Shown: in pieces, positions 1 through 39,115 of the stretch
How positions within the stretch are numbered: position 1 is the first letter of the stretch
Layout: every line of letters starts with the position of its first letter
DNA from: a virus
Taxonomy: Duplodnaviria; Caudoviricetes
Virus record (IMG/VR): IMGVR_UViG_3300017655_000254
Span: 1 to 39,115 of that record
Reading direction: 5' to 3' (one strand)
Length of the DNA: 39,115 bases
The notes under the pieces: model-generated
Seen by the model: only the letters and a program-made list of their open reading frames with translations
What the model was told of the DNA's origin: nothing
Database searches by the model: none
Position numbers and translations under genes: made by a program

Positions 1-1134
1 GTGGAATATCGAGCCCATAAATCGAAGTTGAGAAAGTACCGCGCCTTTGTCGATTGGACCATCGGCGGGGAGCGGAAACGGAAATACTTCACGTCGCACG
101 AGACGGCAAAGGGTTGGGCCGCCGACAAGAACCGGCATGTCTTGAACGTCGGCATCAACTCCGCCGTCTTGTCGGATCGGCTCCGGGTTCAAGCGCAAGA
201 AGCCGACGTGATGCTCCAACCCTACGGGAAGAGCATCATCGACGCCGTGAAATTTGCGGTCAGCCATTGGGAGGTTGCGAAGAACTCGCAGAAGGTGAGT
301 CACGTCATTAAAAAGCTCCTTGAAGAGAAGGAGAAGATGCGGAAGCAGGGGCTCCGGGGTGGAAGCGAGCGGTATTGCATCGACTTGAAATTGCGGCTCG
401 GTCGGTTTGCGAAGACGTACGGCGGTGCGAAGATTTCTGAAATTACGAGATCCCAGATTCGCGAATGGCTCGAAGGACTCTCCGGCGGCCCAGCCAACCG
501 GAACAACTGCCAAAGGGCGTTGTCGGTCTTGTGGGAGTACGCCCGGCATCGGGATTGGTGCAAAGGCAATCCCGTCAAGGAAATCAAGAAAAGCGAGACC
601 CCGGCGTCGAAGATTGAAATCTTGACCGTGCTGCAAACGGCCAAGCTGCTCGCGGGTGCGCCCCCGCATATTGTGCCGCATCTCGCCATCGGCCTATTTT
701 GCGGATTGCGCCGGTCGGAATTGGCGAGAGTGGGGCCGACAAGCGTCAAACTTGAATCCGGCTTGGTGGAAGTGAGCGTGACGAAAACGAAGGGGGCCGC
801 CCGGCGCTTCGTCCGCATCCGGCAGAACCTCCGCGCGTGGCTCCTGGGGTGCGGGCCCGTTGTTGACCTGACGCCGAACCAGTTCCGGGAAGGGCTCGAC
901 TCCGCCATCAAAGAATCGGGAATCAAGCGGTGGCCGAACAATGCCATGCGCCATTCTTTTTGCTCCTACGCCCTTGCCCATGATCGAAATCTCAACGACT
1001 TGACCCTCGAAATGGGCCACACCAACCCGCATACGATCTTCGCGCATTACCGGGAGCTTGTGACGCCCGCTGACGCCGCGGCTTATTGGCGGCTGACTCC
1101 GGCTAGGGCCGCCGCGCTTTCGGGCCGTCCGTAG
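1..1134 (+). CDS. int: Tyrosine recombinase / phage integrase
   Basis: Catalytic motifs GLRRSEL (R), KTK (K), AMRHSF (HxxR position, here NAMR), MGH and C-terminal HY; N-terminal arm-binding-like and SAM-like regions. Confidence 0.93.
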   Translation: MEYRAHKSKLRKYRAFVDWTIGGERKRKYFTSHETAKGWAADKNRHVLNVGINSAVLSDRLRVQAQEADVMLQPYGKSIIDAVKFAVSHWEVAKNSQKVSHVIKKLLEEKEKMRKQGLRGGSERYCIDLKLRLGRFAKTYGGAKISEITRSQIREWLEGLSGGPANRNNCQRALSVLWEYARHRDWCKGNPVKEIKKSETPASKIEILTVLQTAKLLAGAPPHIVPHLAIGLFCGLRRSELARVGPTSVKLESGLVEVSVTKTKGAARRFVRIRQNLRAWLLGCGPVVDLTPNQFREGLDSAIKESGIKRWPNNAMRHSFCSYALAHDRNLNDLTLEMGHTNPHTIFAHYRELVTPADAAAYWRLTPARAAALSGRP

Positions 1135-1181
1135 ACTCACGTTTCGGCCCCGCTTTTTCTGGCATCAAAAAGACCCATTTC

Positions 1182-1230
1182 ATTCTCATTCTCACGCCCC
1201 CTAAAGGGATGCGTGTGAGAATGAGAATTT
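1182..1230. repeat. 49-bp hairpin element, copy 1 (exact inverted repeat of 15601-15649)
   Basis: ATTCTCATTCTCACGCCCCCTAAAGGGATGCGTGTGAGAATGAGAATTT is the reverse complement of 15601-15649; it has 14-bp internal arms ATTCTCATTCTCAC/GTGAGAATGAGAAT. Confidence 0.95.
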
Positions 1231-1298
1231 CATAGGGTCTTTGCAGCCGTGGCTTTGATCTTTTGGGAAACCTCGCAGAATTCCGAGGCGGTAGAATG

Positions 1299-1586
1299 TC
1301 AGTTGTTATGAACACTCTCAAAAGCTCGGAGATTGGCGAAAGCCTTGCGACCATCGGAGTTGACCTTGTGCCCATTGGTGGCACACCAGGCCGGAAAAGT
1401 TGCCGGATCAATTTCAGCACGAACAATTCGAAGGCCGTCACCCGTGAGTTTCTTGAATCCTCTTTCGGCGGCTGCAAGCCAATCGTCGTAAACTGGCGGG
1501 AGGGCTTTGCCGTCGTCCATGATTTGCCGGATTGAGTCGTAGTCTTCCCTACGATACCACGCCATTCCTACTACTTGAATTTTCAT
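1299..1586 (-). CDS. Hypothetical protein (95 aa, WY.REDY...LP..YDDWL type)
   Basis: Protein-like ORF directly downstream of 1596-1955 on the same strand; function unknown. Confidence 0.75.
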   Translation of the reverse strand: MKIQVVGMAWYRREDYDSIRQIMDDGKALPPVYDDWLAAAERGFKKLTGDGLRIVRAEIDPATFPAWCATNGHKVNSDGRKAFANLRAFESVHNN

Positions 1587-1595
1587 AGCGGGGGG

Positions 1596-1955
1596 TCACT
1601 CTTCCATTTTCCAAGAGCCATCTGGTTGCCTGACGGCTTTGTCGCCGAAATCGAGTTCCTTTCTTTTCGGACCGTGCAGCTCAAGCCATGATTTAACCTC
1701 TTGGTCGATCATCATCTTTTGCATTCTGTAGCTCTCTGGGAACATTTCCGCCATATTCGCTTTGATCTTTTTCAAAACAGCGGGAGGCACGCCGGTATCA
1801 TCTTCGTTGTTGGCGACGGCTTCGGCTTTTGCCAACAGTTTCTCAAGAGCGGCTACCCGCTTTTCGAGATCGGCGAGCCGCTTTTCCTGACTGTCGGCTA
1901 GGGCTGGCATGGAGAGTGCAGCGAGGGCGAGGGCGGCAAATAAAATCCTTTTCAT
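1596..1955 (-). CDS. Exported coiled-coil protein with a gpD-like C-terminal peptide
   Basis: Sec signal MKRILFAALALAALSMPALA (ATG at 1955), coiled coil RLADLEKRVAALEKLL, C-terminal LDFGDKAVRQPDGSWK. Confidence 0.8.
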   Translation of the reverse strand: MKRILFAALALAALSMPALADSQEKRLADLEKRVAALEKLLAKAEAVANNEDDTGVPPAVLKKIKANMAEMFPESYRMQKMMIDQEVKSWLELHGPKRKELDFGDKAVRQPDGSWKMEE

Positions 1956-2029
1956 GGTGAGCAATGCCTTTAGCGGGGATTCTCCCGTAGGTCGAGCAGG
2001 AAAAAATCGCAACGTCCCGTATTTTTTCC

Positions 2030-2058
2030 TTGTAAAAAACTAGGGCGTCCCCCATGCT
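2030..2058 (+). promoter_or_regulatory. Putative sigma70-type early promoter
   Basis: TTGTAA-17 bp-CATGCT in the AT-rich gap between the divergent transcription units. Confidence 0.45.
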
Positions 2059-2112
2059 GCTTTCAGTTCCGAGGGTAACCGATCTTTACGAAGACGCGCC
2101 AACCTCCCGAAT

Positions 2113-2301
2113 GTGACGAAGAAAAAAGCGAATCCGATGAAGGGGGGGAGAAAACCGATTCCGAAAGAAGATCGGGTGGTGCCTCTCAACCTATCGGTAA
2201 AACCAGCAACCAGAGATCGCTTCAAGGGACTGGCGAAAGAGCTAAAGCTCTCAATGCCAAAGACCTTGGAGCATTTGATGGACGAAAACGAAAAGCGGTA
2301 A
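2113..2301 (+). CDS. Small ribbon-helix-helix-like DNA-binding protein
   Basis: GRKP basic motif, beta-strand VPLNLSV, then helices RDRFKGLAKELKLSMPKTLEHLMD. Confidence 0.6.
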   Translation: MTKKKANPMKGGRKPIPKEDRVVPLNLSVKPATRDRFKGLAKELKLSMPKTLEHLMDENEKR

Positions 2302-2308
2302 ACAAAGA

Positions 2309-2339
2309 CCCCGTAGGCGTGTACTAGACGCCTACGGGG
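2309..2339 (+). terminator. 12-bp GC-rich stem-loop (terminator or attenuator-like)
   Basis: CCCCGTAGGCGT-gtactag-ACGCCTACGGGG right after the RHH stop; no U-tract on the + strand. Confidence 0.45.
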
Positions 2340-2351
2340 CAGATACGAACG

Positions 2352-2507
2352 ATGACGCGCAAAACCCCATCGTCCGCAAGGGCAATCCTTACGCCCGAAA
2401 CCGGGCAAAACGCAAGCACGAAAACCCCGCAGAAGAACCCTTTCGCCAGAATGGACATTCTTCCCGGCGTGAAATACTTCCATGCTTTCGCGGGGGGTGC
2501 GGCATGA
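2352..2507 (+). CDS. Possible 51-aa leader protein (not in the ORF track)
   Basis: Open frame MTRKTPSS...HAFAGGAA* whose TGA overlaps the Bro-N ATG (ATGA). Confidence 0.3.
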   Translation: MTRKTPSSARAILTPETGQNASTKTPQKNPFARMDILPGVKYFHAFAGGAA

Positions 2508-3271
2508 GCGCCCTCCTTTCCCTTCAAGACTTTGCCGGAAACCCGATCAGGGTCTACGGATCGCCCGACTCTCCGCTCTTCGTCGCCGCTGATGTTTGCC
2601 GGGTGTTGGAAATCCAGAACGTCACCCAGGCCGTTGATCGTCTCGATGAAGATGAACGGTCTATGTTGAGCATAGGGCGTCAGGGTGAAGCCAACGTCGT
2701 CACAGAATCGGGCCTCTATGCCCTCATTCTTCGATGCCGGGACGCGATGACGCCGGGAACTAACGCCCACCGCTTCCGCAAATGGGTCACGTCCGAAGTT
2801 CTCCCGGCGATCCGGCAGACGGGCCGTTACCAAGCCCAGCAAGCGCTTCCCGCCCCGCAACAGGCATTACCGGCCCCTCAACCGTCTATCGTCGATAGCG
2901 AACCCGTCAAGGAACTCTTCGCGCTCATGGCGAAGCTTCGGAAGGGCGGCGTGTCCCATGATGCCGCCGCCCAGGTCGCAAGCGAGATGGTCCGGTCAAT
3001 GGCAAATCGTCGAGCGCAACAGGGGCGTGCGCCAAAGCCTCCGATGCTTCCGAAGCCGAAGCCGAAGCCTGACTATGCCGCGCCGATGATCGAGATCGTT
3101 CGGGAGGCCGTACATATTACGTCGCTCGACCTGCTCGGTCTTTGGTGTCTGAAAACCGGTCGCGCTCGCTCGATGGGTTACCGCACGATCCAACAGCTAC
3201 TCAAAGCTGGTCGGCTCAAGGTTACCGACGAGCACGGCCCCGGCTCGACCCGCATCATCGCCCTTCCGTAA
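2504..3271 (+). CDS. Bro-N domain antirepressor-like protein
   Basis: Bro-N motifs FVAADVCRVLEI, VTESGLYALILR, FRKWVTSEVLPAIRQTGRY; Pro-rich linker with QQALPAP twice; possible C-terminal winged HTH. Confidence 0.9.
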   Translation: MSALLSLQDFAGNPIRVYGSPDSPLFVAADVCRVLEIQNVTQAVDRLDEDERSMLSIGRQGEANVVTESGLYALILRCRDAMTPGTNAHRFRKWVTSEVLPAIRQTGRYQAQQALPAPQQALPAPQPSIVDSEPVKELFALMAKLRKGGVSHDAAAQVASEMVRSMANRRAQQGRAPKPPMLPKPKPKPDYAAPMIEIVREAVHITSLDLLGLWCLKTGRARSMGYRTIQQLLKAGRLKVTDEHGPGSTRIIALP

Positions 3272-3332
3272 GCCCCTCCTCTGAAAACCGTTCCCCGCGA
3301 GCAACAAGGCTCCCCCTCGCCCTGATCCCGCC

Positions 3333-3554
3333 ATGAATGACCATGCACGTGCACTATTGCAGGTAGCCAAGGAAAACCCGTGGCTGCAATTCAGCATGGC
3401 TGATCTCTCGGCTCTAATGGGCATCCCGAAGACAACCCTTGAGATGATGAACAAGACCGAAGACTCCCCCTTCGTTTCCGGGCGCTCTCGGCCTGAACGG
3501 GTGTCGGCATGGTTGGACAATCACCTTGGATGGAAGCCATCCGCAGAAAAGTAA
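3333..3554 (+). CDS. Small HTH-like protein (AlpA/Xis-like)
   Basis: FSMADLSALMGIPKTTL helix-turn-helix pattern. Confidence 0.55.
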   Translation: MNDHARALLQVAKENPWLQFSMADLSALMGIPKTTLEMMNKTEDSPFVSGRSRPERVSAWLDNHLGWKPSAEK

Positions 3555-3560
3555 GTCAAC

Positions 3561-3605
3561 CCCTATTTCCACCGATATTCACCCTATTTCCACCGATATT
3601 CACCC
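3561..3605 (+). repeat. Tandem 21-bp direct repeat (2 copies plus CCC)
   Basis: CCCTATTTCCACCGATATTCA at 3561-3581 and 3582-3602, intergenic. Confidence 0.9.
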
Positions 3606-3679
3606 GTTTTTGCCTGATTTAGAAAAACAGCGAAAAAACCGGGCCTATAACAGAACCCAACGAAACGCAAACCGCGCCA

Positions 3680-3868
3680 ATGAACGTAAAGAATTACCTG
3701 ACAAAAAAAGATGTAGCCGCCCGCTTCGGCGTCTCTCTTCCAACGCTTGATAGCTGGATGAAGGCGCGAAGGATCGGACATCTCCGCATTGGCGGGCGCA
3801 TCTACTTCACTGAACGCCATGTAGCTAACTTTGAGAAGCGCTGCGAAGTCGAACCCATTGCACTATGA
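3680..3868 (+). CDS. Excisionase-like HTH_17 DNA-binding protein
   Basis: YLTKKDVAARFGVSLPTLDSWMKARRIGHLRIGGRIYF is the classic MerR-like excisionase pattern. Confidence 0.85.
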   Translation: MNVKNYLTKKDVAARFGVSLPTLDSWMKARRIGHLRIGGRIYFTERHVANFEKRCEVEPIAL

Positions 3869-4083
3869 ACACAATCGAAACCGAAGAACTTAAATCAGTG
3901 TTCGCCGACCTGCTCGGCGAACCAAACGCAGAATGGAGGCTGGTCGAGCTTGTGACCGCATGGTCGAAGCGCACCGGCAAGCCCTTCCGTGATGGAAGCG
4001 CCCTTATCAACGGGATGTGGCGAAGCGGCGAGGTAGCAATCATCGGCCAGCGCGTCGAACTCATTAAGGGGGGAATCATCTGA
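3865..4083 (+). CDS. Hypothetical protein
   Basis: ATGA overlap with the previous gene and TGATG coupling to the next. Confidence 0.65.
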   Translation: MNTIETEELKSVFADLLGEPNAEWRLVELVTAWSKRTGKPFRDGSALINGMWRSGEVAIIGQRVELIKGGII

Positions 4084-4364
4084 TGCCTCACGAAGTTACC
4101 CTTCGCGCTCCTGTCTACGCCTTCCAGTGTTACGGCGTCCACGAAGCCAAGCAACTCGGGTTGATCGACTCATGGGAGAGGCCAGGCACCCACGCGCCGG
4201 TGTCGACACAGTTCGAGCACGGCGAGGGCAAGCTCCTTCATGACTGGATTGCCAACATGCCGGACGCGATCCTTGTTGCGACGGCCCGCTACGGAATCAC
4301 CGTCTATCGCCCGAAGAGCCGACTTTTGTCGGTTCCCGAAGAAGAGGAGGAAGGCAATGAATAG
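4083..4364 (+). CDS. Hypothetical protein
   Basis: Translationally coupled ORF with an acidic tail. Confidence 0.65.
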   Translation: MPHEVTLRAPVYAFQCYGVHEAKQLGLIDSWERPGTHAPVSTQFEHGEGKLLHDWIANMPDAILVATARYGITVYRPKSRLLSVPEEEEEGNE

Positions 4365-4590
4365 TCAGGAGTTCGCCCTCTTCCGTTGGCACGGTAAAGA
4401 CGATGGATTCGTTGAGTTCTTCGCGCCGATCACCCGCGACAACGGAATCACCTGGATTCATATTTCACGCGCCTTCGACTCCACCTTTGAAAGCATGAAG
4501 TCGCAAGCGACTCGAATCTATGAAGTCACGGGCTCTCTGGTCAGCCCAAAATCTTTCAAGCTTATCTATGATTGTTCCCCTTCTCTTTAG
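4357..4590 (+). CDS. Hypothetical protein
   Basis: ATG at 4357 preceded by GAGGAGGAAGG; overlaps the upstream stop. Confidence 0.55.
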   Translation: MNSQEFALFRWHGKDDGFVEFFAPITRDNGITWIHISRAFDSTFESMKSQATRIYEVTGSLVSPKSFKLIYDCSPSL

Positions 4591-4713
4591 CGCCTTCGCT
4601 TGGACCGCAATCGTGTTTTCCATTGGCTATTCAACCGGCAAGGGAAAGCGTCCCGCACAAAGGAAAATCTTCGAACCCTACTACTTCCGGGGCTAACAAC
4701 CCAAACATCTCCC

Positions 4714-5766
4714 ATGTCTACACCTACCCCAATCAACCGCGCCCTTGCCTACTTGGATAGCTTGCCGGTGGATCATGAGCTTGAAAAGGCCCGTGCTCTC
4801 ATGGTCGGCTACGACCTTCGATGGTACAAAAAGTATCGCTTCTATAAGGTGATCGCGGTCGAGGAAGAATTTCGTTTTCCACTCCTCAACCCCGAAACCG
4901 AAGGGATGTCGAAGACCTTCGACGAGGGCGGGAAGATCGACGCGATCTTGCAGCACGAAGACAGCGGTCGCTACCTTGTGCTTGAGCATAAGACAACCGC
5001 CGAATCTGTCGCGCCCGATAGCGACTACTGGCACCGCTTGGCGATGGACACGCAAAGCAGCAAGTACATTCTCGCCCTCAAGCAAAGGGGGCTGGACGTC
5101 GGCAACCTGCTTCACGACGTCATTAAAAAGCCAGGATCGCGGCCCCGTCAAATTCCAATCCTCGATAGCGACGGCGTCAAGATCGTGCTCGATGCCAACG
5201 GCGAGCGCGTGAAAACGAAGGACGGCAAGAAGTGGCGTGAGAGCGCCAGCACAGGCGACGGTTACGTTTTGCAGACCCGACAGGAAACCCCGGAAGAATA
5301 CGGCGCACGGCTCGAAGAGGAAATCACCAGCAATCTCGACGACTACTTCGCGCAACGCGAGGTTCCCCGGCTCGACGCCGACTTGCTCGAATACATGGGC
5401 GACGCCTGGGCGCAGTCGCAACAGATTCTTCACTACCGGAGATTCAACCTCTGGCCCAGGAACCCGAGCGCGTGCTCTCTCTTTGGTCAGTGTGAGTTTT
5501 ACGACCTTTGCACCGGGCGGGCGTCGGTCGACGGCATCCGCTTCCGCGAAAAGGGCCGCAAGCATAGTGAACTTGAAATGGAAGAGGGCGAAAGGGAACT
5601 GTTGACGAACTCCCGTTTGACGGCTCTCCGCAAATGCGCTCGTTACCATTACCACCGCTACGAAAAGCCGATTGAGCCGACGAAGGAAGAGAGCGAAGCG
5701 CTTCGGTTCGGAACGCTCATGCACAAGGCTTTTGAGATTTACTTTAAGTCGATGATGGTCGGCTAA
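4714..5766 (+). CDS. PD-(D/E)XK exonuclease (RecB/AddB/Cas4-like, predicted Fe-S), apparently circularly permuted
   Basis: AVEEEF, GKIDAIL and VLEHKT catalytic motifs; CxxxxxCxxxxxC cluster; the usual N-terminal motif (TNSRL...C...Y...ALRFG...H) lies at the C-terminus. Confidence 0.85.
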   Translation: MSTPTPINRALAYLDSLPVDHELEKARALMVGYDLRWYKKYRFYKVIAVEEEFRFPLLNPETEGMSKTFDEGGKIDAILQHEDSGRYLVLEHKTTAESVAPDSDYWHRLAMDTQSSKYILALKQRGLDVGNLLHDVIKKPGSRPRQIPILDSDGVKIVLDANGERVKTKDGKKWRESASTGDGYVLQTRQETPEEYGARLEEEITSNLDDYFAQREVPRLDADLLEYMGDAWAQSQQILHYRRFNLWPRNPSACSLFGQCEFYDLCTGRASVDGIRFREKGRKHSELEMEEGERELLTNSRLTALRKCARYHYHRYEKPIEPTKEESEALRFGTLMHKAFEIYFKSMMVG

Positions 5767-5770
5767 AGCT

Positions 5771-5866
5771 TTGATCCGGTCACGGGGTAAATAGTGCGCC
5801 GCTCGAAACGGTAGTCAACTCCATCGCCCGCCTCCGTAACCAAATAAAAGCGGGGCACCGGATCAA
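5771..5866 (+). ncRNA. Candidate structured intergenic RNA
   Basis: Perfect 10-bp closing stem TTGATCCGGT/ACCGGATCAA enclosing three short potential hairpins. Confidence 0.3.
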
Positions 5867-6028
5867 TCTCTCATGGGTTAAGAAAGGAGGGTTATCTATA
5901 TGTAAACTCAAATCGTGTCGGTGTTTTTCATGCTCCATAGCCTTTCCGGTGGGTGGTTAAACCGGACCTTTTTCCAATCTCTAAACGGCGTCCCTCGCGC
6001 CTGGCCCCCCGGCCCCTGCTTTACTGTT

Positions 6029-6337
6029 ATGTTTTCGGACCCAAACCCCGCACAATACGAAGTGCTTAAACCCTACATCACGCCGCGCGTTCAAGAGCTT
6101 GTTCGCGGTCGGCTCCTGGAGGGGCTGCGGTTCTTCGACAAGCGCGTTCTCCGACCGGAGTACAGCCGCGCGGAGGTGAAGCTCGCGCTTCTCTTGATCC
6201 GAATCGCCAACCCTCAAGAAACACTGGTCACCGAAGAGTTCCGCATCTTGGAGCGCCTTCCCCAGATCAACCCCACATCAAAACCAGCCCGGTCAACGGG
6301 CCGCAAGAACGTCAAATCACCTACCGAGGAACGGTAG
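6029..6337 (+). CDS. Hypothetical protein
   Basis: ORF from ATG 6029 (MFSDPNP...) with phage-like codon usage; start uncertain. Confidence 0.55.
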   Translation: MFSDPNPAQYEVLKPYITPRVQELVRGRLLEGLRFFDKRVLRPEYSRAEVKLALLLIRIANPQETLVTEEFRILERLPQINPTSKPARSTGRKNVKSPTEER

Positions 6338-6389
6338 CATCTTTGCTCCCTATGTCGGGGCGCAGAAACCCACACTAACAAAGAACAAT

Positions 6390-6821
6390 ATGAACATCAC
6401 AGCAACACAGCTCAAATACGCCAGGGAACGAATCTACCAGATCGCGGAGACGAAGACCCGGCGCTTCGTCAAGGCGCTCCCAACGGTCCCCGATTTCGAC
6501 AGCGAAATTGAAAAGCTCATCGACTCCGGCACGGCGAAGCTTCGCGCCAAAGAGGCCATTCTTCGCGCCTATCAGCAGTCGGGCCGTCGCTATATCGAGA
6601 TTGAAAAGGTGTTCGATTTCGGCGACCTCAAAGAGCGATGCCAGGCCGCCGCCGACCTGCATCAATCGCAGAGGGAGCAGATCAAGCGGAAGGTCAACCG
6701 GTACGCAAACCGGATTATCGACGACCTCGTCACCGGCAAGCAAGCCGAACTGGACGTTGCTATTGAAGCAATGCTCAAGCTGAACAGCGTCGACGTGACC
6801 AGCGAAGGGAGCGAAGAATAA
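6390..6821 (+). CDS. Hypothetical helical protein
   Basis: 143-aa ORF coupled by TAATG to the ATPase gene. Confidence 0.75.
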   Translation: MNITATQLKYARERIYQIAETKTRRFVKALPTVPDFDSEIEKLIDSGTAKLRAKEAILRAYQQSGRRYIEIEKVFDFGDLKERCQAAADLHQSQREQIKRKVNRYANRIIDDLVTGKQAELDVAIEAMLKLNSVDVTSEGSEE

Positions 6822-7762
6822 TGAGCTACCTTTCAAAGATCAAGAAGGGCGCTGTCGACCTTCCCCCGCGCGTGGTCCTTTCCGGGCCGGAGGGAATCGG
6901 GAAATCTACCTTCGGAGCGAACGCGCCCGATCCCCTGTTCATCGCCGCCGAAGACGGCTTGACGGGTCTTGAACACATCAACCGGTTCACGCCGACCGAC
7001 TACAAGGAACTTCTCGGGTTCCTTGACGACATGGAGGCAGACGCGAACGTCCCGTTTAAGACGCTGGTCCTCGATACTGTCGACTGGCTCGAACGTCTGA
7101 TTCAGGGCCATTGTTGCAAGCGCGACAAGAAAGCCAACATCGAAGCCTACGGCTACGGGAAAGGCTATAAAATCGTCGAGCCCGAACTGGTTGCTTTGCT
7201 GGCTCAACTCGACCGCATCCGGCACAAGCACAAGGTAGCGATCATTATCCTTTCGCACGTCCACATCAAAAACCACACGCCTCCCGGCGGTGAGCCGTTC
7301 GACCGCTACGAAATGAAGGGGCACAAGGGCTTCACCGGCATCTTGCGCGAATGGCCCGACGCTTGCCTTTTCGCCGTCTACGAAACCTTCAAGACCGAAG
7401 ACGACGACGGCCACAAGAAGGTGATCGGCGGTGATCGCATCATGCATACCAGTTGGGCTCCCGGCTGGGACGCGAAGAATCGCTACAACCTGCCGGAAAT
7501 CCTCCCGCTCGACAAGGATCGCGGTTTCTTCGCCTTCCTGGAAGCGGTTGACGAGCATCGCAACCAGCCGGTCGTCAAGCCGACGAAGGAAGAGCTTTGC
7601 GACCAGATCAAGAACCTTCTCCCCCTCGCCACCTTCGCCAGCGAGGAAGACAAAGCCAAGGCAATCGCCTGGGCGGAAACCCTCGACAGTCAGCCAGTCG
7701 AGAAACTCGAAAGCGGGCTTAAATGGCTGCAAGCCCAGGTCGATAAAGAAGAAGAATCATGA
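6821..7762 (+). CDS. AAA_24 / Sak4-like ATPase (ssDNA annealing recombinase)
   Basis: Walker A GPEGIGKST, Walker B LVLDTVDWLE, GYGKGY and AKNRY motifs; lies between the exonuclease and the SSB. Confidence 0.88.
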   Translation: MSYLSKIKKGAVDLPPRVVLSGPEGIGKSTFGANAPDPLFIAAEDGLTGLEHINRFTPTDYKELLGFLDDMEADANVPFKTLVLDTVDWLERLIQGHCCKRDKKANIEAYGYGKGYKIVEPELVALLAQLDRIRHKHKVAIIILSHVHIKNHTPPGGEPFDRYEMKGHKGFTGILREWPDACLFAVYETFKTEDDDGHKKVIGGDRIMHTSWAPGWDAKNRYNLPEILPLDKDRGFFAFLEAVDEHRNQPVVKPTKEELCDQIKNLLPLATFASEEDKAKAIAWAETLDSQPVEKLESGLKWLQAQVDKEEES

Positions 7763-8277
7763 GCAAATACATTGATGCAGTCGGTAGCTTTCGCTGCCGC
7801 GTAGTTGAGCCGGAAGCAGGTTGGCTCGGGGAAACCGAAAAGGGAACGCCCTTTATTCGTATCCCGCTGACGGTTTCCGATGAAGAGAGCGACCAGAACG
7901 GAAACACGATCATCTACCAAGCCTACCTTTCCGACGCGGCTATCGACCGCACGGTCAAAGACTTGACGGAGGTCTTCGGATGGGACGGCGATCTGCAAGC
8001 GCTGGTGTCGGGCAACGCAACCTTTACCGACATGGAATGTGTGATCGTCACGGAAAGCGAGACCTACGAAGGGAAAGAGCGCATCCGCGTCAAGTTCCTC
8101 AACTCGATTCACCGGACGGCCCCGAAGCTTGATCAAGCGAAGGTTAATAGCCTTCTCGCCAAGCTGAACAGCCGCACGAAGGCTGTTGCAAAAGCGGCGG
8201 GCGGTTCGTCACCAGCGAAGCCCGCCGCGAAAGCTCCACCGAAGCCAGCGCCCGAGAAAGTCGACGCGCCCTTCTAA
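7759..8277 (+). CDS. Single-stranded DNA-binding protein (DUF669-like)
   Basis: Follows the Sak4-like gene; beta-rich core, ETYEGKERIRVKFLN, flexible tail ending DAPF. Confidence 0.75.
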   Translation: MSKYIDAVGSFRCRVVEPEAGWLGETEKGTPFIRIPLTVSDEESDQNGNTIIYQAYLSDAAIDRTVKDLTEVFGWDGDLQALVSGNATFTDMECVIVTESETYEGKERIRVKFLNSIHRTAPKLDQAKVNSLLAKLNSRTKAVAKAAGGSSPAKPAAKAPPKPAPEKVDAPF

Positions 8278-8305
8278 CCAACAACCAGAAAACCAGCATA
8301 GCAAT

Positions 8306-8983
8306 ATGAACGCTGAATTGCCTACAAGCACGATTGAAAGGAAGAACCTTGAATACAGGTTCACAAACGACGAACTTCTCGGGATCGCGAAGAAGGCCGC
8401 CGAAGAGCAGACCCGCCTCAAGTCTCTTGAGGAGTCAAAGAAGATGGTCATGGACGAATGGAAGGCGAAGCTTTCCGCGTGCCAAGCCGAAATCACCAAC
8501 CTTTCCAACAAGGTTTCTTCCGGCATTGAATACCGGGACTACGATTGCCCGGTCGTCTACAACGAACCCCGCAAGGGCTTCAAGACCTGCTACCACCCGG
8601 AGACCCGCGAAGTCGTCTATGTCAAGGAAATGACCCAGGGCGAAGTTGATAAGACTTCCCAGGCCGTCCTGGACTTTGACGCCGATTCCGAAGCCACCCA
8701 AACGCCGAGCGACGGCGACGCCGAGAGCGGTTCCGGTGCTTCATTCGACGTGCTGGCAGGTCCGCCCGAAGAGCCAGCGCAAGAAGAGGCCGAAGCCAAA
8801 GCCGAACCCGACCAGGCTCCCGAGCCGGAACCGGAACCGGAGGCCCCGGCGGAAGAGCCTGAATCGAAGCCGACGCCGAAGAAGCCGAAGCGCACGCGCA
8901 AGCCGAAGGCGAAGCCCGACGCTGCCCCCGCTCCGGAGGAAGAGCCCGAAGAGGAGCAGGAAGAGATTCCCGGCGCTCCCTAG
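8306..8983 (+). CDS. Coiled-coil protein with an acidic Pro/Glu-rich disordered tail
   Basis: ATG 8306; coiled-coil N-half and low-complexity C-half; the frame continues 21 codons past the TAG. Confidence 0.75.
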   Translation: MNAELPTSTIERKNLEYRFTNDELLGIAKKAAEEQTRLKSLEESKKMVMDEWKAKLSACQAEITNLSNKVSSGIEYRDYDCPVVYNEPRKGFKTCYHPETREVVYVKEMTQGEVDKTSQAVLDFDADSEATQTPSDGDAESGSGASFDVLAGPPEEPAQEEAEAKAEPDQAPEPEPEPEAPAEEPESKPTPKKPKRTRKPKAKPDAAPAPEEEPEEEQEEIPGAP

Positions 8984-9097
8984 GGTGTCGAGGTCATCGA
9001 CGAAGAACCCGAAGACCTCGACGAGAACCCGGCCCCTCCGTTCGCCTAACCATCCACCCCGGCAAGGTCCGATCCCTTGTCACTTCCTTTCCTATTT

Positions 9098-9556
9098 ATG
9101 ATTCAATTTTTCATTCCCGGCCACCCTCCCCGCGTCACGAAGCAAATGAAGAAGATCATCTTCTCCCGTGGCCGCGTCATGCACATCGACACCCCTGAAC
9201 TCAAGGAAGCGACCGCCTTCCTCCAAGAAAAGATGCTACCCTTTCGCCCCAGGACTCCGCTTGTCGGGCCGTTGAAGCTCATCGCCGTTTGGGTCTTCCC
9301 GCACCTCAAGGGCGCTGGCAAGTCCACTCGCGAAAGCATCATCTACAAAGACACCGCGCCTGACCTGGGCAACATGGAAAAGCTCTTCGCTGACGTCATG
9401 CAGCGCATGGGATTCTTTGCGAACGACGGCCAGATTGCTTGTGAGCCGCTGGTGAAGGTCTGGGGGCCGAAGCCAGGGATCGCGGTCTCTGTCAGCGAAA
9501 TGACCGGCCCGGTCGAAGAATGGGTGACTGATCTGATTGAGGAGGTTGTACGATGA
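9098..9556 (+). CDS. rusA: RusA-like Holliday junction resolvase
   Basis: FFIPGHP, PDLGNMEKLFADVM and NDGQI match the RusA PDxDNxxKxxxD...DDxQI pattern with substitutions. Confidence 0.8.
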   Translation: MIQFFIPGHPPRVTKQMKKIIFSRGRVMHIDTPELKEATAFLQEKMLPFRPRTPLVGPLKLIAVWVFPHLKGAGKSTRESIIYKDTAPDLGNMEKLFADVMQRMGFFANDGQIACEPLVKVWGPKPGIAVSVSEMTGPVEEWVTDLIEEVVR

Positions 9557-10386
9557 AACTTTCCGTTCCCTACCGCTACCTTAACGCGCTGGCCCGATTC
9601 TGCCGGGACGGTCGGAGCCGACCGGTTCTTTCCGGGATTCTTGTCGAGGCAACCGACACCGATGTTTTCCTTGTCTCCACCGATGGCATTAGGCTCGGAG
9701 TCATTTCGATGCCGGTCGAAGAAGCCCTTTGCGACGACACCGACGAAACGGGGAGCTTCATTATTCCGAAGTTGCTTGTCGAACAGCTTCGGTCACTCGA
9801 TGGAGACGCAGCTACCGCCAAGCTGAAGATCAAGGGAGACAAGGTCTCCATCACGATGACGTTGCCTTACGATCATTTTGGCTGCACTAGCTTTGGGAAA
9901 TTGATCAACGGGAACTTTCCGGCATGGCGTGGCGTGTTTACTCCCTTTTCAACCGAGCCCATCGGCACCACTGTTGTTGATCCGGTCTATATGAGGAGCT
10001 TCGGCAAGGTCGGGGCGATCCTGCAAGCCAAAGGGCAATGCCGGGGGATGGTTGTCTCCAGGCTCAAGCCTGACGCCTATTGGGACAAGGGCGAATCGCC
10101 GGTGGTGTTCCGGTTTACGCATACCCCCAGCTTCGTCGGGTTGCTCATGCCGATGAAGAGCGATAGCCCAGACATCAACGTCAATGCGGTCGCTACCCTG
10201 CCGGGTTGGGTCAGGCCAGAAGTCGCCGAGCGCTGGGGTGATCGAGTCTGGATCGTTCCGCCGGGCGCTCGCATCTTCCATCTCAAGCGGCAAGAGTGGA
10301 TCGACGCCCCCGGCGTCGGCGAGCCATCGGGTCGGGGGATTCTCTACCGGGTTCCCGTTGGCGTGGAAAGCGAGGCGGCGAAATGA
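9553..10386 (+). CDS. DNA polymerase III beta-clamp-like protein (truncated phage version)
   Basis: RPVLSGILVE, VSTDGIRL, GNFPAWRGVF and GLLMPM resemble DnaN motifs (ATDGHRL, GxFPDYxxVI, vvMPM). Confidence 0.75.
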   Translation: MKLSVPYRYLNALARFCRDGRSRPVLSGILVEATDTDVFLVSTDGIRLGVISMPVEEALCDDTDETGSFIIPKLLVEQLRSLDGDAATAKLKIKGDKVSITMTLPYDHFGCTSFGKLINGNFPAWRGVFTPFSTEPIGTTVVDPVYMRSFGKVGAILQAKGQCRGMVVSRLKPDAYWDKGESPVVFRFTHTPSFVGLLMPMKSDSPDINVNAVATLPGWVRPEVAERWGDRVWIVPPGARIFHLKRQEWIDAPGVGEPSGRGILYRVPVGVESEAAK

Positions 10387-10664
10387 GCGCGTCGCATACA
10401 CCGGGGCCGTTGGAGATTCGGCCATCGCTAACCGGAAGCGGAAGAAGCTTTGCTATCACCTCAAACGGGGTGCGCGTAGCCCTATTTGAGAATAAGGCCG
10501 ACGCCGCCCTCTTCGTCGCCGCGCCGGAGTTGCTGGAAGCATTGAAAGAGCTTGAGGGTATTCAGACCGGGCCTCCCCCGGATAGGTATTACCGAGAAGA
10601 TTGGCGTCAGGTCATGCGCAAAGTGAGCGCCGCCATCGCCAAAGCAGAAGGAGGCCAGCCTTGA
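10383..10664 (+). CDS. Phage hypothetical protein (HTPGP...AAPELLEAL type)
   Basis: ATG 10383 overlapping the upstream stop; motifs common in phage early genes. Confidence 0.8.
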   Translation: MSASHTPGPLEIRPSLTGSGRSFAITSNGVRVALFENKADAALFVAAPELLEALKELEGIQTGPPPDRYYREDWRQVMRKVSAAIAKAEGGQP

Positions 10665-10876
10665 GCGCCTTTACCGATCAATCGCCGATGCCGTTCGGAA
10701 AGCACAAAGGAGAGAAGATGGAAAACGTTCCGGCTGATTACCTCCTTTGGCTATACGATCAGCGCCCGAGTCATGCAGGGGTTACAGCATACATCGAGCA
10801 ATCATACACCGCTTTGATTAAAGAGTGTCGGGACTACATCCCGAAGCGGTCACCGAAAGGGGAAAGCTCGACGTGA
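10661..10876 (+). CDS. DUF3820 / ExoX C-terminal-like small protein
   Basis: MPFGKHKGEKMENVPADYLLWL motif; TTG start after GGAGG. Confidence 0.82.
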   Translation: MSAFTDQSPMPFGKHKGEKMENVPADYLLWLYDQRPSHAGVTAYIEQSYTALIKECRDYIPKRSPKGESST

Positions 10877-11094
10877 GCGAAGAGGTCAAACCGACGATGC
10901 CCCCGAAATCCCGCTTGCACAAACTCACAGCGGGAGTTCCCAGGCGGGCAAACTGGGACAACTACGGCGATGTTCTGGCCGCGTGCGACCGATGGCTAGC
11001 AAAGCGCGGCATCCTGAACAATCTACCCAAAAACAACAACTGGCTTTTTGAACGTGGGAAAAACAGCAAGAGACTACCAAAACGAGGGGATTGA
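10873..11094 (+). CDS. Hypothetical protein
   Basis: GTGA overlap with the previous stop; fills the gap in the operon. Confidence 0.5.
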   Translation: MSEEVKPTMPPKSRLHKLTAGVPRRANWDNYGDVLAACDRWLAKRGILNNLPKNNNWLFERGKNSKRLPKRGD

Positions 11095-12160
11095 CTGGCT
11101 CGCGCAAACCTTTCGCGGAATCCTTAAGTGTCCGGCAGGGGGCGGGAAGACCTTTATCGCGACATCTGCCATTGATCGGGTTGCGCGAGGCCACCAGCGG
11201 GCCGCCAAGGCGCGGATCACCTGGCTTGCGAACACGCGGGAGCAGGTCGAGCAAGCGGAAGAAGCTTTCTCTTTCTTCCCGGCGATCAATCAGCTTTGCC
11301 GGGTCCGCGTAGCGTGCTGGCAAGGCGGCTCAGATTGCAGCGAGGAAGACCTCGTCGTCGTCGACGAGTGTCACCATGCCGGAGCGCCGACCCTTGGCGC
11401 ACTGGTGGCGACCGCGCCGCGTGCTCGATGGGGCCTGTCTGCTACCCCGTTCGGCGGCGATCCCGAAAAGAACCTGGCGTTGATGGCGCTCTTTGATCAC
11501 CAGATGTTCGAGATTGATCGGGCGCGGATCGTCGACGGCGGCCACCTGACGAAGGCGCGGGTGCATCTCCATAGCGACACGGACCCCGGCATCGCGGAGA
11601 TCATCGAGGACGCGCTTCCGAAGCTGCTAGAAGAACGCATGAAGCGTTTCCGTCACCTGGACGAAGTCGAACAGCGCCAGCGGATCACGTGGCAACTCTG
11701 CCAGACGCACGGGATCGTTCGGAACTATGTCCGCAACCGGCGGGTAATCTCGCTCGCCAGCCAGAACGACGCCGCGCTTGTTCTTGTCGGCACGGTCGAC
11801 CACGGCGCGATGCTCGCAGAAGAGATCGAGGGCGCGGTTGTCTGTCACTCAAAGATGGGAGTCAAACGCCGCCGTGAAGCCATCGCAGCGTTCCGGGACG
11901 GCTCCCTTCGCTGCATGATCGCGACTTCCCTTGCCGACGAGGGGTTAGACGTTCCACGCGCTTCGACGCTGATCCTCGCTTGCGCCGGTCGGTCGGCGGC
12001 CAAGGTCGAGCAACGGACGGGGCGCGTGCTTCGGACCTTTGCAGGAAAAGAACACGGCATCATTCACGACTTCGTGGACCGGCAACATCCGATGCTTCAT
12101 TCACAGCACAAGAGCCGTTTAAGGCTATACAAAAAACTAGGTTACGAAATTTCGCAATGA
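11048..12160 (+). CDS. SF2 DExH helicase (ResIII-like)
   Basis: RDYQ Q-motif, PAGGGKT, DECHH, SAT, EGLDVP, QRTGRVLR; start uncertain. Confidence 0.92.
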   Translation: MNVGKTARDYQNEGIDWLAQTFRGILKCPAGGGKTFIATSAIDRVARGHQRAAKARITWLANTREQVEQAEEAFSFFPAINQLCRVRVACWQGGSDCSEEDLVVVDECHHAGAPTLGALVATAPRARWGLSATPFGGDPEKNLALMALFDHQMFEIDRARIVDGGHLTKARVHLHSDTDPGIAEIIEDALPKLLEERMKRFRHLDEVEQRQRITWQLCQTHGIVRNYVRNRRVISLASQNDAALVLVGTVDHGAMLAEEIEGAVVCHSKMGVKRRREAIAAFRDGSLRCMIATSLADEGLDVPRASTLILACAGRSAAKVEQRTGRVLRTFAGKEHGIIHDFVDRQHPMLHSQHKSRLRLYKKLGYEISQ

Positions 12161-13398
12161 ACCTTTCAGAAGAACAAACCAACGTCATCGACGACATCAA
12201 GGCCGGAAAGAACATCCTCGTCACCGGATCGGCGGGAACCGGCAAGTCAACTCTCTTGCGAGTCGTCAGAGACGAACTTGAAATCCCTGTCACCGCTTCG
12301 ACCGGCATTGCCGCGGTCAACGTAGGCGGGCGCACGATCCATTCCTGGGCGGGTCTTGGGCTCGCTCGGGACAACGTTAAAGACCTCGTGACGAACATGG
12401 GCAGCCAACCCTTTCAGCGCATCCGCGAAGCAAAGGTGTTGGCTATTGACGAAGTGTCAATGATAAGCGCCGAACTTTTCGAGAAGATCGACCATGTCTT
12501 TCGGATGGTGCGCCGTGACACGTTTCCCTTTGGCGGGATGCAGATCATCCTTTTCGGCGATTTCTTGCAGTTGCCGCCGGTTCAGAAGGGCGCGGAAGAC
12601 CTGATTAAACGGGGCGTGTTCCCGTTTGAAACAGATTCGTGGCATCAGGCCAAGTTCAAAACGCATTTTCTGTCAAAGGTGTTTCGCCAGGCTGACGCGA
12701 AGTTTTCGTCGGTCTTGAACAAGATTCGTTTCGGCGAGATCACCGGCGACGTGTCGGCGCTCCTGAACGAACGCTACCAGGCCAAAGACGAAAACCCGAA
12801 CCTTGAGCCGGTTGTTGTCCACACGCACAATCTGAACGTCGATGCGATCAATGAGCGGCGGCTTGCCACGGTCGACGGAGAGCCCCGCACCTTCATCGCC
12901 GACGACTACGGCGAGCCCGGCGCGGTGAAGATGCTCGATAAAAATTGCCTTGCGCCGAAGATTTTGAAATTGAAGGTCGGCGCTCAAGTGATGCTCTTGA
13001 CCAACATCAACACAGAAGCCGGGCTTGCGAATGGTAGCGTCGGGACCGTGGTCGAGTTCCGTGACGGGCTCAACGGGCCGCTGGTGAAGGTGTTCTTCAA
13101 CAACGGCGAGACGTACAGCGTTGGGCTGAATAAGTGGGAGATCAAAGAGGGAAAGGATGTCATCGCCACGCGCTCCCAGATCCCGCTACGGCTGGCCTGG
13201 GCGATCACCGCACACAAGAGCCAGGGGATGACGCTCGACAAGATTCAGGTTCATCTCGGCAAATGCTTTGAGTACGGGCAAGCGTACGTCGCGTTAAGCC
13301 GCGCCCGGACCACCGAAGGCTTGTTCATTGCGGACGGGACAAGAGACTCGATCAAGGCGCATCCAAGCGCCGTTGAGTTTTACCGTTCCAGCTTATGA
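12157..13398 (+). CDS. Pif1-family SF1B DNA helicase
   Basis: GSAGTGKS, TIHSWAGLG, IDEVSM, PFGGMQIILFGDFLQLPPV, FRQ, LAWAITAHKSQGMTLD, GQAYVALSR. Confidence 0.92.
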   Translation: MNLSEEQTNVIDDIKAGKNILVTGSAGTGKSTLLRVVRDELEIPVTASTGIAAVNVGGRTIHSWAGLGLARDNVKDLVTNMGSQPFQRIREAKVLAIDEVSMISAELFEKIDHVFRMVRRDTFPFGGMQIILFGDFLQLPPVQKGAEDLIKRGVFPFETDSWHQAKFKTHFLSKVFRQADAKFSSVLNKIRFGEITGDVSALLNERYQAKDENPNLEPVVVHTHNLNVDAINERRLATVDGEPRTFIADDYGEPGAVKMLDKNCLAPKILKLKVGAQVMLLTNINTEAGLANGSVGTVVEFRDGLNGPLVKVFFNNGETYSVGLNKWEIKEGKDVIATRSQIPLRLAWAITAHKSQGMTLDKIQVHLGKCFEYGQAYVALSRARTTEGLFIADGTRDSIKAHPSAVEFYRSSL

Positions 13399-15509
13399 GT
13401 GACTTTTCTGCAAAACTGGCCGACGCAAGAGCGCGGGGGTTCACGCTCGATCGTGTCATGCGGGAGCTTGGTCACGGTGATTTCGTCAAGCGGTCGTGCA
13501 AGAGTCCTTTCCGTGAGGAGAGAACGCCGTCCTTTGGCGTCTGGCATGATAGCGCGGGCGTGATGAAGTGGAAGGACTTCACCACCGGCGAAAGCGGCGA
13601 TGAAATCGACTTCATCGCGATGGCGAACGGCTTTTCGTCGAAAGAGGCCACCGACTTCTATTTCAGCATGGCGGGCGTCGAGACACCTTCCGGGGATCGG
13701 CCCCCGGCCCCGAAAAAGAAGAAGCCGACGCCAGCGCCTCCGAAACCTGCGTCGCCCCTTCGTGTTTACGAGCCGGAACTTGCGCCCTTCGACTGGAAAG
13801 CGTGCGTTGCAGCCCTGACCCCGGAAAAGATTGAAGGCTTCGCCGGATGGCGCGGCTACTCAACAGAATTTGTTCAATGGCTCAAATCGCAAGAACTGAT
13901 CGGGATGCACGGCATTTACCCGGCAACGCCAGTAGTCAAAGACGGCGTTGTGATCGGTTGCCAGTACCGCACAACAGACGGCGACCGGTACGTCAATGCC
14001 ACCAGAGGCGAGAAGACCCCGGCCATGCCGTTGATCATCGGCAAGCCGGATGCTCAAATCCTTCTGGCGATGGAAAGCCCATGGGATGCTTTTGCCTTCA
14101 TGGAAGGACTCGGCTTTCACAAGACCAACGGAAATGACGTGGTTTGCCTGGCCGTGACCCGATCCGCCAGCAATTACAAACGGTTGAAGGGCATCCTCGA
14201 AGAGCGCGCGAAATCGAAGGCACCGGGCGACGTGATCCTTGTCGGCCAGAATGACCCGCCCAGAAAGGACGGGAAGCCGACCGGGCATGACACGCTTGAA
14301 AAGGGGTTGCGCGAACTTTGCGAGGAAACCGGACTGACGCTCAAGCTGTCGATGCCGCCGGAGCACGTCAAAGATTATAATGATTGGTGGCGTGAAGCGC
14401 CAGACATCGGCGATTTCATTGCTCCCATTGAAGAAGCGAAAACCAAAACGAACAGCAGCCTTTCAAATCAGGAACTCAAAATCATCATGAAATCTACCTT
14501 CGACGATAACGACAATTTCTTCGGCGACCGCGTCCTTGCGGAAGGCCAGCCAGCAACGATTCTTGGACCGGGCGGCGTCGGCAAGTCGCGGCTCGTGATG
14601 CAAATGGCGATCTGCATGATCCTGGGTAAGCCGTTCCTGGGCATCAAGACGCACGCGACGCACAAGCATTGGCTTTTCCTTCAAACCGAAAACAGCACGC
14701 GCCGGTTGCAACACGATCTGAAAGGCATCATCAAAGGCCTTGGCATCACGGAAAAGGAAATCGACGTGCTCAACGATCACATGGTTTTTCATACCATCGA
14801 GCACGATCACGATTGCTTCCTCGCCTTGAACAACCCGGAGGAATTCAAGCAGGTTCAACTTTTCATCACGGACTTTAACCCTGACTTCGTGGTGTTCGAC
14901 CCCTTGAATACCTTCACGACCGGCGATCTGAACAGCGATGCCGACATGCGGGAAGTTTGCTCGCTCATCACAAAGGCCACGAAGCGCGGCAAGGCAAAGC
15001 GGGTGCCAATCGTGGTGCATCACTCCCTTACCGGCAAAGCAGGCGCTCAAAAGGCAACCGGCTGGGATAAGGCCAGCTACGGGCGCAACTCCAAGGCGTT
15101 GCAGGCGTGGACGCGCTCCCAGATCAATATCGCCCCGCGCGATCCCGACGACAACACGAAGCTTCTGATCACGTGCGGCAAGAACAACAACGGCGCGCCG
15201 TTCCCTGACATTGGCGTTTACTTCGATGAAGAAGAGTGGATTTACAAAATTGATGAAGATTACGATCCCCAGGAGTTTCAGGAGAGTGTCGGCAATGTCA
15301 AGAAGAGCAAAAAACCGAAGCAGGAACCCGCTGAAGTGATTCGTTTGTTTGATGATAAGATATATGGCGTTGATCTTATACCATTGGTTCGGGAGCACTA
15401 TAAGTGCAGTCAAGCAACGGCTTATAGAACTCTAAAACAGGCCATAGCAGATGGGTTTATCAGTAGCGAAGGCGATGGAAAGACCACTCTTTACCGAAAG
15501 GTCAGATGA
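13395..15509 (+). CDS. Primase-helicase (degenerate zinc-binding-like domain, TOPRIM-like domain, AAA_25/RepA-like helicase, C-terminal HTH)
   Basis: SPFREERTPSF, MESPWDA, GQND and KDYND; Walker A GPGGVGKS, Walker B VVFDP, VHH; C-terminal SQATAYRTLK. Confidence 0.85.
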   Translation: MSDFSAKLADARARGFTLDRVMRELGHGDFVKRSCKSPFREERTPSFGVWHDSAGVMKWKDFTTGESGDEIDFIAMANGFSSKEATDFYFSMAGVETPSGDRPPAPKKKKPTPAPPKPASPLRVYEPELAPFDWKACVAALTPEKIEGFAGWRGYSTEFVQWLKSQELIGMHGIYPATPVVKDGVVIGCQYRTTDGDRYVNATRGEKTPAMPLIIGKPDAQILLAMESPWDAFAFMEGLGFHKTNGNDVVCLAVTRSASNYKRLKGILEERAKSKAPGDVILVGQNDPPRKDGKPTGHDTLEKGLRELCEETGLTLKLSMPPEHVKDYNDWWREAPDIGDFIAPIEEAKTKTNSSLSNQELKIIMKSTFDDNDNFFGDRVLAEGQPATILGPGGVGKSRLVMQMAICMILGKPFLGIKTHATHKHWLFLQTENSTRRLQHDLKGIIKGLGITEKEIDVLNDHMVFHTIEHDHDCFLALNNPEEFKQVQLFITDFNPDFVVFDPLNTFTTGDLNSDADMREVCSLITKATKRGKAKRVPIVVHHSLTGKAGAQKATGWDKASYGRNSKALQAWTRSQINIAPRDPDDNTKLLITCGKNNNGAPFPDIGVYFDEEEWIYKIDEDYDPQEFQESVGNVKKSKKPKQEPAEVIRLFDDKIYGVDLIPLVREHYKCSQATAYRTLKQAIADGFISSEGDGKTTLYRKVR

Positions 15510-15535
15510 CAAAAAATCAATCATTTAATCTGTCG

Positions 15536-15657
15536 TTCTCATTCTCATTCTCAAAAAAACAATGAGAATGAGAAGTGATAACCGTCGCCGTATCCCGTTC
15601 AAATTCTCATTCTCACACGCATCCCTTTAGGGGGCGTGAGAATGAGAATCGAACGGG
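15536..15657. repeat. TTCTCA/TGAGAA inverted hexamer cluster including hairpin copy 2; putative replication origin
   Basis: (TTCTCA)x3 at 15536-15553, A-rich spacer, (TGAGAA)x2 at 15563-15574, then the 49-bp element at 15601-15649; just downstream of the primase-helicase. The origin role is inferred. Confidence 0.8.
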
Positions 15658-15756
15658 GCGTTCCGGCAACCAGAATTCAAGCTGATCCGAGAGATTCCAC
15701 GCAACGGCTTCAACAGGCGCTTGTCAGTTGACAGATGGGGCGAATGATGGCGACAA

Positions 15757-16209
15757 ATGCCTTCGCTTCCGCTACCTCCCACCGCTCAACTGATCGCTGA
15801 TTGCATCGGCAGAAATGCAACTCTCAAGCTGGTCAGGTGCAACCCATATTGCAAACATCGTTGCATCTATGTTCCGAAGGAGATGCCCGATGACTATTGG
15901 ATTGTTAATGCCATAGGCAAGCGGCTCGCTATGATATTACAGAGGGAGTTCGGTGGCGAGTTATTGCCATTGGCTAAATGCACAGCGCTAGAGCATGAGC
16001 AGCGCAACCGGGAGATTCAAGCGGGCATCAGGCGCGGGCAATCCATTCGAGCGCTGGCCCAGCGCTACGAACTGACGTCGAGCCGAGTGCATCAAATCAT
16101 CATGGGCGACTACGGGCGTTTCCGGCGCACCGGCAACGGAGCCAGAGGGCGGCGACCGGCGGCGACCCGGCTACCCGAAAAGCAGGGGGTTTTTTCATGG
16201 CTCTCATAA
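15757..16209 (+). CDS. Mor/C-family transcription activator
   Basis: IADCIG..ATLKL, IYVP, FGGELL.L, RNREI and HTH SIRALAQRYELTSSRVHQII; sits between the replication and packaging modules. Confidence 0.85.
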   Translation: MPSLPLPPTAQLIADCIGRNATLKLVRCNPYCKHRCIYVPKEMPDDYWIVNAIGKRLAMILQREFGGELLPLAKCTALEHEQRNREIQAGIRRGQSIRALAQRYELTSSRVHQIIMGDYGRFRRTGNGARGRRPAATRLPEKQGVFSWLS

Positions 16210-16335
16210 ATGAGAAATCTCGGGATTTTCTCATTTATGAGAAAATTACAGGGCGAGGGCTTATTCTCAAAGGTGAGAGAGTCGCAAGGATGAGAAAAGG
16301 TACTTCCGTAGGGGGGTGGGGGCGGGTGGATAGTC
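16202..16335. promoter_or_regulatory. Palindromic region and putative cos/packaging site upstream of the small terminase
   Basis: 16-bp inverted repeat TCTCATAAATGAGAAA (16202-16217) / TTTCTCATTTATGAGA (16227-16242), then AGGTACTTCC and a G-rich run; this is the position of cos in lambda-type phages. Confidence 0.5.
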
Positions 16336-16395
16336 GGGCACCGGTTTTCTGTAGCCGGTGAGTTTGAAACGACGGTTTTGTTTTTGAAAGAAAAA

Positions 16396-16947
16396 ATGGA
16401 CTTTGACCAGAAAATTGAAGTGACCGGGCCGGAGCTCGCGGCGGTCATCGCGCTCACCCCGACGCGGGTGCAACAGTTGAGCCGGGAGGGGATCATCAGA
16501 AAGGCGAGTCGCGGGAAATATCTGCTCTGGCCTTCGATTTCCAATTACGTCGCCTACCTGCAAGAGCGCGCCCAAGGCAAGCGCGGAAACGACGGCGAGC
16601 CGGTCGATGCTGGCTCTTACGAGGCGCACCGGGCGCGGCTCTACAAAGAGCGAGCCGACCGGGAGGAAATGGAAAATGCTGTCCGGCGCGGAGAGTTGCA
16701 CGCCGCCGAAGCTGTCGTCGCCCATATCGGCCCGATGCTGGCCGCTTTCAAAGCAAAAGTGCTGTCGATCCCGAACGCGACGGCGGCGATTGTGGCCGAC
16801 CTCGACACGCCCGACGCATGTCAGGCCGCGCTCGAAGAGCATTGCCGGGAGGCGTGCGAAGAGTTGAGCGAATACGACCCGCAAGCCATTGCTGGCCAAG
16901 GGGCCGAAGTGCCGACCGATGACGAGGAAGAGGAGGTCGATGATTGA
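16396..16947 (+). CDS. Terminase small subunit (Nu1-like)
   Basis: N-terminal winged HTH ELAAVIALTPTRVQQLSREGII, coiled coil RARLYKERADREEMEN..RRGEL; precedes the large terminase. Confidence 0.88.
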   Translation: MDFDQKIEVTGPELAAVIALTPTRVQQLSREGIIRKASRGKYLLWPSISNYVAYLQERAQGKRGNDGEPVDAGSYEAHRARLYKERADREEMENAVRRGELHAAEAVVAHIGPMLAAFKAKVLSIPNATAAIVADLDTPDACQAALEEHCREACEELSEYDPQAIAGQGAEVPTDDEEEEVDD

Positions 16948-18980
16948 GCAAGGAAGCTCTCACGTTTGAACTACGATCTTTGATTCGTTCCCTCGCGTCA
17001 GGGATGCGCCCGCCGCCGAAGCTCACGATCTCGGAATGGGCCGACCGGGAGCGCCGTCTTTCGTCGGACACGTCCGCCGAGCCGGGCCGGTGGCGAACCT
17101 CGCGCTTTGAGCCGCTGCGCGGGATCATGGATAGCGTCACGGAGAACGAGCGAACGGTCGTCATGAAGGCCGCCCAGCTTGGCTTGACCGAAGTCGGCCT
17201 GAACACAGTCGGCTATTTCATGGAGCAAGATCCATCGTCGATCCTCTACGTCATGCCGAACGTGCAGCCGATGGGCCGCGACTTTTCAGTTGACCGGCTC
17301 GCGCCGATGATCCGCGACACGCCTTGCCTACGCGGAAAACTGTCGACCGACACCCGCGACACGACGAACACGCTGTTGAACAAAACCTTCATTGGCGGGA
17401 ACATCTCGATCACCGGCGCGAACGCTCCTTCTGGTCTTCGCTCGAAGCCGAAGCGCGTTGTCTTCTTTGACGAGGTCGACGGCTACCCGGTCAGCGCCGG
17501 GAACGAAGGCGACCCGGTGAATCTCGGGATCAAGCGGACGGCGAACTTTTGGAACCGGCGGATCGCCATGATTTCAACGCCGACAGTTAAAGGGCTGTCT
17601 CGGATCGAAATCGAGTTCGAGAAATCTGACAAGCGCTATTTCAACATCCGTTGCCCTCATTGTGACGAACTCCATGTTTTGCGGTGGCAAAACGTCACCT
17701 GGAAAGACGGCGATCCGAAGACGGCGAAGTTCCAGTGTCCCCATTGCGAGGGATACTACAACAACGCGCAGAAAAATGCGGCGGTGCGTAAAGGGCACTG
17801 GATAGCGACCGCTCCCTTCAAGGGGATCGCTGGCTTCCATATCAGCGAACTTTATTCATCCTGGCGAAGCATCTCGGAAATCGTCACTGACTTCCTGGCG
17901 GCGAAAGACAACCCAGAGCAGTTGCAGGTTTTCATCAACACCGTGCTTGGCGAGCTTTGGGTCGATGGCGGCGTCCCGCTCGATGCACACGCGCTCTTGA
18001 ACCGGTGCGAGCCCTACGAAAACGAGGTGCCCGACCGTTGCTTGATCTTGACGGCTGGGGTCGACACTCACCCCGACCGGTTGCAGGTCGAGGTTGTCGG
18101 ATGGGCGGGCGGTGAAGAGTCATGGAGCCTTTCTTACCATACGATCTACGGCGATCCCGAGATTCCAGAAGGCCAGCCAAAAAGCCCGTGGACATCATTG
18201 ACGGACTACCTTCGGCGCACCTGGCAGCATCCGATCTACGGCGACATGATCGTCGAATGGGCGTGCATTGACACCGGCGGCCAGAACACCCAGGCCGTTT
18301 ACGACTACGTTCGACGACACAAGGGCGACCGGTTCTTTGGGATCAAGGGGCGCGGCGGCGAAGGCGTGCCGATCATCGGAAAGCCAACCAGGGGCCGAAC
18401 CGGGAAAAAGGCCCGCGCATTGATTGACCTCTACACCGTAGGGACCGACCAGGCGAAGAACATCATTTACCGCCGGTTGCGAATCGAAGACCCCGGCCCC
18501 GGCTACTGTCACTTCCCGCAAGGAAGATCGCTAGAGTATTTCGAAGAACTCACCGTTGAAAAGATCGTGACGACGTACGTCAAAGGCTACCCGGTGCGCT
18601 CTTTCGTATGCCCGAAAGGGAAGCGAAACGAAGCTCTTGACTTGCGGGTTTACGCCTTCGCCGCTCTCACGCTGGCGGGCGTGCAATGGGATCGCCTTGC
18701 CTACCGGATGAAACAGCGATCCAGAAAGATCACCGCCGGGCCAGCAAAACCACGAACGAAGGCCGTCGAAGAAAAGAAGGAGCTTATGCAAGAGTCAGCC
18801 GAACAAGACAAGGAAGCCGATCTGTCGGCGGAGGAAACCGACGAAGAGGTCATCATCATCCACGGCGACGACGACCCGCCAAACGTCGCAGAAGATAAGG
18901 GCGCGGCCATCGGCCATGCTTTGAGGCGAAAACACCGCCGAAAGGGGCGGTTGAAGATCAGCCTCAAAAGCAAATGGTGA
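16944..18980 (+). CDS. Terminase large subunit (lambda gpA family)
   Basis: KAAQLGLTE, FFDEVDGY, ISTPT, CPHC twice, TAGVD, RNEALD. Confidence 0.96.
   Translation: MSKEALTFELRSLIRSLASGMRPPPKLTISEWADRERRLSSDTSAEPGRWRTSRFEPLRGIMDSVTENERTVVMKAAQLGLTEVGLNTVGYFMEQDPSSILYVMPNVQPMGRDFSVDRLAPMIRDTPCLRGKLSTDTRDTTNTLLNKTFIGGNISITGANAPSGLRSKPKRVVFFDEVDGYPVSAGNEGDPVNLGIKRTANFWNRRIAMISTPTVKGLSRIEIEFEKSDKRYFNIRCPHCDELHVLRWQNVTWKDGDPKTAKFQCPHCEGYYNNAQKNAAVRKGHWIATAPFKGIAGFHISELYSSWRSISEIVTDFLAAKDNPEQLQVFINTVLGELWVDGGVPLDAHALLNRCEPYENEVPDRCLILTAGVDTHPDRLQVEVVGWAGGEESWSLSYHTIYGDPEIPEGQPKSPWTSLTDYLRRTWQHPIYGDMIVEWACIDTGGQNTQAVYDYVRRHKGDRFFGIKGRGGEGVPIIGKPTRGRTGKKARALIDLYTVGTDQAKNIIYRRLRIEDPGPGYCHFPQGRSLEYFEELTVEKIVTTYVKGYPVRSFVCPKGKRNEALDLRVYAFAALTLAGVQWDRLAYRMKQRSRKITAGPAKPRTKAVEEKKELMQESAEQDKEADLSAEETDEEVIIIHGDDDPPNVAEDKGAAIGHALRRKHRRKGRLKISLKSKW
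18881..18920 (+). promoter_or_regulatory. Putative late promoter (CGCAGAAG motif)
   Basis: AAACGTCGCAGAAG-20 bp-CATGCT, inside the 3' end of the large terminase gene, upstream of adaptor and portal. Confidence 0.6.
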
Positions 18981-19495
18981 CCCCAACTGAAATTGTTTCC
19001 GGCGAAAACATACGGTTTGAATACCGGGACAATGGCTATTCATCTGTTTCCGTCATCCTTCGGGGAAGCGCAACGAAGACACTGACTCTCTTGCTGGCTT
19101 CGGGCCGATGGTCCATTGACGTAACCGAAACTGACAACTGGTCAGCCGGGCGTTGCTATTTCGAAGCCTGGGCGACCCTTCCCGCTGGCGGCAAGAAGCT
19201 TCTGGAACGCGCCCGGTTCAATGTCGTCGGCTCCATTGAATCAGCCGAAAGCGGGCAAGACCTCCGGTCAATCGCGGCCAGGAACGTCGAAAACCTTGAA
19301 GCCTACCTTGGTAGCATTGGCAATCCCGACTCTGACCAAAGCGTCAAACGCTACCGCATCAACAACCGTGAGCTCGAAAACTATTCGATCAACGAAATCT
19401 TGAAATTGCTGGACTTCTGGAAAAGCCGCCTTGCCAGCGAAGAACGGGAAGCGCTCGGCTTGCCGAAGCGTAGCAGCATCAAATTTTACGTATGA
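18974..19495 (+). CDS. Head-tail adaptor (gpW-like C-terminus)
   Basis: Lies between terminase and portal; YRINNRELENYSINEILKLLDFWK resembles the gpW-like pattern. Confidence 0.65.
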   Translation: MVTPTEIVSGENIRFEYRDNGYSSVSVILRGSATKTLTLLLASGRWSIDVTETDNWSAGRCYFEAWATLPAGGKKLLERARFNVVGSIESAESGQDLRSIAARNVENLEAYLGSIGNPDSDQSVKRYRINNRELENYSINEILKLLDFWKSRLASEEREALGLPKRSSIKFYV

Positions 19496-21000
19496 ATTTC
19501 CTTTCGTTCTTCAAACGGGCGCAGCCCGAAAAAGGCCCGGCCAAGGAATCCCGCGACCGGAAGCGCCCCGTCAGCTTGAGAAGCCTTCTGGGCGCGGCCC
19601 GAACTGGTCGCCTTGAAAGCTCATGGGATACCAACCCGGTTACGGCTGATGCCTATATCTTCCAGCATTGGAAAACGCTTGTGGCGCGGGCGCGGAACGG
19701 GTGCGAAAGCTACGACCACGGCAGGAAGTACCTCCAACTTGTCAGGGACAACGTCGTCGGCGAAGGCTTTGTGTTGTCGTCGACCCCCCGCGACTTTGAC
19801 GGGAAGAAGGACAAGGTTGCAGAAAACGCTATCGAAAGGGCGTTCAAAAAATGGAGCCGGAAGAAGAACTTTGACTACACCGGCGCGAACTGCCGCGCCG
19901 ACTTCGAGCGCCTTGTCGCCGCTTCAATAGCCAAGGATGGCGAGGTGATTATCTTGAAGCATTACGGCAAGTCTGCCGGGCCTTGGGGCTTTAGCGTTGA
20001 GCTTATCGACCCGTTCCTTCTCGATCCCACCCATTATGAAAAGCTTCCGAACGGCAACATTGTCCGGCACGGAATCGAATTCGGCCCCGATGGAGGCCGC
20101 CCGCTCGCTTACTGGTTCATCGAGCAACAGGAATGGCAGGTAGGCTATACCTACACGAAAGAGCGGAAGAGGATCGAGGCAAAGAACGTCATTCACTGGT
20201 TCATGACGGAAATGCCGGGACAGAAACGGGGACTCCCTTGGACCCGCACCGCTCTTTGGAGGATGCGAATGGCATCCGGCTTCGAGGATGCCGCCCTTAC
20301 AAATGCGCGTGTTTCGGCTGGCAAGATGGGCTTCTTCAAGGGCGGCGACGATGACATTGAAGACTTGGAAATCGACGCGGAGCCGGGGACGTTCGAGGAC
20401 ATTGGCGACCGGGAGTTGCAGGAATGGAACCCGCAGTTTCCTAACGGGGAGACGGAACCCTTTCTTCGCGCAATGCACCGATCAATCGCTGCGAGCCTCC
20501 ATGTCAGCTATCACAATCTTTCCGGCGACCTGACCAGCGTCAACTTTTCGAGCATCCGCCAGGGGGCGCTCGACGAGCGCGGAACGTGGCGAGCCCTTCA
20601 AAACAGCATGATCGAAAACGTCGTCGTTCCGATCTTTGAAGACTGGCTTGAGTATTCGCTTTTGAAGGGGGCGATCACGCTCCCCAACGGGCGAGCCTTG
20701 CCATTTGAGAAGATCGACAAGTTTCAAGAGTGCAGCTTTACCGGCAAGCGTTGGGCGTGGATCGACCCCCGGTCGGAGGCCGCCGCCGCACAAATCTTGA
20801 TCGACCAGAAAATTCGATCCCGGTCCGAAGTCATCAGGGAACTCACCAACCGCGACCCTTCCGAAACCTGGGAAGAGATCGCCGCCGAGAACCTGGAGAT
20901 TGAAGGGCTGGGTCTGATTATCCCGCGACCAGCGGGCCAGAAGCCGGAACCCGAAGGCAAGGAAAGCAAAGATGAAAACTCCGCAGAAGATGAAGAATAA
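19492..21000 (+). CDS. Portal protein, lambda family
   Basis: NVVGEG, DGEV, PGQKRGLP, LSGDLTSVNFSSIR, WIDP. Confidence 0.95.
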   Translation: MNFLSFFKRAQPEKGPAKESRDRKRPVSLRSLLGAARTGRLESSWDTNPVTADAYIFQHWKTLVARARNGCESYDHGRKYLQLVRDNVVGEGFVLSSTPRDFDGKKDKVAENAIERAFKKWSRKKNFDYTGANCRADFERLVAASIAKDGEVIILKHYGKSAGPWGFSVELIDPFLLDPTHYEKLPNGNIVRHGIEFGPDGGRPLAYWFIEQQEWQVGYTYTKERKRIEAKNVIHWFMTEMPGQKRGLPWTRTALWRMRMASGFEDAALTNARVSAGKMGFFKGGDDDIEDLEIDAEPGTFEDIGDRELQEWNPQFPNGETEPFLRAMHRSIAASLHVSYHNLSGDLTSVNFSSIRQGALDERGTWRALQNSMIENVVVPIFEDWLEYSLLKGAITLPNGRALPFEKIDKFQECSFTGKRWAWIDPRSEAAAAQILIDQKIRSRSEVIRELTNRDPSETWEEIAAENLEIEGLGLIIPRPAGQKPEPEGKESKDENSAEDEE

Positions 21001-21015
21001 AGGAATGTCTATGCT
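20976..21015 (+). promoter_or_regulatory. Putative late promoter for the capsid gene
   Basis: AAACTCCGCAGAAG-20 bp-TATGCT, 7 nt before ATG 21023. Confidence 0.65.
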
Positions 21016-21022
21016 GGCGAAT

Positions 21023-23008
21023 ATGGCAAACGGCCCTGTTCCATTCTATCGCACGCGAGACCAGCAAGCCCCGGCAATCTTTGGTCGTCGGGATGCTACC
21101 TTCCTGCTCGACACCGTCGATGAAGAGAACCGGACGATTGAGCTTTCCTTTTCGTCCGATGCAGAGATTGAAATCTATCCGGGCTGCATCGAAATCCTGT
21201 CTCATGAAGACGGAGCTTGTGACCTTAGCCGCATGGAAGCGGGCGCAAATGCGTTGTTCAATCATGATCGGGATAAACCCATCGGCGTCGTTGAGAAGGC
21301 ATGGATCGCCTCCGCCGCCGGTGGGGGACGAAAGGGCCGCGCCTTGGTCCGCTTCGGAACAAGCAACTTCGCCGAAGAAATCTGGAAAGACGTAAAGTCG
21401 GGCGTCTTGCGCAACACGTCGGTTGGTTACCGCGTGCTGAAATACAAGCTTTTCGAAGAAAGGGAGGGCGTTGATGTCTACATCGTTACCCTTTGGCAAC
21501 CGACTGAACTTTCTATTGTCACCGTCCCGGCTGACATTTCAACCGGCGTTGGCCGAGATGATAACAACCAAGAAAAAAACATGAATCCGCGTTACGCAAA
21601 ACTCTACACTCCGCGCCAGTTTTTTGAACCCGACAAGGGCGACAATCCCCAAGGGGGTACGTCACCAAAGGGAACCGATGCCCCGCCTTCGCCGACGAAG
21701 GTGAACGTCGTGGAAGAACGGCAACAGGCCGCAACCGCTGAACGTCAGCGCGTGTCAGCCATTCTCGAAGCTTGTCGGCGTTACGAGGCACCGGAGATCG
21801 CAGAGCGCGCCATCTCCGAAGGGCTCGACATTCACGCGGTGCGGGAGTCGCTTCTTGAGCACGTGGAAAAGCGGAACGCAAACATCGTGCAGGGCTCGAA
21901 GCCCATCGGCATGAGCGAACGGGAAGTCAAAAGCTTTTCGTTCGTCAACCTGATCCGTGCGATTACCTACCCGACCGAACGGTCGTTCCAGGAAGACGCC
22001 GCCGCCGAACTCCGCGCTTGCGAGGCCGCCGCGAATCAGATGACGCACCGGGCAGCCAAGGGAATCATGGTTCCGATTGACGTCCTTTCCGCGCCGATCA
22101 GCCGGGGCGCTCGCGCCGACATCATCAGCGTCATGGAGAGCGCTGGTTACACTGGTACCGGCGGCGCGACCATCGAAACGAAACTCCTGGCGTCGAGCTT
22201 CATCGACCTGCTTCGGAATCGTTGCGTGTTCATGTCGCTTTGCACCCAGCTTTCCGGGCTTGTCGGTCAGATCGACATTCCGAAGCAGACCAGCGGCGCA
22301 AACGCTGGCTGGATCGGGGAAGACGATGAAGCGCCGGACACCGACGTTGATTTCGGTCTGGTTCAGCTTCGTCCGAAGACCGTGGCCGCGCACGCGCAGA
22401 TTACCCGGAAGATGCTCATGCAACCGGCGATCAGCGTTGAGGCGCTTGTCCGGCTCGACATCGCCCGCGCACTCGCCCAGGCAATCGACACCGCCGGTTT
22501 CTACGCCGATGGCCTGAACGACAAGCCGACCGGCTTGCTGCATACGGACGGCATCAATACCGTTCCGTTCGCAGACGACAATCCGACCTACAAGGAACTT
22601 GTCGAAATGGAGACCCGGATTGCTTCGGACAACGCCGACGTCGCGAGTATGAAGTACGTCGCAAACGCGATCTTCCGGGGCTACGCCAAGACAGAGCTCA
22701 AATTCACCGGCGTCGCGGGAACCATCTGGGAGCCTGGCAACACGGTCAACGGCTACGGTGCGGAGATCACCAACCAGGTTACCACGGGCGATATTTTCTT
22801 CGGCAACTGGGCTGACATGCTCATTGGCATGTGGGGCGGCCTCGAACTCGCCTCCGATCCCTACACGCAATCGCGCCGGGGCCGCATCCGATTGACGGCC
22901 TTTCAGGACGTCGACCTCGCAGTTCGCCGCCCTGAATCCTTCTGCTACGGCGTCAAGGATGACGAGGGCGAAGGCGGCGGTGACGAAGGAGGCGGCGGAA
23001 CCGAGTAA
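21023..23008 (+). CDS. HK97-type prohead protease fused to major capsid protein
   Basis: Protease motifs LFNHD, SVGY, ELSIVTVPAD; scaffold-like region; HK97-fold capsid motifs IPKQ, WIGE, PKTVAA, FGNW, RRPESF. Start chosen from the promoter position; the frame is open from 20972. Confidence 0.93.
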   Translation: MANGPVPFYRTRDQQAPAIFGRRDATFLLDTVDEENRTIELSFSSDAEIEIYPGCIEILSHEDGACDLSRMEAGANALFNHDRDKPIGVVEKAWIASAAGGGRKGRALVRFGTSNFAEEIWKDVKSGVLRNTSVGYRVLKYKLFEEREGVDVYIVTLWQPTELSIVTVPADISTGVGRDDNNQEKNMNPRYAKLYTPRQFFEPDKGDNPQGGTSPKGTDAPPSPTKVNVVEERQQAATAERQRVSAILEACRRYEAPEIAERAISEGLDIHAVRESLLEHVEKRNANIVQGSKPIGMSEREVKSFSFVNLIRAITYPTERSFQEDAAAELRACEAAANQMTHRAAKGIMVPIDVLSAPISRGARADIISVMESAGYTGTGGATIETKLLASSFIDLLRNRCVFMSLCTQLSGLVGQIDIPKQTSGANAGWIGEDDEAPDTDVDFGLVQLRPKTVAAHAQITRKMLMQPAISVEALVRLDIARALAQAIDTAGFYADGLNDKPTGLLHTDGINTVPFADDNPTYKELVEMETRIASDNADVASMKYVANAIFRGYAKTELKFTGVAGTIWEPGNTVNGYGAEITNQVTTGDIFFGNWADMLIGMWGGLELASDPYTQSRRGRIRLTAFQDVDLAVRRPESFCYGVKDDEGEGGGDEGGGGTE

Positions 23009-23074
23009 AGCTTTCGGAGCCAGGATAGGCAAGAGGTAGCCAAAGGATTGGCTTGTAGGCATGGAAGCAAAAAG

Positions 23075-23112
23075 GGGCCGCCTGGGAAATCTTTCCAGGC
23101 GGCCCTATTTTT
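23075..23112 (+). terminator. Rho-independent terminator after the capsid gene
   Basis: GGGCCGCCTGG-gaaatcttt-CCAGGCGGCCC followed by TATTTTT. Confidence 0.85.
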
Positions 23113-23122
23113 AGAAAAGATT

Positions 23123-23314
23123 ATGTATATTCAAATTCGGATTCTGAAACCCGTCTTGCTTGGCGGTCGTCGAATCGGGGCTGGCAAGGCGGTGCGAGTG
23201 ACGAAGGCGGTTGGCCTGTCTCTTATCGCCCGCGAGATTGCCATCCCTTATGTCCCTGCGAAGCAGGGGCGGTCAAAGGCGGTGAAATCAAAAGGAGGGA
23301 GCGGTGAGGAATGA
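23123..23314 (+). CDS. Small basic head-associated hypothetical protein
   Basis: ATG 23123; typical post-capsid position; ATGA-coupled to the endolysin. Confidence 0.6.
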   Translation: MYIQIRILKPVLLGGRRIGAGKAVRVTKAVGLSLIAREIAIPYVPAKQGRSKAVKSKGGSGEE

Positions 23315-24021
23315 AAGCCAACATCAGGACCATTCAAGCCACGCTGAACGTTGCGGTCGACGGGATCGCGGGGCCGATTACCTGGGCGGCAATCCAGCAA
23401 CGGTTGTTGGGCGAGATCGCCAGCAGCACGGTTGCACTTGCCATCAAGGCCGTGCAGAAGAAAATCGGGGTCTCCGTCGATGGCATTGCCGGTCCGGTGA
23501 CGTGGGGTCGTCTTGTTGACCTGATCGCGCCTCCATCTCCGCACGCATCAGCGACCGACCGCGTCGACGATCGGTCAGAGGGGAATATCGCCACCCTTCT
23601 GCCGGAGGTTCGCCCTTACGCCAGGTCGCTCGTCAAGGAAGCCGAGAAGGTCGGGATCACGATCAAGGTGATCGGCGGAACGCGAACCTATGCTGAACAG
23701 AACGCGCTCTACGCAAAGGGGCGCACCGCCCCCGGCAGCGTCGTGACCAACGCGCGCGGCGGGTATAGCAACCACAACTTCGGAATCGCCTTTGACATCG
23801 GCGTGTTCGAGGGTGCGGCCTATATCACGAGCGGGCGTCAATATGCTGCTGTCGGAGCGCTCGGGCGAGCCATTGGCCTTGAGTGGGGCGGCGACTGGAA
23901 GTCGTTCAAAGACGAGCCGCATTTTCAGCTTCGCCCCCGCTGGGCGGCTGGCTGGTCAGAATCTGCAATGCTGGCGGAATTGCGGCGTCGAAATGAAGTG
24001 AAGCAGCCGGTCTTTTCCTGA
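23311..24021 (+). CDS. Endolysin: peptidoglycan-binding repeats plus M15 (L-Ala-D-Glu type) peptidase
   Basis: VDGIAGPITW and VDGIAGPVTW repeats; RTYAEQNALYAKGRT, SNHNFGIAFD, WGGDW, DEPHFQ. Confidence 0.92.
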   Translation: MKANIRTIQATLNVAVDGIAGPITWAAIQQRLLGEIASSTVALAIKAVQKKIGVSVDGIAGPVTWGRLVDLIAPPSPHASATDRVDDRSEGNIATLLPEVRPYARSLVKEAEKVGITIKVIGGTRTYAEQNALYAKGRTAPGSVVTNARGGYSNHNFGIAFDIGVFEGAAYITSGRQYAAVGALGRAIGLEWGGDWKSFKDEPHFQLRPRWAAGWSESAMLAELRRRNEVKQPVFS

Positions 24022-24353
24022 TGTTTGGCGAACGCTCATTCTTTACCGCTGGGAGGTTTTCAAGCGTCTTCACGTTCAAGCTTCCAGGCGGCGACCTATC
24101 GTTGAAGGGCAACTTCGACAATGCGTTCTATTCGGCTGACCTCGGGGAGAGCGAGCTTGAGTCAAGCAAGCCTAGAGCGATGTTTCGATTCGATGAAGTC
24201 GAATCCATTCCGCGCGGAACGCTTGCGATCCACCAAGGGGCGCTTTACTCTGTCATCAGGATCGAGCCTGACGGAACCGGGTTCGCTACCGTTGTCTTCG
24301 CCCATGAAGTTGAAGAGGAAGACGACGACGAAGACGAGGAAGAAGAGGAATGA
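24021..24353 (+). CDS. Head-tail joining protein (gpFII-like)
   Basis: GNFDNAF and YSVIRIEPDGTG patterns; position. Confidence 0.65.
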   Translation: MFGERSFFTAGRFSSVFTFKLPGGDLSLKGNFDNAFYSADLGESELESSKPRAMFRFDEVESIPRGTLAIHQGALYSVIRIEPDGTGFATVVFAHEVEEEDDDEDEEEEE

Positions 24354-24892
24354 GCGTCTGGGTAAATAAAGATCGCAAGGGCATCAGCCTCAAGATTACC
24401 GACGCCGGTTTCGTAGACCTGGCTGTCGCTCTCGACGCTACGCCGGAACAGATCGACAAGGCCGCCAAGATCGCGGTTTCAAACGTCACCCGATGGGCGC
24501 ATCGGCGGGTTGCATCTTTGCTTTCGAGCGTCGCGAAGTTTCCGCAAGACGCTATCCTTCGACGGACGAAGACCAGTATTCAGACAGGTTACAAAAAAGG
24601 CGCTTACGGTAGCGTTTGGATTGGCCTGTTCCCTATGTCGGTCGCTTGGCTGAATCCTGTTCAAACACCGACCGGCGTTCAAGCGGGGGGGCGATTCTTT
24701 CGAAGCGCCTTCATTGTCGACTCGCTTCATGGCAATGTCTTTAAGCGACGCACCGCCAGCCGGTTGCCCATCGATAAGCAGAAGATCGAGTTCAAGGATT
24801 CGCTCGACCCTATCTTCGAGCAAGTCAGCAAAGAGGCTGCTGAACGCTTCAAAAAGGAACTCTCCCAACAACTGAAATGGCTGACGAACTAA
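24350..24892 (+). CDS. Minor tail / neck protein (lambda gpZ-like)
   Basis: Basic protein with SAFI, VFKR and RLPI motifs; position. Confidence 0.7.
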   Translation: MSVWVNKDRKGISLKITDAGFVDLAVALDATPEQIDKAAKIAVSNVTRWAHRRVASLLSSVAKFPQDAILRRTKTSIQTGYKKGAYGSVWIGLFPMSVAWLNPVQTPTGVQAGGRFFRSAFIVDSLHGNVFKRRTASRLPIDKQKIEFKDSLDPIFEQVSKEAAERFKKELSQQLKWLTN

Positions 24893-25413
24893 ATTTAGAA
24901 TCGCTGTTTGCGGAAATGGTCGCGAGGATCAAGGCGAAGTTTGCCGGATTGAAAACGGTCGAAGAGTTCGCTCTCTTGCAAGACCGTGCCATCGCCTTGC
25001 CCGCCGTCGCTATTGATCTGAACGCCATTGACGAAACAGAGGATGAACCAGGCACGGAACAGTTTTCTTGCCGGTTGACTTTCTCCGCTTACTGCATTGT
25101 TTCCTACAAGGTCAAGGATGGAAGGAAGCCGAAGGTCCGTGCGATGTCGATTGCGACTTCGCTCATTTCATTCATCAAAAACGAAACCTGGGGACACCCG
25201 GTCAGCCTTGCGAAAAGGCTATCGGCCTATCCTGACAACTTCGCGCCCGGCGACCTTAGCAAAGAGGTCTGGCGGGTGGATTGGGAACACAGCGCCCTTA
25301 TGGGGAATAGCGTCTGGACCGATGACGGGGAGCCGCCGACGCGGGTTTTCCTTGGCATCTCGCCGTTGATCGGGCCGGAACACGAAGAGCACTACCGGGA
25401 AATCAAGCCATGA
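24877..25413 (+). CDS. Tail terminator / completion protein
   Basis: LPAVAIDL and WRVDWEH...G.SVW; directly precedes the baseplate spike. Confidence 0.6.
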   Translation: MADELNLESLFAEMVARIKAKFAGLKTVEEFALLQDRAIALPAVAIDLNAIDETEDEPGTEQFSCRLTFSAYCIVSYKVKDGRKPKVRAMSIATSLISFIKNETWGHPVSLAKRLSAYPDNFAPGDLSKEVWRVDWEHSALMGNSVWTDDGEPPTRVFLGISPLIGPEHEEHYREIKP

Positions 25414-26165
25414 TCGCGGAACGCATCGGAGAACTTGAGCGGCGACTAGGGAACATAGTCCGGCCCGGCAAGGTGGTCGAGGCCGACTACCCGAAGGCGC
25501 GGGTTAAGGTTCAGATTGGCGCGAACGTAACCGCCTGGCTTCCTTGGATAACATCCCGCGCTGGCGGTGACCAGTCATGGCACGCGCCGGAGGTCGGTGA
25601 GCAGGTCGTCGTCATTTCTCCGGTGGGAGAGTTTTCGACGGGCTACGTCTTGCCGGGCGTCTATCAGAACGACTACCCGGCCCCGGCTGATGCGGAGACC
25701 GTCAGCCGGATCAAGTATGCTGACGGCGCGGTCATCGAGTACAACCGCGCGGATCACGTGTTAAGCGCCAATCTGACCGACGACGGAAAGGCCGTTGTCA
25801 TCACTGGCGACAATACCAGCGAACAGACAAAGGACCGCACGCTCTTGAAGTTGGGAGAATCGGCGAGCATTGAAATGACTGCCGACACAATCGCCGCAAA
25901 GCTGGGCGATGCCGCAAGCGTGGAACTGACCGAAACAGCGGTCACGGCGAAGTTGGGCGCGTCGGCAAGCGTCGACATCACTGGAAGCGCCATCACGCTA
26001 AAGCTGGGCGGCACGACCTTTGAAATCGGGGCGGGCGGGATCACGGCGAACCAGACGATCACCGTCACCGGCGGCGACGTGGTGGCAGATACGACCAGCC
26101 TTCGGACGCACGTTCACGGCGGGGTTGAATCTGGATCATCGGTTTCAGGTCCACCGGTCACCTAA
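25410..26165 (+). CDS. Baseplate spike protein (P2 gpV-like)
   Basis: TAWLPW..RAG, PEVGEQV, DGAVIEY, C-terminal HVHGGV metal-binding tip. Confidence 0.93.
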   Translation: MIAERIGELERRLGNIVRPGKVVEADYPKARVKVQIGANVTAWLPWITSRAGGDQSWHAPEVGEQVVVISPVGEFSTGYVLPGVYQNDYPAPADAETVSRIKYADGAVIEYNRADHVLSANLTDDGKAVVITGDNTSEQTKDRTLLKLGESASIEMTADTIAAKLGDAASVELTETAVTAKLGASASVDITGSAITLKLGGTTFEIGAGGITANQTITVTGGDVVADTTSLRTHVHGGVESGSSVSGPPVT

Positions 26166-26204
26166 AACATCGCAGAAGATAGCAGGGAAAGGGTTGGGTA
26201 CGCT
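26165..26204 (+). promoter_or_regulatory. Putative late promoter
   Basis: AAACATCGCAGAAG-20 bp-TACGCT, 8 nt before ATG 26213. Confidence 0.65.
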
Positions 26205-26212
26205 TTGAGGAA

Positions 26213-26551
26213 ATGCGCGGCGTTGACTCTACCACCGGAAAGCACTTGGCGGGCATTGCTCACCTACGGCAATCCATTCGCGACATTCTGACGACCCCCG
26301 TCGGATCGCGGGTTATGCGTCGCGATTACGGGTCGCGCCTGTTTGAGCTCGTCGATGCGCCGACCAACCGGGAAACGCTCCTCAACATCTACTACGCAAC
26401 GGCAGAAGCCCTTATGCGATGGGAGCCCCGCCTTGCCATTGAGAGCGTGACCGCATCCTCTCTTGAGGCTGGCCGGGTAGAATTGACGATGCGGGGGATT
26501 TACCTTCCCACAGGCGAGCCGGTCGCTATCGACGGAATTGTTGTGCAATGA
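26213..26551 (+). CDS. Baseplate wedge protein (P2 gpW / T4 gp25-like)
   Basis: HLRQSIRDILTTPVGSRVMRRDYGS, WEPR. Confidence 0.95.
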   Translation: MRGVDSTTGKHLAGIAHLRQSIRDILTTPVGSRVMRRDYGSRLFELVDAPTNRETLLNIYYATAEALMRWEPRLAIESVTASSLEAGRVELTMRGIYLPTGEPVAIDGIVVQ

Positions 26552-27441
26552 GCTTCGCTACCATCGACTTTTCTACCATCGCGCCGCCCGACATCGTCGA
26601 GCCGCTGAACTATGAAGTGATCCTTGGCGAGATGATCGCCGACCTTCAAGCGCGCGATCCCGCTTTCACGGCGCTCGTCGAATCCGATCCCGCCTTCAAG
26701 ATTCTTGAGGTGGCCGCGTACCGGGAGCTTCTTTTACGTCAGCGCGTCAATGATGCCGCTCGCGGCGTGATGCTTGCCTATGCAGCCAGGGCAGACCTCG
26801 ATCAACTCGGCGCAAATATGGGGCTGATCCGCAATGTCATCGACCTTGGCAATCCCGATGCTTTCCCGCCGGTCGCGCCGACGATGGAAAGCGACGAAGA
26901 GTTTCGCAAGCGCATCCAGCTTGCGCCGGAGGCGCTGTCTGTTGCTGGCCCCACGGGAGCCTATGTCTTTCACGCCTTGGCGGTCCCGGACGTTGCCGAC
27001 GTGTCGGTCGTTGGCCCGCCGACCGTCGACCCTGGCGAAGTGCTTGTGACCGTGCTTGGGAGATCGGGTGACGGCGTGCCAAGCCAGGCGACGCTCGACG
27101 CGGTGAGCGCTGCCCTTGAGGATGTTCGCCCGCTGACGGACCAAGTCACGATTCAGGGGGCCGCGCTCGTCGATTACGCCATTTCCGCGACGATCTACAC
27201 CTATGCCGGGCCAGACCCGGAAACCGTGCTTGCCGCCGCCCAGGAAGCCGCTGATGCCTACGTGGTGACCCAGCGGAGACTCGGGCACGATGTCACCCTT
27301 TCTGGGGTTTACGCGGCCTTGCACCGGCCCGGCGTGCAGCGGGTTGAACTATCATCCCCGGTTGCTGACGTCGTCATCACTCATGAGGAGGTTGCAAACT
27401 GCACCGGCATCACGTTGACGATTGGAGGCGTCGGCGAATGA
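26548..27441 (+). CDS. Baseplate assembly protein (P2 gpJ-like)
   Basis: ESDP..KILE..AYRELLLRQRVN, SVAGP.GAY, VRPLTD. Confidence 0.95.
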   Translation: MSFATIDFSTIAPPDIVEPLNYEVILGEMIADLQARDPAFTALVESDPAFKILEVAAYRELLLRQRVNDAARGVMLAYAARADLDQLGANMGLIRNVIDLGNPDAFPPVAPTMESDEEFRKRIQLAPEALSVAGPTGAYVFHALAVPDVADVSVVGPPTVDPGEVLVTVLGRSGDGVPSQATLDAVSAALEDVRPLTDQVTIQGAALVDYAISATIYTYAGPDPETVLAAAQEAADAYVVTQRRLGHDVTLSGVYAALHRPGVQRVELSSPVADVVITHEEVANCTGITLTIGGVGE

Positions 27442-28106
27442 GTGACCTGACGCCGCCGAACTGGACGCTTCAAGAGCGTGCGCTGGCCGCTTCAACGGCG
27501 CGGGCCACGGTCGTTCCCGTTCGCGTCCGCGAGGTATGGAGCCCGCAGACTTGCCCGCTCGATCTTTTGCCGTGGCTGGCTTGGGCGTTGCATGTCGACT
27601 CTTGGGATGCCGCTTGGCCGGAGCAAATCAAACGGAACGTTGTGGCCGCCAGCATCGAAATCCACCGAAGGAAAGGGACGATTGGCGCTTTGAAGCGGGC
27701 GCTCCAAGCTGTCGGCTACGAGGTGCATATCGACGAGGCGACCGGGGTTCCCTACACCTTTCGGTTGCAAGTGGACGTGACCGGAGGCGGTGGCAGCGAA
27801 GAGCTATACAGCCGCGTTGAAAAGATCGCCTTGGAAAACAAGAACGTCCGCTCTCATTTGTTGGGGGTCGATGCCTTGATGAAGGCGGAAGGCAATGCCT
27901 ACGTTTCTTCGGCGGTTGTCACCGGCGAAGACACTTCAGTTTACCCCTTGCTCGTTCGCGAGCTTTCCGCAATGCCGGGGCTTTACGTTGCGGCTGTCGA
28001 GCATACTCAAGACTTCCTCCGCGTCTTCCCGCTGTTCTCGTCAATGCTTGAGGCGAGCGCCAACGCCAGTGTCTCCGGTTTAGTCAGAATCGAAATTACG
28101 CTATGA
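27438..28106 (+). CDS. Tail protein (P2 gpI-like)
   Basis: CPLDLLPWLAW, HRRKGTIGAL, KNVRSHL. Confidence 0.93.
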   Translation: MSDLTPPNWTLQERALAASTARATVVPVRVREVWSPQTCPLDLLPWLAWALHVDSWDAAWPEQIKRNVVAASIEIHRRKGTIGALKRALQAVGYEVHIDEATGVPYTFRLQVDVTGGGGSEELYSRVEKIALENKNVRSHLLGVDALMKAEGNAYVSSAVVTGEDTSVYPLLVRELSAMPGLYVAAVEHTQDFLRVFPLFSSMLEASANASVSGLVRIEITL

Positions 28107-29599
28107 GCTTCAAAACTATCATCACAAATCTGGGCGCTGCAAAAATCGCCGCCGCAATCCAGGGGGGCGGTACGGTCAACCTTTCTCACATGGCACTTGG
28201 AGACGGGGGCGGCCACCTTGTCGAGCCGAACGCAGACCAGACCAGCCTTGTCAGAGAGGTCTATCGCGCCGAGCTTAATCTACTGGCACGCGACCAGAAG
28301 AACCCGAACTACGTGATCGCTGAAATGGTCGTTCCCTCGACCGTTGGCGGGTGGTCCGTCCGGGAGGTCGCGCTCTATGACAACTCCGGTTCAATGATCG
28401 CGGTTGGCAGCTTCCCTGAAACCTACAAGCCTGAACTTTCGGAGGGATCGGCCCGCGACCTGATCGTTCGCTTCATCATGGAGGTTTCGACAAATGCGTC
28501 GGTTGCCTTGCAGATCGACCCAACCGTTGTGCTTGCTACCCGGCAATGGGTTTCGGATAACTTCGCGCTTGCGTTCGTTCTCCCTGGCGGAACCACCGGC
28601 CAGGTTTTGCGAAAGAGGTCCAACGATGACGGGGACTTTGAATGGTACGATCCCGCCAGCGGCCTGAACCTACTGGTGGACATCGTTGAGGAGAATCAAG
28701 ACCTTGCCGAATCGCAAACGGTCGTGAACCTTTCCGTGGCTACGATGGAAAGCACGGCTGTCTACATTGACGGCGTCCGATTGCGGGGCGACGGCACCGA
28801 GTACACCATCGACAGCACGACCAAGATCACGCTGGCCGAACCTGCAACGTCGGGCCAGAAGATCACGTTCGTTCAGAATGAACCGGCTGGCGCAGCGGAG
28901 TTCCTTCGCACCGGCAACAATCTGTCGGAATTGGCGGAGCCAGACAAGGCCGCCGCCGCACGGGGGCACCTTGGCGTTGGCACGGTGGCCCAGACGTTGA
29001 ACGCCGTCCTGCAAATGATGTACCCAGTTGGGGAAATCTGGATGACCAACCGCCAGGGCAACCCTGCTGACCTGCTCGGCTTTGGTGTCTGGGAGCGTCA
29101 CGCGAAAGGCCGGATGCCAGTTTCCTTGAATCCTGATGATGCTACCTTTAGCGTCCTGGGGGCGACCGGGGGCAGCAAAACGCATACCCTGACGGTCAAC
29201 GAACTACCCACCCACGCGCATGGCATTGCGAAGGTTGATGTTACGACATCGACATCAGGCGGTCACGTCCACGTTGTCAATCCTGGCACGATCACAACCG
29301 GGACCGGCGGGGCGCACGTCCATCAGATCACCATTGACGACGATCCTGGGAGTAGCACCAACTCCCTTTGTGGCACCGATGGTTCGCCGCTCGGGGGCGG
29401 GTCCGTCAAGTACACCATTGCTTCGAGCGGTGCGCACGCCCATACGTTTACCATCAATGCGTTTAACACCGGGTCTTCTGGATCGCACGCTCACGTGTTT
29501 ACGATCCCGGCACGAAGCACAGAAACGATAGGGTCGGGGCAGCCGCACAACAACTTGCCGCCTTACTTTGTCGTCAACATTTGGAGGCGCGTTGCGTGA
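28103..29599 (+). CDS. Tail fibre (P2 gpH-like N-terminus, His-rich needle C-terminus)
   Basis: DUF3751-like N-terminus (MALGDGGG, GGWSVRE, PETYKP, IDPTVVLATR); YPVG, GGSKTHTLTVNELPTHAH, repeated HxH, PHNNLPPY...WRR. Confidence 0.9.
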   Translation: MSFKTIITNLGAAKIAAAIQGGGTVNLSHMALGDGGGHLVEPNADQTSLVREVYRAELNLLARDQKNPNYVIAEMVVPSTVGGWSVREVALYDNSGSMIAVGSFPETYKPELSEGSARDLIVRFIMEVSTNASVALQIDPTVVLATRQWVSDNFALAFVLPGGTTGQVLRKRSNDDGDFEWYDPASGLNLLVDIVEENQDLAESQTVVNLSVATMESTAVYIDGVRLRGDGTEYTIDSTTKITLAEPATSGQKITFVQNEPAGAAEFLRTGNNLSELAEPDKAAAARGHLGVGTVAQTLNAVLQMMYPVGEIWMTNRQGNPADLLGFGVWERHAKGRMPVSLNPDDATFSVLGATGGSKTHTLTVNELPTHAHGIAKVDVTTSTSGGHVHVVNPGTITTGTGGAHVHQITIDDDPGSSTNSLCGTDGSPLGGGSVKYTIASSGAHAHTFTINAFNTGSSGSHAHVFTIPARSTETIGSGQPHNNLPPYFVVNIWRRVA

Positions 29600-30354
29600 A
29601 TAAGCTAACCCTTACCACCATTGGCGAGGCCAAGCTCGCGGCGGCGGTAGCAAGCGGCGAAAAGCTGATGCTTTCTCAACTTGCTATCGGGTCCGCGTCG
29701 AGTGAATTGCTCACGCCGGAATCCACCACCATCGGCCCGGAGCTCTTCCGGTTCGCTGTTACCGGGCAGTCAACAGACGGGAACCGGGTAGTGATCGAGG
29801 GCACCATCAGCGAAGACCACGGACCATTCACGATCCGGTGCGTCGGGCTCTTTGACAACCTCGGCGCATTGATTGGATACGCTGGCGTTCCCGAAACCGT
29901 CAAGCCCGGCATGATGGACGGCTTTGGCGTGTCGATGCGGGTGCGCGTCTATCTTGCCTTCACGACCGTGGAGGAAGTGATGTCAATCGAGATCGTCAGC
30001 ACGGTGGCGTGGGCTGACGAACAGGCGGCGCGGTCCGGCGAGGCATCCAATCTTGTCATGTCGCCGCTTCACACTTGGAGCGCCGTTGAAGCGCAGTCAC
30101 TTATCAACGGGGCCGCCTACGGGGTAACCCGCCTGACCGAAGAGATCGGCGTTAGCGTGGTTGGGTACGGCTCGCTTGACAAAGTCCCTACCGTGGGAAA
30201 ATCAACGGCTCTTTGGTCGGTCGCTGATTCCGAACACGGCTGGGGCATCTGGGAACTCGTAGAAGGAAGCAATGCCGCTTCGCCGGGGGCCGTGGTCCGC
30301 CCTTCTGATTTCGACCTTTCAGACAACGCAAAAGTATGGATAAGACGTTCTTAA
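29596..30354 (+). CDS. Second short tail-fibre-like protein (diverged DUF3751-like N-terminus)
   Basis: LTTIGEAKLAAA, GPFTIRCVGLFD and PETVKP parallel the N-terminus of the gpH-like fibre; GTG start overlapping the upstream stop. Confidence 0.7.
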   Translation: MNKLTLTTIGEAKLAAAVASGEKLMLSQLAIGSASSELLTPESTTIGPELFRFAVTGQSTDGNRVVIEGTISEDHGPFTIRCVGLFDNLGALIGYAGVPETVKPGMMDGFGVSMRVRVYLAFTTVEEVMSIEIVSTVAWADEQAARSGEASNLVMSPLHTWSAVEAQSLINGAAYGVTRLTEEIGVSVVGYGSLDKVPTVGKSTALWSVADSEHGWGIWELVEGSNAASPGAVVRPSDFDLSDNAKVWIRRS

Positions 30355-30923
30355 TTCTGACGGCCTTGTTGGTCTGGGCAATCTCTGCTTTCGCGCAGGA
30401 TCGCCAGGTAACCGCCGAACCCGGAACGGGGGTTCTTCGCTGGCCTTCTGCAAGCAGCTTCCGTTCAGCAAATGCGATCCCTGAAAAGCCGATCTATGCG
30501 GTTTTCCATATCCCGATGCCGAAGGGCTTCACTGACTTTGAGCTCAAGGCATCGACAGACAACTACGCGACGATGGTTTTCTTCTATCACAGCCCCGATC
30601 CTGGGAAGATGTTCATCCCGTCGCAGATATGGACCAACCGCCCCGACGTTTACTTTACAGACTCCCAACTCGCCGACCGGCGTCAGTGGATCAAGCAAAG
30701 CGCCTCGCAGTCAATCACAGCTATGCGCGTCAATTCGTCGAGCGAGATCGGCGGGGTCATCCTGGTTGTTAAGGACACCGGGGGCGCGATCACTCCCGAC
30801 AACGGAAACCTTGTCTGGACCTATTGCCTGATGACGCCAACCGGCACCGAAGACGACTCATCGGGTCGCTCGATCTGGCGGCCCATCATTCCAACCTGGA
30901 CAACGCAACCATTCAATCCATGA
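30336..30923 (+). CDS. Hypothetical protein with signal-peptide-like N-terminus
   Basis: MDKTFLILTALLVWAISAFA|Q. Confidence 0.75.
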   Translation: MDKTFLILTALLVWAISAFAQDRQVTAEPGTGVLRWPSASSFRSANAIPEKPIYAVFHIPMPKGFTDFELKASTDNYATMVFFYHSPDPGKMFIPSQIWTNRPDVYFTDSQLADRRQWIKQSASQSITAMRVNSSSEIGGVILVVKDTGGAITPDNGNLVWTYCLMTPTGTEDDSSGRSIWRPIIPTWTTQPFNP

Positions 30924-31276
30924 GAGTAAAACGACTCATTCTGACGACACTGGCCTTTTCATTATTGTCGGGCTCCCTATTCTCCATCGACTACGACGCG
31001 ACGCTTCAATCAGCGTGGGCCGACGTCGTCGAAAGGCCGCCGTCTGGGGAGATCACAGAAGCCGCGCTTCGCGACACGATTGAATGGCAAGTTTTCAACG
31101 GCCCGATTCCGAAGGTCAACAGCGCAACGCACTATGGGCTTAGGCTCAAGTGGTGGAACCGCATTATCAAACGGTTCGGCATTGCGATTGTTGCAAAAGA
31201 CTATTCAAATTTCCTTATCGAGCTAAAGGCCGCGCTCGCCAAGGATCAACAACAACCAGGCCAATCAGTTCAATAA
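30920..31276 (+). CDS. Hypothetical protein with signal-peptide-like N-terminus
   Basis: ATG 30920 (ATGA overlap); MRVKRLILTTLAFSLLSGSLFS. Confidence 0.7.
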   Translation: MRVKRLILTTLAFSLLSGSLFSIDYDATLQSAWADVVERPPSGEITEAALRDTIEWQVFNGPIPKVNSATHYGLRLKWWNRIIKRFGIAIVAKDYSNFLIELKAALAKDQQQPGQSVQ

Positions 31277-31283
31277 AGCATAC

Positions 31284-31772
31284 ATGAAGAAAATCATCAC
31301 TACCCTCGCCCTGATGCTCGTCGCCGCTGTCTCCGTCTTTGCGGAAACTCCGCAGAGCGTTGATGCTCTGGTCGCGAGCCTTCCGGAGAATTACAGCCAA
31401 GGGCTTCGTGTCACCGCTGTTCGCGTGGAGGCTCGCAAGAACAATGAGTTCTACAACGCCCTGAAGTCCGCTGGCTTCGTCTTCCAGGACGTGAAGCTTT
31501 CGCGGGCTCATGTCGTCGGCCTCGCCTTTCCGCGCGGAGACTACGACGCCTTCGACGAGAAGGACGCGGCGAAGTATCTGGCGCTTGCCAATTACAAAAG
31601 CTACATCGCGGCCAGGTTGAAGGCGTTCGACAACGCGCTCGCTTCATACGACTGGCTTCAACAGCAACGCTATACCGTCGCCGAAGCCGCGCCGACCGAC
31701 CTTACGAAGAAGGATGAATTTCTTTCGGTAATCGCCGAACAGATCCTTGCCGTCGACAAGGCAAAGCGGTAA
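31284..31772 (+). CDS. Hypothetical exported protein
   Basis: MKKIITTLALMLVAAVSVFA|E Sec signal; helical mature domain. Confidence 0.8.
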   Translation: MKKIITTLALMLVAAVSVFAETPQSVDALVASLPENYSQGLRVTAVRVEARKNNEFYNALKSAGFVFQDVKLSRAHVVGLAFPRGDYDAFDEKDAAKYLALANYKSYIAARLKAFDNALASYDWLQQQRYTVAEAAPTDLTKKDEFLSVIAEQILAVDKAKR

Positions 31773-31805
31773 GGTCTGGTCTTCAACCTTGGTTTCCTTT
31801 CGAGT

Positions 31806-31838
31806 GCCCGCTCCTCTTTATGGGGAGCGGGCTTTTCT
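31806..31838 (+). terminator. Rho-independent terminator
   Basis: GCCCGCTCC-loop-GGAGCGGGC followed by TTTTCT. Confidence 0.85.
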
Positions 31839-31846
31839 ATCCCTGC

Positions 31847-31887
31847 AAATATCGCAGAAGAATATCATGGCGGGCCACTGCTAACGT
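31847..31887 (+). promoter_or_regulatory. Putative late promoter
   Basis: AAATATCGCAGAAG-21 bp-TAACGT, 6 nt before ATG 31894 and immediately after a terminator. Confidence 0.65.
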
Positions 31888-31893
31888 GCGATC

Positions 31894-32328
31894 ATGTCTT
31901 TGCTCTCAAGAATTACAACGCTGTTCAGGGGTGAGCCCCGGCAGGTTTACGAATGGCCGATGGTAGTTGCCGGGCGGACCGAAGAGGACACCGTCGTTAT
32001 TCTTAAAGTCAACTCCGACGGAACCCTAAGCGGCGGCGGCGGCGACGCCAGCGCGTCGAATCAGTTGGCCGCAATCGCCGCAATCGAAGGCTTCCACGGG
32101 CAAGCCTTTGGCGCTCATGGCGCGAAGGTCGTCACCGACACGAACGAAGCTACCGGCCCGTTCTACGCGCTGACCGCCCTGGATGACTCCGTTGTCGCTT
32201 CGGCGACATCGTCGAACGTCTCGGGCAACTTGACGGACCTTCCCTTGCCCGCCGGAACCACGATCTACGGGACGTTCACCGCTTTCACGCTGACGAGCGG
32301 GAAGGTGATTGCCTACCTCAACGCCTAG
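31894..32328 (+). CDS. Hypothetical (possibly virion) protein
   Basis: Gly/Ala/Thr-rich, beta-type C-terminal domain; has its own late-type promoter. Confidence 0.7.
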   Translation: MSLLSRITTLFRGEPRQVYEWPMVVAGRTEEDTVVILKVNSDGTLSGGGGDASASNQLAAIAAIEGFHGQAFGAHGAKVVTDTNEATGPFYALTALDDSVVASATSSNVSGNLTDLPLPAGTTIYGTFTAFTLTSGKVIAYLNA

Positions 32329-32329
32329 C

Positions 32330-32369
32330 AAACGTCGCAGAAGTAAAGCGGCGGCATGACGCTTACACT
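32330..32369 (+). promoter_or_regulatory. Putative late promoter for the lysis and tail operon
   Basis: AAACGTCGCAGAAG-20 bp-TACACT; AGGAG RBS precedes ATG 32396. Confidence 0.65.
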
Positions 32370-32395
32370 ATTAGCTTTTAGGAGAAATTACCCTT

Positions 32396-32590
32396 ATGAA
32401 ATGGAAAACTACTATTGCGGGAGTTCTGACTATCGTGATCGCTGTTGCCAATGCAGCCCTGGCGGTTCTCAACGGCGACGCATTTGACATCGCCGCCACG
32501 ATCACCGCAGTCACGGCGGGCGCTGGCGTCATCGGTGCCGGAAAGATCGTCTCCGACAACGCGACTGCAAAAAAGGAGGAAGAGGAATGA
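32396..32590 (+). CDS. Holin-like two-TM membrane protein
   Basis: WKTTIAGVL N-terminus, two hydrophobic segments, charged C-tail. Confidence 0.6.
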   Translation: MKWKTTIAGVLTIVIAVANAALAVLNGDAFDIAATITAVTAGAGVIGAGKIVSDNATAKKEEEE

Positions 32591-32751
32591 AATCGCTTGC
32601 AATGGCAATTCTCTTCGCCGCCCTCGCTGGCATCGTCGGTTCGCTCTCCGGGTGCGCCACGATTGAGAGGGACACCTTCACCGCCAACTATCATGACGGC
32701 ATTTTCGAGTTCGGCTACAAGTTGCCGGAACCGAAAGCACACAGCAAGTAA
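32587..32751 (+). CDS. Small lipoprotein, 54 aa (spanin candidate; not in the ORF track)
   Basis: MKSLAMAILFAALAGIVGSLSG|CATIERDTF...HSK*; LSGC lipobox; ATGA overlap with the holin-like gene. Confidence 0.7.
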   Translation: MKSLAMAILFAALAGIVGSLSGCATIERDTFTANYHDGIFEFGYKLPEPKAHSK

Positions 32752-32757
32752 ACCCCT

Positions 32758-33000
32758 ATGCTGGATCGCGTGCAGCTTATCGGCTCTTGCTTCGGCGTGG
32801 CGATTGCGTCAACAGCGACCGGCGCAATCGCCAACGTCATCAGCCGGTCAACACAGGTTTCACTTGCCGACGTCATAACGGTCGGGGCCGTCATCGTGCT
32901 TGGCACCTGGCGAATGTCGGCTCAACTGTCGAGCATCAAAAATGAGCTTCGCACGTTGAACCGTCGGATTGAACAGATCGAAAAGAAAGAACAGGAATAA
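32758..33000 (+). CDS. Small membrane protein with C-terminal coiled coil (lysis-associated candidate)
   Basis: Hydrophobic segments followed by LSSIKNELRTLNRRIEQIEK. Confidence 0.6.
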   Translation: MLDRVQLIGSCFGVAIASTATGAIANVISRSTQVSLADVITVGAVIVLGTWRMSAQLSSIKNELRTLNRRIEQIEKKEQE

Positions 33001-33002
33001 AC

Positions 33003-34439
33003 ATGGCAGAACAATTTTTACACGGCGTCGAACTGATCGAGGTCCAATCTGGACCGCGTCCGATCCGGACGGTTAAAAGCTCGGTGATCGGGATCGTTGG
33101 AACGGCTCCCGATGCTGAACCAGCGCGGGCCGCAAGCGCAACCATTGGCGGGTTGATCTTTACGGCAAAGGAGCCCGGCATTGCCGGCAATCAGGTTTCG
33201 GTTGCGCTCGTCGATCCCGGCGAAAACAGCGCGTCCCTTTCCGTGGATACGGAAGGCTCTCGCGTTGCCGTGAGCCTGGCAACCAACGAAGAGGGGGAAA
33301 TCACTACCACGGAAGCGCAGGTTGCTACCGCTTTGACCGCGAATGATCTCGTCGCCGCTTCGGCGTCGGGGGCCGGCGCGGCTATTGTCAACCCTACGCC
33401 TTCCCGGCTCCTTTCCGGCGGGGCCGATGAGGCTTTTCCGATTGGTAGGCCGACGCTGATTGCCGGGAGCCGCCAGGAAGCGGCACGGCTCGGGGAAACC
33501 GGAACTCTCCCAAGCGCCATTGACGCCATTTTCGACCAGGTCGGCGCGGCTGTCGTTGTTGTGCGGGTCGAGGAAGACAACGACATCGAAGGCACCGTGA
33601 CCGACGTCATTGGAGAAGATGGCATTCAGGCGCTGATTGGCGCGGAGTCGATCCTTGGTGTCTCTCCGCGCATTCTGATCGCGCCCGGCTTCTCTGACCG
33701 CCAGGAGGTCGCCGGCGAGCTTTTGGCGGTGGCGAACCGTTTGCGAGCGGTTGTCATTGCCGATGGCCCGAACACCACGGACGCCGAAGCCGTTTCCCAT
33801 GCCGGCGACTACGGGTCGGACCGCCTCTATATCGTCGACCCTTCGGTCAAGGTCTTTCGCGCCGGCGCTGTCGTCTTCGAGCCGGCCAGCCCCCGCGTAG
33901 CTGGTTTGATCGCCCTTTCCGACAATGAGCGCGGTTTCTGGTGGTCGCCTTCAAATCAGGAGGTTCGGGGCATCCTCGGAACGACTCGCCCGATTGACTT
34001 CACCTTCGGCGATCCGAACAGTCGCGCCAACCTGCTCAACGAAGCGAACGTCGCCACCATCATCCGGCAAGACGGTTATCGGCTTTGGGGGAATCGCACC
34101 ACGTCGAGCGATCCGAAGTTTGCCTTCCTGTCGGTGCGCCGCACGGCTGACATGATCAACGATTCGATTCTTCGCGGCCACTTGTGGGCGGTCGACCGGA
34201 ACATCACGAAGACTTACCTCGAAGATGTTTCGGAGAGCGTCAATGCCTACCTCGCCGGCTTGAAGAATCAAGGCGCGATCCTCGGCGGGCGTTGCTGGCC
34301 TGACCCGGACCTGAATAGCCCGGCGAACATTGCGCAAGGCAAGGTCTACGTCAACTTCGAGTTCACGCCGCCTTACCCGGCGGAACACATCACGTTCAAA
34401 TCTATCATCGTCAACGACTACCTGGAGGAACTTGTCTAA
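33003..34439 (+). CDS. Contractile tail sheath (P2 gpFI-like)
   Basis: FLHGVELIEV, PRILIAPGFS, GFWWSPSN, GYRLWGNRT, PAEHITF. Confidence 0.96.
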   Translation: MAEQFLHGVELIEVQSGPRPIRTVKSSVIGIVGTAPDAEPARAASATIGGLIFTAKEPGIAGNQVSVALVDPGENSASLSVDTEGSRVAVSLATNEEGEITTTEAQVATALTANDLVAASASGAGAAIVNPTPSRLLSGGADEAFPIGRPTLIAGSRQEAARLGETGTLPSAIDAIFDQVGAAVVVVRVEEDNDIEGTVTDVIGEDGIQALIGAESILGVSPRILIAPGFSDRQEVAGELLAVANRLRAVVIADGPNTTDAEAVSHAGDYGSDRLYIVDPSVKVFRAGAVVFEPASPRVAGLIALSDNERGFWWSPSNQEVRGILGTTRPIDFTFGDPNSRANLLNEANVATIIRQDGYRLWGNRTTSSDPKFAFLSVRRTADMINDSILRGHLWAVDRNITKTYLEDVSESVNAYLAGLKNQGAILGGRCWPDPDLNSPANIAQGKVYVNFEFTPPYPAEHITFKSIIVNDYLEELV

Positions 34440-34948
34440 TGTCCGCCGCTGATCAAATCCTGAAAAATTTCAATCTCTTCGTCGACGGGCGAGGCTACGC
34501 CGGGAACTGCCCAACGTTCCGCCCGCCTGCTCTTCAAGTTCTCGAAGAGGAGTTTCGCGCCGGGGGCCTGGACGCGCCCATCAAGGTTGATATGGGCATG
34601 GAAGCCCTGGAAGCGAGCTTCACCCTTACCAAGTTCGCGCCGGAGGTATTGGCTTTGTGGGGGCTCTCCGATGGCACCGGCAAGCAGATCACCGCACGCG
34701 GAGCCGTTCAGAATCTCAACGGCACTGTCGAGCCGGTTATTGTCAATCTCGCCGGGAACATCCGCGCGGTTGAGTCCGGCGATTGGGTGGCCGGTGAGAA
34801 GGTTGAAAACGAGTTCACTGTTTCGGTGGTCTCGTACAAGTACACGCAAGCCGGGCGCTTGATCCATCACATCGACGTTCCGAACATGATCCGGATCGTC
34901 AACGGTGTCGATCATCTGGCCGCGATCCGCGACGCAATCGGTCTGTAA
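34439..34948 (+). CDS. Tail tube (P2 gpFII-like)
   Basis: LKNFNLFVDG, VDMGMEALE, IDVPNMIRIVNGVD.L..IR.AIGL. Confidence 0.95.
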   Translation: MSAADQILKNFNLFVDGRGYAGNCPTFRPPALQVLEEEFRAGGLDAPIKVDMGMEALEASFTLTKFAPEVLALWGLSDGTGKQITARGAVQNLNGTVEPVIVNLAGNIRAVESGDWVAGEKVENEFTVSVVSYKYTQAGRLIHHIDVPNMIRIVNGVDHLAAIRDAIGL

Positions 34949-34962
34949 CACTGAACAATTCT

Positions 34963-35220
34963 ATGTCGAACAAGAACACGATCAACTTGGAATATCCCAT
35001 CGACGTTGATGGGGCAAAGCTCAAATCTATTACGCTTCGCCGACCCTCTGTCGGCGACATGAGGGCCGCAAAGAAAGCTGGCGATGGCGACGACGAGGTT
35101 GAAATCATCCTCTTCGCCAATCTCGCCGGACTGACTCCTGACGACATCGGGAAGCTTGACCTTGCAGATTATCAGAAGGTTCAGGAGGTGTTCCGCGGTT
35201 TTTTGGGGCAAGGCAAGTAG
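34963..35220 (+). CDS. Tail assembly chaperone (P2 gpE-like)
   Basis: ITLRRPSVGD, LFANL, LDLADY; lies between tube and tape measure. Confidence 0.9.
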   Translation: MSNKNTINLEYPIDVDGAKLKSITLRRPSVGDMRAAKKAGDGDDEVEIILFANLAGLTPDDIGKLDLADYQKVQEVFRGFLGQGK

Positions 35221-35357
35221 CGGGGCTGACCGACCGCAGCTTGTTGCGTTGCATGATGGCCCTCGCCGAACTCGTCGGCGGGGGCCTTGAGCCAATAGGT
35301 CGAATGGATTGCGACGATTTCGTGATCTGTCTGGATGAATTACCCAAAACGAAATGA
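35199..35357 (+). other. Programmed -1 frameshift site and gpE'-like extension
   Basis: Slippery T TTT TTG at 35199-35205; the -1 frame stays open (GARQVAGLTDRSLLRCMMALAEL...LDELPKTK*) to TGA 35355-35357, overlapping the tape-measure ATG. Confidence 0.8.
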
Positions 35358-37360
35358 GCAAATTTAAGGCAGTCATCGGCATCAGCGCAGAGCTTGGCGC
35401 TTCCGTCAAAGAGGCGTTCAAGGCTACGTCGAAAGAAGCAAAGCGGCTCGGCGTAGAGATCGCCCGAGCCGAGAAGAATCTTTCCTTGGCGGGCGCTCTT
35501 CGGTCGCAGGAAGCTACCGTCGCCAAGCTGTCGCGTGCTCACGGGGAAGCAATCAAGCGCCAGCGCCAGGCTTACGACATCGAGAAAAAGAAGGTCGCCC
35601 TTGCGCGGAAGTATCCTCACGAGAAGGAAGCCCAGAAGGAAGCCGCCGCCGCCACTAAAGAACGGCTACGGTTGACCAAGGCTCTTGAGCAGTCAGCCGC
35701 CGCCCTCAAGAAAGAGCGGGCCGAACTTGATCGGGTCAACAACGCCTTGAAGCAAGGCGGCATTAACACGAAGAATCTTTCGGAAGAGACCCGGCGTCTC
35801 TCTCAAGAGTCAGCAAAACAGGAGCGCCAGCTTGAGAGGACAAACCGAAAGACGGCTCAAATTGCCCGCATTGGCGAGGCTTACGGCAAAGTACGAAGCC
35901 GGGCGTTGATGGCGTCGGCGGCGATTGCGGCTGTTGGCACGGCGGCGTTGCTTGCTTCTCGTCGGGTGTTCTCTTTTGAGCGCGGCTATTCTGACCGGAT
36001 GGCTAACCTTTCGGTTGCTGCCGATGCGATGAACACGTCGCCGAAGATGCTGGCAGGAATGGAGATTGCAGCCGCAAGGTCCGGCATCAGCCTGGAACGG
36101 CTTCAAACACACATGGAGCGCCTTCGGGCCAGCATGAACGATGAAGGCGTGCTCAAAGGCAAGGGCAAGCTATTCGAGGCATTCAAAGACTTGGGCGTTG
36201 ATCCGCGCAAATACGCCAACATGCAAGCGCATGAAATCTTTCAGCGTTTGGCTTATGCCGTCCAGAATTACAAGGGCGGCAAGGGCAAGTTGCCGATTGA
36301 AGAAATCTTGCGGCGGCTCGGCGGCGAAGGCATGAGCAAGGTTGTCGGCGTGTTCAAAGAAGGTCAGTACGCGCTCGAAGGTTTCTCAAAAGAGGCGGAA
36401 GCTTTGGGCATTGTTCCCACGAAGGAGATGGCAGAGCGGGCGCTTGAGCTTGAGAAAGCTTTCCTTCATTTCGATCTGGCAAAGCGGGGCTTCTCAAACA
36501 AGATCGGCGATGCCATTGCGCCGGTCTTCATTAAGTACCTGAACGAATTCACCACCTGGGTAAAGGAGAACCCGAAACGCATTGAAGAGCTTGGCAAGTC
36601 GCTTGGCGAAGCACTGGAAACGGGCGTCGAATGGGTAAAGAAGCTCAAGAGAGAGTTTCGGTTGGTCCTTGATGCCATCGAGCCGGTAACGGGAAAGTTG
36701 ACAGATACAGAGATTGCGCTGACTGGAATCGGTGCGGTTACGCTCGGTCCTGTTATCGGCACTTTGGGGCTTCTGGCGGGATCAGCGGTCAAACTTGCCA
36801 ATGCGCTTGTTCGGGCGGAGGTTTCACTAGCTTCCATCGGTAGAATGACAGGCATTGCAGCTTTGGGGGGGATGATCTCAAGGCGACAAGACGTTATGGC
36901 GAGCGATCTTTACAAGGCAAATTTGAAAAACACACTTGAAGGAAAGCCGCGTTTTGGTGAAACCTCGCTTCCGACTCCATCGCAACAGGAAGACGCCGGA
37001 TTGACTCTCAAGAAAGTAGAAGAAATTGATCTTAAGAAGAAGGGATTCTTTGGAAGATTCTTTGATGGGGATTTCGGAAAAGACCTCTTGGATACGGTCA
37101 TCAACAAGATTGGCTCAACTGTCGGCGGAAGAGCTAAAGGCGCAGATTCTGACATGGGTCCGACGAGGCAGCTAGAAAGCATTGATAAGAAAATTTCGCT
37201 TATCAAGAAGCCGAACAACAACACGTTCAACAATACTTTTCACTTCACTATTCAGCCGCACCCTACTCAAGACCCAAGGTCGATAGCGGAAGCGGTAGTT
37301 GAGCAAACCAGGCTTCGCTTAATGAACCCAGCGCTCGCCGCTGGATCGCTCTCTGACTAA
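35354..37360 (+). CDS. Tail tape measure protein
   Basis: 668-aa helical Ala/Lys/Glu-rich protein with hydrophobic segments; canonical position. Confidence 0.88.
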   Translation: MSKFKAVIGISAELGASVKEAFKATSKEAKRLGVEIARAEKNLSLAGALRSQEATVAKLSRAHGEAIKRQRQAYDIEKKKVALARKYPHEKEAQKEAAAATKERLRLTKALEQSAAALKKERAELDRVNNALKQGGINTKNLSEETRRLSQESAKQERQLERTNRKTAQIARIGEAYGKVRSRALMASAAIAAVGTAALLASRRVFSFERGYSDRMANLSVAADAMNTSPKMLAGMEIAAARSGISLERLQTHMERLRASMNDEGVLKGKGKLFEAFKDLGVDPRKYANMQAHEIFQRLAYAVQNYKGGKGKLPIEEILRRLGGEGMSKVVGVFKEGQYALEGFSKEAEALGIVPTKEMAERALELEKAFLHFDLAKRGFSNKIGDAIAPVFIKYLNEFTTWVKENPKRIEELGKSLGEALETGVEWVKKLKREFRLVLDAIEPVTGKLTDTEIALTGIGAVTLGPVIGTLGLLAGSAVKLANALVRAEVSLASIGRMTGIAALGGMISRRQDVMASDLYKANLKNTLEGKPRFGETSLPTPSQQEDAGLTLKKVEEIDLKKKGFFGRFFDGDFGKDLLDTVINKIGSTVGGRAKGADSDMGPTRQLESIDKKISLIKKPNNNTFNNTFHFTIQPHPTQDPRSIAEAVVEQTRLRLMNPALAAGSLSD

Positions 37361-37365
37361 AGACT

Positions 37366-37806
37366 ATGCAAACCATGATGGCACTAGGACCGTTCCGGTT
37401 CGGCATTGATTCGATGGCATACGGCGAACTTGTGCGCTCCCGTGGCTGGGTCTGGGCGGAACAAGAGGTTGTCGGCAAAGCGCCGGTTCTTCAATTCACC
37501 GGCGAGAAAGCCGAGACGATTGAATTGAAGGGCACCATCTATTCAAGCATCAGCGTGCTAGGCAAGCCGCAACTCGAAGCTATGGCGCAACTGGCTGGCC
37601 GTGGCAAGCCGATGCTTATGGTATCGGGGCCGGGGCTGGTCTTTGGGTTTTACGTAATCGAGCACATCAGCCAAAACGAATTTCACTTCACCAGCCTCGG
37701 GAGCGCTCGGAAGGTTGAGTTTCATGTCTCTTTGAAAAGGTACACTGACACGGCGGGGGCCATCGCGATGATGAAGAGCGACCCCCAAAGCATCATAGGG
37801 TTTTGA
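37366..37806 (+). CDS. P2 gpU-like tail protein
   Basis: MMALGPFRF, LQFTG, IELKG, RKVEF.VSLKRY. Confidence 0.92.
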   Translation: MQTMMALGPFRFGIDSMAYGELVRSRGWVWAEQEVVGKAPVLQFTGEKAETIELKGTIYSSISVLGKPQLEAMAQLAGRGKPMLMVSGPGLVFGFYVIEHISQNEFHFTSLGSARKVEFHVSLKRYTDTAGAIAMMKSDPQSIIGF

Positions 37807-37808
37807 CG

Positions 37809-38030
37809 ATGAAGCAAGCGCAACAATACCAGACGAAAGAGGGCGAAGCCGTTGACGCCATCTGTTACCGCTACTACGGCCAGACCAGCAACGGCGAGGT
37901 TGAAGCCACGTACGAAGCCAACAGAGAGCTTGACCTTGCCTCCTACGGCCCGACGCTTCCTGCCGGGCTCGTCATCACGTTGCCGGTCGTCGAGCCCGCG
38001 CGAAAGGACGTTATACGACTTTTTTCATGA
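37809..38030 (+). CDS. P2 gpX-like tail protein (LysM-like)
   Basis: GEAVDAICYRYYG, EAN..L, LPAGLVITLP. Confidence 0.92.
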   Translation: MKQAQQYQTKEGEAVDAICYRYYGQTSNGEVEATYEANRELDLASYGPTLPAGLVITLPVVEPARKDVIRLFS

Positions 38031-39115
38031 TCCCGGTTTATCGCATCACGTCAAAAGGGGCCAACGTCACCGACCGTTACGCCGGTCGGCTGCTTTCGTT
38101 GTCGGTCACCGACCAGACGGACGGCAACAGCGATTCGTTGCAGATCGAGCTCGAAGATACCGGTTGGCAAACGGAGTTGCCGAAGCAGGGAGAGATTTTA
38201 GAAATCGAACTCTGGTATCAGGGGCAAAAGCCGGTCAGCGTCGGCTCTTACGTCGTCGACGAGATGAGTATCGAGGGCGACCCGGACCGGATCATTATCT
38301 CCGGCAAGGCGTGTCCGTTTGAGAACGCCGAACAACTCAAAGCGATGCAAGCCAGGAAGTCGCGGAGCTTTGACGCCGTGACCATCGGCGACCTGGTCAA
38401 GACGATTGCCGGAGAGAACGGCCTTGTGGCCGCCGTAGACCCGCAGCTTGCCGCAACGGAGATCGCCCATATCGACCAGACGCGGGAGAGCGACAACAAT
38501 CTCCTTTCCCGGCTGGCGCGTCAACACGGTGCGGTTTACAAGCCGGTCTCCGGTCGGCTGGTGTTCGCGCGCGCGGGCGCTACGGAGACCGTCACCGGCA
38601 AGCAGTTGCCCGACGTCACCATTTCCCGCGGCGAGGTCGCGCCGGGCTGGAAGTTCACGCTCTCCCGCCGGATGGAGTACGAAGCGGTTAAGGTGGCGCA
38701 TCACGACGTCGACTTCGGCGATACCGTCGAGATCGTCGCCGGAGAGGGCGACAAGATTCACTTCGTTCACGGCCTAGCCCAAAACGAGCCGGAAGCCAAG
38801 GCGCAAGCGGAAGCGACCTTGAAGGACATCCAAAGGGGATCGAAGACGTTTTCGATCCAATGCGCGGGCCGGTTTGACGTGACCGCTGAACAGCGGATTA
38901 CCCTTGCCGGGTTCCATCCCCGCGCGGATGGCGTTTGGCTCGCCAAGCGGATCACTCACACTTTCCGTAAGAGCGAGGGCTTGCGGACCGTGATCGAGGG
39001 CGAATCTCTGGATGGCTCGAAAAAAACACCGTCGACCAGCGGGAAGAAATCCGGGGGCGCGAACCTCGACTTCGGCGATACAGCGGTGCGCCAACCGGAT
39101 GGATACTGGCGATGA
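38027..39115 (+). CDS. P2 gpD-like baseplate hub (late control D family)
   Basis: RLLSLSVTD, DSLQIELED, HIDQTRESD.NLLSRLA, DGVW....ITH; extra low-complexity linker and terminal peptide. Confidence 0.93.
   Translation: MIPVYRITSKGANVTDRYAGRLLSLSVTDQTDGNSDSLQIELEDTGWQTELPKQGEILEIELWYQGQKPVSVGSYVVDEMSIEGDPDRIIISGKACPFENAEQLKAMQARKSRSFDAVTIGDLVKTIAGENGLVAAVDPQLAATEIAHIDQTRESDNNLLSRLARQHGAVYKPVSGRLVFARAGATETVTGKQLPDVTISRGEVAPGWKFTLSRRMEYEAVKVAHHDVDFGDTVEIVAGEGDKIHFVHGLAQNEPEAKAQAEATLKDIQRGSKTFSIQCAGRFDVTAEQRITLAGFHPRADGVWLAKRITHTFRKSEGLRTVIEGESLDGSKKTPSTSGKKSGGANLDFGDTAVRQPDGYWR

Follow-up and report, generated by a model that had tools for sequence, protein, structure and literature searches.

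An identical inverted hairpin pair at the borders of the early region of a temperate phage: a candidate origin behind rep and a probable second Rep-binding site

What purpose could be served by a 49-bp hairpin that occurs, identical and in opposite orientations, at both ends of the early region of a temperate phage? In the window analysed here, the whole 39,115-nt stretch of a tailed-phage record (IMGVR_UViG_3300017655_000254), the element lies at 1182-1230 (copy 1, distal) and at 15601-15649 (copy 2, Rep-proximal), the separation of 14.4 kb representing ∼37% of the circle in this prophage. The two copies had been described in a first-pass annotation as exact reverse complements, and the pair is real: the exact match ends at these borders, the next-longest such match within the window reaches only 17 bp, and the chance expectation for an exact inverted pair of 49 bp is ∼1e-20. 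The arms of 14 bp (1182-1195/1215-1228 in copy 1), the core of 19 bp and the two outer stems had also been placed correctly; the stems had been called unrelated, however, and this does not wholly hold, since homology between the copies runs to 57 bp at 94.7%, with CCC…GGG at the same offsets in both.

Each copy folds far better than shuffled sequences (RNA z -5.3 to -8.0). Copy 1 contains four TGAGAA words arranged as converging pairs around a CCC-TAAA-GGG core, the tip of which reads CTA or TTA depending on the strand, and with its outer stem it spans 1167-1242; copy 2 with its outer stem spans 15594-15657, and a comparable stem is present in one related locus (L098). On the minus strand the copy 1 hairpin is followed by five U residues, which resembles a terminator for the leftward genes. 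Another early-region hairpin (2309-2339) starts with AAAGACCC, as copy 1 does. An Rfam search returned sub-threshold miRNA-type matches only, and neither copy coincides with a clear turning point in GC skew. The same genome contains a second prophage that shows this layout with diverged, non-identical copies, which makes misassembly unlikely. The two public runs, both from one sample and available as contigs only, contain no strand-change joint, but their contigs break at the repeat, cannot phase the copies and are uninformative on inversion.

The Rep protein (704 aa; 13395-15509, plus strand) consists of a CHC2-like domain that has lost all four zinc ligands, a TOPRIM-type, T7 gp4-like primase domain, an AAA_25 (SF4) helicase domain matching the folds of T7 gp4, Twinkle and RSF1010 RepA, and a C-terminal segment identified as a winged helix by structure matches (best Z 8.2, rmsd 2.5, 63 aligned). 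The first Asp of the TOPRIM DxD motif matters; at the corresponding acidic motif, each of the 20 proteins aligned has Q-N-D. Other genes, all on the plus strand, encode a tyrosine integrase (1-1134; its att sites lie outside the window, in a tRNA-Leu(TAA) gene), a PD-(D/E)XK exonuclease (PDDEXK_1 domain match, 4600-5766), a Sak4-like single-strand annealing protein (6821-7762), a RusA-like Holliday junction resolvase (domain match, 9077-9556) and the large subunit of a GpA-type, lambda-like terminase (domain match, 16944-18980). PADLOC found nothing in nine cargo proteins. Against annotated phages, DNA comparison produced nothing better than E 5, and protein comparison produced two weak matches.

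The setting of copy 2 is the more readily interpreted. Nine TGAGAA words, in both orientations, lie within 185 nt of the rep stop codon, five of them in an array with an A-rich spacer (15536-15574) between that stop codon and copy 2. A two-orientation repeat array directly 3′ of rep is found in 59 of 93 unique related loci, compared with 10 of 279 control windows, and a CCC-TA..-GGG hairpin is usual in such arrays; copy 2, matching the hairpins of related rep loci in position and anatomy, is thus half of what looks like a family-wide origin-type module. Most relatives have a single, often near-palindromic hairpin, with a core of 12-25 bp. Among 43 cores, 81% have a complementary first inner pair, a share that drops to 33% when partners are swapped (42% when swapped within one word); a MAFFT alignment of the cores was out of register and was left out of these counts, and the YTA triplet present in 43/43 cores was not counted as evidence, the search pattern itself having required TA. 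From this arrangement it is highly probable that 15536-15657 constitutes the origin, in which the A-rich array would likely be the loading or melting half, Rep hexamers assembling there and opening the copy 2 hairpin. The first-pass annotation overlooked this array as well as a further cluster at 16202-16296, between a Mor-like activator gene and terS, which has five TGAGAA words and a 41-bp palindrome; the latter was not seen in the second prophage, and no TGAGAA cluster was found in the nine terminase relatives scanned of 16 (∼40% identical). In one relative, degenerate copies of its own array are scattered about, and such modules therefore do get duplicated.

This organization resembles that of the Rep and PriRep proteins of SaPI and PICI elements, which, in the cited accounts as far as consulted, have the origin immediately 3′ of rep, as the candidate does here, with hexamer iterons in both orientations that are bound by a C-terminal winged helix of a self-loading helicase (bioRxiv 10.64898/2026.10.17.759575; PMC6092414). 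Those portions describe SF3 or MCM-type helicases and one ∼300-bp origin around an AT-rich stretch, whereas a conserved GC hairpin is not part of their description. A stem-loop 3′ of the rep gene is also found in plasmid pRN1, although as portrayed in the part of the paper drawn on here that plasmid is without the iterons present in this phage (PMC4234260).

A link between the words and Rep is indicated by covariation across 44 dereplicated loci, in which the repeat word tracks Rep residues 672-678 (15408-15428, plus strand), the start of the winged-helix recognition helix, with a partial r of 0.63, the best of 338 windows, rather than the helicase tree; windows starting before residue 633 reach at best 0.19. 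The combination of TGAGAA with CS(Q/K/S)A(T/S)AY turns up in three separate parts of the helicase tree, and the two closest relatives have different recognition helices and different words. An earlier run that retained 19 loci was not significant (157/2000 permutations), and the recognition helix and word anchor were first chosen by eye. The covariation is inflated because the winged helix and the array adjoin and can be swapped jointly; windows closer still to the array DNA score lower than the recognition helix. Since the word follows the helix and not the tree, TGAGAA is very likely the binding word of Rep, and binding by the winged helix is the prediction held with most confidence here.

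Whether Rep also acts at copy 1 depends largely on the second prophage. There the distal copy again lies directly after an integrase, one only 30% identical to that of this phage, and in both prophages it is located 35-50 nt past the int stop codon, between convergent genes. Forty-seven of its 49 bases are kept, while 128 of 280 four-fold (silent) sites in rep (46%) differ between the two prophages, a level of conservation with p ∼1e-10. The sole change is a symmetric, compensatory pair that gives TGATAA, a word also present in the second prophage's own origin. DNA downstream of the distal copy is unrelated between the prophages, and the unpaired internal loops have diverged with the outer stem kept, the divergence of the loops arguing against recent transfer. 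The two copies of the second prophage differ from one another at five positions including an indel in the core. Across all four copies the core is invariant except for one inserted base. Neither prophage has an equivalent of the A-rich array at copy 1. Copy 1 is probably a functional, Rep-bound site.

The spacing of the copies is not conserved, being ∼18.9 kb or ∼50% of the circle in the second prophage; a two-thirds spacing like that of mitochondrial OH/OL was dropped because of this value. A search of related phages for the same pair of sites, as recommended with the initial description, succeeded for the second prophage and gave no distal copy elsewhere: it was present in 0/18 other extended elements, among them a prophage in a complete chromosome whose Rep is 56% identical, and 150 other genomes of the host family gave nothing except one weak 21-nt match. 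Two apparent second copies were discarded, that of L050 as a chance 20-mer inside the Sak4 gene and that of L088 as an unrelated GC-rich repeat. Searches for further close relatives added none, whether by DNA patterns in viral contigs (three and zero stretches), among 151 genomes of the family, among 401 genomes of the order with Sak4 as the query, or among 401 genomes of the phylum with the primase half as the query. The distal copy is rare and dispensable across the Rep family, and the evidence base for it is two prophages of one genome.

The reading preferred here, to which a probability of about 60% is assigned as a whole, is that the 49-bp hairpin is a Rep-binding unit, with copy 2 acting in the origin and copy 1 as a fork block that leads to concatemers. 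Rep hexamers would load at 15536-15574 and open copy 2, whereas copy 1 would bind Rep without firing because the A-rich array is absent there. The Rep-bound copy 1 could then stall a fork, moving the phage into a recombination-dependent mode of replication that makes concatemers, the stalled fork being processed by the phage RusA, exonuclease and Sak4 proteins, and the resulting concatemers would feed the GpA terminase. The fork-block function taken by itself is proposed only tentatively, by analogy with phage SPP1 oriR, and leads narrowly over a role in priming or a control role like that of P4 crr.

As presented in the sections of the SPP1 papers relied on here, that phage has two origins 12-13 kb apart, the second of which is thought to block forks that are restarted by an exonuclease, an annealing protein and a RusA-like resolvase (PMC3485210, PMC6316719). 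Like SPP1 oriL/oriR and G38P, this phage has two sites, predicted in its case, for one origin-binding protein more than 12 kb apart, one of them at the initiator gene; the three activities are likewise encoded in its early region, and concatemers are needed for packaging. The same sections describe SPP1 as lytic, with a separate initiator, loader and helicase, headful packaging, and direct repeats with an AT-rich element at both sites, whereas the present phage is temperate, has primase, helicase and winged helix fused in one protein, and has inverted words that surround a hairpin, a GpA terminase and no A-rich array at the distal site. Several observations run against a fork block: a plain roadblock has no obvious need for a kept hairpin core or outer stem, no distal copy was found in the other relatives searched, the spacing is not conserved, and in the cited sections the SPP1 block is itself a proposal.

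A role of copy 1 as an auxiliary origin or remote priming hairpin for the opposite strand is possible but improbable. It would be modelled on ssiA/ssiB of RSF1010, a plasmid whose two priming hairpins are on opposite strands (PMC8567376, in the part cited), and the Rep helicase domain matches the RepA fold of that plasmid. Pairing maintained beyond the words and the near-invariant core of the four copies are in keeping with such a role, as is the CTA/TTA tip, these being the triplets used by the S. aureus and Geobacillus primases according to the extract cited (PMC2532735). Relatives, however, manage with single, often near-palindromic copies; of the 42 array-bearing loci for which sufficient upstream sequence was available, 31 gave no match to this TOPRIM primase domain, and 9/31 scanned proteins have instead a DnaB N-terminal domain above the Pfam cut-off. 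The Rep primase moreover has neither its four zinc ligands nor a standard acidic motif, and it is of the TOPRIM type, whereas RepB′ of RSF1010, like the pRN1 enzyme, is described in the portions used as an archaeo-eukaryotic-type primase. The ssi sites of RSF1010, on the same partial account, share a single oriV and are separate from its iterons, while here the iterons form the stem. The suggestion in the first-pass annotation that the pair are replication hairpins thus stands in its broad form, as an origin-type module tied to the Rep winged helix in a P4-like layout, but priming of the ssiA/ssiB kind is not required.

Of similar low probability is a partner or handcuffing site like P4 crr, through which Rep would bridge the copies and either license the origin or hold it back, for instance during lysogeny. 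P4 crr and ori share an iteron and bracket the early operon with one site just 3′ of the rep gene, as here, and the free spacing fits a looping partner. P4 reportedly needs both ori and crr in cis, unlike the relatives of this phage, which presumably replicate with one site, and titration would have no need for a hairpin core. The P4 alpha helicase is of the SF3 type; differences from P4 here include the SF4 AAA_25 helicase, a zinc-less CHC2-like domain, the full temperate phage, the absence of the distal site in relatives, and a shared hairpin in place of the two 120-bp direct repeats of crr. In the annotated P4 record (GenBank X51522), crr comes directly after the alpha gene and ori is ∼4.5 kb distant, past the start of the alpha operon, and alpha, as treated in the cited part of the literature, is likewise a TOPRIM primase-helicase with a winged-helix origin-binding domain (PMC4234260, X51522).

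A further reading, about as improbable as the two preceding, takes copy 1 to be a former duplicate of the origin hairpin that has come to serve as an RNA terminator, processing hairpin or module boundary with no Rep role. The intergenic position after int in both prophages, the minus-strand U residues, the outer stem kept while its loops diverged, the compensatory pair as the only change, the AAAGACCC shared with hairpin 2309-2339 and the capacity of array modules to be duplicated would all suit this, but a terminator requires structure and not 47/49 fixed bases including the loop, and a consensus terminator scan gave no call at copy 1.

Recombination sites, whether for an Int-driven inversion switch of the early region or a 2-micron Flp/FRT-like flip to concatemers, both raised in the initial description, are very improbable, as the same element stands beside integrases 30% identical with different tRNA targets, Int has its own arm-like CTGGCGAT repeats flanking the att sites and absent from the element, the copies of the second prophage differ at five positions with a core indel, core length varies among relatives (19 bp here) where tyrosine-recombinase sites have an identical 6-8 bp spacer in both partners, the word follows the Rep recognition helix, and no second recombinase was found in 56 ORFs scanned. 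In favour of such sites, this prophage has its copies in inverted orientation and with perfect identity, one of them is at the likely origin, as Futcher amplification requires of one recombination site, and Sak4 or RecA could occasionally invert or homogenise 49 bp.

With regard to the preferred reading, that of a Rep-binding unit used at the origin and at a distal fork block, the design of an origin after rep with a far second site is already known from SPP1 and P4. One account, in the part cited, treats the trigger of the phage theta-to-sigma switch as an unsettled question (PMC5499656), and the presence of the 49-bp site in some relatives and its absence from others makes the second-site idea directly testable. 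A more speculative extension, considered rather unlikely as a whole, would give one Rep-read hairpin three uses, as origin, as a remote inverted priming or stalling site that times the concatemer switch, and as a terS-side link between replication and packaging, together with a seven-residue helix to six-base word code by which origins could be predicted and re-programmed as orthogonal Verrucomicrobiota replicons. No description of SF4 helicase-winged-helix replicons in Verrucomicrobiota was found in the literature searched, and the analysis provides a mapped candidate origin for these widespread replicons. The covariation of helix and word represents a predicted natural specificity code, which could provide compatible replicons in a phylum where genetic tools are few.

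The window (G000:C20:13730-52844) corresponds to a temperate, complete-looking prophage of ∼39.4 kb with a tRNA-Leu at each border, of which one is partial (C20:13494-13572) and the other, tRNA-Leu(TAA), intact (C20:52936-53022), and with repeats of CTGGCGAT next to both att sites (L001:9974-9993 and L002:1336-1373) that are likely integrase arm sites. Its host is likely a verrucomicrobium, since most of the 36 genome loci that carry a relative of rep come from Verrucomicrobiota. The early region encodes an antirepressor, excisionase, exonuclease, Sak4, RusA, two helicases, one Pif1-like (11980-13398), a sliding-clamp-like protein (9553-10386), also part of the phage-encoded replication module, and the initiator candidate Rep (13395-15509, plus strand). 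Other genes specify the integrase, a Mor-like activator, a GpA terminase and a contractile tail; the baseplate spike gene contains three 51-nt in-frame repeats (25847-26010). The integrase gene lies at the early end in both prophages of G000, the genome that carries the window; in related prophages of G062 (L051, L186) and G061:C17 it occupies the tail end and points towards the late genes.

The 49-bp inverted pair (1182-1230, after int, and 15601-15649, after rep) is exact, maximal and far above chance expectation, and the arms, core and outer stems of both copies are as the first-pass annotation described. The outer stems had also been called unrelated, which holds only in part, as homology extends over 57 bp (94.7%) with CCC and GGG at matching offsets. 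Two further clusters of the arm hexamer TGAGAA had been overlooked: one at 15536-15574, in which five words surround an A-rich spacer, and one at 16202-16296, also of five words (chance expectation ∼2e-7), with a 41-bp palindrome directly ahead of terS. The latter cluster, absent from the second prophage, may connect Rep with the start of packaging or with a late promoter. A strong hairpin after the RHH gene (2309-2339), terminator-like on the minus strand, is preceded by AAAGACCC, as in the outer stem of copy 1.

Sufficient DNA past the rep stop was available for 115 of the 127 rep loci examined; 93 unique loci, counting the window prophage and its sister, remained. An array, defined as a hexamer in at least four copies and both orientations directly after the rep stop, was found in 59/93, a few of these calls being weak or false (e.g., L088), vs. 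10/279 control windows inside rep. Most arrays have a CCC-TA..-GGG core between converging words, ∼60-110 nt past the stop and 15–17 bp long in 28 of 43 distinct cores. In this set, which includes one mis-called core, 81% have a complementary first inner pair, compared with 33% with swapped partners and 42% when swapping within loci sharing one word. Judged by sequence, the 49-bp element is a family-wide origin-type module. Its layout resembles that of SaPI/PICI elements, where the origin lies directly 3′ of rep and a C-terminal winged helix reads the iterons (bioRxiv 10.64898/2026.10.17.759575; PMC6092414), and its position matches that of the essential stem-loop directly 3′ of rep in pRN1 (PMC4234260). 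Outside the family, some more distant rep-like genes (L008, L009, G043:C12) are followed by the same CCCCC-TAAA-GGGGG core, there flanked by different words.

Rep comprises CHC2-like, TOPRIM, AAA_25 helicase and C-terminal winged helix domains; its whole structural model matches T7 gp4, Twinkle and RSF1010 RepA, and the C-terminal 68 residues align with winged helices (best Z 8.2, rmsd 2.5 Å, 63 aligned). Compared with Bacillus primase domain 1d0q, the CHC2-like domain (13395-13690) has substitutions at all four zinc ligands, and the acidic motif of the TOPRIM domain is Q285-N-D287 (codons 285–287; QND in 20/20 aligned proteins). The primase may be unusual, impaired or inactive. Covariation was examined in 51 of the 59 array loci, those with a word ending in GAA or GAC, which were reduced to 44 by dropping helicases >90% identical. 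Word similarity correlated with the recognition helix (r 0.53; partial 0.52; 0/5000 permutations) and far less with the identity of the helicases (r 0.20; partial 0.12; 43/5000), statistics in which kin are not independent and the word anchor was picked after inspection; a previous analysis of 19 loci did not reach significance. Among 338 seven-residue windows across the C-terminal half, residues 672–678 scored best (0.63; median 0.017; best window starting before residue 633, 0.19). Helix and array are physically linked, yet wing residues closer to the DNA score <0.25. TGAGAA pairs with CSQATAY (window Rep, L078), CSKATAY (L059) and CSSASAY (L158) in helicases 41–47% identical from three places in the helicase tree, and the closest relatives, L050 and L098, have different helices and different words. 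Since the word tracks the helix, we infer that TGAGAA is the binding word of Rep.

Four copies of the element occur in G000, two in each prophage. The second prophage, at tRNA-Lys(TTT), is split across C34:10163-end and C100:1-29927 (L003, L004, L005), the parts being provisionally joined on matching repeat ends and gene order. Its early region is related to that of the window (Rep 88% identical), and its integrase (30% identical), cargo and late genes are unrelated or different. Its distal copy is likewise located just past the stop codon of int, with 47/49 bases retained (binomial p ∼1e-10, four-fold sites in rep differing at 128/280). The conserved island spans ∼90 bp, retaining arms, core and outer stem between unrelated neighbors, and the unpaired internal loops have changed. 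The two altered bases form one compensatory pair giving TGATAA, also present in that prophage's own origin. The two copies of the second prophage differ from one another at five positions, one of them a base inserted into the core. In the window, sporadic conversion by Sak4 or RecA could account for the perfect identity of the pair. Words, core and stem of the distal copy are, on this comparison, under purifying selection, which points to a Rep-bound site.

No second copy was found in the complete G062 chromosome (prophage Rep 56% identical) or on the incomplete G061 contig, and 18 extended elements, some not full-length, gave only three distant matches, none of the distal-hairpin kind: scattered degenerate arrays (G066), a direct-repeat array (G073) and an unrelated repeat (G083). 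G066:C1 has several degenerate iteron-module copies in both orientations (∼4.002-4.005 and 4.070-4.076 Mb; L060, L253-L255), some 70 kb from rep; one pair flanks a gene that, on inspection by eye, probably encodes a transposase of the IS110 type, and these copies may be mobile.

The rep-proximal copy is likely part of the origin and the distal copy likely a second Rep site, for which three known designs, SPP1, P4 and RSF1010, would be suitable analogies. The SPP1 sources describe two origins 12–13 kb apart, an initiator thought to stall forks at the second, and a resolvase, exonuclease and annealing protein that then start concatemer synthesis (PMC3485210, PMC6316719, PMC5499656). The window phage encodes these three activities too. 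Its GpA terminase is presumably of the concatemer-cutting lambda type, and the distal site has no A-rich array. By analogy, Rep on the distal copy would stall the fork, after which the three proteins would begin concatemer synthesis; we tentatively rank this fork block first, at a probability of roughly 0.3. Somewhat less probable is a priming hairpin, as at the two opposed hairpins of RSF1010 (PMC8567376): the hairpin tip offers CTA and TTA (cf. PMC2532735), but one hairpin is enough in relatives, 31/42 array loci show no match to the window primase, and impairment of the Rep primase would count against it. The Pfam scan covered the rep frame, so those loci may encode a primase of another type elsewhere. 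On a par with priming, and equally doubtful, are a site like P4 crr, which with ori brackets the alpha operon much as the two copies bracket the early region, and an RNA element (a terminator between convergent genes) or relic; a terminator role of copy 1 is a serious rival and may also be additional to another function. Integrase inversion or a Flp-like flip, both proposed in the first-pass annotation, is improbable, as the copies show neither the specificity nor the spacer identity expected of recombinase sites, and the integrase has arm-like repeats of its own beside the att sites.

An origin paired with a second Rep site would be a variant of an already known design; what is newest here is the helix-to-word code, together with the persistence of the distal copy despite the exchange of the integrase.

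Follow-up and report, generated by a model that had tools for sequence, protein, structure and literature searches.

The C-terminal 16 residues of a small accessory protein, likely exported and encoded by a contractile-tailed prophage, recur with 13 identities at the C-terminus of the phage's own baseplate hub, gpD. The peptide rather than the DNA is conserved between the two genes, and we tentatively propose, with a probability of roughly 0.4, that the accessory protein is a lineage-specific entry decoy, known from this single case. The window, which is the whole 39,115-nucleotide stretch analysed here, corresponds to a complete prophage of ~39.4 kb that is inserted in a tRNA-Leu(TAA) gene and flanked on both sides by a 14-nt core. 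In addition to the integrase and the early region, it encodes lambda-like head genes and a contractile tail of the P2 type that closes with gpU-gpX-gpD. The features referred to below are the following.

1..1134, plus strand: tyrosine integrase (Pfam/PHROG annotation)
1299..1586, minus strand: 95-aa gene, function not assigned (phrog_4753, E 2.7e-25)
1596..1955, minus strand: accessory gene, 119 aa, with predicted signal peptide, predicted coiled coil, one helical repeat and the hub-like peptide
1608..1655, minus strand: accessory peptide copy LDFGDKAVRQPDGSWK, residues 101-116, 13/16 identity to the gpD end
1674..1793, minus strand: unnamed ~40-aa helical-hairpin repeat, one copy, residues 55-94 (alignment, AF2)
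1797..1895, minus strand: predicted coiled-coil helix, residues 21-53 (AF2 helix 17-53; heptad a/d pattern)
1896..1955, minus strand: Sec signal peptide predicted for residues 1-20 (MKR, hydrophobic core and ALA/D recognised by eye; hydropathy 2.8)
2113..2301, plus strand: small RHH-like regulator (RHH_10, E 1.7e-4, below cut-off)
38027..39115, plus strand: baseplate hub gpD, 362 aa (Pfam, PHROG, AF2, Foldseek)
39017..39112, plus strand: residues 331-362 of gpD, a disordered C-terminal appendage in which a G/K/S-rich linker precedes the peptide (pLDDT <50)
39065..39112, plus strand: hub peptide copy LDFGDTAVRQPDGYWR, residues 347-362, 13/16 identity to the accessory copy
39106..39113, plus strand: CTGGCGAT repeat, overlapping the last hub codons (repeat scan)

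The peptide shared by the accessory protein and the hub

The accessory gene (1596-1955, minus strand) encodes 119 aa with the C-terminal end LDFGDKAVRQPDGSWKMEE, and gpD (38027-39115, plus strand) encodes 362 aa with the C-terminal end LDFGDTAVRQPDGYWR. The original prediction had claimed 13/16 residue identity between these ends, and this figure is exact, with 35/48 nt identical at the DNA level. Seven of the 13 identical residues are specified by different codons, and all seven codon pairs that had been listed are right. A further claim, that the two proteins are otherwise unlike, agrees with tblastn and blastp-short searches that matched 15-16 aa alone; no DNA similarity between the two genes was detected beyond the 16 codons. 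When the accessory peptide was compared with the six frames of the 5.07-Mb host genome, it matched itself at 16 residues, gpD at 13 and the next sequence at 8 or fewer. The composition-based probability of at least 13/16 identities is ~1e-14 per site and ~7e-7 across all site pairs of a phage proteome. Judged by composition, chance does not account for the peptide match.

The base differences between the copies were used to evaluate selection. Between the two copies pS is 0.80 and pN is 0.12 (Fisher p 6e-5), codon positions 1, 2 and 3 account for 2, 3 and 8 of the 13 base differences, and neutral simulations of the same 13 base changes kept at least 13/16 residues in 33/240,684 and 83/201,725 stop-free trials; these p-values are generous because the segment was picked for its identity, though they are far from neutral. 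Saturated synonymous sites combined with a low pN therefore argue that the peptide itself is conserved, as originally claimed, and indicate that both copies are under purifying selection, in a test inflated by this identity-based choice. The heptamer CTGGCGA occurs twice by the left attachment site and three times by the right, and the CTGGCGAT/CTGGCGA repeat over the last hub codons is a possible integrase arm site. With the codons of this possible site left out, 12/13 residues are kept despite 9 base changes, and the observed identity is reached in 30/880,201 trials of the corresponding 13-codon simulation. Two DNA runs of one sample revealed no variants in either peptide copy where these were covered. 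A low-depth contig bubble with 7 transitions lies in the gpD linker (window 38923-39043, run X1); it does not reach the peptide, and either an error or a rare strain could account for it.

The motif does not behave as a generic host tag. Its strict form occurs twice in the six frames of the host assembly (G000), and a profile built from three tails and run against 43,677 ORFs gave its best host match at E 0.12. The RQPDG part of the motif is a generic turn that is present in unrelated ORFs. Three public collections were scanned, from which records very near the window's genome may be missing. The viral contigs contained 0 matches to FGDxAxRQPDGxW, and half-motif scans of the same contigs gave 5 and 1 matches, none of which ends a hub or an exported protein. 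The metagenome contigs contained 16 motif loci, two of which (L018 and L019) represent the same prophage at 100% identity and are not independent, while the other 14 are partial or off-frame. None of the 14 motif loci in the genome contigs has the whole motif. Among the collections searched, the peptide duplication is private to one phage. A search for longer peptide-bearing proteins, insensitive to the degree that it missed the phage's own gpD, returned nothing at E<=10, and atlas searches gave no usable match.

The accessory protein, the hub tail and their relatives

The accessory protein fits no family above cut-off in Pfam, PHROG, NCBIfam or PADLOC and has no viral fold match at E<=1e-3; a homolog search with the whole protein returned only itself out of 93 candidates. 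It contains no cysteine and no lipobox, with LPAM_1 below cut-off, and the product is likely located in the envelope or periplasm, as judged from its sequence. Hydrophobic residues occupy 7/8 of the a/d positions in its coiled coil and 8/9 in the homolog from a sister prophage (G005). AF2 places the repeat helices at residues 58-71 and 76-94 and models the peptide as a beta-hairpin (107-109/115-117) with a pLDDT of about 68-84. The original prediction had described the peptide as displayed by the coiled coil. That description does not hold, as the two are separated by the repeat domain (residues 55-94) and by a linker of 6 residues.

The repeat follows the consensus VPxDVLxxIKxKAxxxxPxDYxxQKxxIxxQVKAYxxL, and its core P-x(4-5)-Q is present in the accessory protein. 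A repeat-family profile search of 1.84 billion representatives identified 589 members at E<=1e-3, and 149 proteins from the best 150 of these (148 hits or homologs plus the query) were examined. Among these 149, 128 end at most 5 residues past the last repeat, and only the accessory protein reaches the peptide columns. Family proteins thus normally stop after the last repeat, which makes the accessory peptide a derived add-on. A hydrophobic stretch is located at the N-terminus of 94/148 family members. One profile hit, a 4,564-aa repeat protein (P0038), was left out of the family counts as an unrelated repeat. The family (P0036-P0183) is widespread and mostly exported, and the members tested have no Pfam or NCBIfam model. 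Its repeats are found singly, as tandem arrays and, in fusions, downstream of ankyrin-like repeats, and by eye the fusions also include Sel1-like and other domains.

Transcription of the accessory gene opposite to the lytic genes, another element of the original prediction, was confirmed: every replication or virion gene with a PHROG annotation lies on the plus strand, as does the integrase. The gene is the first leftward gene between the integrase and the early genes, and the same slot in sister prophages is occupied by exported or membrane accessory genes. The 95-aa gene lies directly downstream, 9 nt from stop to start, and probably shares its transcript. The RHH-like regulator diverges from the accessory gene over a 157-nt gap, and a promoter scan found no sigma-70 consensus site. 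What points to a lysogenic operon is gene position, and the firmness of that reading is lowered by the failure to find a separate leftward repressor ORF in window 1956-2112. In the sister prophages G005, G000 C34 and G246 the slot contains one or two small leftward genes that, by eye, have the look of DNA-binding regulators and have no Pfam match.

The other carrier, gpD, is a true hub, as had been assumed. It matches Pfam Phage_GPD (PF05954) at E 1.5e-15 with 57.7 bits against a cut-off of 30.1, Foldseek aligns it with the pyocin R2 hub (6U5H) and Mu gp44 (1WRU/9KI1), and the gene order TMP-gpU-gpX-gpD is that of P2-type phages. Residues 1-330 form the standard, confident hub fold of P2-type gpD, to which the window hub adds a 32-residue disordered appendage that 24/33 homologs do without. 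At least 20 extra C-terminal residues are present in 9/33 hub homologs. In a tree of 26 hubs, 8/10 members of one clade are extended by 25-38 residues, with endings that are unlike by sub-lineage, and the hub tails look like lineage-specific terminal motifs. In other hubs of this clade (loci L081, L082, L083 and L113 and protein P0004) a linker is followed by NIE[VA]VTWNPET[ND]SFE or TSFNPTTNQLQ, and two further hubs of the clade have lysine-rich tails. The gpD tail is not docked on the hub in the monomer model. Where hub and spike are fused, as in VgrG, the C-terminus of the hub continues into the spike, and therefore the gpD tail would face the cell. Between sister phages pN is 0.47 in the tail and 0.20 in the hub body. 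Host-facing parts often change quickly in this manner, and the flexible hub tail may by analogy resemble them. Its faster change could also be explained by exchange of the adjoining integration module.

The most informative relative is the prophage G005, a sister of the same genus with a hub that is 67% identical and an accessory homolog that is 39% identical and occupies the same slot. The G005 hub tail LGWGDEGVEHTDDYNA aligns in register with 6/16 identical residues, a score reached by 27/20,000 shuffles; it has no QPDGxW turn, and both hubs have Y where the accessory copy has S. The G005 accessory homolog stops at LHVAKGE, before the peptide, and no second copy of the G005 hub tail was found in the G005 genome. 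Co-occurrence of the two copies in relatives, which the original prediction proposed as a check, was seen in 0/1 informative relatives, as G005 has both genes and a lone hub tail. Of 401 order-level genomes, 12 contain the hub and 5 the repeat family, and both are present only in G000 and G005. No non-hub copy of the locus's own hub tail was found in seven other hub loci (a complete 40-kb phage, three stretches of 60 kb, another of 40 kb and two partial contigs), and in four whole genomes with hubs the own tail was likewise not copied outside hubs. A second tail copy in G947 proved to belong to another gpD and not to an accessory gene. Among the matches listed for short peptides shared within the G005 prophage and the other G000 prophage contigs, none was analogous, and related-locus scans of viral contigs returned one distant hub and three coiled-coil look-alikes.

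Because the G005 hub has an in-register tail while the G005 accessory homolog is without the peptide, the hub tail is probably older than the accessory copy, and copying probably went from the hub to the accessory gene. In the excised circle the peptide copies are inverted and ~1.9 kb apart, with attP, the integrase and the 95-aa gene between them. The simplest origin that we infer is a rearrangement near attP in which the 3' end of the hub gene would have been duplicated and joined to the accessory gene. A recent gene conversion is unlikely, since synonymous sites are saturated. In the corresponding G005 locus (L006, C62:509-2675) the integrase is unrelated (29%), runs head-on to gpD and overlaps the gpD stop; the G005 integration site is a different tRNA, and the integration module next to the hub tail has been replaced and reversed.

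Candidate functions of the copied peptide

Both copies appear to be selected, the hub enters the envelope, and the accessory protein is likely exported there; a shared envelope partner is therefore the simplest link between them. The slot position and the exported or membrane genes in the sister slots favour competition by the lysogen against virions of the same lineage. According to the proposed mechanism, the lysogen would express the accessory gene from its leftward slot between the integrase and the early genes, and the product would be exported to the periplasm of the diderm host with its peptide presumably folded as the predicted beta-hairpin. In T4-type phages tail contraction delivers the hub into the envelope, and by this route the tail of an incoming hub would arrive there upon contraction. 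The exported copy might then occupy that tail's partner in the envelope, so that phages of the same lineage would be barred from DNA entry. The original prediction of a decoy or of superinfection exclusion consequently stands in part: peptide-level conservation, the add-on nature of the peptide, the flexible hub tail and the lack of a generic tag are in its favour, and the co-occurrence result is against it. Against any generality of the decoy, 24/33 hubs are tail-less and no general hub-partner interaction is known for the tail. A wider proposal, which we regard as doubtful, is that temperate phages make new exclusion genes by pasting their own tail-tip docking peptide onto a generic exported scaffold. 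Lineage-specific hub-end peptides would then be keys for an envelope partner, the window gene would be a newborn decoy, and the G005 scaffold would be keyless.

The same selection signal also fits a shared anchor that involves no exclusion, in which the hairpin binds a common envelope ligand such as peptidoglycan, a lipid or an outer-membrane protein. The hub would use this ligand at entry, and the accessory protein would have borrowed the hairpin to localise its repeat domain. The modularity of the repeat family, with its fusions to many domains (ankyrin and, by eye, Sel1-like), is in keeping with such borrowing, and the retention of a peptide-less homolog in G005 implies that the repeat core has a role of its own. 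However, a general anchor should be more widespread and need not track its own hub so closely, whereas the peptide is present in none of the other 148 family proteins and the tail profile found nothing in the host better than E 0.12. On balance we consider this explanation unlikely, although it deserves to be kept in mind.

A counter-defence role has also been considered, in which the exported copy would act as a sacrificial substrate that soaks up a host periplasmic sensor or protease recognising the hub tail and so shields the phage's own infection or progeny. The fast divergence of the hub tails of the sister phages would suit an arms race, and host systems acting at the DNA entry step exist, according to the accessible text of the sources consulted. 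However, a gene on the lysogeny side would protect rival phages too, PADLOC gave no match and no such sensor was found, and we regard this role as quite improbable. The hub tail might instead bind a neighbour within the particle, such as the spike, the end of the tape measure or another tail protein, which the exported copy would jam. Spackle, like Imm, is a model for such jamming of an incoming virion part. Between the sisters, identity is 68-79% for the spike, wedge and gpX against 6/16 for the tail, so a variable partner fits poorly among them; the tape measure protein, at 36% identity, is the exception. The tail is also undocked on the hub in the monomer model, and a trap for virion parts seems slightly less probable still. 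Finally, the peptide could be an old accident: an inverted duplication close to attP would have attached the 3' end of the hub gene to the accessory gene, where it has remained without function. This would suit the inverted copies lying ~1.9 kb apart around an integration module unlike that of G005 in orientation and sequence (integrases 29%) and the limitation to 16 codons in a single case, but it is the least probable explanation given the 2/3/8 distribution of differences by codon position, neutral simulations at 3e-5 to 4e-4 and no DNA similarity outside the 16 codons.

If the accessory protein is an entry decoy, it can be set beside several known exclusion proteins, although by profile it fits none of the named superinfection exclusion or defence families (Imm, SieA, Sim, Cor/Llp, PADLOC). 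P1 SimC is exported and blocks injection, and it resembles the window protein in being small and accessory and in starting with a signal-like sequence, but it has 264 aa and is unrelated to the window protein. No peptide common to SimC and Sit or other ORFs was found in 45 kb of P1 (Sit best E 1.1). SimC is annotated for superimmunity and is non-essential, as given in the accessible parts of its sources (NC_005856; PMC10695390). The closest functional model for a decoy is T5 Llp, which in the accessible text of its report is a phage envelope protein that occupies FhuA, the host partner needed by the virion (bioRxiv 10.64898/2026.03.26.714494); in contrast to the window protein, which has no lipobox, Llp is a lipoprotein of a lytic phage. 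T4 Imm acts by binding the injected tape measure protein (bioRxiv 10.64898/2026.03.06.709160). As far as the available portion of that report goes, the likeness lies in a contractile-tailed phage being excluded at the envelope after the hub pierces the outer membrane, and the difference in that Imm binds the injected protein itself and does not rely on self-mimicry. P22 SieA acts on gp16 and gp20, and escape maps to C-terminal regions of these injected proteins (PMC10883804). The accessible text of that paper presents a prophage gene that lies apart from the lytic operons and prevents DNA entry by phages of its own kind, as proposed here; SieA differs as an inner-membrane protein acting on podophage ejection proteins, with no shared peptide reported in that text. 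Tai, by the available account, blocks tail assembly in the cytoplasm (PMC11364771).

A literature search covering titles and the beginnings of abstracts, mostly outside subscription journals, found no exported protein that mimics a virion peptide of its own phage. To our knowledge, the contacts of contractile-tail hubs past the outer membrane are largely an open question, for which an exported 16-residue hub peptide is a ready bait for the hub partner, and the question is testable with a synthetic peptide. If true, the decoy would add exclusion by self-mimicry to receptor blocking and the binding of injected proteins, and it would show how exclusion genes arise. If false, the shared peptide nevertheless points to a functional linear motif in a hub tail that would otherwise pass for junk.

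Prophage and host setting

The prophage is located on contig C20 of the host assembly G000 (5.07 Mb, 62% GC), a metagenome-type assembly, and the two Omp85 genes found there identify the host as diderm. Weak Verru_Chthon matches below cut-off suggest that the host may be a verrucomicrobium. The tRNA-Leu(TAA) integration site with its 14-nt core lies at G000 C20:13520-13572 and 52936-53022, and the phage-supplied tRNA-Leu(TAA) 3' half differs from the displaced host half in several stem bases. Other prophage pieces in the host genome are found at G000 C34:12006-12875 (minus strand), in the first 12 kb of C100 (1-12 kb) and on C113 and C131. A G000 prophage at tRNA-Lys has an early region in common with the window (72-89% nt), and its accessory slot contains a different signal-peptide protein of 289 aa.

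A strong palindrome of ~55-69 nt (DNA fold z -7.1) occurs at window 1169-1237 and, inverted, at 15594-15662. The first site lies between the convergent integrase and 95-aa gene and the second after the primase/helicase. The same palindrome is present in the co-resident prophage (G000 C34 ~11476-11577, C100 ~11984-12031). It has no Rfam match; possible roles are a terminator that works in both directions, an origin or a small mobile palindrome. Among the virion genes, an endolysin with M15 peptidase and peptidoglycan-binding domains (window 23311-24021) is placed between the capsid and neck genes, and the protease and major capsid protein are fused as one 678-aa ORF (window 20972-23008). The spike gene gpV contains three 51-nt repeats that encode 17-residue units (window 25847-26010).
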